Positions 1-64,000 of a stretch of DNA of 64,000 bases are shown here, in pieces. The notes under the pieces are model-generated. The model did not search any database. It had not been told where the DNA came from and saw only the letters and a list, made by a program, of their open reading frames with translations. Origin of the DNA: Mesonia sp. (GTDB taxonomy: Bacteria; Bacteroidota; Bacteroidia; Flavobacteriales; Flavobacteriaceae); the NCBI RefSeq assembly GCF_012964435.1, contig NZ_DTTX01000090.1. One strand, given 5' to 3'. Numbering within the stretch: the stretch's first letter is position 1; the number at the start of each line of letters is the position of its first letter. Both the position numbers and the translations under genes were made by a program.

Positions 1-1064
1 TGTTTAACAATGATTCCAAGAAATACTAATATGATCAAACTTAATATGGCTAAGAGAATGACGGTGTTTTGTAGGGATTTGTTTTTTTGCTCAACCCTAT
101 AAAGTTGAGCACTTTCGATAATTGGCAGTATTGAAGAAATTTGATTTTTACGATGTCGGGCATTGAAAAATTCAGCATCTTCTAAAGCTATGCGAACATA
201 GGTATTTGCCTTTTTTAACTTTCCTTCTTCGTAGAGTTTTGTTGCTAAGTTTCTAAGTGCTACATTTTCTTTAATGGCATGTTGAATATCTGAAATTGCA
301 GCTAATGTGATGTAATACTTCGACTTTTCAGGTTCATCGAGTTGCTTAAAAATATAGCTTAGGCTAGAGGTTGCTATTCCATACAACTGAGGCGAGAGTT
401 CGTAGCTTTTTAGCCAAAGAAGGTAATTCTCTTTTGCCAGGTCCCAGTTTTGTTGTTGCAAGTGTTTAAGTCCGTTAGCTTTTAGGTAAGGCGAAGAGTT
501 TACTTGCACTAAGTTAAGTGCTTTATTTAGGTTTAAAATTCCTTTGCGTATATAATTTATCTGAAATTTGCTATCGTCATTATACTCTGCTAAATCAAAA
601 TACGATCTAGCTTTCGTAAAATACAAGTCATATTTTTTTAAAGGAGTTAAGGTTAGCGTGTCGATGCTTTGGAGCGTATCTATAGCTTCGGTAAACAAAC
701 CTGCAGAAAGCAGTAAAAACCCTTCTTCAATTTTCGCTTCAGAGAGGTGTGTAGTAGATTTTATTTCTTTGGCGATACCTTTTGCTTTTTCAATATAAAA
801 ATAAGCCGAGTCGTATTTAAATTCATTATAACCATCATAAAGCTTAATATAGGCTTGGTAAATTTCCTCTTTGGTTCCGCTTAAGCGTGTTTTATGCATT
901 TGAAGCGCTAAGGCTTTTAATTTTTGATGTTTTTGTTGCGTATACTGCTCTCTCTTTTCAAGAGTTTCGTCAAGTAAACTCACGAGGCTATCATTATTTT
1001 GCCCCTTACTATTTAGAGAACATATAGCAAAATATAATAAAGTAATAAGGTGAAAATTTTTCAT
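1..1064 (-). CDS. TPR-like repeat transmembrane sensor/regulator, N-terminal portion (gene continues past the left edge)
   Basis: Absent from the ORF track because it is open to the window edge. ATG at 1064 (minus) reads MKNFHLITLLYFAICSLNSKGQNN (signal peptide). A long helical-repeat region follows, then a hydrophobic segment ILLAILSLIILVFLGIIV encoded near nt 1-60. Divergent from susC. Same signal/TPR/TM layout as the kinase at 15498-17132. Confidence 0.6.
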   Translation of the reverse strand, partial: MKNFHLITLLYFAICSLNSKGQNNDSLVSLLDETLEKREQYTQQKHQKLKALALQMHKTRLSGTKEEIYQAYIKLYDGYNEFKYDSAYFYIEKAKGIAKEIKSTTHLSEAKIEEGFLLLSAGLFTEAIDTLQSIDTLTLTPLKKYDLYFTKARSYFDLAEYNDDSKFQINYIRKGILNLNKALNLVQVNSSPYLKANGLKHLQQQNWDLAKENYLLWLKSYELSPQLYGIATSSLSYIFKQLDEPEKSKYYITLAAISDIQHAIKENVALRNLATKLYEEGKLKKANTYVRIALEDAEFFNARHRKNQISSILPIIESAQLYRVEQKNKSLQNTVILLAILSLIILVFLGIIVK

Positions 1065-1278
1065 CAACAACTGTACGCTTAGGGAAAGCTAATTTAGCAA
1101 ATTCTTAAAAATGTGCGTGAAATATCACGGAATAGGTAAAAATAAGTTAATATTTTTAGAACAATAAGTCTTGATTTTTTTTGATGTGTTTTGTTTTAAT
1201 TAATTGAATATAAATCTTTTATATTTTAGATCACCTTGATTTTTTATTGAATCACATTAAAAGTCGATATTCTGCTTC

Positions 1279-1286
1279 TATTTTTG
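1279..1286 (+). promoter_or_regulatory. candidate Bacteroidota -7 promoter box (TATTTTTG, fits TAnnTTTG) for the susC operon
   Basis: Motif match read directly in the AT-rich 300-nt gap upstream of susC. No transcription start data. Confidence 0.3.
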
Positions 1287-1309
1287 GTTGCTGAACATAA
1301 CTTAAAAAC

Positions 1310-1321
1310 GAAAACGTTTTC
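1310..1321. promoter_or_regulatory. perfect 12-bp palindrome GAAAACGTTTTC, candidate LacI-type operator of the starch PUL
   Basis: Self-complementary 12-mer 46 nt upstream of the susC ATG and just downstream of the candidate -7 box. Resembles the AAnCGnTT core of LacI/CcpA-family operators. Confidence 0.4.
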
Positions 1322-1366
1322 ATTTTGATTACTGTTTCGTATTCATATTAACTTAAGTCTATTTAT

Positions 1367-4300
1367 ATGAGCATAAAATTAGAAGAAAAAAGGAAATGGT
1401 TTTCTTTTAGATTTTCAACTTCTTGGCAATTAATGTTTGTCTTTTTTTGTTTTAGTTTCTTTTACCATCCAACTCAAAGTTTTGCCTCGACAATCCAGCA
1501 ACAGGATCAAGAACTAGAAATTAAGGGAACCGTTACCGACGATCAGGGTTTGCCTCTACCGGGTGTAAATGTTATTGAAAAAGGGACCTCTAACGGAACC
1601 ATGACCGATTTTGATGGGCTTTATACCCTAAGTGTCTCTTCTGCAGATGCGGTTTTGGTTTATTCTAGTGTAGGATTTAGCAATCAAGAAGTGTTGGTTG
1701 GTGATCAACGCAACATTGATGTAAATATGGAAACCTCTGTAGCCGCTTTAGATGAAGTGGTTGTTGTGGGATATGGTGCTACCACTAAGCGTGATGTTAC
1801 CGGAGCGGTGGCAACTATTTCTGAAGAAGACTTTAACGATGGAGCCATTACCAATCCGTTACAGCAAATCTCGGGAAAAGCACCCGGAGTTAATATTAGT
1901 CAACAAGGAAGTGAACCGGGATCTTCGCCTAGCGTAAGAATTCGAGGGATTACTTCACTTATTGGTGGTAATGATCCTTTGGTAGTGGTAGATGGTGTAC
2001 AGGGAAATATGGATTTACTCAATCAAATTCCTCCTCAAGAAATTAAATCGATTGATATTTTAAAAGACGCTTCAGCCACTGCCGTTTACGGTTCACGTGG
2101 CGCACCCGGGGTAATTATTGTGACTACGAAGACCAATAAAAAGGGAAGTTCTAGTATAGAATATTCTTCTACCGCTTCTATTGATGTTTTATCTAATAAA
2201 TTAGAGGTGTTGAGTGCAGATCAATGGTGGGAACAAGCCCAACGTTATGGTGTTACCGCTTTAGCTAATCATGGTGCTAATACCGATTGGTACGATATTT
2301 TAACCGAAACCGGTTATACGCAAAATCACACGCTTTCTTTTGGTTCAGCAAGTAACAATTTTAGTTATCGAGGTTCGGTAAGTGCTATTTTGCAAGATGG
2401 AGTTGTAATTAATTCTAATAATGAGAAGTATATCGCAAGACTTTCCGCGACTCAAAAAGCATTGGATGATCGATTAACGATTACGATGAATATAAATACC
2501 GGTATTTTACAAACCACCAATAGTATTCAAAGTATTGGTAATGCAGCTTTCACTTCAAATTTAATTACCAATTCTTACTTTATGCGCCCTACCGATCCGG
2601 TTTTTGATACCGATGGGAGTTATTATACCGACCCTAACGTGTTTGAGTACCTTAACCCCTATGCGGTTGCGCAAACTACTGTTGATGAACGAGAGAATAA
2701 TAACCTCTTTGTGAGCTTAGATACCGATTTAGACATCTACGACGGACTTAGCTTAGGCTGGTTTGGGAGTTGGAGAAAAACCAATAATACCATTGGTTTC
2801 TTTTTACCGGTAGAATCTACCGACGCGAATGCTATTAATCAAGATGGTTTTGCTAACATTAATAACAGTAATCAAGATGAGAAGTTAACCAATGTGAGCT
2901 TAACTTATAAAAATACCTTTGGTGTACATCAAGTCGATGCGCTTGCTCTATACGAATGGCAACAACAAACCTATCAAGGTAATTATGCTCAAGCTCGAGG
3001 TTTTTTTAATAACGAAACCACTTATCATGCTTTGCAAGGAGGAGATTTATCTGATGTGAGAACCGGAGATATTTCCTCCTATAAAAACGATCGAAGTTTA
3101 GTTTCCTTTTTAGGAAGACTTAATTATACTTTATTAGATAAGTATTTATTAACGGTAAGTTACCGTAGAGACGGCTCTTCTGTATTCGGGGAGAATAACA
3201 AGTGGGGGAATTTCCCGGCAGCCTCTGTAGGGTGGAGAATAGATGAAGAAGATTTTATGCAGGATGGTATTTTTGATCAGTTAAAATTACGAGGAGGTTT
3301 TGGGATCACGGGTAATCAGCAAGGATTATTCCCTCAACAATCTTTATCGCTAGTGAGTCCTGGCGGGATCACTTATTTTGGAGGTGAAGAGATTAGAAAT
3401 TTTCAAATTTCGCAAAATTCAAATGAAGACTTAAAATGGGAACGTAAAAAGCAAACCAATATCGGAGTTGATTTTAGTTTGTTTGAACGTAGATTAAGCG
3501 GTTCTATTGATGCCTTTACGGCGACCACCGATGACCTTCTTTTTAATTATACCGTGCCGCAGCCACCATTCCCATACAATACTATTGCTGCTAATGTAGG
3601 AAGTATTCGCAACCGTGGGCTTGAGTTTGCCCTTAGTTATCAGGTTATCAATACTGAAGATCTATCCTTTACTATGGCCGGTAATCTATCTCTACTCGAT
3701 AATGAAGTATTAAATTTAAGCGGAAGCATTAACGGTGTCGATTTAAATACGAATTACATTCCTTGGGGATCTAACTCATTTTTAATTGAAGGAGAAGCTA
3801 TAGGTACCTATTCTATCTTACAGCACGAAGGGATAGATAATGTAGGTGCAGAGGTTGTACAAGATGTGAATGGCGATGGTATTATCGATCAAGGAACTAG
3901 AAGCCCAGATCGTGTACAGCAAGGATCAGCACTACCTACTTACAACTTTGCCATTAATCCTACATTTAGCTATAAGAATTTCGATTTTTCTATGTTATGG
4001 AGAGGTTCCGGAGGTAATAAAATCTATAATGGCCTTCGTAAAAGCATGAGTTTGATGGAAAGTATAGGGAATCAAAATGTACTGCAGAGTGCTGTAGATT
4101 TAGACCTTTATACGTCACAATATGCTTCTAATCTTTGGTTGGAAGATGGTGATTTTGTTCGTCTAGAAAATGTGACAGCAGGGTATAATATTCCGATGAA
4201 TGATTCTAAATATATTAAAAATTTAAGGATATCTGTGACCGGTAATAACCTATGGTTAATTACCGATTATTCCGGAGTAGATCCTGAACTTAATTTTAGT

Positions 4301-4384
4301 GGAGCCAATGGTTTTGGAGGAGATTTTGGGATCTATCCAAGAACCACTAGTGTAGCCTTAGGTTTACAAGTAAAATTTAAATAA
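1367..4384 (+). CDS. susC: SusC-like TonB-dependent outer-membrane transporter
   Basis: 1005 aa. Signal peptide, CarboxypepD_reg-like segment (IKGTVTDDQGLPLPGVNVIEKGTSNGTMTDFDGLY), plug motifs (LDEVVVVGYG; DILKDASATAVYGSRGAPGVIIVTTK) and a long beta-barrel. A SusD-like gene follows directly. Confidence 0.9.
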   Translation: MSIKLEEKRKWFSFRFSTSWQLMFVFFCFSFFYHPTQSFASTIQQQDQELEIKGTVTDDQGLPLPGVNVIEKGTSNGTMTDFDGLYTLSVSSADAVLVYSSVGFSNQEVLVGDQRNIDVNMETSVAALDEVVVVGYGATTKRDVTGAVATISEEDFNDGAITNPLQQISGKAPGVNISQQGSEPGSSPSVRIRGITSLIGGNDPLVVVDGVQGNMDLLNQIPPQEIKSIDILKDASATAVYGSRGAPGVIIVTTKTNKKGSSSIEYSSTASIDVLSNKLEVLSADQWWEQAQRYGVTALANHGANTDWYDILTETGYTQNHTLSFGSASNNFSYRGSVSAILQDGVVINSNNEKYIARLSATQKALDDRLTITMNINTGILQTTNSIQSIGNAAFTSNLITNSYFMRPTDPVFDTDGSYYTDPNVFEYLNPYAVAQTTVDERENNNLFVSLDTDLDIYDGLSLGWFGSWRKTNNTIGFFLPVESTDANAINQDGFANINNSNQDEKLTNVSLTYKNTFGVHQVDALALYEWQQQTYQGNYAQARGFFNNETTYHALQGGDLSDVRTGDISSYKNDRSLVSFLGRLNYTLLDKYLLTVSYRRDGSSVFGENNKWGNFPAASVGWRIDEEDFMQDGIFDQLKLRGGFGITGNQQGLFPQQSLSLVSPGGITYFGGEEIRNFQISQNSNEDLKWERKKQTNIGVDFSLFERRLSGSIDAFTATTDDLLFNYTVPQPPFPYNTIAANVGSIRNRGLEFALSYQVINTEDLSFTMAGNLSLLDNEVLNLSGSINGVDLNTNYIPWGSNSFLIEGEAIGTYSILQHEGIDNVGAEVVQDVNGDGIIDQGTRSPDRVQQGSALPTYNFAINPTFSYKNFDFSMLWRGSGGNKIYNGLRKSMSLMESIGNQNVLQSAVDLDLYTSQYASNLWLEDGDFVRLENVTAGYNIPMNDSKYIKNLRISVTGNNLWLITDYSGVDPELNFSGANGFGGDFGIYPRTTSVALGLQVKFK

Positions 4385-5890
4385 ATGTATATGAAAAAAT
4401 ATAACTATATCATCTTAATCGCAGTATTTGCCGGTATGTTTTTAAATTCTTGTACCGGTGATGTTGAAGAAAATGTATATGATAAATATCAAGCTAACGA
4501 GTTTTACTCAACCCCAGAAGGAGCCGATGTAGCTTTAGCGGCAGTTTATGCACAGGTAGCCGGTAATTGGGGGGGCGTAGGTTATGCAGGTGCCGATAAT
4601 GGTTGGTATGATTTAAACTGTATGACTGCCGATGAGCAAGTTATACCGCATCGTAACGATGGTGCTTGGCAATTAGATTTTGCTAGACTTTACCAACATG
4701 AATGGTTACCCTCAGACCTTATTGTGAATAATACGTGGAATTGGCTTTATCAGGCTATTTTTAGTGCCAATTTAGCGGTGGAGCAATTAGAGAATGCTGA
4801 AGCAGCCCAGGCAAAAATAGCAGAGGCCAAAACCTTACGAGCTTTCTTTTATTATTTATTAATGGATGATTATGGGAATATCCCATTTTATACCGAAAAT
4901 AATGTTACCGTCGAAGATTTACCACAAGCTTCACGCCAAGAGGTTTTTGAATTTATTGTTACTGAGTTGGAAGAAAATGTTCCTGAATTATCAGAAACAA
5001 AAGGAGGTGAATACTATGGCCGTTTTAATCGATGGGCCGGGTATGCATTATTAGCTAAGGTCTATTTAAATGCAGAAGTTTATACCGGAACAGCCCAATG
5101 GCAAGCTTGTATTGATGCGATTGAACAATTAGAAAACGGAGGGTTTTCTCTACATCCCGGCAGTGCTAACGAAGCCAGCCCAATAGGATACCAATACTAC
5201 GAGCTTTTTGGAGATCGTCTTCCTGAAGATGAAACAATTTTAGCCATGTTTGCAACTGTGAATATTGTTTCTAGAAATGTGTATACCATCAGAAGTTTTA
5301 GTGGGCCTCACGCACAAGAACTATTTGGGGTAAGCGGCTGGAATGGTACCATTGTACCTGAAGCTTTTTACAATTCTTATGATGATAACGATATTAGAAA
5401 AGCCCAGTTTTTAGTAGGAGATCAACCCGGAGGTGTTACCTATACGGCAGCAGTAAGTAATCTAGATAATCCGGGAGCTAATCCTTTTGCAGGGGTTCGC
5501 AATCAAAAGTTTTACCCGGCAACTCCCTTAGATGGAGGTGGAGCGTCTAACGATTTTCCTATCTATCGTTATGCCGATTTTATGTTGATGAAAGCTGAAT
5601 GTTTGGTGAGGCTCGGCAACGCAGGGGCTGCAAAACCTTTAGTAGATGCCGTTCGAGAACGCGCAGGATTGTCTGCTTTAGAAAGCAACCCCAGCCTAGA
5701 AGCTATTTATAACGAACGTGGGTTTGAATTAAATTGGGAAGGTCACCGCCGTCAAGATATGATTCGATTTGGTACTTTTTTAGAAGCTAATGAATTCAGA
5801 GGAGTTTCAGGCGAATATCGAGAATTATTCCCAATTCCTACTTCTGCTTTAGATGCTAATCCTAACCTAGTTCAAAACCCCGGTTACTAA
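4385..5890 (+). CDS. susD: SusD/RagB-family glycan-binding lipoprotein
   Basis: 501 aa. Lipoprotein signal (MFLNSC). Abuts the susC stop. SusD-like C-terminal region (YRYADFMLMKAECLVRLGN; ERGFELNWEGHRRQDMIRFG). ATG at 4391 is an alternative start. Confidence 0.9.
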   Translation: MYMKKYNYIILIAVFAGMFLNSCTGDVEENVYDKYQANEFYSTPEGADVALAAVYAQVAGNWGGVGYAGADNGWYDLNCMTADEQVIPHRNDGAWQLDFARLYQHEWLPSDLIVNNTWNWLYQAIFSANLAVEQLENAEAAQAKIAEAKTLRAFFYYLLMDDYGNIPFYTENNVTVEDLPQASRQEVFEFIVTELEENVPELSETKGGEYYGRFNRWAGYALLAKVYLNAEVYTGTAQWQACIDAIEQLENGGFSLHPGSANEASPIGYQYYELFGDRLPEDETILAMFATVNIVSRNVYTIRSFSGPHAQELFGVSGWNGTIVPEAFYNSYDDNDIRKAQFLVGDQPGGVTYTAAVSNLDNPGANPFAGVRNQKFYPATPLDGGGASNDFPIYRYADFMLMKAECLVRLGNAGAAKPLVDAVRERAGLSALESNPSLEAIYNERGFELNWEGHRRQDMIRFGTFLEANEFRGVSGEYRELFPIPTSALDANPNLVQNPGY

Positions 5891-5901
5891 AATTGAAAAC
5901 G

Positions 5902-6966
5902 ATGAAAAAAGTATATGTATTTATGATATTGATAAGTGTGGTATTATTTTCCACCTTGTCTTGTACTGAAAACGATGATACGTTAACGACACTTGAAGCT
6001 GTGCGTTTTAATTCAAAACCTCAAGTTACCCCAGAAGTAGTTCAGCTTACGCAAGAGGAACAAGCGCAACCTGCGATCAATATTTCTTGGGAAGAAGTTC
6101 ATTTCCCTATTTCAGAAGCTCCGGTAGCTTATAGCGTACAGTTTGATGTTGTTTCTGACACTATTGGAGAAAATGCTTGGGAGAGTGCAATTACTAAAAC
6201 CGTAGGAGAAGATGTATTAAGTACAGAAGTTAGCGTTGAAGAATTAAACACTATTGCTTTAGATTTAGGTCTATTGCCAGCAGAAACCGCTACGATGGCT
6301 GTGAGAATAAGAGCATTTGTAGATCGAGAAGTTTTCTCCAACGCGACCGCGTTCGAAGTCACTCCCTACGAGGTGGTTGTAGGTAATAACCTGCTTTACG
6401 TACCGGGTGCTTATCAAGGATGGGATCCTGCGAGTGCGGCTACTTTAAAAGAGACTGCAACTCCCGGAGTATTTGTAGGATACCTAACTTTTGAAGCTCC
6501 TGCTGCATTAGAATTTAAGTTTACCACTGCACCCAATTGGGATGATAATTATGGGGGAGATGGTAATGGAAATTTAGTGTTTGAAGGGAATAATGTTTCA
6601 GTTCCCAATATAGGCTCTTATCAAATTACCGTTAATATGAATACTATGACCTGGATGGCAGAATCGTATTCTTGGGGGATTATCGGAACCGCAACACCAG
6701 GAGGTTGGGATGCCGATACCGATATGAGTTATAACTACCAACAAGATTATTGGGAGTTTACCGGAGGTTTAGTTGCTGGAGCTTTAAAATTTCGATTGAA
6801 TGACCAATGGAACGTTAATTACGGTTCCCAGAACAGCACCGATTTTATCGCTTACCTAGATGATCCCGGAGCTCACGACGTTGCTGCAGCAGGAAACTAT
6901 CATGTCACCTTTCAGATAGATCCTACCGACCCTAATATCGCATATTATACCGTAGAATTACAATAA
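5902..6966 (+). CDS. SusE/SusF-like outer-membrane starch-binding lipoprotein
   Basis: Lipoprotein signal (LFSTLSC). Sits directly after susD. Has repeated W/Y-rich beta-sandwich-like segments (GAYQGWDP; TPGGWDAD). The ORF track starts at TTG 5893; ATG 5902 is preferred. Confidence 0.65.
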   Translation: MKKVYVFMILISVVLFSTLSCTENDDTLTTLEAVRFNSKPQVTPEVVQLTQEEQAQPAINISWEEVHFPISEAPVAYSVQFDVVSDTIGENAWESAITKTVGEDVLSTEVSVEELNTIALDLGLLPAETATMAVRIRAFVDREVFSNATAFEVTPYEVVVGNNLLYVPGAYQGWDPASAATLKETATPGVFVGYLTFEAPAALEFKFTTAPNWDDNYGGDGNGNLVFEGNNVSVPNIGSYQITVNMNTMTWMAESYSWGIIGTATPGGWDADTDMSYNYQQDYWEFTGGLVAGALKFRLNDQWNVNYGSQNSTDFIAYLDDPGAHDVAAAGNYHVTFQIDPTDPNIAYYTVELQ

Positions 6967-6976
6967 ATAAAACACA

Positions 6977-10536
<3,560 letters not shown>

Positions 10537-10567
10537 TGTGTTTTAAATAGTTTGTAAATGGAAAAGG

Positions 10568-10597
10568 GGTTCTCGGTTTTACGAGAGCCTTTTTTTA
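10568..10597 (+). terminator. rho-independent terminator after GH97
   Basis: Stem GGTTCTCG / CGAGAGCC (one G-U pair), 6-nt loop, then a T7 run. Confidence 0.6.
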
Positions 10598-10605
10598 TGA
10601 TTCGT

Positions 10606-10668
10606 AGTTTACAGTTTACAGTTTACAGTTTGCAGTGTTCAGTTTACGGTTTACAGTTTACAGTGTTT
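10606..10668. repeat. tandem heptamer array, about 9 units of AGTTTAC (variants AGTTTGC, AGTGTTC, GGTTTAC)
   Basis: Read directly: AGTTTAC AGTTTAC AGTTTAC AGTTTGC AGTGTTC AGTTTAC GGTTTAC AGTTTAC AGTGTTT. Degenerate units continue to about 10682. Confidence 0.9.
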
Positions 10669-10710
10669 TGTAGGCAGTTTTTTGGTAAGTTAAATCGGTG
10701 CTAGACGAAG

Positions 10711-12183
10711 TTATCTTTTTTTCCAGAGTTCTTTACCAAGGTAAAGTTTTTCATTTAGTAGGTGCTTATAAATTTCATCTACATTATCACCGTTTAGAAA
10801 AATAATGTATCCGTTTTTTGATTGCGGAAACCAAATGGCTAATGTGCTTACACCGGGATCTTTACCAGTATGTAATAATGCATATTCTTCATTTTTAAAA
10901 TTGGTGAGAATTTCCCATCCCAATCCGAAATAATCATCATTTTTTAATTTTAGTTGAGGTGAGATCATTTGCTTAAATAACTCTTCTGAAAGTCCGGCGC
11001 CATTGATGATGTATGCTATAAAAGTACTATAATCTTTTACCGTAGTTAATAAATTTGCTGCCGCATTCGCCTCTTGGTATTTTTCAAGTTCAATTTTTGT
11101 GCCTTCAAAATCGAAATTTTGAGCATATCGAGATTCATCCACTTCTTTATTCCACCAGAAATGCGTGTCTTTCATTTTTAGTGGAGCGAAGATCATTTCA
11201 TCTGCCAACTCTTCTATACTTTTATTAAACTTTCGCTCTAAAGCTCTTCTTAGGTATTCAAACCCTTCTCCAGAATATTGATATTGTGATCCGGGGTCGA
11301 ACTGAAAATCTAATTTCTGATTTTTATTACTGTAGCGCCAATTAGGAAAACCGGTTTGGTGCGTTAGAATTATATAAGGAGTAAGCAATTTAACTCTTTT
11401 ATCATTGTGTAAATCGGGATCTATCCAATATTTATACAGAGGTTCATTTAATTGAAGTAAGCCTTTATCGATAAGCTTTAAGGTTAAGAGGCTTACTACG
11501 GGCTTAGTTAAAGAAGCTACTTTAAAAATGGTATGGTATGGTGCGGTTCTATGCTTATCTAGTGTGCCGTATGTTGCAAGATGAGTAACTTCTCCGTCAT
11601 TTATAATTCCCAAACCTAAAGCCGGGACATTACTTTTTGCGAGTAGCTTTTCGATGTCGAACTTATGTGCTTCCGGGTCTTCACTTTGGTGGTTGTAGCT
11701 AAGAACTTCACTTAATTTCCAACTATCATCTTCTAATACCCATACGTGGGTGAACTTCGCAGTGCTTGTCCATTTCTCTTCTCCATCTTCACTTCTAAGA
11801 AAAAAATGATGTACTCCTTGTTGGATTGCACCATAAATTTTCCCATTATCCTGAAGAGGATTAGCTAATGGAAAAACTTCTAAGCTTTCTACTTCTACCT
11901 TTCGAATAGGTTTACTACCGTTTTCTGTACAAATGTATTTTTTTGTATTCTCGAAGAAAGTTTTCTTATCCTGGAAGCCACTTTGATCGTGGTAAAATCT
12001 TAACTTATCTGAAGTATGTTGATCGAGGTAAGTGAGATCACATTGATTAAAACCTCTTTCAAAAAAGATGCTGTCTTGTTCTTGCAATGTTTTAAATAAT
12101 GCAGATTCTTTTGGTAATTGGGCACGCGTATTTAGTATAGTTAACGTCCCGATAAGAATGGTTAAGAAGGTATGTTTCAACAT
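10711..12183 (-). CDS. secreted serine hydrolase of the beta-lactamase/PBP fold with an extra N-terminal domain
   Basis: SxxK motif (VASLTKP), YSGEG in the Y-x-N position, HTG near the C-terminus (LLHTGKDPG). Signal peptide begins at the second Met (MLKHTFLTILIGTLTILNTRA). The ORF track start at 12210 is possible. Confidence 0.8.
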   Translation of the reverse strand: MLKHTFLTILIGTLTILNTRAQLPKESALFKTLQEQDSIFFERGFNQCDLTYLDQHTSDKLRFYHDQSGFQDKKTFFENTKKYICTENGSKPIRKVEVESLEVFPLANPLQDNGKIYGAIQQGVHHFFLRSEDGEEKWTSTAKFTHVWVLEDDSWKLSEVLSYNHQSEDPEAHKFDIEKLLAKSNVPALGLGIINDGEVTHLATYGTLDKHRTAPYHTIFKVASLTKPVVSLLTLKLIDKGLLQLNEPLYKYWIDPDLHNDKRVKLLTPYIILTHQTGFPNWRYSNKNQKLDFQFDPGSQYQYSGEGFEYLRRALERKFNKSIEELADEMIFAPLKMKDTHFWWNKEVDESRYAQNFDFEGTKIELEKYQEANAAANLLTTVKDYSTFIAYIINGAGLSEELFKQMISPQLKLKNDDYFGLGWEILTNFKNEEYALLHTGKDPGVSTLAIWFPQSKNGYIIFLNGDNVDEIYKHLLNEKLYLGKELWKKR

Positions 12184-12237
12184 TTTTATTTTTTTGGTAA
12201 AATTGATCATTATTCTTCTTTAAAATAACTATTCTCT

Positions 12238-12267
12238 CCCGACAATAGCACGACAATTTCCCGACAG
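12238..12267. repeat. three direct 8-bp repeats C(C/A)CGACA(A/G) with exact 11-bp spacing, candidate regulator binding sites
   Basis: CCCGACAA at 12238, CACGACAA at 12249, CCCGACAG at 12260. A GC-rich island in AT-rich spacer, between the XRE gene stop and the hydrolase gene start. Confidence 0.35.
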
Positions 12268-12279
12268 CCTCCGTGATAA

Positions 12280-12819
12280 CTAGATTAAACTAAAATTGAG
12301 CTGAAAATAAATTTTTCCTTTTTTATCTATTTCGATGGCATTTCTAAGAATTAAAAATAGGTTGGAGAGCGCTAAAATGATCATCACGATGAAGATAAAC
12401 TTGCTTGATAATGAATACCAATTTTTTAAAAGGGAGGCTCCCATAAAAATGAAAATTGCCCCAAGAAACCATAAAATTTGAAGTGTTACAATTTGCTTTG
12501 TTAATGGGGAAAATTGATGTTTTATTCTGATCAAGATCAAGGGTAGGATGATATTGAACGGCGGAAAAAGTATTCCCGGGATCGAAGAAAGATTAATAAG
12601 CTTTATAACTGATGCTGAAGGATTTTCTGGATTTTCTTTTGTAGTTATTAACTCGCTGGGTTTTACCTTTAACTCTTCCGCTAAAATTTTTAAAGTATGA
12701 CCTTTAGGTTCATTTCCTGCTTCGATGCGCTGAATTGTTCTTACCGAAAGTTTCGTTCTGGTTGCTAATTCTTCTTGCGTTAAGTTTTGTTGCTCGCGAA
12801 GGTCTTTTAGTTTAGACAT
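12280..12819 (-). CDS. membrane-anchored XRE-family HTH transcriptional regulator
   Basis: N-terminal HTH_3-type motif (LTQEELATRTKLSVRTIQRIEAG), followed by 3-4 hydrophobic helices. Confidence 0.8.
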   Translation of the reverse strand: MSKLKDLREQQNLTQEELATRTKLSVRTIQRIEAGNEPKGHTLKILAEELKVKPSELITTKENPENPSASVIKLINLSSIPGILFPPFNIILPLILIRIKHQFSPLTKQIVTLQILWFLGAIFIFMGASLLKNWYSLSSKFIFIVMIILALSNLFLILRNAIEIDKKGKIYFQLNFSLI

Positions 12820-12881
12820 AGATCAGGCTTGTTTTTTAGAAGCTAAGGTACTAAGGTAATTTATTTTAGTTGACTGTTAGC

Positions 12882-12944
12882 AGTGTTCAGTTTACAGTTA
12901 GTGGTTTGAAGTTTACGGTTTACAGTATTTAGTTTACAGTTTGC
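12882..12944. repeat. second tandem heptamer array related to 10606-10668 (same orientation)
   Basis: AGTGTTC AGTTTAC AGTTAGT GGTTTGA AGTTTAC GGTTTAC AGTATTT AGTTTAC AGTTTGC. Shares 16-17-nt identical strings with array 1 (GCAGTGTTCAGTTTAC; AGTTTACGGTTTACAGT; AGTTTACAGTTTGCAG). Confidence 0.9.
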
Positions 12945-13038
12945 AGGAGAAATGGAATAATCTTTATATAAAACCACTGATTGCTTAGGCGATTTCTATA
13001 AAAATTATATTTTAGCTCTTTTAAATTAAAATTATATT

Positions 13039-13215
13039 ATGAAAGAACTTATTGAAAACATTAAAACTGAATTTGAAGCTTTTGATAAAGATGCTCAAGC
13101 ACAATTAGAAAGCGGTAATAAAGCTGCCGGAACAAGAGCTAGAAAATCTTCTTTAGCTTTAGAAAAGCTTTTAAAAGAATTTAGAAAAGTTTCTATTGCA
13201 GAATCTAAGAAATAA
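13039..13215 (+). CDS. histone H1-like small basic nucleoid protein (58 aa)
   Basis: Below the ORF-track size cut-off. Translation MKELIENIKTEFEAFDKDAQAQLESGNKAAGTRARKSSLALEKLLKEFRKVSIAESKK matches the Bacteroidota histone-H1-like family pattern (GNKAAGTR.RK). Followed by a strong terminator. Confidence 0.7.
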   Translation: MKELIENIKTEFEAFDKDAQAQLESGNKAAGTRARKSSLALEKLLKEFRKVSIAESKK

Positions 13216-13220
13216 ATGGA

Positions 13221-13250
13221 AAGCCTCTTTTAAGAGGCTTTTTTCTTTTT
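13221..13250 (+). terminator. rho-independent terminator after the histone-like gene
   Basis: Stem AAGCCTCT / AGAGGCTT with a 4-nt loop, then a T-rich run. Confidence 0.65.
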
Positions 13251-13267
13251 TCCCTTCAGTAAAAAAA

Positions 13268-13536
13268 TTACGGATTAGTTTTTAGCGGTTTGTTTTTCGA
13301 ATATAAATGCGCGTGTGTGACCAATTTGTTCGTTGCTTTTCCGCATACATCGCATAAGCTTGCATTTATAAAATACTTCTGACCTTCTAATAACGCGTGT
13401 TGTGGGTTTTTAAAAAGCCTAACCGAATTAAAAATAAAGGAGCAGGTTTTAATTCACATTCATACGTATGTATGTGACGTTTTCCATCTTTTGATGGATC
13501 TCGATTTAAATAATAAAAATGCTCTTCGGTTACCAT
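13268..13536 (-). pseudogene. small Cys/His-containing protein gene split by a 1-nt frameshift in a T5A5 run
   Basis: ATG at 13536 gives MVTEEHFYYLNRDPSKDGKRHIHTYECELKPAPLFLIRLGF, then a stop at 13387-13389. A second frame continues KNPQHALLEGQKYFINASLCDVCGKATNKLVTHAHLYSKNKPLKTNP to the stop at 13268-13270. Total span is 269 nt, one short of a multiple of 3. The junction lies at the homopolymer 13407-13416. Confidence 0.4.
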
Positions 13537-13721
13537 TTTTTATTTTAAAATTAAACCATGTGCTATTGGTCTTGTCTTTAAAATTTGTGAATTGACATTT
13601 TATGAAGTAAAAAATTTTACATCCTTATTGCTCCATAATTTAGTAGATGAAAATTTAATGTTTAATTCATTTGATATTCAAATGTTTAGCGTAGCTTCGA
13701 AGGTTCAGTTCAATAGGTGTA

Positions 13722-14033
13722 ATGATGAAGCACACTACCGTAAACCAGCTAAATTCTGATGATTATAAGATCTTAAAGTCTTTATATTACGAATTGAGAG
13801 CTTTTTCATTAGCAGATAAGCATAGTATTTCACATATTATCACTATCTCTAAGCAAGCTCAAAAGATTATTTTAGGTCTGCCAGAAAATCAGAAATCATT
13901 GACTCTTCTTCAAAAGGTATATGAAATTGAAGAACGATTTTTAAATTCACCTTCTTCCAATAGTCAGCTTAATTTAAATTCACACTTTAATATTCAGCGG
14001 TACGCTATGGATGCGATCTATGAGATGATGTAG
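13722..14033 (+). CDS. hypothetical protein (103 aa), no recognisable motif
   Basis: ORF only. Converges on the ZIP-like gene with a 5-nt gap. Confidence 0.35.
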   Translation: MMKHTTVNQLNSDDYKILKSLYYELRAFSLADKHSISHIITISKQAQKIILGLPENQKSLTLLQKVYEIEERFLNSPSSNSQLNLNSHFNIQRYAMDAIYEMM

Positions 14034-14038
14034 TTATA

Positions 14039-14737
14039 TTACTCACCTAACGAATTTAAGTAAAGTGCTAAAATTAATCCAATAGCGGTAGCCACACCGG
14101 TCCAATATTTTTCATTTTTAAAAGCTTTCGGGAACACTTCTAAGGCTAGAGAAGCTACTACGGCTCCGCCTGCAAAACACTTGATGTAATTTAGGTATTC
14201 TTCCGGAGTGTCTGCCAATAAAAAATGACCGACTAATGCCGCTACGGAAAGTATAAGTGCTGTCCCAATCCATAACCAAAGAATTTTTTTCTTCGAATTA
14301 TTATCTGCTGCCATTTCTTTTGCGCCTCCTGCTGCTTCGGGTAAGTTCGACAGAAAAATGGATCCGGCCAACGCAGCGACCGATAATGCACTTGCGCCAA
14401 TAAGCGTTACGCCCAACGCTAAATTTTCTGGGATACCGTCTAAAGTGATCGCTGCCAATAAGCCGCCGCCACTTTTAGAACCCCATTTTTCTTTAATAAG
14501 GTAATCTAATCCCGTAAAAATAATGGCTCCGGCAAAGACCACTGCCAAAGTAATACCAATACTGTTTTTTTGAAGTGCGGGATTTATAAGTTCTAATATT
14601 GCTGAAACTAAAAGCGCTCCTCCGGCTAAAGCCACTAAAAATCCTTCCAGCTTTTTTGAGATATTCCCATAAATGCCCCAAACGGCTCCTAAGATTAACG
14701 CGGCAGAAACTATAATTACGACTAATGCTGTGATCAT
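14039..14737 (-). CDS. ZIP-family-like divalent metal permease (divergent, His-poor)
   Basis: 232 aa, about 7-8 TM helices. Has paired motifs LDGIPENLALG and LSNLPEAAGG where ZupT-type proteins have HNxPEG. Confidence 0.55.
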   Translation of the reverse strand: MITALVVIIVSAALILGAVWGIYGNISKKLEGFLVALAGGALLVSAILELINPALQKNSIGITLAVVFAGAIIFTGLDYLIKEKWGSKSGGGLLAAITLDGIPENLALGVTLIGASALSVAALAGSIFLSNLPEAAGGAKEMAADNNSKKKILWLWIGTALILSVAALVGHFLLADTPEEYLNYIKCFAGGAVVASLALEVFPKAFKNEKYWTGVATAIGLILALYLNSLGE

Positions 14738-14831
14738 TGTTGAAGTTTTTCAGCATTCTTTCCTCTAAAAATGCTTGATAAAAGTACTCGTTAAATAAAA
14801 ACTATGCCTTAGGATTAACAGAGCTTTAATT

Positions 14832-15494
14832 TTAAATAAGTCCGATATCTTTACTTAAAGCAATGAGTTGATAGGTGTTTTTAGCGCCTAAATGAATTTT
14901 AAGTTTACTCACTCGTTTTTCGATAGAACTTAAACTATTGGGAGCGATATTTTTTGATTTTAGTTGTTTGCTGATGGCCTCTTGGCTAAAACCTTCAGCA
15001 AGGTTATTGAGTAAAAAAATATCATAATCTTCAATTTCAAAATCTGTCGTACGATCTAAGATCTTTTCGATCTGTGGAGAAATATAGCTTTCATTTTTAA
15101 ATGTTGAAATTATTGCAGCTTCTAATTCTACCAAGCCATTACGATCTTTACAAACATAGGCTTCGACACCCAATTTTAGTAATTGTTCGATGCTGGCTTT
15201 GCGATCTTCAATAGAATAAGCGATAATTTTAAGTTCGGGGTGCTCTGCTTTTAACCGCTTAATTATTTCTTTACCAGATTTGATGTATTGCTCGCGATAA
15301 TCGGGTTTAAAAGATAGATCTGTAATTAAAAGTTGATAAGGGACATTTTCTTGATGCGCCTTTTTAATTTTCATATATGCCTCTTCGCAGTATTGTACTT
15401 GGTGTATTTCTGTGATTTGTAATTTTTTACCTAATTGTAAAACACTTTCATTTATACTTCCTAAATCTTCAGCAATAATAATTTTCTCGTACAT
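14832..15494 (-). CDS. LuxR/NarL-family response regulator
   Basis: REC domain (phospho-acceptor context LLITDLSF) plus a C-terminal LuxR-type HTH (SLSSIEKRVSKLKIHLGAKNTYQLIA). Lies 3 nt after the kinase gene. Confidence 0.85.
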   Translation of the reverse strand: MYEKIIIAEDLGSINESVLQLGKKLQITEIHQVQYCEEAYMKIKKAHQENVPYQLLITDLSFKPDYREQYIKSGKEIIKRLKAEHPELKIIAYSIEDRKASIEQLLKLGVEAYVCKDRNGLVELEAAIISTFKNESYISPQIEKILDRTTDFEIEDYDIFLLNNLAEGFSQEAISKQLKSKNIAPNSLSSIEKRVSKLKIHLGAKNTYQLIALSKDIGLI

Positions 15495-15497
15495 CGT

Positions 15498-17132
15498 TTA
15501 GCAAATTAATTGAGCTTTAAAGCCTTTATTGATTTCAGAATCAAAAATAATCTTTCCTTGTATAGCCTGCATACGGGATTCCGTATTTACTAAACCATTT
15601 CTCTTTTTTAGCTCGCTGCCTTTACCATTATCGGTATAATTAATCACTAGATTTTTTCCTTTTTGCTGAAATGATAGTAACACTAAAGAAGCTTCGCTGT
15701 GTTTCTTCATATTGGTAAAAAGCTCTTGTAAAACCCTGTAAAGTGTTGCTTTTTTTAGTGTTGAAGTTGTTTGCCAATCGATGCCGGTAAGGTTTTTTAC
15801 AATAATTTTTGTGTGGCTTGTCTGGTAGTGACTTACCAATTCTTTTAGCAGGTCAGAAAAATTTTCATCTTCCGGAAAGCTATTATTTTCTCGAGAAATA
15901 TTTCTTGAGGTTTGGTAAATTTCTTCTAAACGATGAAGGGTATCTTCTTTTTGGTAGGTAGCATTTTGTAGTTTCGTCATTAAATAATACACATCGTTCG
16001 CTACTTCGTCATGAACTTTTTTAGCAATTCTCGATTCTGTATTAAAAACCTGTAGGATCTTTTCTTTACGGTGCTTTATTTTTAAATACCCAAAAATAGC
16101 AATCGCTATGAGTATAACCAATAACCCAATTATTTGGTAAAATACTTTTTTTTGAGCTTCCGCTTCTTTTTCCAGCTGAAATAAATTTGCTTCTTGTTCC
16201 GATTTTTCAAGTTGATATTTCAATGCCAAATAATTACTTTCAGCATTTTGGTTGAGTTGCGTAAGGCTGTCTTTTACTGTTAGGTAATTCTTTGCTATTG
16301 GGATATCTGCCATACGTAATAACTGTTGAAGGGCACTTTCTTTATATTTTAAATTTTTGAATTGCTCGGCGATGCTTTGTGCTTTTATAAAATAGGCTTT
16401 GGCGAGTTGCTTTTGTTGCTGAAGTTGATAATATTCACCTAAATGAATGTAGCTGGTAAATAAGCCTTCTTGTAATTGTAATTTTTCTCTGAGCTCAAGA
16501 GCAGATCGCATTTCGCTTAAGGCTCGTTGAGGTTGCGAAACCCGAAACAGATAGCCTGAATTATCTCTGGCTCGAGCTAAATTTTCTAGATTATCTGTTT
16601 GTTCGCTTAAAGCGATGGCTTTTGTATAGTAATCTAAGGCAGTAGAATCGTTTTGTTGATCGCGTGCGATATTTCCGAGGTTATTGTAAAGGATCGCTTT
16701 TTGTTTAGCAGAAGCATTCGAAACAGCTTTTTTATAAAAATATGAAGCTTGTTTAAGCTTGCCGGTTTCTTTATATAATTTCCCCAGGTGATTGTATAAG
16801 GTGTTTTGGTATGCTTTTTTAGTCGAAGAGGAAGCAGTATTTTCTAAAACCTGAAGCGCCTTTGTTGCTGTTGCCTCACTCTCTTGTAAAACCCCTAATT
16901 TTTGTTGAATTCTGGCAATATAGATGAGGTTGTAAACCTCTGAAAGCTCTGATTGATCGTTCTTTATTTTTGCATTAAAATACCTAAAAGCTTCTAATAA
17001 TTCTTGAGGCTTAGCCGAGTTATTTACCTTGCTAACATAATTGTTGAGACTATCTGAAGGCGTAGTGTTCTGACCATTAAAATTTTTACTGAAAAATAGC
17101 AGTAATAGCGATATAAGTAGGGAATATCTCAT
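15498..17132 (-). CDS. sensor histidine kinase with extracytoplasmic TPR domain (HisKA_3 type)
   Basis: Signal peptide, TPR-like repeats, coiled coil, single TM (IIGLLVILIAIAIFGYL), H-box (KKVHDEVANDVYYL) and an HATPase_c region (NYTDNGKG). Confidence 0.8.
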   Translation of the reverse strand: MRYSLLISLLLLFFSKNFNGQNTTPSDSLNNYVSKVNNSAKPQELLEAFRYFNAKIKNDQSELSEVYNLIYIARIQQKLGVLQESEATATKALQVLENTASSSTKKAYQNTLYNHLGKLYKETGKLKQASYFYKKAVSNASAKQKAILYNNLGNIARDQQNDSTALDYYTKAIALSEQTDNLENLARARDNSGYLFRVSQPQRALSEMRSALELREKLQLQEGLFTSYIHLGEYYQLQQQKQLAKAYFIKAQSIAEQFKNLKYKESALQQLLRMADIPIAKNYLTVKDSLTQLNQNAESNYLALKYQLEKSEQEANLFQLEKEAEAQKKVFYQIIGLLVILIAIAIFGYLKIKHRKEKILQVFNTESRIAKKVHDEVANDVYYLMTKLQNATYQKEDTLHRLEEIYQTSRNISRENNSFPEDENFSDLLKELVSHYQTSHTKIIVKNLTGIDWQTTSTLKKATLYRVLQELFTNMKKHSEASLVLLSFQQKGKNLVINYTDNGKGSELKKRNGLVNTESRMQAIQGKIIFDSEINKGFKAQLIC

Positions 17133-17159
17133 TTTACTAGCATATAAATTTTAAGAATT

Positions 17160-18032
17160 TTAATTTGGCTCTATATGAATGGTTATATGCGAAATTTCTG
17201 GAATTTGATTTTGAATATGATCTTGAAGCTCATGCGCTAAAAGATGACCTTCTTTTACGGTAATATTTGCATTTACAATTGCGTGTAATTCTACTAAATA
17301 TTTCATCCCGGCTTTTCGAACAAAACATTTTTCGGTTGCAATTATTCCGTTTACCGAGCTTGAGGTATCGCGAATCTCTTCTACTAGGTCATCATAAATA
17401 TGTTCATCCATAATTTCTCCCAGCGCAGGTCTAAAGATTAAATAGGCATTATATAAAATGAAAGCCGAAGCGCAAAGTGCAGCCCAATCATCTGCAGTCT
17501 CAAAACCTTTACCAAAAATTAAGGCAATTGAAATACCTATAAAAGCGGTAAGAGAAGTGATAGCATCGCTACGGTGATGCCAAGCATCTGCTTTAAGCGA
17601 AGAACTATTGGTTTTACTACTTTTATTTAACACATACCGGTAAGAAGCCTCTTTCCATAAAATAATGAATAGAAGGACTATTAGCGTCCAAGCTTCAGGT
17701 ATTTTGTGTGGCGTTCTTATATTAATAATACTTTCATAAGCAATAATCGTTGCAGAGGTTACCAGAAAAGCAACTACCAAAAATGTGATTAGCGGTTCTA
17801 TTCTAGAATGCCCGTAAGGATGATTTTTATCTGGTGGGCGTTGAGCATATTTAAAGCCTAATAGAACAAAGAATGAAGAAAATATGTCTGCAGTAGACTC
17901 AATTCCATCTGCAATCAGGGCGTAAGAATTACCTAAAAACCCGGAACCTAATTTAAGTATTGCTAAAAGTGTATTTCCAATAATACTAAAATAGGTAGTT
18001 TTAATCGCAGAAGACTCTTGAGATAATTCCAT
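17160..18032 (-). CDS. cation diffusion facilitator (CDF) metal efflux transporter
   Basis: Six TM helices. Metal-site motifs LIADGIESTADI (TM2) and AWHHRSDAITS (TM5). C-terminal cytoplasmic domain present. Start at MELSQESS is preferred over the ORF-track start at 18092. Confidence 0.85.
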   Translation of the reverse strand: MELSQESSAIKTTYFSIIGNTLLAILKLGSGFLGNSYALIADGIESTADIFSSFFVLLGFKYAQRPPDKNHPYGHSRIEPLITFLVVAFLVTSATIIAYESIINIRTPHKIPEAWTLIVLLFIILWKEASYRYVLNKSSKTNSSSLKADAWHHRSDAITSLTAFIGISIALIFGKGFETADDWAALCASAFILYNAYLIFRPALGEIMDEHIYDDLVEEIRDTSSSVNGIIATEKCFVRKAGMKYLVELHAIVNANITVKEGHLLAHELQDHIQNQIPEISHITIHIEPN

Positions 18033-18177
18033 GTTATATTCAAGCTTACAAATAAATGATAAATCTAAGTAAATTTTATTAACCCATTGCAATTATTCAA
18101 ATTCGTGAGCAGTATTGGGTGTTTCGAGTAGCTAAATTGAAAGATTTAATGCAATTATTGTAATGAGCATATTGTTA

Positions 18178-19284
18178 TTACCTCAACATTTCCGGAGTGG
18201 CAACGGTTCTAAAGCCAACGTGGTCAGATCCCGAATCCGGACTCATTCCCATTTTTGCTGAAATTCGAAAACTTGCACAGTAAGAAGCGTTGCAAAGAAA
18301 ACTGCCGCCTTTAATAATTTTTTCTTGTTGGTAAGGGTTTTGTGGGCTATATCCTTTTTCGGCTCCACGTGGATTATTAATTACTTGTGCTGTATCTAAT
18401 TCTTTATAATAATTTACATTATAATAATCACTCGTCCACTCCCAAACATTTCCTAACATATCATAAATACCGATACTGTTTGCAGGGTAAGAAGCTACCG
18501 GTGCAATATAGCTGTAACCGTCTTTTGATTTGTTTTGGGTAGGGAAGATCCCTTGCCAAGTATTGGCTTGATCGTTTAGTACAGAAGCATCATCTCCCCA
18601 AGTAAAAATCTGATTGTTGTTGGTGCCTTGAGCAGCAGCTTCCCATTCTGCTTCAGTTGGGAGTCTTCGGTTAGCCCATTTACAATACGCTAATGCATCT
18701 TCGTAAGCAATATGTACTACCGGTAAATCGTCTTTACTTTCAATAGAGCTTCCTTTGCCGTAAGGTTGTTTCCAATTCGCACCTAATTGCCACGTCCACC
18801 ATTGCGTATAATTATTCATTGAGGCTACCTTTTCGATCGATTTATCAAACGTCAAGCTTCCCGGTTGTAAGACAGAGTCTACGGGTTTAGGCGTATTGGC
18901 CGGGAGTTGCTTTTTCATTTCTTCCCAATCAATAGGTCTTTCCGCAACAGTTTTATAATCAGTCGCATTTACAAAAGCTCTAAACTCTTTGTTTGTAACT
19001 TCGTGAATGTCTATAAAAAAACCATCGACATAAACTTGATGTGCAGGTTTTTCGTGTTGCATTGCCAACTGATCATTTTCTTTAGCGCCTTGAGTAAAAG
19101 TTTTGCTCGAAACCCAAACCATTCCATTTGGAGTCTCGATATCCGTTGGTTTTTCAGTTGTTTGAGATAAAGAATCTTTAATTGTTTTTTTTTGAGAGGT
19201 ATTATGTTCTGATTCTTTTTGTTTGCAGTTTGTGAGTACAAGAGCAATTAGAATTAATAAATTAATTCTTATATAGAATTTCAT
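18178..19284 (-). CDS. formylglycine-generating-enzyme (FGE/SUMF1) family lipoprotein
   Basis: Lipoprotein signal (MKFYIRINLLILIALVLTNC). FGE-sulfatase domain strings present: NVWEWTSDYY, GGSFLCNASYCASFR, HVGFRTV. Confidence 0.85.
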   Translation of the reverse strand: MKFYIRINLLILIALVLTNCKQKESEHNTSQKKTIKDSLSQTTEKPTDIETPNGMVWVSSKTFTQGAKENDQLAMQHEKPAHQVYVDGFFIDIHEVTNKEFRAFVNATDYKTVAERPIDWEEMKKQLPANTPKPVDSVLQPGSLTFDKSIEKVASMNNYTQWWTWQLGANWKQPYGKGSSIESKDDLPVVHIAYEDALAYCKWANRRLPTEAEWEAAAQGTNNNQIFTWGDDASVLNDQANTWQGIFPTQNKSKDGYSYIAPVASYPANSIGIYDMLGNVWEWTSDYYNVNYYKELDTAQVINNPRGAEKGYSPQNPYQQEKIIKGGSFLCNASYCASFRISAKMGMSPDSGSDHVGFRTVATPEMLR

Positions 19285-19411
19285 AGAGAGAAGTTTTTTT
19301 GAAAAAATAGTATTCAAATATAATGTTAACTCGTTAGACAATCCTAATCGAATTTATTCACATCCTACAAATTCTTTTACCTTTGAAGTGCACCAAGAAA
19401 ATTTACGCTTT

Positions 19412-22400
19412 ATGCGCCTTCAAAACGCTACTCAGAATAACCTTAAAAATGTTTCTTTAAGCCTCCCTGAAAACCAGTTGATCGTGATTACCGGGCTTTC
19501 CGGTTCCGGTAAGTCTTCGCTAGCGATGGGTACGATCGCTAACGAAGGTTATCGTTATTTTTTAGAAAGTTTACCGGCTTACCATCAACAAAACAGTATT
19601 GCCATTCCTACGGCAGAAGTCGATGCGATTAGCGGTTTACCACCGGTAGTGAAGGTAGAACAATCTAAACGTTTTCAGTCCATCAAAGCCACTTTTGGTA
19701 CGTTGTCTGAACTCGCGCCTATTTTTAGAGTGTTATTTGCACGTTATGCCGGTAAAGAGAAGATGAGTAAATCGTTATTTTCATTTAATCATCCTCAAGG
19801 GGCTTGTGCTCAATGTCGCGGAATTGGAGAGGAAGAATATATCGATATCAACAAACTAATTGGTGACGAAAATAAAACCCTGCGTGAAGGTGCGATTGTC
19901 ACCACTTTACCTAATGGTTATATTGTGTATTCGCAAGTTACCGTTGAAGAACTCAATAAAGTTTGCCAAGCACACGGTTTTCACGTCGATATGCCTTGGA
20001 AAGACTTAAGCGAAGAACAAAAAAATGTAATTCTCTACGGCAGTGAACGCCTTCAGGTGTTTTATGGCAAACACAGCATCGAATCGCGTTTGCGTTGGCA
20101 AGGTTTTAAAGCGAAACCGCGAGAAGAAGGCTATTACAAAGGTGTGATGCCTATTATGGAAAATATTCTTCGGCTCGATCGTAACAAAAGTATTTTGCGT
20201 TTTGTGAGTTCACGAATCTGCCCCAACTGTGGCGGAGCCAGAATTAAACCGGAACACTTGGCATTTCAGTGGCACGGATTGAATTTTCAAGAATGGATGC
20301 AACTTCCGTTAACCGAACTGTATGAGCGCTTGCAAACGTTAGAACTTTCAGCAGGCGAACAGGTTTTGGTCGATAAAATGAATACCCAATTGTTTGATTT
20401 TATTCGATTGGGAATGGAGCATTACTGTTTAGCTACGCCGAGTACTGAAATTTCTTCTGGCGACGGCCAACGTATTAAGCTCATCAAGCAAGTGAACAGT
20501 AGCTTGCAAGGCATTTTGTATGTGTTCGACGAACCTTCGATTGGTCTTTCTGAAGCCTATCAAGAACATTTGCTTCATATTTTACGCCGACTCATCCGCA
20601 ACGGAAATACCGTGATGGTGGTTGAGCACGATCTCAAATTTATTCGATCGGCAGATTGGGTGGTCGAGTTAGGTCCTGGAGCGGGAATTGAAGGTGGAGA
20701 GGTTTTGTTTAATGGTCAATTAAAAGATTTTTTAACTGCGGAACATTTAACTACTCCAACTCGAAAGGCTTTTGAGCGTGATCGTTTGACTGTTGAAAAA
20801 GTTAAAGCGGTACAGCGAAAAGATTTTCAACCTCAGGTGGAAGCTTTGCATGTGATCAGTAAAAAAACGAAAGCGGTTACCGAGAAAATAATTTCTTTTT
20901 GTAAGAACAATGATTTTCAATTGCATAAGGTCGACGATCAACCTATCGGGAAAACTCCTCGAAGCAACCCTGCGACTTATACCGGTTTGGCCGATAAGAT
21001 TCGGGATTTGTTGGCAAAAACTACTGCTGCCAAAGAAGCGAAGCTCACTAAAAGTGCCTTTTCATTTAATAATAAAGCCGGGCGATGCCCACATTGTGAA
21101 GGCGCCGGCGTGATCACCTTATCGATGAGTATGCTGGGAACGGTGAATCAAACTTGTCCGCATTGTTTAGGAAAACGCTTTCAGCCTGAAGTTTTAGCAG
21201 TCACTTGGAACCAAAAAAACATTGCCGATATTTATGAGCTGAGCATCGATGAAGCACTCGATTTCTTTTCCGAAGAAAAAAAATTAGCAGCCATTTTATC
21301 GTTAATGCATCAATTGGGCTTGGGTTACCTAAAGCTTGGGCAATCCTCGAACACTTTATCGGGAGGAGAAGCGCAACGTATTAAACTCACAAAGCACTTT
21401 GCCAAATCGGCAAAGAAAACCTTGTTGTGGTTAGAAGAACCCAGTATTGGTTTGCATCAGCAAAATGTAGCCCACTTACTGGTAGCCTTGCAACAATTAA
21501 AAGCGAAAACAGCCGGAATTATTTGTGTGGAGAATCATCAACTTTTTCAGCAAGCGGCCGATGTTTGGCTCGATAACGCTGAAGCTATTCCTTATGAAGA
21601 ACCTGCACTTCCTGCGGTTCAGCAGCAAGATGTTATTTCGGTAAGAGGTGCGCGAACCCACGCTCTCAAAGATTTGAATGTTGAATTTCCGAAGCAACAA
21701 TTATCGGTGGTGACCGGTATTTCAGGTTCAGGTAAATCGTCACTGGTGATCGATACCTTGCACGGTTATGGCTTGCAAGAAATGACCAAGCAATTTTCAA
21801 GTTACGAGCAATCTCGCGTCGGCGTTAATTTTCAGCTAGAAGTGGAACATATCGAAGGTTTAACGCCTAGTATTTGCATTAGCCGAAAAGAGAAAAATTT
21901 TACCGAACGCTCCGATCTTGCTAAGCAAACCGATATTGATAAAAGTTTACGTTTTGCCTTTTCGAGAAAAGCACAGTATGAAGGAAAAGATTGGACGGCG
22001 AGTCACTTTTCTAATCAGCACGAATTAGGTAAATGTGTGGTTTGCGATGGCTTGGGAGAAGAGCAGTTGCCTGACCCGCAAAAAGTGGTGATCGATGCCA
22101 AAAAAAGCATTTCCGAAGGAGTTTTTACCCATAACAAAGCGCTGGCGTATTATGGGCAACCCGACAGTCAATATATGGCGGTGTTGAAGGAAGTAGGAAA
22201 GGCGAATGGCTTCGATTTGCTAACGCCTTTTGAAGATTTAACGCCTGCGCAACAAGAACTCATTTTTAATGGAATTCCCGATAAAAAGTGGAAAGCTACT
22301 TGGGAATTTAAAACCAAAACCCGAACCGGAACCCAAGAATTGCAGATGGTTTGGGAAGGATTGTTTACCTATTTGCGTGATGAATACCTAAAAACGCGAA

Positions 22401-23899
22401 AGAACAAACACATAAAAGCTTTGCAGGCTTTACTTTCTGCACAAACTTGTAGTCATTGTCAAGGTAGCGGCTTGAAGCCTGAGCGATTGGAAATTGAAAT
22501 TGGCGGAAAGTCGATGCACGATTTAAAATCGATGAATTTTGAAGAATTTGCTGAATTTTTAAATGAAACTTCTTCTTTCAGTAAGATTGATAAAGATCTA
22601 GTGAAGCGTTTAACCGAACATTTAAAAACCACTCTTTTACGTGCGCAGCAATTGCATATCGATTATTTACAGTTGAACCGAAAATCGAAAACGCTAAGTG
22701 GCGGTGAGCAGCAACGTGTCGCGTTGATCAAGCAATTAAATAGTCCGTTGCAAGGCGTTACTTATTTGTTAGATGAACCTTCGGCCGGTTTATCGCAAGC
22801 TAATATTCCCGATTTAATTCGGTTATTGAAAGAATTGGTAGCGAAAGGAAATACGGTGATCGTGATCGAACACCATAAAGATATCATCTTGGCTGCCGAT
22901 CGATTGTACGAGATTGGCCCAAAAGCCGGAAGTTTAGGTGGGGAGTTGATGTTTGAAGGGAGTCCGCAAGCATATTTGAAAACTGAACATTGTCATCCAT
23001 TTTTACAGCAAGCTTCTGAGGCGATTCAGCTTCAACCGGGAACAAAACAAATTCAGCTTCAGCAATTAGAAAAACACAGTTTAAAGAAAGAACACCTCGC
23101 CATTCCTGTGGGCGGAATTACCGCCATTTCCGGAAAATCGGGCGTGGGAAAAACCACGTTGGTCAAAGAAATTTTAATCCCGAGTATTGAAAGAGGAAAG
23201 CCGGTGAATTGTACGCAAATTGAATTTTCTACTAGTTATGCCGGCGTTGATTATTTTGAACCGAAAAAGTTACGCGCGCATCACAAAACCTTGTTGGTCG
23301 ATTATTTAGATCTCCTGAAAGTGATTACCAAAGTATTTGCCGATAATAGCGAAAAACCGTCTCGCTATTTTTCTTATAAAACTAAGAGCAGTCAATGCAC
23401 GAACTGCAAAGGTAAAGGATTTGTAGAAACCAGTTTAGATGTGGTGGCTAATGCTGTGGAAGTTTGTGAAGTTTGCGAAGGTAAGCGTTATCAAGCTGAA
23501 GTTTTAGCTGTGAAGGTCGAAGCGAAAAGTATTGCCGATGTTCTTGTGTTTAGCATTTCAGCATTAAAAGATTGGCTGCAAAACTTTGCTGTTAAATCTA
23601 CTACAGAAAAATTCCTTCAGCAGCTCATCGAAATTGGCTTAGGACATTTAGCGATCGATCAAGCAGTTACTTCACTCTCTTCCGGAGAAAAACAGCGTTT
23701 GTTATTGCTAAATTGGCTTCAGCAACCTGAAGAAAATCAGTTGTATATTTTAGATGAACCGAGTACCGGTTTGCATTATGCCGATATCGATTTGTTGTTC
23801 AGTATTCTTCAGCAACTCAGTACAACTAATGATTTGCTGGTGATCGATCACAATCCTTATTTGTTAGAAAAAATAGGTGTTGGGGTAGTGTTGAGATAA
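19412..23899 (+). CDS. tandem-duplicated UvrA-like ABC ATPase (about 1500 aa, four nucleotide-binding modules)
   Basis: Two UvrA-like halves. Half 1: [73 protein letters not shown]. Half 2 (from about aa 748): [69 protein letters not shown]. The ORF track starts at GTG 19388; ATG 19412 ([14 protein letters not shown]) is preferred. Confidence 0.85.
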
Positions 23900-23918
23900 T
23901 ATTTTGTAGGTTAGCCTT

Positions 23919-24335
23919 ATGAAAAAAAGATATTTATTAGTATTGTTTTTACTCGGTTTTATATCCTGTTCAGATGATGATAGGGTTGAGATTGATGAAT
24001 CTTTGCTTCACGGTAGATAGTATGATGTTCAAGTTTGTGCAGAACATAATTATCTTATTTTAAATGAGGATCGTAGTTATACTCAAGTTAGTTCAGGAAA
24101 TACTTGCGATAATAATGAATATGACACTTATTTAACTTCTGGCAGTTATTCAATTCAAGGATTTGAAATTGAATTTGATAAAGATCATACAGAAAAAATA
24201 AGAGAAGGAGATTCTGCTAATCTTAGCGTAAGTAGACTTTTATTAACCTCAGAAATTACCAAGATATCTGAAGATAGCCTTTTTATTCTATATGATTATG
24301 GAAGCGATAATTTTTTAAGAAAATTATATAGATAA
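23919..24335 (+). pseudogene. small lipoprotein gene interrupted by an in-frame amber codon
   Basis: MKKRYLLVLFLLGFISCSDDDRVEIDESLLHGR, then TAG at 24018-24020. The same frame stays open for 104 more codons (YDVQVCAEHNYLILNEDRSY...KLYR) to TAA at 24333-24335. TAG is one substitution from TGG (Trp). Confidence 0.55.
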
Positions 24336-24364
24336 AAAAGAGCTAGAAATAACTAGCTCTTTTT
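24336..24364. terminator. bidirectional hairpin terminator between convergent genes
   Basis: AAAAGAGCTAG / CTAGCTCTTTT inverted repeat with a 6-nt loop, flanked by A and T runs. Confidence 0.6.
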
Positions 24365-24378
24365 AATAATGGTCTTTA

Positions 24379-27300
24379 TTAATTAAAAATAATTTTAGAA
24401 ACTCCGTAATCGGTGTGCTCACTATTTACTTTTAAGAAATATATACCTGCATTAAGATTAGGAGAAATAAGGAGGTCGTTTCTTCCTTCAACTAATTTTT
24501 TACTTACAGTATAAACTCTTTTCCCATTAATATTGTATAAACTTATAGTGGCAGATGTTTCTTTTTCACTGTATAATAAACAATTTACATCACCTTGTGT
24601 TGGGTTAGGGTAGGCAATAAACTGGTTTTTTAAGTTTAGCAGTAAATCTTCATAACCATTAGGTGCGTTTTTAGTGAACTCTACATTTTTAATTGTTAGA
24701 TCTAGATCGTTAGTACCTGCTTCTACGGGTAAAAAGGTAAAAGTTAGCATAGTTAGATCTTCTGCGGAAAGCGTTTTGTTGGTTCCTGTTGAAGAAAAGA
24801 AATTATACGGTAGGTAATAGGTTTTCTCGTCTTCTCCAACTTGGATGTTTGCTTTATATTGCTCTTCCCAATTTTCGATAGAAGATTTTAATAAGCCAAT
24901 TTCTAATAATCCGCTACCGGTAGCTGTAAATGAAATATAGTTGTAGTTGCTATAATCTGCCGGTAAATTACCGGGAAGTAAAGATTTATAAAGTGTAAGG
25001 TAATCGTACTCACTATGCGCTTTTAGCTCTACATTTCTGTGTACGGCTAATCGATCTTCCTCATAAACTCGATCAAAATTATTAGAAATAGTGTATTGCT
25101 CGATAGTGGTGTAGGTAGCATCGTAATCTAAGCCCCAGTTCCCGTCGGCGTGATAAAATACATCTTGAATTTCTCCGTTTACAAAAATTCTTCCGTCGTA
25201 CTCATAACCATCTTTAATATCTATAGTTACTTGTTGAGTTTTTTCAGATCTAAAAGGATTGTAACGAAGTGCAAAACCATTGGTTTCACTATATACTTCA
25301 TCCATAAAAATCTCTATACTTTCTCCTTGTTGAAGGCTTTTAAGTTTTAAGTTAAGCAAGGTATTCTCTCTAGTAATTTTAGCGGCATACGTACTAGGAA
25401 GTTTTTTAGTCTCATCTTGAATGATCGGGCGATAGTTGTTAATGTTGTTTAAAATATCATTAACTAACTGAATCGTACTTTCAGGTTTTGTAGACCAAAC
25501 TTGAAAGTTATATACCTCCTGAGAATTAAAATATCCGTTAACATACCAGTTGCTTTGTAGACTATAATTTTCTTCATTTTCATTTTTACCGATCGCAAAT
25601 GAAATAGCATACTCTGTCACATCATTTCGTTGCTTAATAGCTTGCATTAAAAAATGATATCCGTTGATCTCTAAAGATTGAATCTTTAAAATTTCTGCGC
25701 CTTTAAGTCGGTCACAAGAAGCTTTCGTGTGGTTGTATACATCATCAATAGTTTTTATACCTAAAACCACTGCTTTTGTTTTTCCTTCCACAGAAAAATC
25801 TACACTTAAAACTTCATTAGCAATGGTGTAATCTAAAATATCTGTAGGAGAAGATATGTTTGCAACATTACCCGGAGTTAATTCTTCCGGGAACATTTCC
25901 AATAAGGTTAGACCGTTTTGTGATCTAGCAGTCATTGATGAGCTTAATTCGCTTTTATTAAAGACTTCAGCATTCTCAAGCTTGAATTTTGTGGAAATAC
26001 TTCTTTTTTTACGCTGAATATATTGTTTAGAAACAGCATCTCCTAAACTTTCACTTTCTAAACCTCCGTCATTACCGGTATTAACCTCGTCAGACTCTAT
26101 GGTAATAGGAATGATCGTAGAATTCTCACAAGTATTATTATCTGTTGTGTGAACTGTAACTTCATAGTAACCTGCTGTTGTGAAGTCGAATGCTACGGTA
26201 CTTTGATTTGGAAACAAATTACTTGCTCCGTTAGAAACCTCCCAATAAAAATTACTGAATTGATCACTGTTGGTTAACGTAAATTCTTTCGTTACTACTC
26301 CAGAACCACTAGCTATCGTTGTTTCAGAAACAATTGCATCGATCGTTGGAAAAACTTCAACTTGAATGCTTTCTGTGTCTGAGCCATAAGCATTGGTTGT
26401 AGTTAGTGTAACTGTATAAATACCAGGAGCGCTATAGGTTTTTACCGGGCACATTGATGTACTGCTCGTACCATCACCAAAATCCCAATGATAAGAAAAT
26501 GGAGCTTCAGGTTGGTTGGTGCTTCCTGTATGAGAAGTATTATCAAAAATGAATTCGTGATCTGCGAAACATAGTTGTGCACTATTAATGTTGAAATCTG
26601 CAGTTGGTGGTACTCCTGCAACCGGTGCGCAACCAGATAAGGACGGTTGAAAAACTGCATAGTGCATTTCGCCTCCGCCGTGTACAAGTGACTTTGCAAT
26701 AACTTGACCTTCTATGTTAGATTGGTTAACTGTTTTAACGATATTTGCAAATGGCGCATAAACAGTTCCTTCAATGGTAGAATTTCCTTGAATATTTAAC
26801 GTTGTTGTATTATAGAAGTTATACAATATAAACGGACAGTTTTGAAAACCAATACCGGCTTGATTCCATACATTCCAATTGAAAGTTCCCGGAGCATCAA
26901 CATTAATAACTAAAATTTTGTTAGCACTTGGCTGCTGATTATAGGTGAAAACCTGTACGTTATTCATATCTGAACCAGTAACATTCAGGTAATTAATGCC
27001 GTTTTGTAAGTTGATCTTTACTTGATTTGGTAGATTAGTTGAGGGTATTGGTTGTCCGTTTGGGTTGGTAAGTTGAGCATTACCGGTACATTGAGAAATG
27101 CTAGCCGATAATGTTCTCATTTCTTGAAATGCACTTGCAAAATCTATAAGGTCACTTTCAAATACCGGATTGTTATTTACTCCAACATTTAATTGGTTTG
27201 AATTTGCCTGTAACATAATTCTTGGGGAAGAATTGTAGTTGCTGTTAGGTGTAATTCTAATGGGCGAAGCTGCATTGTTTTGATCGTAATACCAAACGTG

Positions 27301-27645
27301 TGAATTTTGGCTATCGCCAATCTTTATATAAGTGTTTTGGTTAACTTGAAGCGCATTGCCAGAATTGTAGTTAACTTTTCCGCCAACTAAAAGTCCAATT
27401 CTGTTGCCGCCAACTTCAAAATCACCCGTATAATTGGTTGCTACTTGATAATTTCCTTGAAGATTCAAGTTTTTACCAATAGCCATAGGTCCGTCTGTTT
27501 CATTGGTAATTAATGTTGCATTATTTTCAATGAAAACATTGAAATTTTCAGAAGGAAGTGTTGGGCTTTGCGCTAAACAGAAAGAGTTAAACGCTAAAAA
27601 TAAAGCTAAAAGGATATAGCTGTTAGAACTGTATTTTTGTTTCAT
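24379..27645 (-). CDS. large secreted adhesin-like protein with PKD domain(s) and T9SS C-terminal sorting domain
   Basis: 1088 aa with a signal peptide. The N-terminal segment resembles the choice-of-anchor-A domain (FNVFIENNATLITNETDGPMAIGKNLNLQGNY). PKD signature YHWDFGDGTSS. C-terminal AYPNPTQGDVN...LYNINGKRVY...GIYFLKV is typical of a type-A T9SS CTD. Confidence 0.8.
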   Translation of the reverse strand: MKQKYSSNSYILLALFLAFNSFCLAQSPTLPSENFNVFIENNATLITNETDGPMAIGKNLNLQGNYQVATNYTGDFEVGGNRIGLLVGGKVNYNSGNALQVNQNTYIKIGDSQNSHVWYYDQNNAASPIRITPNSNYNSSPRIMLQANSNQLNVGVNNNPVFESDLIDFASAFQEMRTLSASISQCTGNAQLTNPNGQPIPSTNLPNQVKINLQNGINYLNVTGSDMNNVQVFTYNQQPSANKILVINVDAPGTFNWNVWNQAGIGFQNCPFILYNFYNTTTLNIQGNSTIEGTVYAPFANIVKTVNQSNIEGQVIAKSLVHGGGEMHYAVFQPSLSGCAPVAGVPPTADFNINSAQLCFADHEFIFDNTSHTGSTNQPEAPFSYHWDFGDGTSSTSMCPVKTYSAPGIYTVTLTTTNAYGSDTESIQVEVFPTIDAIVSETTIASGSGVVTKEFTLTNSDQFSNFYWEVSNGASNLFPNQSTVAFDFTTAGYYEVTVHTTDNNTCENSTIIPITIESDEVNTGNDGGLESESLGDAVSKQYIQRKKRSISTKFKLENAEVFNKSELSSSMTARSQNGLTLLEMFPEELTPGNVANISSPTDILDYTIANEVLSVDFSVEGKTKAVVLGIKTIDDVYNHTKASCDRLKGAEILKIQSLEINGYHFLMQAIKQRNDVTEYAISFAIGKNENEENYSLQSNWYVNGYFNSQEVYNFQVWSTKPESTIQLVNDILNNINNYRPIIQDETKKLPSTYAAKITRENTLLNLKLKSLQQGESIEIFMDEVYSETNGFALRYNPFRSEKTQQVTIDIKDGYEYDGRIFVNGEIQDVFYHADGNWGLDYDATYTTIEQYTISNNFDRVYEEDRLAVHRNVELKAHSEYDYLTLYKSLLPGNLPADYSNYNYISFTATGSGLLEIGLLKSSIENWEEQYKANIQVGEDEKTYYLPYNFFSSTGTNKTLSAEDLTMLTFTFLPVEAGTNDLDLTIKNVEFTKNAPNGYEDLLLNLKNQFIAYPNPTQGDVNCLLYSEKETSATISLYNINGKRVYTVSKKLVEGRNDLLISPNLNAGIYFLKVNSEHTDYGVSKIIFN

Positions 27646-27709
27646 AAGGTTGAATTAGAAAGCAAATATACTATATAGTTCGTTATCAGGGAAGTATTTT
27701 ATTTGGCAC

Positions 27710-29620
27710 CTAATTATTCTGAATTAACTTCTTTTTAGTAGGAATATACTCAGGAACTAACATCTTAAGATTGTCTAAAGCACAACTTTCATTATTTTTT
27801 TTGATATTCTCTTCTAAGTTGGTAAGTAACTCAATTTTAGATTTATCAAATTGGTGTGAGGCTTTGGCGATTAAGATTTTTTCGTGATGTGTAGGTAAGG
27901 TTAATTCTTTATCTGCCAATAATTCTTCATATAGTTTTTCCCCTGGTCTTAGACCTGTAAATTCTATTTTTATATCGACATTAGGAGTTAATCCGGTTAA
28001 ACGAATCATATGATGAGCTAAGTCAATAATTTTTATAGGAGAGCCCATATCAAAAACATAAATTTCCCCTCCTTTACCCATTGCTCCGGCTTCAAGTACC
28101 AATTGGCAAGCCTCATCTATCGTCATAAAAAAGCGAGTAATTTCTGGATGAGTTACAGTCACCGGGCCATTATTTTCTATTTGCTTTTTAAAATGAGGGA
28201 TGACCGAGCCATTTGAACCAAGCACATTGCCAAAACGAGTGGTGATAAATGAGATATTATTTTCGAGGTTATAAGCAAGCGATTGAATATAAAGTTCTGC
28301 AGCTCTTTTTGTAGCTCCCATAATGTTGGTTGGGTTTACCGCTTTGTCTGTTGAAACAAAAACAAATCTCTCTACTTGATGCTTAATAGATAAATCTGCT
28401 ATATTTTTTGTGCCTTTAAAATTGACGCTAAGAGACTCTACGGGATTTGCTTCCATCATCGGTACGTGTTTGTATGCGGCACCGTGAAAAACAACTTCAG
28501 GTAGATAGGTTTTAAAAACTTCATCTAAGCGTTTTTTATCTCTTACATTCGCTATAACACTATTGAATAAAAGATCTGGGTAGTTTTTATTTAATTCGAC
28601 TTTTAATTCGTGAAGAGGTGTTTCTGCTTGATCGAGCAGGATTATTTTTTCAGGATTAAAATTAATTAATTGCCTAACAATTTCGCTACCTATTGACCCG
28701 GCTGCACCTGTTACTAGAATCGTTTTATTCTCATAAATACTTAGGAGCTTATTATTGTTCAATTTTATTGGGTTTCTTTGGAGTAAATCTTCAATTTTAA
28801 TTTCCTTTAAATTCTTAAAATCTGAGTGATCCCAGTCTTGTAATTTAGGAAGTTTGTAAATTTTAATTTTTAGTTCAAGAAGTTGAGACACTAAATTTTT
28901 CGAAGAATTAGACTGGATCTCCTGTAATCTGTCATCACTTACAATCACAGCCTTGGCATAATGTGTAGAGTTTTTAATTTGTTCAAGATCATAAATAGGT
29001 AAATTAAAGATCCTGTTTCTAGTTTTATTTTCATTAATATTAATGAAGCCGATTACATTAAATGAACCAGAATTTTGTGAGACTAGACCCTCTGCCATTG
29101 CAACATCTGATACAGATGTACCAAGTATGTATGCTTTTTTTAAAGGTTGTTTGCTAGAATTAATAATTTCGTATACTCTTTTTACGCTAATTCTAAAGAA
29201 AAATAACAAAGAATAGGCAATAAAACCATAAATAAAAATTCCTGCGTCAACAATTAATTTATGTTGAAATAAATAATAGTCTACTCTGTTTATCAATAAA
29301 ACCGTTATCACACAACTCATTGTTACTTGTAGTTGTTTGATAGCATCTTTGAAACTAGAATATCTTACTAAACCAATAAAAGACTTAAAAATGAAAAAGT
29401 AAACGCTTTGGACCAGTAATATTCCAAATAATTCAGGCGATAAATTATTATAAGATAAACCATTTGGTTGAAGTGACGACACAAAAAAGTAGGCTGTGTT
29501 AGCAGCGATCAAACAAAGGAATAGATCTATAGAGAAGATAATCCAACGTGGCACGTAGTTTTTAACAACCCGTCTTCCCAGTCTTACAATCGAGATTTTT
29601 ATTTGTAAAATTTTTTCCAC
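27710..29620 (-). CDS. membrane-bound nucleotide-sugar 4,6-dehydratase (CapD/WbpM/PglF family)
   Basis: Four N-terminal TM helices, Rossmann motif VTGAAGSIGSE and catalytic-region string MGATKRAAELY. GTG start. Divergent from wza. Confidence 0.85.
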   Translation of the reverse strand: MEKILQIKISIVRLGRRVVKNYVPRWIIFSIDLFLCLIAANTAYFFVSSLQPNGLSYNNLSPELFGILLVQSVYFFIFKSFIGLVRYSSFKDAIKQLQVTMSCVITVLLINRVDYYLFQHKLIVDAGIFIYGFIAYSLLFFFRISVKRVYEIINSSKQPLKKAYILGTSVSDVAMAEGLVSQNSGSFNVIGFININENKTRNRIFNLPIYDLEQIKNSTHYAKAVIVSDDRLQEIQSNSSKNLVSQLLELKIKIYKLPKLQDWDHSDFKNLKEIKIEDLLQRNPIKLNNNKLLSIYENKTILVTGAAGSIGSEIVRQLINFNPEKIILLDQAETPLHELKVELNKNYPDLLFNSVIANVRDKKRLDEVFKTYLPEVVFHGAAYKHVPMMEANPVESLSVNFKGTKNIADLSIKHQVERFVFVSTDKAVNPTNIMGATKRAAELYIQSLAYNLENNISFITTRFGNVLGSNGSVIPHFKKQIENNGPVTVTHPEITRFFMTIDEACQLVLEAGAMGKGGEIYVFDMGSPIKIIDLAHHMIRLTGLTPNVDIKIEFTGLRPGEKLYEELLADKELTLPTHHEKILIAKASHQFDKSKIELLTNLEENIKKNNESCALDNLKMLVPEYIPTKKKLIQNN

Positions 29621-29765
29621 AAAAGAAAAATTAATAATTAATTATTTGTTTGATTCAGTTTTAAAATAAAAGCCTTTTCTTTGTTTTTTGTTCTTCTGTG
29701 GGAGATTGTTTTTAAGAGGCAAATCTACATTTTTTTAATATTAAAAGTTATATATATTTGCTTTT

Positions 29766-30524
29766 ATGAAAAACATTTTGATTTTACTTAGCTTAATCTG
29801 CTTATGTAGTTGCGCTTCAAAAAAAAATATTACCTATTTTCAAGATAGCGATAATTTACCTTCTGTACAAATTGACTCAATTTATCATCACCCAAAAATT
29901 CAGATTAATGATGTACTTAAAATAGATTTGACTGCATTGGAGCCTTCGAGCTTAATACCATTTCAGTTTGATAAACTTCCAACAAGCGGGATGACTCAAA
30001 TTGAACTTTTAAAGTTGCAGGGGTACTTAGTCAATAAAGATGGAGCTATTAATTATCCCGGGTTAGGCGCTGTAATGGTGAAAGGTAAAACAACTCAAGA
30101 AGTACAATCTATTTTGAAAAAAGAAATTGGAGAATTTGTGAAGGATGTTGAGGTGAAAGTAAGACTGGTAAACTTTAAATTTTCTGTGTTAGGTGAGGTT
30201 AAAATGCCAGGAACTTATACCGTAGCAGAAGAAACGGTAACCTTGCTTCAGGCCATTTCAATGGCTGGAGATTTAACCATACAGGGCGAAAGGAATAATA
30301 TATTGGTGATAAGACATAATAATGGAGTGATAACCTCTAAGAGAATAAATTTTACCAATACAGATTGGATGAATTCTGATTATTATTATTTGCAACAAAA
30401 TGATATGGTTTATGTGGAGCCTAACAGTGCTAAAGTTAAATCTAGTGGGTTTATAGGTAATGTGGGTAGTGTAGTATCTGTGATTTCTATTTTGTTAACG
30501 ACGGCTGTATTGATTTTTAGATAA
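29766..30524 (+). CDS. wza: Wza-like polysaccharide export outer-membrane lipoprotein
   Basis: Lipoprotein signal (LICLCSC). Poly_export/SLBB-like sequence. C-terminal hydrophobic helix. First gene of the operon. Confidence 0.85.
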   Translation: MKNILILLSLICLCSCASKKNITYFQDSDNLPSVQIDSIYHHPKIQINDVLKIDLTALEPSSLIPFQFDKLPTSGMTQIELLKLQGYLVNKDGAINYPGLGAVMVKGKTTQEVQSILKKEIGEFVKDVEVKVRLVNFKFSVLGEVKMPGTYTVAEETVTLLQAISMAGDLTIQGERNNILVIRHNNGVITSKRINFTNTDWMNSDYYYLQQNDMVYVEPNSAKVKSSGFIGNVGSVVSVISILLTTAVLIFR

Positions 30525-30528
30525 GATT

Positions 30529-32883
30529 ATGGTGAATTTAGAAGAATCTAAAGTAAATAATAGTGGTGACGGAGATAATATCAAGGTTGTAATACTAAGG
30601 TATCTAAGGTATTGGTATCTGTTTTTGTTTTTTATACTCGTTAGTGCTTGTCTTTCTTATTTTTATTTAAAATATCAAAAGTATGTTTATAGTACTTCAA
30701 CTAAAATTAAAATATTAGACGACAATGAGGGAGGTATAGATCTTTCTGGTTTAAATGGAGCTAAATCTCTTTTTAATTACAGTAAAGTAAATTTAGATAA
30801 TGAAATCCAGGTCTTTAAGTCAAGAAGGTTATTGAAATTAGTGATCGATGATCTAAACTTAAATACTTTTCACTACGAATCCGGAAACTTTAAAGATCAA
30901 GTGGTATTTGGAAAGTCATTGCCGTTTCAGGTTAATTGGATTAAAGAAGGTTCGTATGAAGTAAATGATTATCCTAAAATAAAATTGTTAGACAAGATAA
31001 AATTTAAATTTTTAGGAGCTACTTCTTCAGAAGGTAAAATAGTTAATTATGGTGACACTATTAACTATTTAAACTCAAAATTCACTATAACTCCAAATGT
31101 GAATTTTAAAGATTACAATAATCATAAAAATGACATATACTATTTTAAGTTTATAGATGATAAGTATTTAATTGATATTCTTTCAGAACAAATTAAAATA
31201 GAACCGGTTGGGGATCGTAGTGATATATTAAAAGCATCCATTAAAGGGACCAATAAAGAAAGAAACGAAGCAATATTAAATACCTTGGTGAGTCAATTTA
31301 ATTTAGATGGTATTGAAGATAAACGCCTAGTCTCTAAAAGAACAGAAGAGTTTGTTGAAGAAAGATTAAACTTCCTTGTGCAAGAGTTAGATACTGTAGA
31401 GTCTGATATTGTAGATTTTAAAGAAGATAATAATGTTGTAACTGTAGAGTCTAGCGTAGAACAATTATTTACTAAAGAAGCAACTTCAGAATCAGAACGT
31501 TTTGCAATAGCTACTCAAATAGAAGTTGCTAATGCTTTTAAAGAATTACTTGAAGAGGGGAATGAATATCAACTTTTGCCTGCTAATATTGGTATTGAGA
31601 GTGTTACAGTAAATGAATTAACCGCAGATTATAATGAAATTATCTCACAGCGAAATAGGCTCTTAGTATCATCTACAGAAAAAAACCCGATGATTGAGTC
31701 TTTAAATAATAAAATTGATAATATTAGGAATAATATAAGGTTAAGCTTAGATAATTATTTAAGGGGTTTAAATATTTCGTATAATAATTTGCAAAATCGT
31801 GAAGGTAATTTTAAAGGTCAAATAAGTAATCTTCCTAAAAAAGAAAAGGAACTGCGAAAAATAATAAGACAACAAGGAGTAAAAGAGAGGTTGTATTTAT
31901 TTTTATTACAAAAAAGAGAAGAAGCTGCTTTATCGTTTGCAGTTACGGCCCCAACCATCAAGGTTGTTGATTATGCTTTTACCAATGATGTGCCAATATC
32001 TCCTAGAAAAAGAGTTATTTTTTTAGGTTCAATAATTTTTGGATTTGTATTTCCTTTTGGGTTATTATACCTCAAATTTTTGCTGGATACAAATGTATCT
32101 AGTCGAGAAGAAATTGAAACTAAACTGCCAAGCATACCGATTTTAGGAGAAATACCTATGTTGAGTAATTCAGATGAAAAATTAATTCAGAAAAATGATA
32201 ACTCTGTTCTTGCAGAATCTTTTAGAATTTTGAGAACCAATCTATTTCATTATTATAAGAATACTTCGTCTTCTATTCAAGTAGTATATGTTACCTCTTC
32301 TATTAAAGGCGAAGGAAAAACTTTTACCGCTATTAATCTGGCAAGAACAATAGCTTCTTCTAATAAAAAAGTTTTACTGATTGGTGCAGATTTAAGAAAT
32401 CCACAAATACATACTTACTTTAATACAGATAGAAATATTTTAGGTCTTTCAGATTATATAGCTAAAAACAATGTAGATTATAAAGGCTATTTAAGAAAAC
32501 AAATGACCAATTTCGAAAATCTTGATATTATGTTTTCCGGTAGTGTGCCGCCTAATGCTGCAGAGCTTCTTTTAGAAGATAATTTTAAGGATCTATTGCA
32601 TAAAGCTAAACAAGACTATGATTATATTATTGTAGATACAGCTCCTACAATTTATGTTACAGATACCTTTTTAATTGCTAAAGAGGCAGACGTAACTTTA
32701 TATATGGTTAAAGAAGGTTTAACAGAAAAGAAACTACTTAAACACATAGAAGACGTTAATAGGTCTAAGAAAATTAATAATTTATCGTTAGTGTTAAATG
32801 GAGCGAGTCTAAATACTAATTTTGGTTATGGTTATGGTTATGTTTATACAGATAAGAAAAAACCATTCTACAAATTTTGGTAA
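30529..32883 (+). CDS. wzc: Wzc-like chain-length determinant / BY-tyrosine kinase
   Basis: Two TM helices flank a large coiled-coil periplasmic domain. Walker A SSIKGEGKTFTA, Walker B IIVDTAP. C-terminal Tyr cluster NFGYGYGYVYTD. Confidence 0.85.
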   Translation: MVNLEESKVNNSGDGDNIKVVILRYLRYWYLFLFFILVSACLSYFYLKYQKYVYSTSTKIKILDDNEGGIDLSGLNGAKSLFNYSKVNLDNEIQVFKSRRLLKLVIDDLNLNTFHYESGNFKDQVVFGKSLPFQVNWIKEGSYEVNDYPKIKLLDKIKFKFLGATSSEGKIVNYGDTINYLNSKFTITPNVNFKDYNNHKNDIYYFKFIDDKYLIDILSEQIKIEPVGDRSDILKASIKGTNKERNEAILNTLVSQFNLDGIEDKRLVSKRTEEFVEERLNFLVQELDTVESDIVDFKEDNNVVTVESSVEQLFTKEATSESERFAIATQIEVANAFKELLEEGNEYQLLPANIGIESVTVNELTADYNEIISQRNRLLVSSTEKNPMIESLNNKIDNIRNNIRLSLDNYLRGLNISYNNLQNREGNFKGQISNLPKKEKELRKIIRQQGVKERLYLFLLQKREEAALSFAVTAPTIKVVDYAFTNDVPISPRKRVIFLGSIIFGFVFPFGLLYLKFLLDTNVSSREEIETKLPSIPILGEIPMLSNSDEKLIQKNDNSVLAESFRILRTNLFHYYKNTSSSIQVVYVTSSIKGEGKTFTAINLARTIASSNKKVLLIGADLRNPQIHTYFNTDRNILGLSDYIAKNNVDYKGYLRKQMTNFENLDIMFSGSVPPNAAELLLEDNFKDLLHKAKQDYDYIIVDTAPTIYVTDTFLIAKEADVTLYMVKEGLTEKKLLKHIEDVNRSKKINNLSLVLNGASLNTNFGYGYGYVYTDKKKPFYKFW

Positions 32884-32910
32884 TCTTTGAGTTGATAAAA
32901 TTTTCTTTAG

Positions 32911-34350
32911 ATGAATAAAGAAATTGGTAAAAAAACCAAAATAGGACTTCTTTGGGATCTGTCTGGTTCTTTCTTTAGGCAATTTATAGCATTTTTTATA
33001 TCGGTAACCTTGGCCAGGTTGTTAGACCCTAAACAGTTTGGTATAATTGGTATGTCTTTAGTATTTGTTAGTATTTCTCAGGTGTTTGTAGATGTTGGTT
33101 TTACAAGCGGCTTAGTACAGCAAAAACACACTAAAAGTATAACTTATTCATCTGTTTTTTATATAAATATTCTCATCAGCTTTTTATTGTCAATGGCAAT
33201 TATTGTTTCAGCACCATTTATTGCTGAGTTTTATGAAATAGATAAAATAGAGAAAATACTTTATTTCTTATCAATTATTCCTCCGATAGCAGCTTTAGGT
33301 TTAGTGCATTCTGCTATTTTAACTAAAACATTAAATTTTAAAAGTTTAACCATTCGAGATATAGTAGCTACATTGGTTGGTGGCGTTGTAGGTATTGTGG
33401 CTGCGTTTAGCGAATTTGGAGTTTATAGTTTAGTTTTTCAACAAATATTTACAGTTTTAACCGGTACTATACTTCTTTGGTTCTCTACTAGTTGGCGACC
33501 TAAGTTAGAGTTTTCTTACAGAGAAACTAAAAGTCTTTTGAGGTATTCTAGTTATGTGTTTTTTGATCAGGCTTTACGTCAAGTTTCTAATAAAATAGAT
33601 ACAATATTTATTGGTAAGGTTTTTAGCCCATCTATATTAGGTTTTTATTCAAGAGCAGAATCTTTAAGATCTCAAGTACAAACCTATACTACAAATAGTT
33701 TACGGAAAGTTATTTTTCCTACTTTAAGTGCTTTACAAGATGATAAAGAAAACTTTGAGAGAATGTTTTTTAAAACATTTAATATTGTTTCTGGTCTAAC
33801 GATAATCTTAGTGGGACCAATTTACTTCCTTTCAGAAGAAATTATAATCATTTTATTAGGTGAAAAGTGGAGGCCGAGTATTATATTTTTTCAAATTTTA
33901 CTCTTTACAACATTAACTAGTCCACAAATAGGGATGATGGCTAAAGCAATGTTAGCAAAAGGATATTCTAAACTAAAGTTTAATGTAGGTATTGTACAAC
34001 GATTATTAAAACTATCTCCCATATTAATAGGTTTCTATTTTGGTATTATCGAGTTTTCAATAGCAGTTGTTGTCTCTTCAAGCTTAGTTTTTTTTCTTTT
34101 TGCTTTTATTTTAGATATAAAATTTCAGTTAAGTTTCTCTAAACAGTTTTGGGGTTTGTTAAAACCTATGTTTCCATTTTTAGTAGTTTTTCTATTAGAA
34201 AAATTTATATTTGATGAATTAAATAATTGGCTTTTAGCAATTTCATTTATTCTAATTCATATTTTATATATAAAACTAATTTCCCACGATAGTTTTTTAT
34301 TTGTTTACAATACAATCAAAAAAATTTACAATTCAAAATTTAAAAAATAA
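32911..34350 (+). CDS. wzx: Wzx-type oligosaccharide flippase (MOP superfamily)
   Basis: 479 aa, about 12-14 TM helices. Typical N-terminal LARLLDPKQFGIIGM string. Confidence 0.8.
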   Translation: MNKEIGKKTKIGLLWDLSGSFFRQFIAFFISVTLARLLDPKQFGIIGMSLVFVSISQVFVDVGFTSGLVQQKHTKSITYSSVFYINILISFLLSMAIIVSAPFIAEFYEIDKIEKILYFLSIIPPIAALGLVHSAILTKTLNFKSLTIRDIVATLVGGVVGIVAAFSEFGVYSLVFQQIFTVLTGTILLWFSTSWRPKLEFSYRETKSLLRYSSYVFFDQALRQVSNKIDTIFIGKVFSPSILGFYSRAESLRSQVQTYTTNSLRKVIFPTLSALQDDKENFERMFFKTFNIVSGLTIILVGPIYFLSEEIIIILLGEKWRPSIIFFQILLFTTLTSPQIGMMAKAMLAKGYSKLKFNVGIVQRLLKLSPILIGFYFGIIEFSIAVVVSSSLVFFLFAFILDIKFQLSFSKQFWGLLKPMFPFLVVFLLEKFIFDELNNWLLAISFILIHILYIKLISHDSFLFVYNTIKKIYNSKFKK

Positions 34351-35579
34351 TGGCTTTAAGTGTTACCAAAACAAAATTATCTGGTAAGGTTTTGCTTAGT
34401 GGTGCTAAAAATAGCTCATTACGACTTTTGGCAGCTTCGTTATTAACAGAAGAAACGGTAGAACTGCATAATTTTCCTAATGGTTTACTTGATGTTAAGG
34501 TGCATTTAAAAATGCTTGAAGCTTTAGGTAAATCTATAAAAGAAGGAGTACATACGGTGCAAATTTCTACGCAAAAGCAAATTAGTACAAAGTTAATTTG
34601 GAAAGAGCGGTCTATAAGAAATACACTTTTAATTTTAGGTGCATTAGTCTCTAGATATGGTGAAGGTAAAGTGCCATTGCCGGGAGGTTGTAAATTAGGA
34701 GAAAGAAAATATGACCTGCACGTAATGCTTTTAGAAAAATTAGGAGCAGAAGTATGGGAGGAAGAAGGTTATTTGTGCGCTAAGTCTAAAGCAGAAAAGT
34801 TAATTGGTGCAGAGATACATTTACCATTACGCTCTACGGGAGCCACAGAAAATACGATTATTGCGAGTAGTTTAGCTGTAGGAGAAACAATTTTATATAA
34901 TCCTCATATAAGGCCAGAGATTATAGATTTAATAACAATGTTAAATAAAATGGGTGCTCAAATTACGGTATATGGCCAACAGGCTATTAAAATTAAAGGA
35001 GTCGATGTTTTAAAAGCTGTAAAACATGAGGTGATACCGGACAATATGGAGGCATTAACTTGGGCTATAGGATCTGTGATTACTAATGGTGAAATTGAGA
35101 TTGAAAACTTTCCTTATCAACATTTAGAGGTTCCTTTAGTTTATTTACGAGAAAGCGGAATGAAGTTTTATAGAGGAGAATCGAGTTTAATTGTTAAGGG
35201 TGGGCAACCATATCCCGTAGAGATTAGTACAGGCCCTTATCCTGGTATAAATTCTGATATGCAACCACTGTTTGCTGTTTATGGAGCTATGTCTTTAGGA
35301 GAAACAAAAATTGTAGACTTAAGGTTTCCTGGAAGATATGCTTATGCCGACGAATTATCTAAAATAGGAGTGAATTCTAAAGTAGTAGGAGATATGTTGG
35401 TTATAAATGGTGGAAATAAAATTACTGGAGGTAGAGTAAAGGCATTAGATCTTAGAGCAGGGATCGCATTACTTTTAGCGGGTATGACCTCTGAAGAGGA
35501 GGTGATCATAGAAGATGAGTGGCAGATCTATAGAGGTTATGAAAATCTCGAAGAGAAGATTTCTAATTTAACGTCGTAA
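34350..35579 (+). CDS. murA: UDP-N-acetylglucosamine 1-carboxyvinyltransferase paralogue (MurA-like)
   Basis: LSGAKNSSLRLLAASLL; catalytic-loop PLPGGCKLGERKYDLH with Cys; SDMQPLF; YRGYENLEEK. TAATG overlap with wzx. Confidence 0.85.
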   Translation: MALSVTKTKLSGKVLLSGAKNSSLRLLAASLLTEETVELHNFPNGLLDVKVHLKMLEALGKSIKEGVHTVQISTQKQISTKLIWKERSIRNTLLILGALVSRYGEGKVPLPGGCKLGERKYDLHVMLLEKLGAEVWEEEGYLCAKSKAEKLIGAEIHLPLRSTGATENTIIASSLAVGETILYNPHIRPEIIDLITMLNKMGAQITVYGQQAIKIKGVDVLKAVKHEVIPDNMEALTWAIGSVITNGEIEIENFPYQHLEVPLVYLRESGMKFYRGESSLIVKGGQPYPVEISTGPYPGINSDMQPLFAVYGAMSLGETKIVDLRFPGRYAYADELSKIGVNSKVVGDMLVINGGNKITGGRVKALDLRAGIALLLAGMTSEEEVIIEDEWQIYRGYENLEEKISNLTS

Positions 35580-36109
35580 TGTTAACAATTTTAAATATAA
35601 TTAAGGACGATTTAAATTCATTATCAAGAAATAGTTTTAAAAATAAGATTTTAAATTTGTTCTTTAATAGGTCATTTGCTCTAACTTTAAACTATAGGTT
35701 AGGTAATCATTTTCAGAAAAAAAGAAATTTTCTAAATAACCTGTTCATATTAATCTTAAAAAAAAAGCAACTTAAAAATTTTGGTTGCGATATATCCTAT
35801 ACAGCTGAAATTGGAAAAAATATATCTTTTCCTCATCCAATAGGTATTGTAATAGGTAATAATGTGAAAATTAAAGATAATGTGAAAATATGGCAAAATG
35901 TCACAATTGGTAGCAAAGGAAAATTACAAAAGGAATATCCTGTAATAAATTCAAATGTGAAAATTTTCACTTCTGCCCAAGTTATAGGAAATATTTACAT
36001 TGGAGATAACACTATAATAGGAGCATCGTCTTTGGTAATAACAGACCTACCGAGCAATAGTATAGCATATGGCGTTCCTGCTAAATTTAAAATAAATGAA
36101 AATTCCTAA
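35579..36109 (+). CDS. hexapeptide-repeat O-acetyltransferase (CysE/WcaB-like)
   Basis: Left-handed beta-helix repeats (IGNNVKIKDNVKIWQNVTIG; IGDNTIIGASSLV). TAATG overlap with murA. Confidence 0.7.
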   Translation: MLTILNIIKDDLNSLSRNSFKNKILNLFFNRSFALTLNYRLGNHFQKKRNFLNNLFILILKKKQLKNFGCDISYTAEIGKNISFPHPIGIVIGNNVKIKDNVKIWQNVTIGSKGKLQKEYPVINSNVKIFTSAQVIGNIYIGDNTIIGASSLVITDLPSNSIAYGVPAKFKINENS

Positions 36110-36953
36110 TTTTATACTTGGTGGTATCATGAAAAGTGGTACAACTTTTCTTCATAACTTATTAATTAATCATCCACAAGTCAAAGTTTTGAAAAGAGAT
36201 ATGTCTTTTTCGTACTTTGATGATGATAGAGTATTTAAAAATGGTGAAAATTGGGATGTTAATCTTTTTTCTGAAATTAAAAAGGATTTAAAATCTAATG
36301 AAATTGTAGGTCAAACTTCCGCCGACTGTGCTTTTAACCCTCAAAGTGTACAGCGTATTATGGATTATAACCCTAATACCAAATTGATTTTTGTTTTAAG
36401 ACATCCTATAGATCGTGCTTACTCTTTATATTGGCATCAATACGGTATGGGAAGAGAACATAAGTCTTTTGAAAAAGCAATCGATGTTGAAGCTAATAAG
36501 ATCAAAAAATCTTACTATAATTTTAAAAATTTTTCTTATTTAGAAAGAAGTAAGTACTATCAACAATTTCAGGAAGTAAAAAAAATAGTTCCTGAAGCAA
36601 ATTTGCTAATTTTAGACTTTGAATCTTTAACAAAAAATACTTTAAAGTCGATTAACAGTGTTCTCGATTTCTTAGAAATCGATAAAATCTCAGATATTGA
36701 AGAGTTAGGCTACTCTAATTTACCAAGAAATAGAGCTTTGATACCAAAATATAAATTTATGGTCAAATTATCTCATTTCTTACAAAAATTTGGTTTTGTA
36801 TCCTTAGGGAGAAAGGCTTTAAATATGACAAGAGAAGAGGTTAGACCTCCTAAAATGAATCTAGAAACTCGTAAACAGCTTGAGCAAAAATTAGCAAAAG
36901 ATATTCAATTTTATAATGAAGTGAAGCTGAACTTTAATAAGAAAATAAATTAA
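36096..36953 (+). CDS. PAPS-dependent sulfotransferase
   Basis: 5'-PSB loop GGIMKSGTTFLHN and 3'-PB motif FVLRHPIDRAYSLYWH. Confidence 0.8.
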   Translation: MKIPNFILGGIMKSGTTFLHNLLINHPQVKVLKRDMSFSYFDDDRVFKNGENWDVNLFSEIKKDLKSNEIVGQTSADCAFNPQSVQRIMDYNPNTKLIFVLRHPIDRAYSLYWHQYGMGREHKSFEKAIDVEANKIKKSYYNFKNFSYLERSKYYQQFQEVKKIVPEANLLILDFESLTKNTLKSINSVLDFLEIDKISDIEELGYSNLPRNRALIPKYKFMVKLSHFLQKFGFVSLGRKALNMTREEVRPPKMNLETRKQLEQKLAKDIQFYNEVKLNFNKKIN

Positions 36954-36958
36954 GTACT

Positions 36959-37813
36959 TTGAAGATCATCGAAAATTTTGACTTAACCCCTTGTAATTCA
37001 TATCGTATTAAAGCGAAATGTAGTAAAGCTTATTTTCCTGAAAACGAAAAAGATTTTCAAACGATATTTAAGCAAAAATTAAATAAAATTATGATAGGTG
37101 GTGGCTACAACATTATTCTGTCTAAAGAATTTTACGAAGAAGAATTTGTAGTGATTGGTGAGACCTTTGCAAATATAGAATTAGAGAGTGACACTATAAT
37201 TTCTTGTGAGGCGGGTGTAAATACAAAAACGTTTAGTGAATTTGCTTTAAATAAAAAGCTATCTGGGGCAGAGATCTTTTATGATATACCTAGTTCTATA
37301 GGTGGCGCAGTAGTGATGAATGCCGGTGCTAGTGGTGAAGAAATTAAAGATATTCTAATAAGAGTTAGGTATTTAGATTTAGATGATGGTAAAATTAAAG
37401 AAATAAGTAATAAAGAAATTGGGTTTGAGTATAGAAACAGTCTTTTTCAAAAAGAAACTAATAAAGTTGTTTTAAAAGCCTGGTTCGATTTAAAAAGTTC
37501 TACAGCAAAGCAAATTAAAGAAAAAATGGATGCTGTAAAAGATGCTCGTTGGGCAAAGCAACCCAAAAATTATCCTAATGCCGGGAGCGTTTTTAAGCGT
37601 CCAAAAGGTTTTTTTGTGGGTCCAATGATCCAGGAGTTGGGTTTAAAAGGGTATACCATTGGTGATGCGCAAATATCTAAAAAGCACGGAGGTTTTATTG
37701 TGAATTTAGGTAATGCAAATGGAGGCGATATCATTCAGATAATAAAAACAGTACAGGATAAGGTTAAAGAGCGATTTAATGTAGATTTAGAAGTCGAACA
37801 ACGCATAATATAA
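36959..37813 (+). CDS. murB: UDP-N-acetylenolpyruvoylglucosamine reductase paralogue (short-type MurB)
   Basis: GGGYNIIL, GGAVVMNAGA, EYRNSLF, PNAGSVFKRP, KKHGGFIVN. TTG start. Confidence 0.85.
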   Translation: MKIIENFDLTPCNSYRIKAKCSKAYFPENEKDFQTIFKQKLNKIMIGGGYNIILSKEFYEEEFVVIGETFANIELESDTIISCEAGVNTKTFSEFALNKKLSGAEIFYDIPSSIGGAVVMNAGASGEEIKDILIRVRYLDLDDGKIKEISNKEIGFEYRNSLFQKETNKVVLKAWFDLKSSTAKQIKEKMDAVKDARWAKQPKNYPNAGSVFKRPKGFFVGPMIQELGLKGYTIGDAQISKKHGGFIVNLGNANGGDIIQIIKTVQDKVKERFNVDLEVEQRII

Positions 37814-37818
37814 TTAAC

Positions 37819-38979
37819 ATGAAAATTTTATTTGTTATCTCAAGCGATGGTGGTAATGCAGTTGGAGGTCATTATAATTCATTAGATCAGGTAAGTCGCG
37901 AGGTTTCGAAAATACACGAAGTTAAAATTGTAAGTTTTGGCACAACTATAAGTCCGTTGATAGCTAAAAACCCTAACTTCGCTAGGCACTTTCAATCTAA
38001 ACTCAATTTACTGCCACTTTTAAAACAAAAAGACAATTTTTCAAAATTTGTTAAGAATTTTCAACCAGATATTATTCATGTATTTGACGCAGAAGCCCTA
38101 AACTGTATTTTGTTTTTAGATTTATTTTCTAAAATACCAATTGTACTGAATAAATGTGGAGGGCCAAACCCTAAAAGAAAAAATTATTTTCATGCAGATG
38201 CGATCGTAGTATTTAGTAAAGAAAATCAAGCGTGGTATTTGCAAAACCCAAATTACGAAGAAAATGATATCTTTTTAATTCCCAACAGAGTTAGAAAATT
38301 AGAACCCCTTGCAGAAGATCAGAGATTAGAAATAAAACCTATTAATAAAACAACTTTTTTAAGAGTTAGTCGTTTAGGTGGAGCTTACGAAAAGACACTT
38401 TTAGATAGTTATAATTTAATCGAAAAAATAAATAAAAAAAATCCTGCAGAATTAATTGTTGTGGGGAGAGTGCAAAACAAGTCTCGCTTCGATATGTTAA
38501 AACAAGAGGCAGTTAAAAGAAATATTCCGGTAAGATTTATAACCGATGAACGGGCATCCAGAGGTAGTGACTTTCTTTATTTAGCCGATTTTGTAATAGG
38601 TACCGGCAGAAGTTTTATGGAGGCAGCATCTTTAAGTAAGCCTTGTCTCACTCCGGCAAAAAATGCAGACGAACCCATCTTAGTAGATAAGCAAAATTTC
38701 GAACATTTTTTTAAGACAAATTTTTCAGAAAGAAATTTTTCAGATCAAGATTCTTTAGAGAATAATATTTCTAAGATAGAGTCTGCTATAGAAAATAAGG
38801 AGGACTACAAGCGTTTATCAGAAGAATCAAAACTAATTTTTGATGAATATTTTGGTACTCAGAAGATACAAGAGAAGTATAACTCTGTCTATCAATACTT
38901 ACAAAGAAAAAAATTGAATAGAAGAAAGATAATTCTAAAGAATTTACCTTATTTGGTGAAATTTTCTTTAAATAGATAA
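37819..38979 (+). CDS. putative glycosyltransferase (GT-B-like)
   Basis: Context only, plus a weak GT4-like C-terminal segment (IGTGRSFMEAASLSKPCL). No strong motif. Confidence 0.5.
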   Translation: MKILFVISSDGGNAVGGHYNSLDQVSREVSKIHEVKIVSFGTTISPLIAKNPNFARHFQSKLNLLPLLKQKDNFSKFVKNFQPDIIHVFDAEALNCILFLDLFSKIPIVLNKCGGPNPKRKNYFHADAIVVFSKENQAWYLQNPNYEENDIFLIPNRVRKLEPLAEDQRLEIKPINKTTFLRVSRLGGAYEKTLLDSYNLIEKINKKNPAELIVVGRVQNKSRFDMLKQEAVKRNIPVRFITDERASRGSDFLYLADFVIGTGRSFMEAASLSKPCLTPAKNADEPILVDKQNFEHFFKTNFSERNFSDQDSLENNISKIESAIENKEDYKRLSEESKLIFDEYFGTQKIQEKYNSVYQYLQRKKLNRRKIILKNLPYLVKFSLNR

Positions 38980-38983
38980 TTTA

Positions 38984-40279
38984 ATGTACCAAAAGCAAAC
39001 CAAAGGATTGTCAATTTTACTACTCTTAATTTCCCCAATATTAGGTCTATTTTTTGGTGTAAAAAATTTAACTTGGAAAAATAGAAAGCTTATAATTCTA
39101 CTTTTTTCTTGTATCTATGGTTCGTTGATCACTTATGAGGATGGAGCAGATGCAGGAAGGTATATTGACATGGTCGATAGGTACAATCTAATGTCTTTTT
39201 CAGATTTTATAGATCATATATTTAGTATCCTAAATTTAGAATTGGTTTACGGCTATCCTACAGACCTCTATGTTCATTTTTTGGCTTATTTTGTTGGTTC
39301 TTTAATTGGTTTTTCAGCTCTATTTTATCCGATTGTTGGTTTTATATACGGTTATTTTTATGCAGGTGCCTTAGAGAAGGTTTTAAAGTTTCAAAAGAAA
39401 AGACAAATAACTATTTTTTTAATATTTACGGTTGCCTTATTTGTAATACATAGAAGTTTTGAAAATATGCAAACAGTTAGAAGCTGGACGGGTATGTGGG
39501 TTCTTTTTAATGGTGTACTTGGTTATTTTCAAACAAAAAATAAAAAATATCTTTTCTTAATAGCTATCACACCTTTTTTTCATTTTGCATATTTAATATT
39601 GGCGTTGCCATCAATCGCGGCTTTATTTGCAAATAGAGTGAATGTTAAAGTTATAGTTGTGGTTTATTTATTATCTTTTTTTGGAACTATTGGTGGTGAT
39701 CAAGTAATCAATCTGTCTAAACAAAACGAATTAGCAGAAAGAAAGGTGAAATCTTATTATAGAGAAGATAAATATGGTAATGAAATTGATGTAATTGAAG
39801 AAAGGATTGACTCATCTGAAAGTGTTTGGTATGCAAAATATGGGAAAACAGATTCAGTTTATTGGGGAGGAAATGCTTTTTCGTTATTTTTGATTGCTTT
39901 CGGGTTTTATAGAAAACGTATGACCATTGCAGAAAGTGGAGTATTTACTGCTGGTATTTTGACAGCTGTTCTTGCGAATTTAGGTTCTTTTGCTTACGGA
40001 TTTTATAGTAGGACAATGGCATGTGCAGTGACGTTTATGTTAGCAACTGTTGTAATGATCGCGATTAGAGATGGTTTTAGAGATAAAGAACTCAAGAACT
40101 ATAGAAACGTACAGTTTTTTAAATGGTTTTGTGTCATTCTATTTATACCCAAAATAATTTACTTTATAGCAAATTTTTTAGTGATGACAAGTGCATTTAA
40201 TTTAATCTTTCCGTTTATGTGTTGGTTTAATCCGGATCTAAATTTTTCAATTCGAGAATTTTTAGGTGTTTTTATATGA
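38984..40279 (+). CDS. polytopic membrane protein, probable Wzy/EpsG-type polysaccharide polymerase
   Basis: 431 aa, about 10-12 TM helices, no soluble domains. It is the only polymerase candidate in a Wzx-containing locus. Confidence 0.55.
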   Translation: MYQKQTKGLSILLLLISPILGLFFGVKNLTWKNRKLIILLFSCIYGSLITYEDGADAGRYIDMVDRYNLMSFSDFIDHIFSILNLELVYGYPTDLYVHFLAYFVGSLIGFSALFYPIVGFIYGYFYAGALEKVLKFQKKRQITIFLIFTVALFVIHRSFENMQTVRSWTGMWVLFNGVLGYFQTKNKKYLFLIAITPFFHFAYLILALPSIAALFANRVNVKVIVVVYLLSFFGTIGGDQVINLSKQNELAERKVKSYYREDKYGNEIDVIEERIDSSESVWYAKYGKTDSVYWGGNAFSLFLIAFGFYRKRMTIAESGVFTAGILTAVLANLGSFAYGFYSRTMACAVTFMLATVVMIAIRDGFRDKELKNYRNVQFFKWFCVILFIPKIIYFIANFLVMTSAFNLIFPFMCWFNPDLNFSIREFLGVFI

Positions 40280-41370
40280 TTGATAAATTAAAAAAAATTT
40301 TAATAAATCTTCCGGGTTGGCGAACTAACTCAAAAGTAATAGTAATTGAAAGTGATGATTGGGGAAGCATAAGATCATCATCTAATAAAGCTTTAGAAGA
40401 TTTAAAAAATAGCGGCATTAAAGTTGATAATTGCAGTTATATGCAAAATGATGCAATAGCTTCAAATGAAGATTTAGAATTGTTATTTAATATTCTTGCA
40501 AAAAAAAATACTCCCAAAATAACAGCTAATTTTTTAACTTCTAATCCAGATTTTAATAAGATAAAAGAAAGTGGCTTTAACAGATATTATAGTGAATCTA
40601 TTTTAGAAACCGTAAAGCGATATCCAAAACATGATAATGCAAAAAATTTATGGCTTGAGGGTAAGAATCAAGGTTTTTTTTACCCTCAGTTGCATGGTCG
40701 TGAACACTTAAATATTCCCAGGTGGTTACAAGATCTAAAAGATGGTAATGAAGAAACTTTACTTGCTTTTAAGCATAAAATGTTTGGTGTAAGCGCACAT
40801 ATTGTACAAAAACGACGTGCTAGTTATCAAGCTGCTTTAGATGGGAATTTTTCGGTAGATCTTCACGATAAGAAAAGCATTATAAAAGAGGCAGTTCAAG
40901 AATTTAATCAAATTTTTGGCTTTAAACCAGAAAGCTTTATTGCTCCAAATTATATTTGGGATTCTCTAGTAGAAAAGGCACTGGCTCAAGAAAAAGTTAT
41001 GTTTTTGCAGGGTACGCATATACAACGATTACCTAGAGGGTTAGGAGAAAAACTTCAATATAGAAGGCACGCTTTAGGAGATGTTAATGAGTATGATCAA
41101 AAATACTTGGTTAGAAATGCTTTTTTTGAACCATCATCAAATAAAGATAAAGATTGGGTAGACAGTTGCTTGTCTGAAATTAAAATTGCATTTTTAATGC
41201 GAAAGCCCGCAATTATATCAAGCCACCGAGTAAACTTCGTTGGGTTTCTTAATCAAAAAAATAGAGATCAAAACTTAAAATTATTTGAAGAGCTAATTAA
41301 GAGAATAAATAAAAATTGGCCAGGTGTACATTATTTAACCACTGCAGAATTAACCAAACTAATCGGATGA
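40276..41370 (+). CDS. uncharacterised protein with deacetylase-like DDWG / HGREH motifs (paralogue of 47931-49052)
   Basis: Strings shared with its paralogue: ESDDWGSIR, NPDF.KIKE, HGREHLN, RNAFFEPSS, DWVDSCL, KPA.IS.HRVN. The DD and H..EH pattern recalls the NodB/CE4 metal site. Confidence 0.45.
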   Translation: MIDKLKKILINLPGWRTNSKVIVIESDDWGSIRSSSNKALEDLKNSGIKVDNCSYMQNDAIASNEDLELLFNILAKKNTPKITANFLTSNPDFNKIKESGFNRYYSESILETVKRYPKHDNAKNLWLEGKNQGFFYPQLHGREHLNIPRWLQDLKDGNEETLLAFKHKMFGVSAHIVQKRRASYQAALDGNFSVDLHDKKSIIKEAVQEFNQIFGFKPESFIAPNYIWDSLVEKALAQEKVMFLQGTHIQRLPRGLGEKLQYRRHALGDVNEYDQKYLVRNAFFEPSSNKDKDWVDSCLSEIKIAFLMRKPAIISSHRVNFVGFLNQKNRDQNLKLFEELIKRINKNWPGVHYLTTAELTKLIG

Positions 41371-42317
41371 AAATATTAATCACAGGTGACTTTTGCCCAA
41401 TAGGAAGAGCAACAAATAAATCTGCAGAGCAAGTTTTTGGTGAAGAAACCTTAGAGTTGATCAACTCTGCAGACCTAGCGATTACCAATTTAGAATGCCC
41501 GCTAACCAATAGTGAGCAAAAAATTTCGAAGTCTGGACCCAACTTAAAAGTAGAACCCTTCTCAATAAATCTTTTAAAAGGGGCAGGTTTTAATTTTGTA
41601 ACATTAGCTAATAATCACATATTAGATTATGGTTGTGAGGGTTTAATAGATACCCTTGATGTTTTAAATTCAAATGAAATAGGTTATGTAGGTGCAGGGA
41701 AAGTAGATGATGATATTTCAACACAATATTTTAAGTTTTTGAAAAAAACTCTAGCAATAATAAACGTTTGCGAGAATGAATGGTCTACAGAGCCAAACTT
41801 AGGTTATAAAGCTTATGGTCTCGATGAAATCGAAATGTATAATCAAATCACTAAGTTGAAAAATGAAGTAGATTATATTTTAGTAGTACATCACGGCGGA
41901 AATGAATTTTACAACCTTCCGGCTCCAAGATTAAAGAAGCTTTTTAGATTTTTTGTAGATATAGGAGCAGATGCGGTTATTAATCATCATACTCATTGTA
42001 TAAGTGGAATGGAGATTTATAAAAATTCTCCTATATTTTATTCATTAGGAAATTTTGTTTTTGATAATCAAAATTATGAATCTACAGATTGGAATTTTGG
42101 CTTAGGAATAATGCTAAATTTCAATGATGCTAAATTGAGTTATGAAACCTATGTTTTTGAACAATTTGGAAAAGAAGCTAAAGTTGACCTTTTAGGCTCT
42201 AAACACGAATATCACCAGAAAATTTTAGATCTAAATAAAAAGGTTCAAGACGATAAGAAATTAGATGAATCTTATAAGGCGTTTATAAAAAATAAAAGTA
42301 AATTATATAATTCTTAG
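41367..42317 (+). CDS. CapA/PGA_cap-family metallophosphoesterase-like protein (no TM anchor)
   Basis: ILITGDFCP, ITNLECPLT, LANNHILDYG, VVHHGGNEF, DAVINHHTHC, YSLGNFVFD. ATGA overlap with the upstream gene makes 41367 the likely start. The ORF-track 41316 extension is not supported. Confidence 0.75.
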   Translation: MKILITGDFCPIGRATNKSAEQVFGEETLELINSADLAITNLECPLTNSEQKISKSGPNLKVEPFSINLLKGAGFNFVTLANNHILDYGCEGLIDTLDVLNSNEIGYVGAGKVDDDISTQYFKFLKKTLAIINVCENEWSTEPNLGYKAYGLDEIEMYNQITKLKNEVDYILVVHHGGNEFYNLPAPRLKKLFRFFVDIGADAVINHHTHCISGMEIYKNSPIFYSLGNFVFDNQNYESTDWNFGLGIMLNFNDAKLSYETYVFEQFGKEAKVDLLGSKHEYHQKILDLNKKVQDDKKLDESYKAFIKNKSKLYNS

Positions 42318-42436
42318 ATTAGCTCTCAAAAATAGAAACATATTGCCTTCTTCATGGAATTCAAAAAAAAGATTGATTTTAAGAAATTTAATAACTTGTG
42401 AATCCCACCGAGATGTAGTAAAGAAATTACTTAATA

Positions 42437-43468
42437 ATGAAAATAGCAATTCATAATAGTAAACAAGGTTTTCATCCTCGATGGATAGATTATTGTAAAG
42501 AAAACAATATAGAATATAAATTAGTAGATTGTTATTCTAATCTTGTGATAGATCAATTAAAAGGTTGTAGTAGTTTATTTTGGCATTATAATCATCTAAA
42601 TCCAAAAGATATGGTCATTGCGAAGCAAATACTTTTTGCTTTAGAACATTCTGGATTTAAAGTTTTTCCTAATTTTAAAACTGCTTGGCATTTTGATGAT
42701 AAAATTGGCCAAAAATATCTTTTAAAAGCCTTAAACTTACCATTAGTGCCATCTTATGTCTTTTTTGATCAAAAATCAGCTTTTGAATGGATTCGTAATA
42801 CTAGCTTTCCTAAAGTTTTTAAGCTAAGAAAGGGCGCCGGCTCTGCAAATGTAAGATTGATTAATAATTCTAAACAAGCTAAAAAAATAATACGTCACTC
42901 TTTTAATAAAGGGTTTAATCTTTACAATTCTTGGACAGAATTAAAAGAAAGAATTTATAAGTATCAAAATGGTAAAAGTTCTACATCAAATCTTTTAAAA
43001 GGATTTGCAAGATGCTTTTATCCTCCAAAATTCTCAAAAATTAGCGGTAAGGAGATAGGTTATGTTTACTTTCAAGAGTTTATCCCTAATAATGATAGTG
43101 ATACTAGAATTATAATAATTGATAATAAAGCTTTTGCTTTAAAGCGAATGGTTAGAAAAGGTGACTTTAGAGCTTCAGGTAGTGGAGAATTTTATTATGA
43201 GAGAAGCAACTTCGATTTATCCTGTGTGCGTTTAGCTTTTGAAGCAAATAAGAAAATTCAATCACAATGCATAGCATACGATTTCATTTTTGATGAAGAC
43301 AAAAAACCATTAATTGTAGAGATAAGCTACGGTTTTTCTCCTAGCGGATATGATAAGTGTCCAGGTTATTGGGATCAAAATTTACAATGGTACGAAACGA
43401 GCTTTAATCCTTATGGTTGGATGATAAATACATTAATATTAGGAGGGGAGAGTAAAAATAAGATATGA
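42437..43468 (+). CDS. ATP-grasp-fold ligase
   Basis: FPKVFKLRKGAGSANVRLI, VYFQEFIPNNDSDTRIIIIDNKAF, GDFRASGSGEFYYE, PLIVEISY. These fit the ATP-grasp (RimK-like) pattern. Confidence 0.6.
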   Translation: MKIAIHNSKQGFHPRWIDYCKENNIEYKLVDCYSNLVIDQLKGCSSLFWHYNHLNPKDMVIAKQILFALEHSGFKVFPNFKTAWHFDDKIGQKYLLKALNLPLVPSYVFFDQKSAFEWIRNTSFPKVFKLRKGAGSANVRLINNSKQAKKIIRHSFNKGFNLYNSWTELKERIYKYQNGKSSTSNLLKGFARCFYPPKFSKISGKEIGYVYFQEFIPNNDSDTRIIIIDNKAFALKRMVRKGDFRASGSGEFYYERSNFDLSCVRLAFEANKKIQSQCIAYDFIFDEDKKPLIVEISYGFSPSGYDKCPGYWDQNLQWYETSFNPYGWMINTLILGGESKNKI

Positions 43469-44025
43469 TTCAAAATTTCAAAGACTTAAAATATTATTTA
43501 AAAGAAGATAGAAGAGCATTGAATGTTAAAAGAGGAGGTGTTATAGGATATCTAAAAGCAATTGTCTACCTCAATTTTACATATTTATTTCAAGTCAACC
43601 TTAGAATAGCAGAATATTTTTCAAACAATAATGGATTAATAAATAAAATTTTATCACTTGGTTTTAAATATAAATATAATATTTTAGGAGTAATATGTGG
43701 CTTTTCGATACCTATAAATACATTTGGTCCTGGCTTAGCGATAGTTCATCGAGGGACCATAGTTGTTCATCATAATGCAAGAATAGGTGCTAACTGTAGA
43801 ATACACGTTTGTACTAATATAGGGGCTACAGGAGGGAGTGATAAAGCTCCAATTATTGGTGAAAATGTATATATTGGACCGGGGGTTAAAATTTACGGTA
43901 ATATTAGAATTGCCAATAGTGTAGCCATAGCAGCTAATTCTGCAGTAAATAAATCTATTTTTAAAGAAAATGTGACTGTAGGTGGTGTCCCCGCTAGCAT
44001 AATTAGAGATGTGAATGCAAACTAA
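43465..44025 (+). CDS. hexapeptide-repeat O-acetyltransferase (serine acetyltransferase-like)
   Basis: CysE/WcaB-like N-terminal helix region, then hexapeptide repeats (IGANCRIHVCTNIG; IGENVYIGPGVKIYGNIRIANSVAIAANS). Confidence 0.75.
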   Translation: MIQNFKDLKYYLKEDRRALNVKRGGVIGYLKAIVYLNFTYLFQVNLRIAEYFSNNNGLINKILSLGFKYKYNILGVICGFSIPINTFGPGLAIVHRGTIVVHHNARIGANCRIHVCTNIGATGGSDKAPIIGENVYIGPGVKIYGNIRIANSVAIAANSAVNKSIFKENVTVGGVPASIIRDVNAN

Positions 44026-44058
44026 AAAGTAATCTTTAATAAGAAAAATATAAATACT

Positions 44059-44760
44059 TTGAGTTTAAAAGTATATACCAAACAGAATGTTCAGCTTTAT
44101 AAAATTTGGTTTTTTGTAAAGCAAAATTTATTTAAGCAAATGCTTAAAGTAAGGTTGCCATATAAAAATGACGATTTTTATTTAGATGGTTATCCTAGAA
44201 GTGGTAATACATTTTGTGTTAGTTTTATTAAGCGCTTTTATCCCACTAAAAACTTTTCACACCATTTGCATTCAATTGCTGGTTTTAAAATCGCCTTAAA
44301 ATTTAACCTTAAGTGTTTTGCATTATTTAGAGATCCATTAGATGCTGTTGCTTCATTAGCTATAATGCAAAATTTCTATGGTAAATGGAACAAAGAATCA
44401 AATTCTTTATTATCTGATAATTTAAACGAATACATAAGTTATTATCAATATTTAATTTTAAATAAAAACAAAATTGAGTTTATAGAATTTGACGCTATTA
44501 TTAACAGTATAACTTTAAAAGAATTTTTTGAGAAAAATATTGAGAGCAATAATATCACAAGTGAAGATTTAAATAACTTCGAAATTGATTTTAAAAGCCA
44601 TCAAAAAACAAAACCATCTCTGAGGTCAAGTTCTCCCAATAAGACTCGTAATTTAGAAAAAGAAAATGTTAAGAAATTAATACGAGCTTTACCTAATTAT
44701 CCCCAAGCATTAAAAGTGTTTAACGAGATGAAAGAAATTGTAGAAAGTGAGCATAAGTAA
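44059..44760 (+). CDS. sulfotransferase-like protein
   Basis: 5'-PSB-like loop GYPRSGNTF and 3'-PB-like FALFRDPLDAVASL. TTG start in the ORF track; ATG at 44140 is the alternative. Confidence 0.6.
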   Translation: MSLKVYTKQNVQLYKIWFFVKQNLFKQMLKVRLPYKNDDFYLDGYPRSGNTFCVSFIKRFYPTKNFSHHLHSIAGFKIALKFNLKCFALFRDPLDAVASLAIMQNFYGKWNKESNSLLSDNLNEYISYYQYLILNKNKIEFIEFDAIINSITLKEFFEKNIESNNITSEDLNNFEIDFKSHQKTKPSLRSSSPNKTRNLEKENVKKLIRALPNYPQALKVFNEMKEIVESEHK

Positions 44761-45643
44761 TACTGTAATTTTATTTGGTACAGGAAGATCAGGTTCAACT
44801 GTATTTATGGAGGCTTTTTTTAGGCATCCAGATATTGCTTATTTTTCAAATTATTTAGAAAAAAAACCCGATTTACTTCAACTTAACTATTTTAGATATG
44901 TGTTTGATAATGATATCTATAGGGTTTTTGGAAAAAAAAAGCAACTTAATAATAGATCTACTATTGAAAGGCTAATATTTAAACCTTCAGAAGCATATCC
45001 TGTATGGTCTTATTTATGCAATAATGAAGTTGATTTTTCAAGAGATTTTTTATATCAAACAAAGCCGTCAGATTTATTAAAACAAAGTATTTGTACCTAT
45101 TCTAAGCAGGTAGTAAATATTCAAAATAAAAATAGGCTAGCTATTAAAATTACCGGTCCCGGAAGAATATATTTTTTAAATCAAATATTTCCTCAAGCCA
45201 AAAATATATGGCTTAAAAGAAAATTTTTACCGACACTTAAATCATTTTTAGAAGTAAGCTTCTGGCAAAATAGAAAATCTGATACGCCTTGGTGGGGGGG
45301 AGTTTATAACGATCAAGAAAAAGAAGTTTTAACTAAGTATGCAGGTGACCCTATAATTTTTACAGCCTTGCAGATTAAGAAAATCATAGATTTAATTGAA
45401 GCAGAAATAAGAGATAATGATTTTGAAGTATTTTCAATAAACTATGAAGATTTGGTGATGAAACCAACCAAAACCTTACAAGATGCATTAGATTTTGCCG
45501 GCTTAGAAAAAGATTCAAGCTGTTTTGACTATCTAAATAGTAATAAGCTAGTAAATAGAAATAAAGAAATTGAAAATTACTTTACTAATAATAAGATAGA
45601 TGAACTCAATAACTTGTTAGGTATAGATGTTACTCAAATTTAA
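44747..45643 (+). CDS. sulfotransferase-like protein (Sulfotransfer_3-like)
   Basis: N-terminal loop ILFGTGRSGSTVF. The second motif is weak. GTG start overlapping the previous gene. Confidence 0.5.
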   Translation: MSISNTVILFGTGRSGSTVFMEAFFRHPDIAYFSNYLEKKPDLLQLNYFRYVFDNDIYRVFGKKKQLNNRSTIERLIFKPSEAYPVWSYLCNNEVDFSRDFLYQTKPSDLLKQSICTYSKQVVNIQNKNRLAIKITGPGRIYFLNQIFPQAKNIWLKRKFLPTLKSFLEVSFWQNRKSDTPWWGGVYNDQEKEVLTKYAGDPIIFTALQIKKIIDLIEAEIRDNDFEVFSINYEDLVMKPTKTLQDALDFAGLEKDSSCFDYLNSNKLVNRNKEIENYFTNNKIDELNNLLGIDVTQI

Positions 45644-45652
45644 ATAAAAGTC

Positions 45653-46741
45653 TTGAAAAAAAAACTAAAAATACTATGCGCAATTCAATCTTTGCAGGTT
45701 GGTGGGATGGAAAGGGTAATGTCTCAATTGATCAATGAGTTTTCAAAAAAACCAGATGTTGAACTTCATTTGTTGCTCTATGGTATTTCACGTGAAGTCT
45801 TTTATACTATTCCGAAGAATGTGAAAATTCATCAACCTTCCTTTGTATTTAATAATAAATTCAGAGTTTATTTTACGATTAAAACACTTTTTTTTATTAG
45901 AAAAACCGTGAAAAAATTATCGCCAGAAACTATTTTGAATTTTGGGGAATATTGGAATAATTTTTTCTTATTAGCAGTTATTGGTCTTCGCTTTCCGGTA
46001 TTTATTTCAGATAGATGTCAGCCTAATAAAAGTCTAGGTAGATTCCACGATCTATTAAGAAAATTTTTATACCCAAAATCTACTGGAGTTATTGCGCAAA
46101 CAGAAATGGCTAAAAGCATTTTTTTAAAACTTTATAAGCATAATAATATTAAGGTAATCGGAAACCCTATTAATTTGATGCCTAAAGAAGATGATAAACC
46201 AAGAAAGAACATCGTTTTAATAGTGGGGCGTTTAATAAAGACTAAACATCACAAAGAGCTTATAAATCTTTTTGTCAAAATTAATAAACCCAATTGGGAA
46301 TTACATATTATTGGTGGTAACGCTTTAAATCAAACTAATTTTGAAAGTTTGAATGCTTTAGTGAAAAATTTAAATGCAGAGAATACCGTAAAATTATTAG
46401 GCTCGAAAGCAGAAATTTTTAAATATTATCATCAAAGTAAGATTTTTGCATTTACATCTAGCTCAGAAGGTTTTCCGAATGTTATTGGTGAGGCAATGTC
46501 AGCGGGACTGCCAGTTATTGCGTTTGATTGTATTGCAGGTCCTTCAGAAATGATTAAGCATCATGAAAACGGCAGTTTAGTTGAAGTTAGAAATTTTACA
46601 GAATTTCAAAAAGAATTAGCAGCTTATATGGACTCAGAGATGTTAATTAGAAAAAGAGGAGATAAGGCAAAAAAAACGATACAAGAATTTAACGCTAGTA
46701 AAATTGCCGATAAGTATTTTCATTTTATAACCAATATCTAA
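45653..46741 (+). CDS. GT4-family glycosyltransferase
   Basis: EX7E region SSSEGFPNVIGEAMSAGLPVIAFD. TTG start. Confidence 0.8.
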   Translation: MKKKLKILCAIQSLQVGGMERVMSQLINEFSKKPDVELHLLLYGISREVFYTIPKNVKIHQPSFVFNNKFRVYFTIKTLFFIRKTVKKLSPETILNFGEYWNNFFLLAVIGLRFPVFISDRCQPNKSLGRFHDLLRKFLYPKSTGVIAQTEMAKSIFLKLYKHNNIKVIGNPINLMPKEDDKPRKNIVLIVGRLIKTKHHKELINLFVKINKPNWELHIIGGNALNQTNFESLNALVKNLNAENTVKLLGSKAEIFKYYHQSKIFAFTSSSEGFPNVIGEAMSAGLPVIAFDCIAGPSEMIKHHENGSLVEVRNFTEFQKELAAYMDSEMLIRKRGDKAKKTIQEFNASKIADKYFHFITNI

Positions 46742-47934
46742 TGAAAGTCCTTCAAATAAATACTGTTGTAAATTCTGGAAGTACCGGTAGAATTGCAGAA
46801 GAAATTGGTGAGTTGCTATTGCAAAATAATCACGAAAGCCTCATAGCTTATGGCCGAGGTAAAGGAAAGAGTTCTTCGAAATTATTAAAAATTGGAAATA
46901 AATTTGATCAATATAAACATGGTTTATCTACACTTTTATTCGACAAGCACGGTCTTTCTTCTATAACTTCTACCCGAAAAGCTATTAATGAAATTGAGAG
47001 TTTTAAGCCAGACATCATTCATTTACATAATATTCATGGTTATTATTTAAACTATAAAGAATTATTTGATTACATAAAGTCTAAATCTAAGCCGATAGTT
47101 TGGACATTTCATGATGCGTGGCCTATAACAGGACATTGTTCTTATTTTGATAGTGTAGGGTGTGAAAAGTGGAAAACTCATTGTAATAATTGCCCAATAA
47201 CTAATCATTATCCCAAAAGTTTATCTGATAGAAGTTTTAAAAATTTTGAAGATAAATTAGGAAGTTATGGTAACTATGATCTGCATATAGTTACTCCGAG
47301 TAAGTGGCTAAAGACAATAGTTGAATCTTCTTTTTTAAAAAATAATAAAATTATAAAAATTCATAATGGTATAGATATCGATAAGTTCAAAATTTTAAAT
47401 TTAAAAAGAACAGAACAGAAAATTATTCTAGGAGTTGCTAGCACTTGGGATAAAAGAAAAGGCTTGAAAGATTTTATAGAGTTGTCTAAACAATTAAATA
47501 AAAACTATTCAATTGTACTTATCGGTCTTTCAAAAAAACAAATTAAAGGTTTACCAAATAATATAAAAGGTATTGAGCGTACAGAAAGTATAGATGACCT
47601 TGTTAATTGGTATAATAAAGCAAGTTTTTTTATTAATCCTACTTATGTAGATAATTTCCCTACTACAAATATAGAGGCTCTTGCCTGTGGAACCCCAATT
47701 ATTACCTATGATACCGGAGGGAGTGCTGAGGCAATTAAGAATGAATCAGAGGTAGGTTATGTCGTAGAGAAAGGGAATGTTTCAAGAATAGCAGAAATAA
47801 TTGAAAATTTCAGTTATTCTGAAGATGTAGGCTTGAAGTGTAGAGATTCGGCAATTAAACATTTTAATAAAATTGAGCGGTACTTAGATTACATTAATCT
47901 TTATCATTCTATTTTGAAAAAAAAAGAAATATGA
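46741..47934 (+). CDS. GT4-family glycosyltransferase
   Basis: C-terminal YVDNFPTTNIEALACGTPIITYDTGGSAE. TAATG overlap with the previous gene. Confidence 0.75.
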   Translation: MKVLQINTVVNSGSTGRIAEEIGELLLQNNHESLIAYGRGKGKSSSKLLKIGNKFDQYKHGLSTLLFDKHGLSSITSTRKAINEIESFKPDIIHLHNIHGYYLNYKELFDYIKSKSKPIVWTFHDAWPITGHCSYFDSVGCEKWKTHCNNCPITNHYPKSLSDRSFKNFEDKLGSYGNYDLHIVTPSKWLKTIVESSFLKNNKIIKIHNGIDIDKFKILNLKRTEQKIILGVASTWDKRKGLKDFIELSKQLNKNYSIVLIGLSKKQIKGLPNNIKGIERTESIDDLVNWYNKASFFINPTYVDNFPTTNIEALACGTPIITYDTGGSAEAIKNESEVGYVVEKGNVSRIAEIIENFSYSEDVGLKCRDSAIKHFNKIERYLDYINLYHSILKKKEI

Positions 47935-49052
47935 TACCTTATAGAAATCTATTGCAAAATAATTTTAAAAATTTAATAGGTAAATCTTTAAAACAGAAAT
48001 ATATAATTTTTGAAAGTGACGATTGGGGAAGTATTCGAATGCCAAATAAAAAAACATTTGAAAGTTTAGAGAAATCAGGTGTTAAATTTGGAAATACAGA
48101 AAGTCTTAGATATAATAAGTATGATACTTTAGCCAATGTTCAAGATTTTGATTGTTTATTTACAACGCTTCAAAAATTTAAAGACACAGCGGGTAACCAC
48201 CCAATAATCACAGCAGTAAGCGTTGTTGCCAATCCTGATTTTGAAAAAATTAAGGAAAATAATTTTAGTAAATATTTTTTTGAATCCTTTCATACTACTC
48301 TTCATCGATATAATCAAGAAAATGCGATTGAATATTGGAAAAGAGGGATAGATGAAAAATTATTTGTCCCAGAGTTTCACGGTCGTGAGCACTTAAATGT
48401 AAACGTTTGGTTGCGAGATCTTCAAAAAAAGAAAAAAGAAACTATAACAGCATTTGATCATCAATGTTGGGGTATACCGGTAAAAACTCCTTCCAATATA
48501 TCCTATCAGGCTGCTTTCGATGTAGAGTTTGAAGAAGATATTAAAGATCAAGAGCAAATAATAGCATCTGGTTTAGAATTATTTAATACCTTACATAATT
48601 ATAAAGCAAAAGTGTTTGTACCTCCCAATGGACCTTTTAATAATTCTTTAGCTAAAATATCAAAAACTTCTGGTATAGATTATATAAGTACCTCTAAAAT
48701 ACAATCAGAGCCCCTAGGTTTAGGGAAACATAGAAAAGTTATTCACTGGTTAGGGCAAAAAAATAAATATAATCAAATATATTTGACACGAAATGCATTT
48801 TTTGAGCCTAGTTCTCCCCATAAAGATTGGGTAGATTCTTGCTTAAATGATATTCATTATGCTTTTAAATGGAATAAACCTGCAGTAATTAGTACGCATA
48901 GAGTTAATTATATTGGAGCTATTGATGAAAATAATAGAAAATCAGGATTAGATCAATTATCGATTTTAATTTCTCGAATTTTAAAAAAATGGCCGGATGT
49001 AAGATTTATTACTTCGGCAGAATTAGGAAATAAACTTCAAAATGGTGAATAA
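47931..49052 (+). CDS. uncharacterised protein with deacetylase-like DDWG / HGREH motifs (paralogue of 40276-41370)
   Basis: FESDDWGSIR, NPDFEKIKE, HGREHLN, RNAFFEPSS, DWVDSCL, KPAVISTHRVN. ATGA overlap with the upstream GT. Confidence 0.45.
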   Translation: MIPYRNLLQNNFKNLIGKSLKQKYIIFESDDWGSIRMPNKKTFESLEKSGVKFGNTESLRYNKYDTLANVQDFDCLFTTLQKFKDTAGNHPIITAVSVVANPDFEKIKENNFSKYFFESFHTTLHRYNQENAIEYWKRGIDEKLFVPEFHGREHLNVNVWLRDLQKKKKETITAFDHQCWGIPVKTPSNISYQAAFDVEFEEDIKDQEQIIASGLELFNTLHNYKAKVFVPPNGPFNNSLAKISKTSGIDYISTSKIQSEPLGLGKHRKVIHWLGQKNKYNQIYLTRNAFFEPSSPHKDWVDSCLNDIHYAFKWNKPAVISTHRVNYIGAIDENNRKSGLDQLSILISRILKKWPDVRFITSAELGNKLQNGE

Positions 49053-49995
49053 AGAAAATAAAATCTTTGTTGCAGGACATAGGGGAATGGTAGGAAGTGC
49101 GATTACTAAAACCTTAAAGGATTCTGGCTATAAGAACTTAATTCTTGTTAGTAGTAAAGACTTAGATTTAAGAAAACAAAAAGAAGTAGATGATTTTTTT
49201 AAAAAACATCGTCCGGATATTGTAATAGATGCAGCTGCAAGAGTCGGAGGTATTTTAGCTAATAGCCAATACCCTTATAACTTTTTAATGGAAAATCTTC
49301 AAATTCAAAATAATTTGATTGACGGTTCTGTAAATAATGATGTTAGTAAATTTATATTTTTAGGGAGCTCTTGTATCTACCCAAAAATGGCAAATCAGCC
49401 TTTAAAAGAAGATTATCTTTTAACCAATGAGTTAGAGCCAACTAATCAGTGGTATGCGATTGCAAAAATTGCAGGAGTAAAAGCTTGTGAAGCTGTAAGA
49501 GAGCAATATGGTAAGGACTATATTAGTTTAATGCCCACTAATTTATATGGTGAAAATGATAATTTCGACTTAAAAACATCTCACGTTTTGCCGGCGATGA
49601 TCAGAAAATTCGATGAAGCTAAAGAGAATAACCATAGCAGTGTTAAGTTATGGGGGAGTGGTTCTCCGAAAAGAGAATTTTTACATGTTAAAGATTTAGC
49701 TTCTGCAGTTCAATTTTCATTAGAGAACAGATTAGATGAAAATCTATATAATGTGGGTTCTGGTGTAGATATCTCTATTAAAAATTTGGCAGAAACGATT
49801 CAAGGAATTATTGGTCATAAGGGTGAAATATTTTGGGATAGTTCTAAGCCTGATGGAACACCAAGAAAACTAATGGACACCAAGAAAATGAGTGATCAAG
49901 GTTGGAAGTACTCTATAGATTTAGAAGATGGCATTAAATCTACCTACGAGTGGTATTTAAAAAATAAAAGTAAAATAAGAAAGGTTAAATTATAA
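49042..49995 (+). CDS. fcl: GDP-L-fucose synthase
   Basis: VAGHRGMVGSA; YAIAKIAG (YxxxK); LPAMIRKF; LWGSGSPKREFLHVKDLA. Adjacent to gmd. Confidence 0.9.
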   Translation: MVNKENKIFVAGHRGMVGSAITKTLKDSGYKNLILVSSKDLDLRKQKEVDDFFKKHRPDIVIDAAARVGGILANSQYPYNFLMENLQIQNNLIDGSVNNDVSKFIFLGSSCIYPKMANQPLKEDYLLTNELEPTNQWYAIAKIAGVKACEAVREQYGKDYISLMPTNLYGENDNFDLKTSHVLPAMIRKFDEAKENNHSSVKLWGSGSPKREFLHVKDLASAVQFSLENRLDENLYNVGSGVDISIKNLAETIQGIIGHKGEIFWDSSKPDGTPRKLMDTKKMSDQGWKYSIDLEDGIKSTYEWYLKNKSKIRKVKL

Positions 49996-49999
49996 ATAA

Positions 50000-51154
50000 A
50001 TGACAAATCGAAAAGTAGCCTTAATTACAGGGATAACAGGTCAAGATGGAGCTTATCTAGCTGAATTATTGTTAGAGAAAAATTATATTGTTCACGGTAT
50101 TAAAAGAAGAGCTTCATTATTCAATACAGATAGAATAGATCATTTATATAAAGATCCTCATCAAAATAACGTAAATTTTAAATTACATTATGGAGACTTA
50201 ACAGACTCTATGAATTTAACAAGGATCATTCAAGAGACACAACCTGATGAAATATATAATTTAGCTGCAATGTCTCACGTTAAAGTAAGCTTTGAAACTC
50301 CAGAATATACAGCTAATGCAGATGGTATTGGAGCTCTTCGAATCTTAGAGGCCATTCGTTTATTGGGGTTAACAAAAAAAACTAAATTCTACCAGGCTTC
50401 AACCTCAGAACTTTATGGTTTGGTTCAAGCAGTACCGCAATCAGAAAGCACACCATTTTATCCTAGATCTCCTTATGCGGTTGCAAAGCTCTATGCTTAC
50501 TGGATAACGATTAATTACAGAGAAGCATACGATATGTATGCTTGTAACGGTATACTTTTTAATCACGAATCACCTTTAAGAGGAGAAACCTTTGTGACTC
50601 GAAAAATCACAAGAGCTGCGGCAAAAATTGCGTTAGGTTTGCAAGAAGAAATGTATATAGGAAATCTTGATGCAAAAAGAGATTGGGGGCACGCCAAAGA
50701 CTACGTAAGAGGAATGTGGTTAATGTTGCAGCAAAATAATCCTGAAGATTTTGTATTAGCAACTGGTGTAACTACAACTGTAAGAGACTTTATAAAACAA
50801 TCTTTTTCAGAAATTGGATTGACTTTAAAGTTTTCTGGTGAAGGAGTAAATGAGTATGGTACATTATTATCTATTAATAAAGATAAATTTGAATTGCTTA
50901 CAGGTTTGAAGGCAGATAGCTTAGAAGCAAGAATTAATTCAACAATAATTAAAGTAGACCCAGAGTATTTTAGACCTACAGAAGTAGATTTATTAATAGG
51001 TGACGCATCTAAAGCACAGGCAAATTTAGGGTGGAGTCCAGACTATAGCCTTGATGAATTGATCTCGGAAATGATACAAGCAGATTTAGAACTTTTTAAG
51101 AAAGATCTATCTCTCAAACAATCCGGCTATAAAATTTTAAAGCAAGCAGAATAG
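50000..51154 (+). CDS. gmd: GDP-mannose 4,6-dehydratase
   Basis: [29 protein letters not shown]; QASTSELYG; [10 protein letters not shown]; [19 protein letters not shown]. Confidence 0.92.
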
Positions 51155-51155
51155 A

Positions 51156-52310
51156 ATGCCGGGAGATTATAAATCTATTGTTTTTATAAACCAAAGTAGT
51201 GGTTACTTGATGATAGATATCATTAATGCTCACTCAGATTTATATGATGAAATAATTCTTTTAACAGGATTTTTAAATCCAAGGGAAACTCCATTAAATC
51301 CTAAGGTGCAAGTTAAATATTTATCGCGATACGATCGAGAGAATAACTCTTCTAGATTTATAAGTTGGTTAAAATTTTATTTGCAATGTTGGTTTTATGT
51401 TTTTTTTAAATTTAAAAAGTCTAATTTCTATTTTGTTTCAAACCCTCCACTAACCCTTTTTTTGGCAGCATTTAAAAAGTCACAATCATTTGTATATTTA
51501 ATTTATGATGTATATCCTGCTGCCCTAAGTGAAAATAATATAATTTCTAAACACTCGGTATTATATAGATTTTGGAATTATGTAAATAAGATTGTCTTAA
51601 AAAAAGCAAAATCTATATATACTATTAGCGAGGGAATGAAAAGTGTTTTTTTAGATGAAATAAATATTAAAAAGGATTATCGTGATAAAGTAAAGGTTAT
51701 TCCTGTATGGACTAATAATAACTTCTTTATATCAATACCAAAAAGTGAAAACATTTTTTTAAAGAAATATCAAGCTTTTAATAAATTCATTATCGCTTAT
51801 TCGGGTAACTTAGGAAAAACTCATCCTATAGAATTTTTAATAGAATCCGCACGACATTTAAAATATGATGATGATATTATATTTTTTATAATCGGTGAGG
51901 GAGATAAAAAATCTAAGATCACTAATACCATTAATAAAGAAGGCCTTAAAAATATTAAAGTTTTAGATTTTCAACCTACAGAAATATTCCCTCATTCGTT
52001 AGCAGCTATAGATATTGGTGTGGTTACATTAGAAGAAAACACTGCTCAGTTAAGTGTTCCTTCAAAACTGTTTAATTTGATGTCTGTAGCTAAACCAGTA
52101 ATTACAGTGTCTAATAATACTTCAGAGTTAGCTAAAATTATTAATAAAAATAATATGGGTGAAAATTTCTCGGCTAATGATGTAATTGATATTTGTAATT
52201 TTATAATTAAATTGAAAGAGAATAAATCTATATACGATCAATATAGTTTAAATAGTAAAAAAGCTAGTTTAAACTTTACTCAAGATAACGCTCATAAAAT
52301 GATATTTTAA
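51156..52310 (+). CDS. glycosyltransferase (GT4, WbuB-like)
   Basis: GT-B layout with C-terminal LSVPSKLFNLMSVAKPVI. Lies between gmd and the initiating transferase. Confidence 0.65.
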   Translation: MPGDYKSIVFINQSSGYLMIDIINAHSDLYDEIILLTGFLNPRETPLNPKVQVKYLSRYDRENNSSRFISWLKFYLQCWFYVFFKFKKSNFYFVSNPPLTLFLAAFKKSQSFVYLIYDVYPAALSENNIISKHSVLYRFWNYVNKIVLKKAKSIYTISEGMKSVFLDEINIKKDYRDKVKVIPVWTNNNFFISIPKSENIFLKKYQAFNKFIIAYSGNLGKTHPIEFLIESARHLKYDDDIIFFIIGEGDKKSKITNTINKEGLKNIKVLDFQPTEIFPHSLAAIDIGVVTLEENTAQLSVPSKLFNLMSVAKPVITVSNNTSELAKIINKNNMGENFSANDVIDICNFIIKLKENKSIYDQYSLNSKKASLNFTQDNAHKMIF

Positions 52311-52319
52311 ACTTATTGT

Positions 52320-52928
52320 ATGCACTATAAAAATAGTATTAAGGTATTTTTTGATGTTTTTACTGCCGTTGTTCTTTTGCTATTATTTAGTCCATTAATT
52401 TTAATCACTTATTTAGTTTTATCAATTTCTTTTGGTGGTAGTCCGATCTTCTATCAATTGAGGCCTGGTAAAAATGAGAAAGTATTTAAGATCATTAAAT
52501 TTAAAACAATGAATGATCGTAGAGACGAAAATGGACTGCTTCTACCTGATGAAATAAGGTTAACTAAAATTGGTTCACTTATTAGAAAAACGAGTATCGA
52601 TGAGTTGCCACAACTACTAAATGTGCTTAAAGGAGATATGAGTATAGTAGGGCCAAGACCTCTTTTAGTTAAATATTTAGATTTGTATAATGAAAATCAA
52701 AAAAAAAGGCATTTAGTAAAACCCGGCATTACCGGGTTAGCGCAAGTTAATGGAAGAAATAATATTAGCTGGGAGAAAAAATTAGAACTCGATGTTTTCT
52801 ATGTAAGAAATCAATCTTTTTTTTTAGATTTAACTATACTTTTTAAAACTTTACAAAAAGTAATTCAATCAAAAGATATTAATAAAAAAGGTGAAGCAAC
52901 TACGAGTTCATTTAAGGGCTCTAAATAA
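52320..52928 (+). CDS. small polyprenyl-phosphate sugar-1-phosphate transferase (PglC/WbaP-C-terminal type), initiating enzyme
   Basis: One N-terminal hydrophobic helix. [34 protein letters not shown]. Confidence 0.85.
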
Positions 52929-52937
52929 TTTTAATAG

Positions 52938-53591
52938 ATGAAAAGTAATGTAATAATTGTCGGAGCAGGCGGCCACGCCGCAGAGATTAGAGATTATGTA
53001 AATCACTTTAATCAAGCAAATAAAGACTCGCAGCTTACCGTTATAGGTTTTCTAGATGATGATCAACAATCATATCATCATTATGGGTTTAATGAACCTT
53101 ATTTAGGATCAATTGATGATCATATTATCAATCCTTCGGCAGCGTATATTATGGGTATTGCCAATTTGTCTTATAGAAAAAAATTGATCTTAAAACTACA
53201 ATCAAAAGGAGCAAATTTTAGAGGATTAATTCATCCAACGGCAATAATCTCTCCTTCTTCAGAAATTGATAAAACTACAGTTATCTCGCATAATGCCTCT
53301 GTTGGAGCAAAAGTAAAAATCGGTGCTTTTAATATGCTTAATTCTCGATGTACTATAGGTCATGATACTCAAATAGGAGAGTTTAATTTTATTAGTCCTC
53401 AAGTTGCAATTGCTGGTAATACTTCTATCGGAAATGAAAATTTGATTGGGACAAATGCCTGTACAATACCCGGTATGAAGATTGGCGATAATAATAAAAT
53501 TGCTGCTGGTATGACAATTTATAAATCAGTGGGAGATAATGAAACTGTGATCTATAAACATAAAGAAAGAGTTATATTCAAAAATGAGTAA
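52938..53591 (+). CDS. PglD/NeuD-family sugar N-acetyltransferase
   Basis: N-terminal IVGAGGHA Rossmann-like domain plus a C-terminal hexapeptide beta-helix. Confidence 0.75.
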   Translation: MKSNVIIVGAGGHAAEIRDYVNHFNQANKDSQLTVIGFLDDDQQSYHHYGFNEPYLGSIDDHIINPSAAYIMGIANLSYRKKLILKLQSKGANFRGLIHPTAIISPSSEIDKTTVISHNASVGAKVKIGAFNMLNSRCTIGHDTQIGEFNFISPQVAIAGNTSIGNENLIGTNACTIPGMKIGDNNKIAAGMTIYKSVGDNETVIYKHKERVIFKNE

Positions 53592-53624
53592 ACTTCATTA
53601 TGTATAATATTACACTTTAATAAC

Positions 53625-53661
53625 TAAAAAAAAGCCATCATTTAAATGATGGCTTTTTTAT
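53625..53661. terminator. bidirectional terminator at the end of the polysaccharide operon
   Basis: Perfect 24-nt palindrome AAGCCATCATTTAAATGATGGCTT (53632-53655), flanked by an A run and a T run. Confidence 0.7.
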
Positions 53662-53680
53662 TTATGAATTGAAAAGTTTC

Positions 53681-54967
53681 TTATTGAACTTTAAAAGTTA
53701 CTCTTCTAACTAATTGTCTAGCTTCAGATGAAGATTTATCTACAGTATCGTCTGCTCCAGCTCCTCTGTATTCTAATCTAGATTCTTCAACTCCAGATGC
53801 AACTAAAATATCGTATACTCTTTTAGCTCTTTTTTCAGATAGAGTTTGGTTGTAAGAAGCATTTCCGATCTCGTCAGCATAACCAATTAACTCTGCATTA
53901 GCGTTTGGATTCTCTGTCATATACTTCACTAAATAGTTAATAGCTTCGTAAGAATATATCTCAGGCTTATCGCTATTAAATTGGAAATATACATTAACAT
54001 AGCCATCGTTTAGTAACTTTTTTACACCTGCAGCAGAAGCATTACCTCTTTCAAATTCAGTTTTAGATGTATAACGCTCGTCTAAAGATGATTCGATTTC
54101 GTCAGGAATGCCATTGTTATTTTTATCTACAGCTACACCTTTAGAATCGACAGCCACACCATTCATAGTATTTGGCTCTCTGTCTAAGTAATTAGGAACT
54201 CCATCTTGGTCTTCATCTTGTAAGTCATTCTCAAGTTTAGCCATTCTGTCTTGAACAGAATCGATTTTCTTTCTTAACTCAGTTTTTTCAGTTACATCAA
54301 CCCAATCTGCATGCTTTTGTTTGTTTCCTAAATAGATTTGAATACCTGCTGTAAAGGTAGCGATGTTACCGTCGATATCGTTTACAACATCATTTTCAGA
54401 ATAACCGTCCCAAGCATACTTTTGACTCATTAAGCCTTGGAAGCTCATGTCTGCATACAAAGATATTTTATCACTTAATCTAACCTGTGGTGTAATACCT
54501 ACAATTAAAGTTGCTGAAGAATTACTTTCGCCGTCAAATAAAACATCGTCTCCTAATGTCATATTTGTATAACCTGCACCCGCGTGACCAAGAATATTAA
54601 AAGTCTTTGTCCAATCTCTAAAGTTAAGAACAGAACCTACATTAACAACACCTTCTAATGTCCCGCTATAAAAATTTGTTTGAAAATCTGCTGGAGATTT
54701 ATCATCTGCATTAACGGATGTGTATAAAAGATTTAGTTTAAAACCAAACTTATCATTTATCATATATCTTAATCCTAAATCTGCAGCCCAAGAACTAAAA
54801 AGATCTGAGTTAAAGCCTGTGGTAAGTCTTCTACCAGGTTCAGAAAAACCACCACCAAGCTCTAATGACCAATGGTTATAGTTGTCTCCTTCATTGTAAT
54901 CATTTTCCTGAGCACTAATTGTGGTCGTTAATGTCAATAAGAAAAATAAAAGTGTAATTTTTTTCAT
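53681..54967 (-). CDS. OmpA-family outer-membrane protein with thrombospondin type-3 repeats
   Basis: Signal peptide MKKITLLFFLL. N-terminal beta-barrel region. TSP3-like DQDGVPNYLDREPN and DKNNNGIPDE. C-terminal OmpA domain (NQTLSEKRAKRVYDILV). Confidence 0.85.
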   Translation of the reverse strand: MKKITLLFFLLTLTTTISAQENDYNEGDNYNHWSLELGGGFSEPGRRLTTGFNSDLFSSWAADLGLRYMINDKFGFKLNLLYTSVNADDKSPADFQTNFYSGTLEGVVNVGSVLNFRDWTKTFNILGHAGAGYTNMTLGDDVLFDGESNSSATLIVGITPQVRLSDKISLYADMSFQGLMSQKYAWDGYSENDVVNDIDGNIATFTAGIQIYLGNKQKHADWVDVTEKTELRKKIDSVQDRMAKLENDLQDEDQDGVPNYLDREPNTMNGVAVDSKGVAVDKNNNGIPDEIESSLDERYTSKTEFERGNASAAGVKKLLNDGYVNVYFQFNSDKPEIYSYEAINYLVKYMTENPNANAELIGYADEIGNASYNQTLSEKRAKRVYDILVASGVEESRLEYRGAGADDTVDKSSSEARQLVRRVTFKVQ

Positions 54968-55125
54968 AATTAGATTATTAATGTATTTGTTATACATTTC
55001 GATAGTTAAAGCAAATATATAATAGTTTATATTTTTAAAAAAGGATTTTTGGCTCTATTGTGATTTAATTAAGAAATCTTAAGTCTCGATTTAATAAATG
55101 TTAATGTAAATATAATCAAGTAATT

Positions 55126-55157
55126 AAAAAGGTTACTAGAATTCTAGTAACCTTTTT
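55126..55157 (-). terminator. hairpin terminator after the mini-protein gene
   Basis: Perfect palindrome AAAAAGGTTACTAGAATTCTAGTAACCTTTTT. Confidence 0.65.
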
Positions 55158-55177
55158 AAAATTTAAACGAATTAATT

Positions 55178-55378
55178 TTATTTCTTACCTTTTAGTTTAA
55201 TAATACCTAAAGAAGCTCCTGCAAGACCTAAAAGCCAAACTAGACCGCCAATTGGCGCTGCAGTTTCATCATTTACATCATCTTCAAAAGGAATTTGTGC
55301 TCTTACATTTAGTACTAGTAGTAGAAACAGAATTGTAAATACTACTGTCGATAATTTTTGTTTTGAGGTACTTTTCAT
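55178..55378 (-). CDS. 66-aa secreted mini-protein: signal peptide, short acidic segment, hydrophobic helix, KGKK tail
   Basis: MKSTSKQKLSTVVFTILFLLLVLNVRAQ / IPFEDDVNDETAAP / IGGLVWLLGLAGASLGIIKL / KGKK. Lies 5 nt downstream of the large T9SS gene and has its own terminator. Confidence 0.55.
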   Translation of the reverse strand: MKSTSKQKLSTVVFTILFLLLVLNVRAQIPFEDDVNDETAAPIGGLVWLLGLAGASLGIIKLKGKK

Positions 55379-55383
55379 AGCTA

Positions 55384-58300
55384 TTATTTCTTGATAATTT
55401 TTTTTGTGATCGTATTTCCGTTAGTTGTATTTACTTTTACTAAATAAACACCGGCTTGAAGTTGACTAATATTTATATTATTGTCTTCTATATTTTCGCT
55501 ATTGTAAACTTTTCTCCCTAATAAGTTATAGATAGAAATATCTTTGATTTCTTGATCAGAACTATTTTGAATATTAAACCATCCAGTAGTTGGGTTAGGG
55601 TAAATGCTAAATTGGTCTTTAAAAAAGTTCTCATTATTCATAGAAGAAATTGCAAACACTAGTTCAAAACGATCGTTAGCAACCGTTAAACTATTTTCAT
55701 TGTCAATTTCTACGGAAAAGCTATACGTATTCTCTGTATCGCTTATTAAACTTAAAGTATTTGTGAAATTATCTTTTAGATAAACATCATAATCTTCTAA
55801 GCCGTTTAATTCTGCTTCGAATCTGTAATTATTTACTTTGTAATTAGTCGTGAATAATTGAAGCGATTCATTGTTTAAAGGCAAGCTTCTTTTTTCTATT
55901 GAAGAAAGATTACCATTAATATCTCTAGCAATACTTTCATCTAAATTGAACATTTTAGGAGCATCATTATTGTTGAACATATTATCTGCAGATTCTTCAA
56001 ACTTAATTTTAAGACCATCAGATGCATTGTCACCATTATTGTAAGCTTCTTCGGTGTATAATTTTAGATGTATACTTTTTTCTAAAGAATTAGCATTTCT
56101 AAATACTGAAGTTGTCGCCTGGTTAACTGCTTTGTTCTCTTCTAAAAATGATAAGGTAGGAGTAGTTCCGGCGCTTCCTGTTAAAAAGAAACCAGCTTGC
56201 ATAGGTTGTAAAAACTTATTTCCGGCTCCAACAGTTCCGCTATTAGTTAAAACATCGATTGTTGAATAAGCTCCACGAGTTCCCTGTGTTGGGTCCCAAA
56301 TGTAATAGTATAATGTATTTACATTAGAAGATGTTGCGTTTGCTAAAACTGCAGACATATCTACAATAGCTTGATATGGATTTCCGAAAAAGTTAAAATG
56401 TCCTTCGGTACTACTAAAACCACTTGAGAAATTTGTTGTGCCAATAGCTACAGTTCCTGTTGCTCTTAATTTAGTATTTGTAGCAGTAGTTTCATTATCT
56501 GTAACATTTATACTTCTGTCACCTCTAATCATTAATCGATAAGGTTCACCTGCAGTTAATGTAGTTACATCTGTATTGGGAGTAGTAAACCATGTTTGAC
56601 TTACGTTATTCAATTCATACATAGAAGGGAGACCAGATGGAGTATAATCAAATCCATTATACCCATCACTGTTTGAATCAACACCTGTTATATGTGTTCC
56701 GTATCCAGGATTAGGATTGTCTGTATAACTGCTTGCATCTTCTTGCCAGTTTTCTCTTATGGAAGAAGTTGTATTTACAGAAGAAGTTACAAACCTATAT
56801 GCTCTTCTTGCAGGAAAGCATTGCTCTGTAGTAATATCACCAGAAATACTACCGGTAACTTGATCTAACTGCGCTACGTTACCTGTAAAATCACACTTAA
56901 GAGTAATATTTCCGTTGGTGGTTAACTGTCCGGAATCTACATCTAAAATTTCAGTGATGTCGATTGTTGTATTTACAATTACTCCATTTGGATTAGCAAT
57001 CGTTAAATTTGCTAAATCGCCATTAACAAAACCAGATGGGATTGTTTGTGCTGCTTGACCAGAAAAATTTAATTCTGAATTACTTACGCTTCCGTCAATG
57101 TATGCGGCTGTACCCGCTGTAATCGCACCTTGAATAGTAAAAAGAAAACCATTTAATTCAATAGTAGCGCCGTCACCCATAATTAAATTATCTGCTCCGG
57201 TATTTACATCAAGAATAGGGTAGTTAGTTAACCCGGTAGGTATAGTTACATTATAATTTGCATTTGGCACTTCTGTGATATCCCAGTTTCCAACGTCATT
57301 CCAATCATTGTCGATAGCTCCTGTCCAAGTAGCATCGCCACATCCGGTAGCATCTAAAATGGTTGCAGAAACTTCTTCATCTAAGCTAGAGCTATTAAAG
57401 GCAATTGTATGATCACCTCCAACTTCAAATACAAGATCGTTAAAAGTAGCTTGTCCGGTTGCATCGGTAGTTTGTGTAACTGTACCAAATAAATCACCGG
57501 GACCTGTTTTTATAGATGCAGTCACGTTAAATCCAGCTTGTGCAACACTGTTGCTTGCATCATCTGTTATTTGGATAGTAAAAGAAGATGGCATTGTACC
57601 GTCACAATTAGAAGTAGTTGGTTGAGCAGTAATATCAATTCTACTTGCCACCGGTATAGAAGGTTCGTTATAAGCGATAAAAGCAGGATCAGAGCTTCCT
57701 CCAGGAATGTAAATTAACGCTACTGCGTCTGCTACATTAGAGGCGTTAATACCAAATTGAGAAAGTTCAATGGCTGCAAAACGCATTGTTTTTGAAATAT
57801 TAATTTGAGAGCTTGGCTGACTTGTAAATTGATATAAATCTGTTTTCCAAGTTCCTAATGAAGGAGCGCTAGTAAGTGTTAAACTAACAGAGTTACCCAC
57901 CGTAGCTCCGGAAGAATTTACAAATCTTAATTGATCTGCACCTCCGGGTTGAGCGATTTGCGATACAAAGATATCTGGAACGCCATCACCAATATTAGCT
58001 AAATCTAATCCAGCACTACTTAATTCAAATCGGTTGTTTGTGCCACTAGGGATATTAGTGAAATATGTTCCAAGATCAAGACCATGCGGTCCGGTAGTTA
58101 AATAACTTGCTAGCTCAGCACCTGTAGGGTTTGCATTAAATGGATTCGTAGTGCTTGTATCTGCACCATTATCGATGCCATCATATAATTGTCCAAAACC
58201 TAACCAATAAGAGCTTCCGCCTGTCGTCGGTAAAGTTAAAATTGGTAACGCTCTAAAGTTTTGAGCAGAATAAGTGACGCTTTGATTATTTAAAATTACG

Positions 58301-58524
58301 TCATTTACTCCTGTAGAGTAAGTTGTTCCTGAAGCAGTAAATGCCAATACTGCGTGCGAATTCTCCGGGAGTATAGAATTTTGGTTTGTACTTGTCGATT
58401 TCCAGTAACCAAGATAGTTAGTGTAAATTTCAGTAACCTGTGCTTGTACATTTACTGAGAAAAATACAATCATCGTCAAAAACAATAACTGTATTTGATT
58501 AAATTTTGAGTAATTTTTTTTCAT
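55384..58524 (-). CDS. large secreted cell-surface protein with Ig-like domain and T9SS C-terminal sorting domain
   Basis: Signal peptide from the second Met (MKKNYSKFNQIQLLFLTMIVFFSVNVQA). C-terminal IYPNPTTGWFNI...IYNLLGRKVY...GVYLVKVNT fits a type-A T9SS CTD. The ORF-track start at 58563 is possible. Confidence 0.8.
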   Translation of the reverse strand: MKKNYSKFNQIQLLFLTMIVFFSVNVQAQVTEIYTNYLGYWKSTSTNQNSILPENSHAVLAFTASGTTYSTGVNDVILNNQSVTYSAQNFRALPILTLPTTGGSSYWLGFGQLYDGIDNGADTSTTNPFNANPTGAELASYLTTGPHGLDLGTYFTNIPSGTNNRFELSSAGLDLANIGDGVPDIFVSQIAQPGGADQLRFVNSSGATVGNSVSLTLTSAPSLGTWKTDLYQFTSQPSSQINISKTMRFAAIELSQFGINASNVADAVALIYIPGGSSDPAFIAYNEPSIPVASRIDITAQPTTSNCDGTMPSSFTIQITDDASNSVAQAGFNVTASIKTGPGDLFGTVTQTTDATGQATFNDLVFEVGGDHTIAFNSSSLDEEVSATILDATGCGDATWTGAIDNDWNDVGNWDITEVPNANYNVTIPTGLTNYPILDVNTGADNLIMGDGATIELNGFLFTIQGAITAGTAAYIDGSVSNSELNFSGQAAQTIPSGFVNGDLANLTIANPNGVIVNTTIDITEILDVDSGQLTTNGNITLKCDFTGNVAQLDQVTGSISGDITTEQCFPARRAYRFVTSSVNTTSSIRENWQEDASSYTDNPNPGYGTHITGVDSNSDGYNGFDYTPSGLPSMYELNNVSQTWFTTPNTDVTTLTAGEPYRLMIRGDRSINVTDNETTATNTKLRATGTVAIGTTNFSSGFSSTEGHFNFFGNPYQAIVDMSAVLANATSSNVNTLYYYIWDPTQGTRGAYSTIDVLTNSGTVGAGNKFLQPMQAGFFLTGSAGTTPTLSFLEENKAVNQATTSVFRNANSLEKSIHLKLYTEEAYNNGDNASDGLKIKFEESADNMFNNNDAPKMFNLDESIARDINGNLSSIEKRSLPLNNESLQLFTTNYKVNNYRFEAELNGLEDYDVYLKDNFTNTLSLISDTENTYSFSVEIDNENSLTVANDRFELVFAISSMNNENFFKDQFSIYPNPTTGWFNIQNSSDQEIKDISIYNLLGRKVYNSENIEDNNINISQLQAGVYLVKVNTTNGNTITKKIIKK

Positions 58525-58701
58525 GGAAGGTGTGAATAATTGATATAAGGTTTTGAAAAACAATTCTTTAACTTATTGTATCAAAAATGAATAAGTTTCA
58601 GTTGAATTTCCGCGCCAAACATACTATATAACTATCTATTTATCAATTATTCACAACCTAATTCGATTAAAAGCTAATATATTTGATTAAGCGTAAAATT
58701 T

Positions 58702-60162
58702 TTAGATTAAAGGTAAATCTCCCGGTCCTTTTGTGGGTAATTTTGAAGACCCCATCAAAAATTTATCTACCTCGTAAGCGGCTTCTCGACCTTCAGAAAT
58801 CGCCCAGACAATTAATGATTGCCCACGGCGCATATCGCCGGCAGTAAAAAACTTCTTTCTATTGGTTTGATAATTTTTTTCGGCTTTGAAGTTGCTTCTC
58901 TCGGTAGTGTGTATACCTAATTGTTGTGCTAAGGTTTTTTCAGGTCCGGTGAAGCCTAAAGCTAATAAGGCTAAATCGCAAGGCCATTCTTTTTCAGAAC
59001 CTTCGATTTCTTTGAGTTGCGGACGGTTATTTTCATTTTTAATCCATTCGACCTCTACCGTTTTTAAAGCTTTTAAATTTCCTTTTTCATCTTTTAGAAA
59101 TTTTTTGGTAAGAATGCTCCAATTGCGTTCAACTCCTTCTTCGTGAGAAGAGCTGGTTTTTAGGGAGAAAGGCCAATACGGCCAAGGATGTTCTTTGGTT
59201 CGATTTTCAGTTGGCATCGGCATAATTTCAAAATTAGTAACCGATTTTGCTCCGTGTCTATTCGAAGTTCCCACACAATCTGAACCGGTGTCTCCACCAC
59301 CAATTACAATCACGTGTTTGCCTTTTGCCGATAGTCTTTCTTTAGGTTCTGCTAAACCATCGACCACACAGTTATTGTGTGCTAAAAACTCCATCGCTTG
59401 TACCACTCCATCAGCGTCGGCTCCATCAATAGGAAGCGGACGACGTTGTGTAGCACCGCCACATAAAACGACCGCATCAAACTCTTCTAGTTGTTTTGCG
59501 TCATAGTTTTTTCCGACGTAAATTCCAGTTTTAAAATTGACACCTTCAGCTTCTAGTTGTTGTACGCGACGATCGATCACGTGTTTTTCCATTTTAAAAT
59601 CCGGGATTCCGTAGCGTAATAATCCGCCTACTTTTTTATCGCGTTCAAAAACAGTCACAGTATGACCGGCTCTTCGTAATTGTTGTGCAGCGGCCAATCC
59701 TGCCGGACCGGAACCAACAACGGCAACATTTTTACCCGTTTCGGTTTGTGGTGGTTCGGGCTTGATCCAGCCTTCTTCAAAACCTTTTTCGGCAATATAT
59801 TTTTCAATGAGTTCAATAGCGACGGGCGGTTCAATAATCCCTAAAACACAAGCCGATTCACAAGGAGCGGGACATAATCTTCCGGTAAATTCAGGGAAAT
59901 TGTTAGTTGAATGTAGAATTTGCACCGCTTTTTTCCATTCATTTTGATAAACAGCATCATTAAAATCGGGTATTAAATTCCCTAACGGGCAACCGCTGTG
60001 GCAAAACGGAATTCCACAGTCCATACAACGAGCGCCTTGCGTGTTGAGTTCTTTTTCACTTAATGGTTTTGCAAATTCTTTATAATTCTTGATTCTTTCT
60101 GCGGGGTCAATATTGTCTTCCGTCTTTCTTTCGTGTTCAATAAATCCTCTTAACTCTCCCAT
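58702..60162 (-). CDS. gltD: glutamate synthase small subunit (NADPH)
   Basis: Fe-S cysteines CMDCGIPFCHSGCPLGN. Dinucleotide folds VAVVGSGPAGLAAA and VIVIGGGDTGSDC. Confidence 0.92.
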   Translation of the reverse strand: MGELRGFIEHERKTEDNIDPAERIKNYKEFAKPLSEKELNTQGARCMDCGIPFCHSGCPLGNLIPDFNDAVYQNEWKKAVQILHSTNNFPEFTGRLCPAPCESACVLGIIEPPVAIELIEKYIAEKGFEEGWIKPEPPQTETGKNVAVVGSGPAGLAAAQQLRRAGHTVTVFERDKKVGGLLRYGIPDFKMEKHVIDRRVQQLEAEGVNFKTGIYVGKNYDAKQLEEFDAVVLCGGATQRRPLPIDGADADGVVQAMEFLAHNNCVVDGLAEPKERLSAKGKHVIVIGGGDTGSDCVGTSNRHGAKSVTNFEIMPMPTENRTKEHPWPYWPFSLKTSSSHEEGVERNWSILTKKFLKDEKGNLKALKTVEVEWIKNENNRPQLKEIEGSEKEWPCDLALLALGFTGPEKTLAQQLGIHTTERSNFKAEKNYQTNRKKFFTAGDMRRGQSLIVWAISEGREAAYEVDKFLMGSSKLPTKGPGDLPLI

Positions 60163-63100
60163 TACGCCGTTTTTAATTCTTTGTTATTTTTCTTTTTCTC
60201 TTCTTCAATTTTTTTCAATGCCTTTTTAAATTCTGTAGGCATCACTTTGATAAACTGTTGAGAAGTTTCTTCCCAGTTTTCTAAGATTTCTTTAGCAACT
60301 TTACTTTCGGTGAATTTGAAATGATTGCTAATCAGCTGTTTTAATTCATTTTTATTTTCTTCGGAAGGATTTTCTAATTCGATCATTTCCATGTTGAAAT
60401 TATGATGATCCAATTCATTTTTCGGGTTGAAAATGTAAGCAATTCCGCCACTCATTCCTGCGGCAAAATTTCTTCCGATTTTCCCGAGAATCACCGCTAC
60501 ACCACCGGTCATATATTCACAACCATGATCGCCAATTCCTTCGATCACAGCTTTAGCTCCGGAATTTCTTACACAAAAACGCTCACCACCAATTCCATTA
60601 ATGTAAGCTTCTCCAGAAATAGCCCCGTACAACGCTACATTACCAATAATGATATTTTCGTTCGATTTAAATGTTGCTGAAGCAGGTTTGCGCACGCTTA
60701 ATTTCGCGCCGGAAAGTCCTTTTCCGAAGTAATCATTCGTGTTTCCGATCACATTTAAGTTAAGTCCTTTTGTGGCAAAAGCACCAAAACTTTGTCCGGC
60801 TGAACCAGTGAAATTTATATTCAGGGTATTTTCAGGTAGTCCGGCTTCTCCGTGAATTTTAGAAATTTCGTTACTCACAATCGCTCCGGTAGTTCGGTTC
60901 ATATTATGAATTGGGAAATCGAGACTCATTTTTTCTTTTCTGTAAATTGCCGGATGGGCTTTGCTTAAAATTTCAAAATCTAAGACTTTTTCTAATTGAT
61001 GATCTTGCTTCTCTGTTCGATAAAGCGGCATATCTTCCGGGATGTTTGGCTTGTAAAGAATATTCGATAGATCGATGCCTTGCGCTTTGTAATGCTTAAT
61101 GGCTCGATTCATATCTAATTTCTGACTTTGCCCGACCATTTCATCTAAAGTTCTATAACCTAAATCTGCCATAATCTGGCGAAGTTCTTGCGCGACGAAA
61201 TACATATAATTGATCACGTCTTCCGGTGTTCCTTTAAAGTTTTTACGCAACTCGGGATCTTGGGTGGCGATCCCAACCGGACACGTATTTAAATGGCAAG
61301 CGCGCATCATAATACAACCTGAGGCGACAAGCGGAGCGGTAGAAAAGCCAAACTCTTCGGCTCCTAATAGAGCGGCAATCGCAACATCGCGACCTGTTTT
61401 TAACTGTCCGTCACATTCAACAGTAATTCTATTTCTAAGGTTGTTGAGTAATAAAGTTTGCTGCGCTTCTGCAATTCCTAATTCCCAAGGTAAACCTGCG
61501 TGACGCAAAGAAGTTAGTGGTGAAGCTCCGGTACCACCATCGTAACCAGAAATGAGTACGACATCGGCTTTCGCTTTTGCAACTCCGGCAGCAATCGTCC
61601 CAACACCAACTTTAGAAACCAACTTTACATTAATTCTCGCTTCGCGATTCGCATTTTTTAAGTCGAATATCAATTGCGCTAAATCTTCTATCGAATAAAT
61701 ATCATGGTGCGGAGGTGGCGAGATTAATCCAACATAAGGTGTCGAATTTCTCGTTTTTGCAATATCCGGATTCACTTTCGCACCGGGCAATTGTCCGCCT
61801 TCTCCTGGTTTTGCACCTTGCGCCATCTTGATCTGAATTTCTTGCGCATTACTCAGATAATTAATGGAAACACCAAACCTTCCGGAAGCGACTTGTTTAA
61901 TGGCACTGTTTCGCCAGTTTCCGTTGAGGTCTTTGTGAAAACGATCGGCATCTTCACCACCTTCACCCGAATTACTTTTTCCTTTCAAGCGGTTCATCGC
62001 AATGGCTAAATTTTCGTGTGCCTCTTTACTGATGGAACCAAACGACATCGCACCGGTTTTAAAACGCTTTACGATGTCTGTCCACGGTTCAATTTCTTCA
62101 ATAGGAATCGGATTAAGATCGCGGAATTTAAATAATCCGCGAAGTGTCATTAAGCGTTCATTCTGTTCATTGATGAGCTTAGAATATTCACTATAACTTG
62201 TGGGATTATTTTGTTTAACGGCTTGTTGTAATTTTGCTACACTTGCCGGATTAAACATATGGCGTTCACCATTTCTTCGCCAGCGGTAATCACCACCAAT
62301 ATCTAAGTCTAAACCAACTTCTGTTGTTTTGGGATGAAAGGCTTTATGGTAACGTTTCTGAATTTCTTTTTCAATTTCATAAAGACCGATTCCTTCAATT
62401 CGGGTAGGCGTGTTGCAGAAATATTTATCGACAAACTTTTTGTTGAGCCCGAGTATTTCGAAAATCTGAGAACCTCGATAAGAAAGTAGCGTAGAGATTC
62501 CGATCTTGTTCATGATCTTTACGATTCCTTTTCCGATGGCTTTGTTGAAATTTTGAATCGCCACTTCAGGTTCTTCTTCGATTTCATCTTCATTAGCGAG
62601 GTTGAAAATAATTTCATTCACCATATATGGGTTAATCGCACTGGCTCCGTAACCAAATAGTAACGCAAAATGATGGGGTTCTCGTGGTTCAGCAGATTCA
62701 ATCACAATCCCGAATGAAGAGCGACGATCGTGATCTTTTACACGGTGATGCACAAAAGAACAAGCTAGTAAGGAAGGTATCGGAGCGAGTTTGTCGTTTA
62801 CATCACGGTCGGAAAGAATAATGATATTACAACCTTCATCGACAGCATCGTTAATTTCAAAAATCATTTCTTCTAAACGAGCTTCTAAACCGTTCAAGCC
62901 TTTTTCAGCTTCATATAACATCGATATAGATTTCGCTTTAAAATCGGGATGATCGATGTATTTAATTTTATCTAGATCTTCATTAGAAATGACCGGATTC
63001 TGAATTCTTAACTTTTTGCAATGCTCGGGAACGATGTCGAATAAATTCTTGTCTTCCCCAATCGTTAAACTAATATCAGTAATAATTTCTTCGCGAATCC

Positions 63101-64000
63101 CATCGAGCGGCGGATTGGTAACTTGAGCAAATAGTTGTTTAAAGTAGTTGAATAACAATTGCGGCTGATCTGATAAAACTGCCAAAGGAATATCGGCTCC
63201 CATCGAACCAATCGCTTCTTTGCCTTGCGTGGCCATTGGCGTGATGATGGTTTTAATATCTTCTAAGGTGTAACCAAATAGTTTTTGACGCTTATTAATT
63301 TCAATCTTTTCTATTGGCGTTTTGTTTCCGGTGTACGGAATATTGGCTAACGGAAGTAGATTATCGTTCAGCCATTCTCGGTAAGGACGCTTGGTAACAA
63401 TATCATATTTTACTTCTTCATCTTCAATAATTCGACCTTTTACCATATCGACCAAGAACATTCTTCCCGGTTCTAAGCGACCATGAAACTCCACGTTACC
63501 CGGTTTAATATCAGTTACGCCTGTTTCTGAAGCCATAATTACATAACCATCTTTGGTTACCGTGTAGCGAGAAGGTCGCAAGCCATTTCTGTCTAGTAAA
63601 GCGCCAATGTAATTTCCGTCGGTAAATGGGATGGAAGCCGGACCGTCCCAAGGCTCCATAATACAAGCGTTATATTCATAGAAGGCTTTTTTCTCGTCAG
63701 ACATCACCGGATTTTTTTCCCAAGCTTCCGGAACCATCATCATCATCGCTTCGGGTAACGAACGACCGGTGTGCAATAATAATTCTAAAGCCATATCCAT
63801 CGAGGCAGAATCTGATTTTCCTTCCATTGTGATCGGAATGATCTTCTTGAGATCCTCACCAAAAAAATCACTTTCAAATAACTCTTCCCGTGCTTTCATT
63901 CGGCTTAAATTTCCGCGAAGGGTGTTAATTTCTCCGTTGTGGCACATATAGCGGAATGGTTGCGCTAAATCCCAAGTAGGAAAAGTATTGGTCGAAAAAC
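60162..64000 (-). CDS. gltB: glutamate synthase large subunit, C-terminal about 1280 aa (5' end beyond the right edge)
   Basis: The reading frame is open to nt 64000. CHNGEINT amidotransferase motif near 63.9 kb. FMN domain strings (SNSGEGGED; LISPPPHHDIYSIEDLAQLI). C-terminal GXGXG domain. The Met at 63947 is internal. Confidence 0.92.
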   Translation of the reverse strand, partial: FSTNTFPTWDLAQPFRYMCHNGEINTLRGNLSRMKAREELFESDFFGEDLKKIIPITMEGKSDSASMDMALELLLHTGRSLPEAMMMMVPEAWEKNPVMSDEKKAFYEYNACIMEPWDGPASIPFTDGNYIGALLDRNGLRPSRYTVTKDGYVIMASETGVTDIKPGNVEFHGRLEPGRMFLVDMVKGRIIEDEEVKYDIVTKRPYREWLNDNLLPLANIPYTGNKTPIEKIEINKRQKLFGYTLEDIKTIITPMATQGKEAIGSMGADIPLAVLSDQPQLLFNYFKQLFAQVTNPPLDGIREEIITDISLTIGEDKNLFDIVPEHCKKLRIQNPVISNEDLDKIKYIDHPDFKAKSISMLYEAEKGLNGLEARLEEMIFEINDAVDEGCNIIILSDRDVNDKLAPIPSLLACSFVHHRVKDHDRRSSFGIVIESAEPREPHHFALLFGYGASAINPYMVNEIIFNLANEDEIEEEPEVAIQNFNKAIGKGIVKIMNKIGISTLLSYRGSQIFEILGLNKKFVDKYFCNTPTRIEGIGLYEIEKEIQKRYHKAFHPKTTEVGLDLDIGGDYRWRRNGERHMFNPASVAKLQQAVKQNNPTSYSEYSKLINEQNERLMTLRGLFKFRDLNPIPIEEIEPWTDIVKRFKTGAMSFGSISKEAHENLAIAMNRLKGKSNSGEGGEDADRFHKDLNGNWRNSAIKQVASGRFGVSINYLSNAQEIQIKMAQGAKPGEGGQLPGAKVNPDIAKTRNSTPYVGLISPPPHHDIYSIEDLAQLIFDLKNANREARINVKLVSKVGVGTIAAGVAKAKADVVLISGYDGGTGASPLTSLRHAGLPWELGIAEAQQTLLLNNLRNRITVECDGQLKTGRDVAIAALLGAEEFGFSTAPLVASGCIMMRACHLNTCPVGIATQDPELRKNFKGTPEDVINYMYFVAQELRQIMADLGYRTLDEMVGQSQKLDMNRAIKHYKAQGIDLSNILYKPNIPEDMPLYRTEKQDHQLEKVLDFEILSKAHPAIYRKEKMSLDFPIHNMNRTTGAIVSNEISKIHGEAGLPENTLNINFTGSAGQSFGAFATKGLNLNVIGNTNDYFGKGLSGAKLSVRKPASATFKSNENIIIGNVALYGAISGEAYINGIGGERFCVRNSGAKAVIEGIGDHGCEYMTGGVAVILGKIGRNFAAGMSGGIAYIFNPKNELDHHNFNMEMIELENPSEENKNELKQLISNHFKFTESKVAKEILENWEETSQQFIKVMPTEFKKALKKIEEEKKKNNKELKTA

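Follow-up and report, generated by a model that had tools for sequence, protein, structure and literature searches.

A predicted double-length UvrA paralogue of Mesonia sp. built from two non-equivalent class II-like units

Class II UvrA proteins lack the first zinc finger (Zn1) and the UvrB-binding domain, according to PMC9328131 and PMC9241694, which cite Marszalkowska 2013. They are homodimers of ~750-850 aa chains, each with two canonical ATP sites, as seen from the two Walker A motifs of examples from Streptomyces and Bacillus. One of them, Ecm16, confers echinomycin resistance without UvrA, UvrB, UvrC or UvrD and requires its ATPase activity to do so; Ecm16 and UvrA are not interchangeable (PMC9328131). 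For class I UvrA we follow PMC6486640 in the definition of the distal site and in the logic of proximal and distal composite ATP sites. Here, we analyzed a gene within a 64,000-nucleotide stretch of Mesonia sp. DNA (the window). Judged by its sequence, it is a tandem ("double-length") UvrA paralogue encoded as a single polypeptide and widely conserved.

Gene, start codon and surroundings

The mechanical ORF at 19388..23899 on the + strand comprises 1503 codons from a GTG, with no internal stop in the window translation. A sequence-only reading of this DNA had taken the entire frame as the gene; the frame is indeed uninterrupted, but its start has to be moved. Because orthologues of 1494-1500 aa begin at the corresponding Met, translation most probably starts at ATG 19412 (MRLQNA..., 1495 aa). 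The revision also agrees with a predicted promoter element, TACCTTTG, which we take to be a Bacteroidetes-type -7 box from the consensus in the Bacteroidetes promoter literature; its position would put the start of transcription at the GTG or downstream of it. The element TA(C/T)CTTTG is found 26-35 nt 5' of the ATG in the window and in the orthologous loci L001-L004 and L006-L008, with TACCTTTA at this place in the Marivirga locus, and is kept although the upstream genes in these loci are unrelated. No Bacteroidetes SOS operator (GGA-N5-TCC or CTAA-N5-TTAG) is present upstream in any of the 10 loci inspected.

In the window, the neighbors are an FGE-sulfatase-like gene, a CDF transporter, a two-component system and a T9SS adhesin. 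The Mesonia, Echinicola, Zunongwangia and Marivirga loci compared share no conserved neighbor. Within the loci compared, the tandem UvrA gene lies near neither a biosynthetic cluster nor an efflux pump, is not linked to uvrB or uvrC, and has no methyltransferase or other defence gene nearby. We propose that its own promoter may drive it as a stand-alone, housekeeping-type gene.

The notion that a sequencing or assembly error near 21.6 kb (a fusion, frameshift or stop) artefactually joined two neighboring genes has no point in its favor and is ruled out, since more than 120 orthologues exist in Bacteroidota, the best 120 of them (65-95% identity) all measure 1494-1542 aa, the stretch spanning the junction (aa 720-760) is equally long in all 121 aligned sequences, and the uninterrupted tandem gene also occurs in independent genomes, complete ones included.

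Domain architecture and ATP sites

Every UvrA motif named in the earlier reading was found in the stated order, and the series runs twice through the ORF. End-to-end alignment of the two halves (aa 1-747 and 748-1503) gives 29% identity (E 4e-89), which establishes their mutual homology, and tblastn inside the window also recovers the similarity. In phmmer searches of the PDB, each half matches solved UvrA structures with E-values of 1e-98 to 1e-144, at best 5.8e-144 for half 1 and 2.5e-120 for half 2. Pfam PF17755 (UvrA_DNA-bind) occurs once per half and thus twice in the protein. The hallmarks of the UvrA superfamily are all in place: two tandem ABC nucleotide-binding domains (NBDs) per protomer, a Zn2-flanked insertion domain that splits NBD-I, and a Zn3 hairpin in NBD-II. 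Half-to-half alignment, PDB matches and HMM matches together bear out the proposal of a single chain of two UvrA-like units; the linker between them is a coil in the AF2 model. The whole protein exceeds the cut-off of the UvrA model TIGR00630 (1095 bits versus 729.8) because the scores of two units add up. Single halves stay below the equivalog cut-offs of both TIGR00630 (593 and 513 bits) and NF001503 (580 and 491 bits versus 1147), so that neither qualifies as a single ~940-aa class I unit.

Residues ~119-262 of E. coli UvrA, the part of NBD-I with Zn1 and the UvrB-binding domain, have no counterpart in either half, as in single-length class II proteins; the rest of UvrA is kept. The gap appears in alignments against the UvrAs of E. 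coli, Tm, Bst and C. thermocellum, and its boundaries equal those in the class II proteins of S. globisporus and B. cereus; in half 1, neither deleted module precedes Zn module 2. Structure-based matches and alignment therefore confirm the expected absence of the UvrB-binding domain from both halves, and with it their class II-like character. All 16 ligand cysteines of the four CxxC...CxxC zinc modules are invariant in 121 sequences.

The insertion domains of the two halves differ. An N-half signature is conserved across the short tandem family and reaches at least 80% conservation in 36 N halves that share just 30-46% overall identity; 50 of 56 tandem representatives contain GKHxxESR. In the alignments compared, the signature is absent from C halves, class II singles and E. 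coli UvrA. The N-half insertion loop (aa 229-243) has a pLDDT below 50 yet is near-invariant.

Two complete halves with four ABC modules had been claimed from the sequence. Functionally, this does not hold: the second ABC module of half 1 has no Walker A, and the distal site is degenerate. Consensus motifs make up three of the composite ATP sites (proximal 1, proximal 2 and distal 2), whereas the half 1 distal site combines five concordant, conserved changes, i.e. a deleted P-loop, a Walker B Asp replaced by Glu, a shifted H-loop, ISSGD in signature I and an Arg-to-Thr exchange. The latter affects position -5 of signature I, where the adenine-stacking Arg described for UvrA (PMC6486640) is Thr in 117 of 121 sequences; in half 2, Arg is found in 121 of 121. 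The pseudo-P-loop is poorly conserved; AF2 nevertheless predicts a strand-turn-helix with pLDDT 84-89. The half 1 distal site is thus a conserved, degenerate and predicted non-catalytic relic. Two functional ATP sites per protomer, as in class I, are not found at the sequence level. Both NBD-II modules lack the final ~35-45 residues of canonical UvrA (GPxGG...GTPE), half 2 terminating directly past the H-loop strand. Because of this loss and of the missing DNA-contact/Q-loop motif in half 2 NBD-II, the distal site or the DNA contacts of half 2 may be altered as well. Among the 56 tandem representatives, 14 lack the distal-site P-loop, and 13 of these 14 also lack a canonical signature I.

Table 1. 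Features of the tandem UvrA locus in window coordinates; residue numbers of the halves count from GTG 19388.
Feature	Position	Strand	Basis or remark
Bacteroidetes-type -7 promoter box (TAnnTTTG), predicted	19378..19385	+	sequence
Revised CDS, tandem UvrA paralogue	19412..23899	+	1495 aa plus stop; mechanical ORF begins GTG 19388
Half 1, N-type protomer, aa 9-729 (NBD-I, Zn2 + insertion domain, degenerate NBD-II, Zn3)	19412..21574	+	phmmer vs PDB, TIGR00630, AF2
Half 1 Walker A, proximal site 1, canonical	19493..19519	+	at least 98% conserved in 121 sequences
Half 1 Zn module 2 (CAQC...CPNC) enclosing insertion domain	19805..20230	+	PF17755; Cys 100% conserved
N-half-specific insertion-domain signature, incl. 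DRNKSILRF	19910..20203	+	conservation across N halves
Half 1 signature I, degenerate (ISSGDGQR vs LSGGExQR)	20450..20473	+	ISSGD at least 98% conserved
Half 1 pseudo-P-loop, NBD-II Walker A deleted	20849..20899	+	5-residue gap vs GVSGSGKS of E. coli and class II
Half 1 NBD-II Q-loop and DNA-contact motif, canonical	20936..20986	+	phmmer, conservation, alignment
Half 1 Zn module 3 hairpin (CPHC...CPHC)	21086..21172	+	Cys 100% conserved; aligned to E. coli C740...C766
Half 1 signature, canonical, completes proximal site 1	21356..21379	+	conservation, alignment
Half 1 NBD-II Walker B LLWLEEPS (Asp to Glu); GNT to KTAG; H-loop shifted (VENH)	21422..21538	+	conserved deviations
Inter-half linker, 18 aa	21575..21628	+	variable sequence, invariant length; mean conservation 0.51
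Half 2, C-type protomer, aa 748-1503 (NBD-I, Zn2 + insertion domain, NBD-II with P-loop, Zn3)	21629..23896	+	phmmer vs PDB, TIGR00630, AF2
Half 2 Walker A	21716..21742	+	conservation
Half 2 Zn module 2 (CVVC...CSHC) and C-type insertion domain	22034..22459	+	Pfam, conservation, alignment
Half 2 signature I LSGGEQQR, Arg at -5, distal site 2, canonical	22694..22717	+	conservation
Half 2 Walker A, distal site 2	23132..23158	+	conservation, alignment
Half 2 NBD-II region replacing the 18-aa DNA-contact and Q-loop motif	23252..23308	+	phmmer, conservation, alignment
Half 2 Zn module 3 hairpin (CTNC...CEVC)	23396..23476	+	conservation, alignment
Half 2 signature, Walker B region, H-loop VIDHN	23675..23854	+	conservation, alignment

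Family history and candidate function

Tandem UvrAs of 1450-2340 aa form more than 150 clusters at 50% identity, so databases already show this architecture and duplicated UvrA is recurrent, as the sequence-only reading had stated. Among the short tandems (<1700 aa), 49 of 58 match the window protein collinearly. With its two UvrA units in an uninterrupted polypeptide and its collinear N-type/C-type orthology, the window protein is an ordinary member of this large known family. The literature searched yielded neither a functional study of tandem UvrAs, in line with what the earlier reading had stated, nor the phrase "class III UvrA". Goosen and Moolenaar reportedly used the label "class III" for tandem or duplicated UvrA in 2008.

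In a neighbor-joining (NJ) tree, the N halves group apart from the C halves, in two clades of congruent topology, and class II singles fall outside both. The separate clades point to one old fusion that produced the tandem family. The two halves are accordingly old, differentiated and non-equivalent partners, and since the half 1 distal site is also dead, the protein is a predicted pseudo-heterodimer and not a duplicated homodimer. Of the fused pseudo-dimer proposed earlier, the covalent two-unit chain stands; the degenerate site, the clades and the N-specific signature argue against a duplicated homodimer.

Based on these features, we favor, as the somewhat more probable reading, an asymmetric pseudo-dimer formed by one chain and acting on DNA independently of UvrB, in which an N-type and a C-type class II-type protomer are joined by a fixed-length tether. 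The two protomers would pack in one chain like a UvrA2 dimer and create one DNA groove, lined by a pair of signature II domains, a pair of Zn3 hairpins and the two insertion domains, which are not equivalent. The three live sites would bind and hydrolyze ATP and could thereby power a UvrA-type conformational "stress test" of the DNA. Since UvrB could not dock in the canonical way, the output would be something other than UvrB loading: either displacement of DNA-bound ligands or of adduct-like distortions, as in Ecm16, or hand-over to another partner. The leading candidate for contacting such a partner is the basic/aromatic loop in the N-type insertion domain, which is invariant and flexible. 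By analogy, we infer that the protein may sense or clear lesions or DNA-bound drugs independently of UvrB; the presumed ATP-dependent, UvrB-independent mode of action on DNA is borrowed from Ecm16.

A bolder extension is far more tentative: short tandem UvrAs, the window protein included, could be obligately asymmetric sensors of damage or ligands and define a DNA-surveillance pathway that does not depend on UvrB. Here, the C-type protomer would supply the full ATPase cycle, while the N-type would have traded its distal ATPase for a fixed structural role, and its invariant insertion-domain loop GKHxLESRxKWxGxxAKPRE would recognize a specific DNA feature or recruit an effector replacing UvrB.

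AF2 was applied to two overlapping 1200-residue fragments, in each of which a complete half makes up only ~62-63%. Half 1 and half 2 reach pLDDT values of 85 and 87, and the fragments, as single chains, pTM values of 0.76 and 0.78. The best 39 Foldseek matches are all UvrAs, with UvrA matched at E-values of 1e-57 and 1e-58, and the best target-normalised TM-scores (TMt; 0.79-0.82) are obtained to Ecm16 (0.81-0.82 for half 2). With pTM as a proxy, a fixed packing of the halves within one chain is indirectly supported by these values, given the share of a complete half in each fragment, and by the invariant linker length. The halves could instead pair in trans, giving an N-type/C-type domain-swapped dimer or higher oligomer with two DNA grooves. 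In favor of this arrangement, UvrA dimers shift strongly with nucleotide (PMC12796330). Nevertheless, we regard it as unlikely: the tether is a short one (~18 aa) whose length does not vary, both overlapping fragments reach a high pTM as single chains, and the strictly conserved covalent N-then-C order is most simply explained by intramolecular pairing.

An alternative NER damage sensor that still cooperates with UvrB and UvrC, with other surfaces contacting UvrB in place of the missing UvrB-binding domain, appears improbable to us. Signature domain II is also part of the UvrA-UvrB interface in class I (PMC6486640), and in double mutants of Xanthomonas and P. putida class II UvrA adds slightly to the survival of UV, as cited in PMC9328131. 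Many sources moreover label the orthologues "excinuclease ABC subunit A", but this name results from the summed HMM scores, with each half under the cut-off. Against such a role also stand the loss of Zn1 and the UvrB-binding domain from both halves, the missing linkage to uvrB or uvrC in the loci compared, and the fact that Ecm16 cannot stand in for UvrA or vice versa (PMC9328131).

It is very unlikely that the protein is an ABC ATPase unrelated to DNA, either translation- or ribosome-associated like ABC-F and ABCE1 or a generic NTPase. The weak NCBIfam and Foldseek matches to ABC-F, EttA and ABCE1 reflect what NBDs share in general (TMt no higher than 0.55, E about 1e-12, versus E 1e-58 for UvrA), and the UvrA-specific insertion domains and four zinc modules are kept and invariant. 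A role as a MADS-like anti-phage defence component, suggested by PADLOC matches to mad3 (281 bits) and mad8 (110 bits), is less credible still, since unrelated tandem UvrAs score far higher on the same models (398-537 bits), so that the match reflects generic UvrA-type NBD similarity and is not specific, no multi-gene mad neighborhood or other defence gene lies nearby, no neighbor is conserved across genera, and the gene is chromosomal and near-universal across genera, consistent with a housekeeping gene.

Comparison with known UvrA and ABC proteins

Class II (IIa) UvrA paralogues are among the systems closest to the favored asymmetric pseudo-dimer. Per half, its layout is that of Ecm16 (S. 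lasalocidi), DrrC (S. peucetius) and D. radiodurans UvrA2, with insertion domain, Zn2 and Zn3 kept. It differs from class II in the covalent N-type/C-type pair, a 1495-aa chain of two non-equivalent units instead of a single-length homodimer, in its three consensus sites, in the truncated NBD-II C-termini and in the N-specific insertion motif. Many class II genes for drug self-resistance reside inside biosynthetic clusters (e.g. the C-1027 enediyne cluster), whereas the window gene is neither in nor beside a cluster for a DNA-binding natural product, as would be expected for the DrrC/Ecm16 type.

Class I UvrA (E. coli, G. stearothermophilus, T. maritima, M. tuberculosis, C. thermocellum) belongs to the same superfamily and shows the same domain order, with 28-32% identity in structural alignments and E-values down to 1e-144. 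[quoted passage not shown] Both class I distal sites are essential for NER (PMC6486640), whereas one distal site of the window protein is degenerate.

Within the tandem family, the ~1800-aa tandems of NCBIfam NF001885 (PRK00635, 1809 positions) are clearly distinct, as the window protein reaches only 700 bits versus a cut-off of 3054. In tandems of at least 1750 aa, the first half shows class I spacing, with an insert of the size of the UvrB-binding domain that the window protein lacks. Short tandems (<1700 aa) have the N-type/C-type order and the N-type insertion signature in common with it. In most tandems all four Walker A motifs are retained; the loss seen in the window protein recurs in only about a quarter of the short ones.

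Asymmetric ABC proteins, such as heterodimeric exporters and CFTR, have one degenerate nucleotide site. By analogy, one composite site of the window protein has lost P-loop, Walker B, H-loop and partner signature together, its other sites being consensus. Those asymmetric proteins, however, are membrane transporters with two sites, whereas the window protein has four sites on a predicted soluble DNA-binding scaffold.

Two class II-like units in one chain

The tandem UvrA gene had been described, from the sequence alone, as a double UvrA built of two complete halves, each resembling class II proteins. An end-to-end alignment of residues 1-747 with residues 748-1503 gave 29% identity (E 4e-89), and each half matches solved UvrA structures with E values of 1e-98 to 1e-144. 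One Pfam UvrA_DNA-bind (insertion) domain is found per half, and the NCBIfam UvrA equivalog TIGR00630 scores 593 bits on half 1 and 513 bits on half 2. Every motif listed in the sequence-only reading is present, in the order stated. Because half-to-half alignment, structure matches, domain models and motif order agree, the observation of a single ORF with two UvrA-like halves is confirmed and lies far beyond chance. A tblastn search with each half found the tandem gene as the sole match, and thus no second UvrA-like gene, canonical uvrA included, within the 64-kb window; a canonical uvrA is presumably located elsewhere in the genome.

For comparison with class I, E. coli UvrA was included in an alignment of the two halves; class II was represented by two single-length proteins, encoded by plasmids of Streptomyces globisporus C-1027 and Bacillus cereus, respectively. 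The region corresponding to E. coli residues ~119-262, which comprises Zn module 1 and the UvrB-binding domain, is absent from both halves, and the deletion has the same edges as in the class II proteins. For both halves, structure alignments with class I proteins skip from residue ~115-136 to 261-281, and those with D. radiodurans UvrA2 are contiguous. The class II-like character of the halves, without a UvrB-binding domain, is therefore borne out. Both retain Zn module 2 with the insertion domain as well as the Zn3 hairpin, and all 16 zinc-ligand cysteines are invariant across the family. NBD-II, the second ABC module, stops soon after the H-loop strand in either half, ~35-45 residues short of the canonical UvrA C-terminus (GPxGG...GTPE). 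Judged by sequence, each unit passes as a class II UvrA under the structural definition quoted in PMC9328131 and PMC9241694.

Following Case et al., we assigned motifs to the proximal and distal composite ATP sites. Three of the four look competent: proximal site 1 (GLSGSGKSS with LSGGEAQR), proximal site 2 (GISGSGKSS with LSSGEKQR) and distal site 2 (GKSG(V/I)GKTT with LSGGE(Q/N)QR and an Arg before the signature). The expected Gln is present at both proximal sites in 121 of 121 sequences. The distal site of half 1 looks dead; all its elements are altered, and the alterations are conserved in the family. Here, the NBD-II Walker A motif is deleted (a 5-residue gap opposite E. coli GVSGSGKS), Walker B reads LLLEEPS with Asp changed to Glu, KTAG stands in place of GNT, the H-loop is (F/V)ENH instead of IEHN, and signature I is ISSGD(A/G)QR (at least 98% conserved). 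At the adenine-stacking Arg position, half 1 carries Thr in 117 of 121 sequences and half 2 carries Arg in all 121. The Q-loop/DNA-contact motif of NBD-II is kept in half 1 and replaced by another sequence in half 2. Of the four ABC modules originally claimed, four ABC folds are indeed present but only three P-loops, so "two complete halves" does not describe the protein; this degenerate site is the sole point at which the earlier description fails.

Coding sequence, integrity and genomic neighborhood

Orthologues have 1494-1500 aa, and their N-termini coincide with a Met at residue 9 of the ORF (MRLQNA...). Because of this agreement and a -7 box at a suitable position, the coding sequence most likely starts at this residue. 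TAnnTTTG is the -7 promoter consensus of Bacteroidetes, and TA(C/T)CTTTG is located 26-35 nt 5' of the ATG in the orthologous loci of Mesonia, Lacinutrix, Echinicola and Zunongwangia, where the upstream genes are unrelated.

Features of the tandem UvrA locus and of the remaining window
Feature	Coordinates	Strand	Remarks
Alpha-glucan polysaccharide-utilisation locus	1367-10536	+	SusC-like TonB receptor, SusD-like protein, GH13 alpha-amylase, GH97 glucosidase
Response-regulator receiver protein	14832-15494	-	follows the TPR-repeat gene; two-component pair farther upstream of tandem UvrA
TPR-repeat membrane protein (TPR sensor)	15498-17132	-	C-terminal part histidine kinase-like; no Pfam HATPase match at E<=1e-5
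CDF transporter	17160-18092	-	Cation_efflux and ZT_dimer; farther upstream of tandem UvrA, between FGE-sulfatase-like and TPR sensor genes
FGE-sulfatase-like lipoprotein gene			flanks tandem UvrA on one side; divergently transcribed
Bacteroidetes-type -7 box, TACCTTTG	19378-19385	+	sequence and box position kept in orthologous loci
Tandem UvrA, uninterrupted ORF	19388..23899	+	1503 codons from GTG
Tandem UvrA, revised (most likely) coding sequence	19412-23899	+	1495 aa from ATG
T9SS cargo protein (adhesin)	24379-27645	-	flanks tandem UvrA on the other side, convergent; 1088 aa; ice-binding-like adhesive domain, PKD, Por_Secre_tail
Low-GC stretch	~27700-54000		GC 0.27-0.31 (0.35-0.42 elsewhere), strongly positive GC skew; Polysacc_synt_2, Poly_export/SLBB, Wzc-like AAA_31 protein and flippase (polysaccharide biosynthesis/export) at its start; resembles a capsule or O-antigen-type island

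All of the best 120 listed relatives (65-95% identity), which include proteins from Mesonia, Zunongwangia, Salegentibacter, Christiangramia, Echinicola, Marivirga and others, are 1494-1542 aa long. Across 121 of 121 aligned sequences, the junction between the halves (aa 720-760) does not vary in length at all, even though few parts of the protein are less conserved in sequence. Intact tandem genes occur in independent genomes; that of Mesonia mobilis encodes a protein 95% identical to the window protein and lies near upstream genes shared with the window, whose organism is thus a flavobacterium closely allied to this species. Relatives' lengths, constant junction and independent genomes together rule out a stop or frameshift near 21.6 kb, which the sequence-only reading had raised as a sign of two artificially fused genes, and leave such an artefact a negligible probability.

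No neighbor of the tandem gene is conserved between the window and the loci of Echinicola (pgi and a hypothetical gene), Zunongwangia (a sigma/anti-sigma pair and a nitrilase-family gene) and Marivirga (a PAS histidine kinase and a START-domain gene), nor did we find a natural-product cluster, uvrB or uvrC near the gene in these loci. Neither of the Bacteroidetes SOS operators, GGA-N5-TCC and CTAA-N5-TTAG (PMC8565304), occurs close upstream of the gene in any of 10 loci; a single operator-like match at -218 in the Marivirga locus is probably due to chance. Scans for terminators and for sigma-70 promoters gave no more matches than shuffled controls and therefore say little about a Bacteroidetes gene.

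Some further observations concern the surroundings of the gene and its closest relatives. In M. mobilis DSM 19841, the FGE-sulfatase-like and TPR sensor genes lie ~100 nt apart with no CDF match, and the TPR sensor/response-regulator pair is 81-83% identical to that of the window. From this comparison, the CDF gene next to the UvrA paralogue would be a strain-specific insertion or deletion. The T9SS cargo gene is found downstream of the orthologue neither in M. mobilis nor in RXOM01000032.1 ("Salegentibacter sp. R32"), and in one other locus (L003) no more than a fragment matches. The tandem UvrA of RXOM01000032.1 is 95% identical to the window protein, those of named Salegentibacter 67-68%, and none of the window's neighboring genes was found in that locus, which suggests a mislabelled Mesonia-like genome or a transfer. 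One orthologue with 68% identity (P0042) is attributed to the alphaproteobacterium Pontixanthobacter gangjinensis, in a family otherwise restricted to Bacteroidota among the matches listed; we ascribe this to contamination or horizontal transfer.

The tandem family and its origin

An exhaustive HMMER search with half 1 against 1.84 billion representatives returned 35,179 matches. Nearly all of the best 150 are UvrA-like proteins of double length (1450-2340 aa), so tandem UvrAs form a large and diverse group, to which the window protein belongs by sequence; its whole family is a single 50% cluster therein. Based on motif spacing, we distinguish a short type (<~1700 aa), in which both units are class II-like, from a long type (>~1750 aa), in which the first unit contains an insert the size of the UvrB-binding domain. 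A 1809-position NCBIfam model describes one long type; the window protein scores only 700 bits against its cut-off of 3054. The tandem architecture is thus plainly known to databases. Goosen and Moolenaar are said to have called the group "class III" in 2008; the phrase "class III UvrA" was not found in the literature searched, nor was any description or functional study of a duplicated or tandem UvrA, in agreement with the earlier statement that no functional study was known.

When 58 short tandems were compared with the window protein, its half 1 found its best match in the N half (38-46% identity) and its half 2 in the C half (30-36%) for 49 of them. A neighbor-joining tree of split halves, computed without support values, places N halves in one clade and C halves in another with one exception, and the internal topologies of the two clades are congruent. 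Single-length class II proteins fall outside both, with E. coli UvrA as the outgroup. The insertion domain of N halves carries its own signature, PNGYxxYSQVT ... GKHxLESRxKWxGxxAKPRExGxYxG ... DRNxxILRF, at least 80% conserved in 36 N halves; in the alignments compared, neither C halves nor class II singles nor E. coli UvrA have it. Its core occurs in 50 of 56 short tandems. Collinear halves, separate congruent clades, the N-specific signature and the tandem-wide survey together point to a single ancient fusion of two protomers that had already diverged, an N-type and a C-type unit; it would have created a covalent heterodimer, in contrast to a recent internal duplication.

The distal P-loop of the N half is missing in 14 of 56 short tandems; its loss is a subclade trait. 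A non-canonical signature I accompanies 13 of these 14, compared with 20 of the 42 that retain the P-loop. By source name, fragments with the N-type signature derive from Bacteroidota, Myxococcales, Oligoflexia, Acidobacteria/Holophagaceae and Aminicenantes, so that the tandem family seems to be widespread beyond Bacteroidota. When we searched for unfused protomers with a profile of the N-type insertion domain, all matches were fragments of at most 307 aa, too short to tell single from fused proteins. Relatives were found on 920 plasmids; all are single-length class II genes (~32% identical), with no close tandem relative among them.

Structure prediction, proposed function and comparison with known UvrAs

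We modelled two overlapping fragments with AF2 from a 78-sequence alignment: aa 9-1208 (mean pLDDT 85.4, pTM 0.76) and aa 305-1503 (mean pLDDT 86.8, pTM 0.78). For both, the best 39 PDB matches in Foldseek are all UvrA structures, with best target-normalised TM-scores of 0.79-0.82 to the class II protein Ecm16 (rmsd 3.7-4.0 Å). The pseudo-P-loop region of half 1 is modelled as strand-turn-helix at pLDDT 84-89, and the core fold of its NBD-II therefore appears to be kept without the nucleotide loop. Residues 229-243, within the N-type signature, are nearly invariant but modelled at pLDDT <50, a combination that suggests a conserved flexible loop. Since a complete half accounts for only ~62-63% of the residues in each fragment, the pTM values imply that the partial other half is also confidently placed. 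This lends indirect support to a fixed inter-half arrangement, for which pTM serves as a proxy.

As read from the sequence, the protein combines its two-unit domain make-up with loss of the UvrB-docking parts; three of its ATP sites match the consensus and the fourth is dead, the insertion domains are not equivalent, the tether has a fixed length, and the gene carries transcription signals of its own. We propose that the N- and C-type units pack against each other within the chain in the manner of a UvrA2 dimer. The single DNA groove formed in this way would have two signature II domains, two Zn3 hairpins and two unlike insertion domains along its walls. Turnover of ATP by the three live sites could power the conformational testing of DNA that PMC6486640 and PMC12796330 describe for UvrA. 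The protein might clear DNA-bound ligands or distortions directly or hand over to another partner; its output probably does not pass through UvrB, since UvrB cannot be docked canonically. The precedent for direct clearance is Ecm16, which protects from echinomycin without UvrA, UvrB, UvrC or UvrD, its ATPase being required (PMC9328131). The invariant loop of the N-type insertion domain would be the best candidate for a specific contact.

We hold the classification and architecture with high confidence, and the whole package, including the intramolecular pseudo-dimer and UvrB independence, as somewhat favored; any particular substrate would be far less secure. Pairing of the units in trans or in higher oligomers is unlikely, the confidently placed partial half speaking indirectly for a fixed arrangement within the chain. 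A damage sensor that depends on UvrB after all is less probable still, given the missing docking region, and an ABC function unrelated to DNA seems very improbable for a protein with these UvrA domains. The PADLOC models mad3 and mad8 do match the tandem UvrA, but other tandem UvrAs reach 398-537 bits on mad3 compared with 281 for the window protein; we rejected membership in a MADS-like defence system, the faintest of these alternatives, and regard the matches as generic NBD similarity. With scores of up to 537 bits (mad3) and 231 bits (mad8) among tandem UvrAs, both models are strongly UvrA-NBD-like; any UvrA paralogue will match them, at the risk of false defence annotation.

The analysis also bears on naming. 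Database records are inconsistent for this gene, with "excinuclease ABC subunit UvrA" in some and "ATP-binding cassette domain-containing protein" in others. The equivalog cut-off is passed only by adding two sub-threshold halves, and tandem proteins should therefore not be called nucleotide excision repair UvrA. As far as the accessible literature was searched, this origin of the PGAP-style name is new, as are the coherent death of the half 1 distal site and the ancient differentiation into N- and C-type units with an N-specific insertion-domain signature; none of the three was part of the sequence-only reading. Within a very large, uncharacterised family, the window gene is a well-conserved and unremarkable member. 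Because evolution has fixed a covalent dimer with exactly one dead distal site and non-equivalent insertion domains, this family offers a natural experiment on the separate roles of proximal and distal ATP sites. With a monomeric asymmetric scaffold, site-specific mutations could moreover be introduced into either protomer alone, an option that homodimeric UvrA does not offer.

Compared with known systems, the window protein lacks two defining features of class I UvrA. Single-length class II proteins are homodimers, whereas here two units reside in one chain. Plasmid SGLP1 of S. globisporus C-1027 carries a 775-aa single-length class II UvrA-like gene (5950-8277 in L012) inside the C-1027 enediyne locus; the chromoprotein gene of the enediyne is a few genes away, and the immediate neighbor is a cation:proton antiporter. 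That gene lies in a typical self-resistance context; the tandem gene, in contrast, is context-free.

Follow-up and report, generated by a model that had tools for sequence, protein, structure and literature searches.

The window, that is, the whole 64,000-nucleotide stretch of DNA from a marine Mesonia sp. analysed here (a metagenome scaffold, contig NZ_DTTX01000090.1), was found to carry a 24-gene operon of the wza-wzc-wzx type, in which genes for a MurA-like and a MurB-like protein occupy the fourth and seventh positions. The genes relevant to this work are as follows.

29766-30524, plus strand: wza-type outer-membrane polysaccharide export protein, with which the operon begins (Pfam Poly_export 1.6e-14, and SLBB_2)
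30529-32883, plus strand: wzc-type chain-length regulator/tyrosine autokinase (Pfam Wzz, GNVR and AAA_31)
32911-34350, plus strand: Wzx-type flippase of the MOP family (Polysacc_synt_3 5e-79), its stop overlapping the murA-like start (TAATG)
34350-35579, plus strand: murA-like gene, accessory MurA-family enolpyruvyl (1-carboxyvinyl) transferase, 409 aa, Cys-type active site
35579-36109, plus strand: hexapeptide-repeat (CysE/EpsC/WcaB-like) O-acetyltransferase (Hexapep 1.4e-10; NF041874 at 121.9 bits, below its cut-off of 150)
36096-36953, plus strand: sulfotransferase (Sulfotransfer_1/3, about 5e-15)
36959-37813, plus strand: murB-like gene, accessory MurB-family (type II, short) FAD-dependent enolpyruvyl reductase, 284 aa, TTG start
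37819-38979, plus strand: divergent GT4-like (GT-B) glycosyltransferase (weak Glyco_transf_4 and Glycos_transf_1 matches)
38984-40279, plus strand: multi-pass membrane protein, candidate Wzy polymerase (EpsG family, a weak match of E = 5.9e-5, below the gathering score)
40276-53591, plus strand: remainder of the same-strand cluster (Pfam and NCBIfam), comprising two unknown paralogues, PGA_cap, ATP-grasp, two further acetyltransferases, two further sulfotransferase-like genes, three GT4 genes, fcl, gmd and a PglD/NeuD-like N-acetyltransferase
52320-52928, plus strand, within the preceding cluster: initiating phosphoglycosyl transferase

The locus is of the Wzx/Wzy-dependent, Wza/Wzc-exported kind, with wza, wzc, wzx, a weakly matched polymerase candidate, an initiating phosphoglycosyl transferase and glycosyltransferases all on one strand. 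The gene order given in an earlier sequence-only reading, in which wza (29766), wzc (30529) and wzx (32911) precede the murA-like gene, was confirmed, as was the claim that the acetyltransferase and sulfotransferase genes are the only ones between the MurA-like and MurB-like genes. The TAATG junctions described in the same reading were found only at wzx/murA-like and at murA-like/acetyltransferase; the acetyltransferase and sulfotransferase genes instead overlap by 14 nt, and gaps of 5 nt separate the sulfotransferase gene from murB-like and murB-like from the gene that follows it.

The MurA-like protein matches PF00275 (EPSP_synthase) over residues 7-403 (E = 5e-71), and its closest structure in the PDB is the MurA 6q03 (E = 1e-76, residues 8-407). 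The two-domain EPSP-synthase-type fold covers the whole sequence, which belongs to the PF00275/NF006873 family: the model for the UDP-GlcNAc 1-carboxyvinyltransferase subfamily, NF006873, scored 379.6 bits (cut-off 297), while the murA equivalog TIGR01072 scored 371.2 bits, short of its cut-off of 392.7, and NF009470 gave 313 bits (cut-off 552). The open reading frame has exactly the extent assigned to it earlier, and the MurA hallmarks reported there (PLPGGCKLGERKYDLH, SDMQP and YRGYE) were all found. In E. coli numbering, K22, N23, R91, C115, R120, D123, D305, D369, R371 and R397 are conserved, and the catalytic and PEP-binding residues are invariant in 80 accessory-family sequences, apart from D123 and R397, each present in 79 of the 80. 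Asn23, Arg91, Arg120, Asp123, Ser162, Gly164, Asp305 and Phe328 are likewise retained in the window protein. While the PEP-side residues are kept, changes that are invariant throughout the family occur on the acceptor side, beside the UDP-GlcNAc site: P121K, V122Y, V161R, V163T, E188R, V327R and W95L. Because of these changes, and because the equivalog cut-off was missed, the acceptor or the position of attachment may differ from that of MurNAc.

The MurB-like protein was matched by MurB_C (6e-33) and FAD_binding_4 (1.4e-11), exceeded the cut-off of TIGR00179 clearly (204.9 bits against 144.5) and that of NF010480 marginally (264.6 bits against 259), and has the type II MurBs 3tx1 and 1hsk as its closest PDB structures. 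The short-type MurB motifs attributed to this gene are present, and its coordinates proved exact. R159, S210 and E280, which align with the catalytic Arg188, Ser238 and Glu308 of S. aureus MurB, are invariant across 72 family sequences.

Both proteins are remote from the cell-wall enzymes of the lineage. Identity of the MurA-like protein to housekeeping MurA of Bacteroidota is 29% (Riemerella) and 28% (Prevotella), as against 36% to E. coli MurA, and identity of the MurB-like protein to the long housekeeping MurB (about 339 aa; Riemerella, Phocaeicola, Parabacteroides and Prevotella) is 23-26%, as against 40% to Listeria MurB, and neither is an orthologue of the Bacteroidota housekeeping protein. 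The housekeeping murA of Riemerella encodes 435 aa and lies in a DUF4290-murA-miaA context, whereas the window copy lies between wzx and an acetyltransferase gene. Among the members listed, housekeeping MurA of Weeksellaceae is 87-100% conserved and always has Asp at the position of Cys115; Cys occupies this position in 238 of 239 accessory-family proteins, including that of the window. Judged from these comparisons, the window pair is separate from the cell-wall enzymes of its lineage, whose genes we infer to lie elsewhere in the same organism.

The comparison with housekeeping clades that had been proposed as a check placed the MurA-like protein in a clade of its own, recovered in 30 of 30 neighbour-joining bootstraps. 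This clade is tight (58-82% identity), leaves out the MurAs of E. coli and Riemerella together with 55 further representatives chosen at 50% identity, and has Psychrobacter and Aliidiomarina nested among Bacteroidota. A search of 185,579 species genomes gave 376 matching stretches in the same identity range from at least six phyla, scattered over Bacteroidota, Psychrobacter, Photobacterium, Citrifermentans, Alkalispirochaeta, Verrucomicrobiota and alphaproteobacterial plasmids and situated mostly in polysaccharide loci. Most species of the genera concerned are without the family, its Bacteroidota and Proteobacteria members share 60-67% identity, and the plasmid-borne pairs of Qingshengfaniella and Agrobacterium sp. 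MA01 adjoin glycosyltransferase genes. Among complete genomes, those of Flavobacterium litorale, F. arcticum, Pontibacter sp. MBLB2868 and Psychrobacter sp. DM4 are examples with the cassette.

The surroundings of the gene are conserved as well. Frequent neighbours are wza, wzc, wzx and glycosyltransferase genes, and in 71 of 82 loci a MurB-like gene is no more than 4 kb away; of the other 11, four are on contigs that end early and seven are full-length loci. In 37 of the 82 loci an acetyltransferase homologue begins no more than 0.4 kb downstream of murA-like, and in many related loci wzx is placed between the acetyltransferase and murB-like genes. In 37 loci a homologue of the GT4-like gene begins within 0.3 kb of the end of the MurB-like gene, and 56 of the 82 have one no farther than 8 kb away. 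The GT4-like product is a candidate transferase for the lactyl sugar: 14 of 22 orthologues matched Glyco_trans_4_2 (best E 1.8e-8), and the single-sequence AF2 model (pLDDT 39.6) was unusable. Only 5 of 82 loci have a sulfotransferase homologue near murA-like, and the sulfotransferase gene is a lineage-specific insert outside the conserved cassette. The earlier suggestion that acetyltransferase and sulfotransferase act on the same residue thus remains plausible for the acetyltransferase, directly following murA-like as it does, and is unsupported for the sulfotransferase. The distribution is best read as that of a mobile and fairly widespread cassette, and the window pair as one apparently acquired horizontally.

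The explanation that we favour, and regard as probable, is that this horizontally mobile accessory pair makes a UDP-activated lactyl-ether HexNAc, either UDP-MurNAc or an isomer, for a Wzx/Wzy-dependent, Wza/Wzc-exported polysaccharide. The MurA-like enzyme would move the enolpyruvyl group of PEP onto a UDP-HexNAc hydroxyl, in the simplest case O-3 of UDP-GlcNAc, and the MurB-like flavoenzyme would use NADPH to produce the lactyl (1-carboxyethyl) ether, giving UDP-MurNAc or one of its close isomers. The next gene encodes the conserved GT4-like glycosyltransferase that would place this acidic sugar on the undecaprenyl-linked repeat unit; the adjacent hexapeptide acetyltransferase would probably O-acetylate it, and Wzx would flip the repeat unit, polymerisation and export following. 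In this scheme we infer the sugar substrate, its regio- and stereochemistry, and the roles of the glycosyltransferase and the acetyltransferase. The central proposal of the sequence-only reading, that the pair is distinct from the housekeeping copies and supplies a polysaccharide with MurNAc or a carboxyethyl sugar related to it, is supported by evidence that is indirect and convergent, namely the distance from the housekeeping types, the cross-phylum clade, the linkage to MurB in a polysaccharide context and the invariant catalytic residues.

With the same chemistry, the product could be another one, such as the 4-O isomer or the (S)-lactyl isomer (isomuramic acid) of GlcNAc, or the lactyl ether of a different UDP-sugar (GalNAc, Glc or a uronic acid), a possibility that we hold only tentatively. 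The unmet murA equivalog cut-off and the seven acceptor-side positions, changed family-wide next to intact PEP-side residues, point this way; moreover, natural glycans contain many different glycolactilic acids (PMC7685785, PMC10609480), and a dedicated pair would be superfluous were the product no other than the ordinary UDP-MurNAc pool. On the other hand, the residues from Asn23 to Phe328 listed above are all retained, the MurB-like protein passes the murB equivalog cut-offs, and loci devoid of a MurB-like gene are most easily explained if a housekeeping MurB reduces the product, which would then be enolpyruvyl-UDP-GlcNAc.

It is improbable that the pair instead serves peptidoglycan, as a reserve source of UDP-MurNAc used under certain conditions and comparable to MurA2/MurZ of Firmicutes, and does not provide polysaccharide building blocks. 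Firmicutes do keep two peptidoglycan MurA paralogues (each record of Listeria, Bacillus and Staphylococcus was matched at two places), and the window enzymes look catalytically competent; against this, wzx, acetyltransferase and glycosyltransferase genes consistently surround the pair, at junctions that are tight or overlap, the pair has crossed phyla along with polysaccharide genes, and Mur ligase or MraY genes were not identified among the neighbouring genes examined. Least likely of all, and very improbable, is that these are the only murA and murB of the organism, peptidoglycan enzymes by chance located in an exopolysaccharide operon: PGAP-style annotation does call every member of the family MurA/MurB and attach cell-wall GO terms, but the low identities to housekeeping proteins that are highly conserved within the order, the patchiness within genera, the similarity to homologues in Proteobacteria that have their own murA, and the existence of plasmid-borne copies all speak against it.

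Returning to the favoured reading, the pair has the folds and domain families of housekeeping MurA (EC 2.5.1.7) and MurB (EC 1.3.1.98) and retains all their catalytic residues (K22/C115/R120/D305/R371/R397 of MurA; Arg/Ser/Glu of MurB), and the same chemistry would be expected of it, enolpyruvyl transfer from PEP and then NADPH/FAD-dependent reduction to a D-lactyl ether. It differs from the housekeeping enzymes in forming a separate clade, in its Cys-type loop as opposed to the Asp-type of Flavobacteriales, in its short type II MurB in place of the long form, in its location in a polysaccharide operon and in a patchy spread through horizontal transfer. Firmicute MurA2/MurZ are also MurA-family paralogues, although they serve peptidoglycan and are encoded outside polysaccharide loci. 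NikO, the enolpyruvyl-UMP transferase of nikkomycin biosynthesis, demonstrates that the fold accepts another acceptor (PDB 4fqd, match 2e-24; PMC6801904), but it is far more distant and acts on UMP.

MurNAc or lactyl-GlcNAc has been described outside peptidoglycan in the LOS of Psychrobacter arcticus (PMC4515632), the capsule of Vibrio vulnificus ATCC 27562 (PMC7247339) and E. coli O69/O150 (PMC7685785). In the LOS core of P. arcticus 273-4 and in the V. vulnificus capsule, MurNAc is an ordinary glycan building block of marine or cold-adapted Gram-negatives, to which these two reports assign no genes. The gene family is present in Psychrobacter species; P. arcticus and V. vulnificus are not among the best 120 matches to it, and no strain whose lactyl-sugar glycan has a solved structure was linked to a family member. 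In enterobacterial O-antigens, much as proposed for the window, dedicated genes in a Wzx/Wzy cluster yield a nucleotide-activated lactyl-ether sugar (wfeP for UDP-GlcLA in E. coli O124 and Shigella; lactyl-GlcNAc in O69 and O150), according to PMC7685785 and work cited in PMC5643014. Sugars and positions differ from those proposed here, the lactyl group of O124 being 4-O-linked to Glc, and accessory-family members gave no blastn match in 5,426 E. coli genomes. Plasmid pAES7 of Paracoccus aestuarii resembles the window in having a MurB-like reductase next to a glycosyltransferase in a polysaccharide context, although this putative reductase is fused to a PF04230 polysaccharide pyruvyl transferase domain and has no MurA-family partner.

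MurNAc and glycolactilic acids being chemically known outside peptidoglycan, the window pair therefore falls within a known kind of system, and the supply of a lactyl sugar for a polysaccharide by a second MurA/MurB pair is a plausible instance of it and not a new principle. A more far-reaching version, which we consider rather unlikely, is a self-contained mobile lactyl-sugar cassette (murA-like, O-acetyltransferase, wzx, murB-like and GT4-like genes) whose transferase, re-tuned via the family-invariant set K121/Y122/R161/T163/R188/R327, would make an O-acetylated lactyl ether other than ordinary MurNAc in position, stereochemistry or sugar. If this version were true, it would provide the genetic basis still missing for many of the carboxyethyl sugars described from marine Bacteroidota and Proteobacteria, and fosfomycin would offer a selective chemical means of switching the polysaccharide modification, because housekeeping MurA of Flavobacteriales is Asp-type and the accessory MurA is Cys-type.

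The window is part of a 261-kb scaffold assembled from a hydrothermal-vent metagenome (ENA ERZ23486352), and its ORFs include a run of 24 genes, all on the same strand, between positions 29766 and 53591. The content of this cluster is as follows.

First cluster gene: wza (Poly_export/SLBB)
Second cluster gene: wzc (Wzz, GNVR, P-loop kinase)
Third cluster gene: Wzx-type flippase (Polysacc_synt_3, 5e-79)
34350-35579 (+), gene 4: MurA-like protein, 409 aa, EPSP-synthase/MurA fold
Between the MurA-like and MurB-like genes: hexapeptide O-acetyltransferase and sulfotransferase
36959-37813 (+), gene 7: MurB-like protein, 284 aa, TTG start, FAD_binding_4 and MurB_C
Further content: gmd/fcl; genes for a small initiating phosphoglycosyl transferase and for a PglD/NeuD-like N-acetyltransferase; three additional GT4 and two additional sulfotransferase-like genes

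The acetyltransferase and the sulfotransferase that the sequence-only reading had placed between the two mur-like genes were confirmed by domain matches. The TAATG overlaps that it described were found at the wzx/murA-like and murA-like/acetyltransferase junctions but not at the others checked, which are one 14-nt overlap and two 5-nt gaps. A scan for sigma-70 promoters and terminators remained at chance level. The three sulfotransferase-like genes together with gmd/fcl (36096-36953, 44059-44760, 44747-45643 and 49042-51154) suggest a sulfated, fucose-containing polysaccharide; the middle one of the three has no Pfam match and carries a P-loop-like YPRSGNTF motif, and the annotated genes of the cluster include none identified as serving PAPS synthesis. 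Directly upstream of the locus, at 24379-27645 on the minus strand, lies a gene for a 1088-aa protein that combines an ice-binding-like adhesive domain and PKD domains with a C-terminal sorting domain for type IX secretion, which fits a Bacteroidota origin of the scaffold.

The assignment of the two proteins to the MurA and MurB families was confirmed by Pfam, NCBIfam and PDB matches, and every motif string quoted in support of it was found in the translations. The MurA-like protein matches PF00275 over its whole length (5e-71) and exceeds the cut-off of the NCBIfam subfamily NF006873 (379.6 bits, cut-off 297), but falls under that of the curated murA equivalog (TIGR01072, 371.2 versus 392.7); its nearest solved structures are bona fide MurA enzymes (6q03, 1e-76). 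The MurB-like protein passes NF010480 narrowly (264.6 versus 259) and TIGR00179 comfortably, and among solved structures it comes closest to the type II (short) MurBs from Listeria and S. aureus.

When the window MurA-like protein was aligned with 79 members of its family and with E. coli MurA, K22, N23, R91, C115, R120, H125, S162, G164, D231, D305, F328, R331, D369 and R371 (E. coli numbering) showed no variation across the 80 family sequences, and D123 and R397 are each kept in 79. The family has, in addition, its own invariant or nearly invariant set of substitutions, namely W95L, P121K, V122Y, V161R, V163T, E188R and V327R, at positions which we take to line the acceptor (nucleotide-sugar) pocket of MurA. 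In the MurB-like protein R159, S210 and E280 align to S. aureus Arg188, Ser238 and Glu308, and these residues, together with Y158, H243 and N249, are invariant in 72 sequences. Judged by residue conservation, both enzymes are predicted to be catalytically intact.

The housekeeping murA of Riemerella anatipestifer, also of the Flavobacteriales, encodes 435 aa and is flanked by a DUF4290 gene and miaA. The window MurA-like protein shares 29% identity with it, 28% with Prevotella MurA and 36% with E. coli MurA, while the MurB-like protein shares 23–26% with Bacteroidota housekeeping MurB (about 339 aa) and 40% with Listeria MurB. This housekeeping type is highly conserved: when Riemerella MurA was used as the query, the best 120 matches (87–100% identity) were all from Weeksellaceae, including Riemerella, Chryseobacterium, Elizabethkingia and Cloacibacterium, and none of the named species bearing the accessory genes was among them. 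These 120 housekeeping proteins (P0121-P0240; Riemerella, L087:2968-4275) all have Asp at the position of Cys115, as opposed to Cys in 238 of 239 proteins of the accessory family. Bacteroidota housekeeping murA had no match in two scans of viral contigs. The protein comparisons are strong indirect evidence that the window pair is not orthologous to the housekeeping murA and murB of its lineage; together with the conserved linkage to polysaccharide genes, they support the earlier proposal that these are non-housekeeping copies providing a lactyl sugar for a polysaccharide.

The distribution of the family points the same way. A protein search with the MurA-like sequence found homologues at 70–82% identity in only a handful of Flavobacterium species, as against the hundreds that would be expected of an orthologous housekeeping gene; the next nearest were from Algoriphagus, Flavilitoribacter, Sphingobacterium, Empedobacter, Lunatibacter and Imperialibacter. 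When 185,579 species were scanned, each represented by one genome, at least 376 stretches matched; the search relied on exact peptide seeds, so that this number is a minimum. The 80 best of these range from 82% to 58% identity and include, besides Bacteroidota, Psychrobacter, Aliidiomarina, Photobacterium, Citrifermentans, Alkalispirochaeta, Verrucomicrobiota, Trueperaceae, Balneolaceae and Micavibrio. Only three of the 50%-identity representatives that stand for 1.8 billion proteins group with the accessory family, and beyond them identity drops fast to the generic MurA level of 35–40%. In a neighbor-joining tree of 87 sequences the family and these three representatives form a clade in 30/30 bootstraps to which neither E. 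coli nor Riemerella MurA nor any of the remaining representatives belongs, with gammaproteobacterial members nested among Bacteroidota. Copies were found on plasmids of Qingshengfaniella alkalisoli (L085) and Agrobacterium sp. MA01 (L086), each adjoining a murB-like gene and glycosyltransferases, and on secondary replicons (2.3–2.5 Mb) of Rhizobium gallicum and R. etli (hits H1-H6); these alphaproteobacterial pairs have 56–59% identity, and their annotation makes them cell-wall enzymes and gives them peptidoglycan GO terms. Species and strains with a complete genome that bear the cassette include Flavobacterium litorale, F. arcticum, Pontibacter sp. MBLB2868 (CP196710), Cyclobacterium xiamenense ac3 (CP159481), Psychrobacter sp. 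DM4 (CP195536) and P. sanguinis. The accessory cassette is widespread and mobile.

Genes 67–81% identical to the Flavobacterium-type cassette also occur on contigs binned into non-Bacteroidota metagenome-assembled genomes labelled Pseudanabaena (L006) and Methylotenera (L010) and in one of Desulforapulum (L048); L006 and L010 (76–81% identity) are probably mis-binned contigs and not transfers. One Flavobacteriaceae metagenome-assembled genome (ERR2762102_binner13_Refined_30) holds two cassette copies on separate contigs (L009 and L018), 73% and 72% identical to the window protein.

In 71 of 82 loci the MurA-like gene has a MurB-like one no more than 4 kb away, and four of the other 11 are on truncated contigs. 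The MurB-like gene is of two kinds, one of about 285 aa and 50–66% identical to that of the window, the other of about 315–330 aa with 27–34% identity and found in more distant loci. In 37/82 loci murA-like is followed within 0.4 kb by the start of a hexapeptide acetyltransferase homologue, and many loci have a wzx flippase gene between this acetyltransferase and murB-like. The 386-aa protein encoded downstream of murB-like has a homologue that begins within 0.3 kb after that gene in 37 loci and one that lies within 8 kb in 56/82. This protein is predicted to be a divergent GT-B glycosyltransferase, as 14 of 22 orthologues match Glyco_trans_4_2 and its best PDB match is the GT4 enzyme WlaC (E=0.017); its AlphaFold single-sequence model (pLDDT 39.6) was unusable. 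What recurs, therefore, is a unit of murA-like, acetyltransferase, (wzx), murB-like and the GT4-like transferase. The sulfotransferase accompanies the pair in only five of the 82 loci, all close relatives, and the suggestion that it acts on the lactyl residue found no support.

MurA transfers the enolpyruvyl group of PEP to O-3 of UDP-GlcNAc, and MurB reduces the product, with FAD and NADPH, to the D-lactyl ether. Because of this enzymology and of the family, catalytic, non-orthology and linkage evidence, the most likely function of the pair is the synthesis of a UDP-activated lactyl-ether HexNAc, which the linked GT4-like glycosyltransferase would insert into the repeat unit of the polysaccharide and which would probably be O-acetylated; which acceptor is used, where and in what configuration the ether forms and what the partner genes do are inferences. 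On the nature of the product the evidence points both ways. The acceptor-side substitutions specific to the family and the missed murA equivalog cut-off speak for something different from ordinary UDP-MurNAc. Seven loci whose 10-kb flanks are complete (L044, L048, L053, L057, L061, L073 and L084) have the MurA-like gene and lack a MurB-like one, and L044, L057 and L061 still keep the acetyltransferase, wzx and the GT4-like gene. These loci are easiest to explain if the intermediate is enolpyruvyl-UDP-GlcNAc, which the host's own MurB could reduce. Amidation of the lactyl carboxylate by a RimK-like ATP-grasp and PGA_cap pair was rejected, since 46 metagenome loci with ATP-grasp homologues have no MurA-like or MurB-like gene.

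Within 40276-43468 and 47931-49052 the window also encodes two 42%-identical paralogues of 364 and 373 aa with no Pfam, NCBIfam or PDB match; the AlphaFold single-sequence model of the 364-aa protein (pLDDT 37.2) was unusable. The paralogues recur with a PGA_cap/MslH-like protein and the RimK-like ATP-grasp ligase in six metagenome loci without MurA- or MurB-like genes (L090, L098, L101, L102, L127 and L128), and this set looks like a separate module.

Outside peptidoglycan, MurNAc occurs in the lipooligosaccharide core of Psychrobacter arcticus 273-4 (PMC4515632) and in the capsule of Vibrio vulnificus ATCC 27562 (PMC7247339); neither species was among the best 120 matches to a profile of the gammaproteobacterial family members. 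Lactyl ethers of GlcNAc, Glc and Rha are present in E. coli O69, O150, O124, O146 and O58, the synthesis of UDP-GlcLA in O124 being ascribed to the cluster gene wfeP (PMC7685785), and PMC5643014 relays from a paper it cites that two glucolactilic acid genes were confirmed in Shigella boydii 17. A blastn search of family members against 5,426 E. coli genomes for homology to such O-antigen lactyl genes gave no match. A related arrangement is found on Paracoccus aestuarii plasmid pAES7 (L135:2492-5029), where an 845-aa protein, in which a PF04230 polysaccharide pyruvyl transferase domain is joined to FAD_binding_4 and MurB_C and which is encoded next to a glycosyltransferase gene and glf, may represent a MurA-independent route to lactyl ethers. 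Full-text searches turned up no open-access paper in which MurA/MurB paralogues are assigned to a polysaccharide or such accessory pairs are described from polysaccharide loci.

As a functional re-annotation the finding is sound; it leaves the understanding of the chemistry unchanged, the chemistry has precedents, and a glycobiologist would expect the principle from these homologies. The Cys115 position is the target of fosfomycin; with an Asp-type housekeeping and a Cys-type accessory enzyme in the same cell, the latter would be the sole MurA that fosfomycin could alkylate, so that the drug could be used to probe the role of the accessory enzyme in Flavobacteriales. Automatic annotation names all family members as cell-wall MurA or MurB with peptidoglycan GO terms, which gives a wrong account of what they do and obscures their use as a marker of lactyl-ether (carboxyethyl) sugars in capsules, exopolysaccharides and O antigens. 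Recognition of the cassette would allow sequence-based prediction of acidic, lactate-bearing glycans for several hundred species, and it names candidate genes for glycan structures so far known only chemically.
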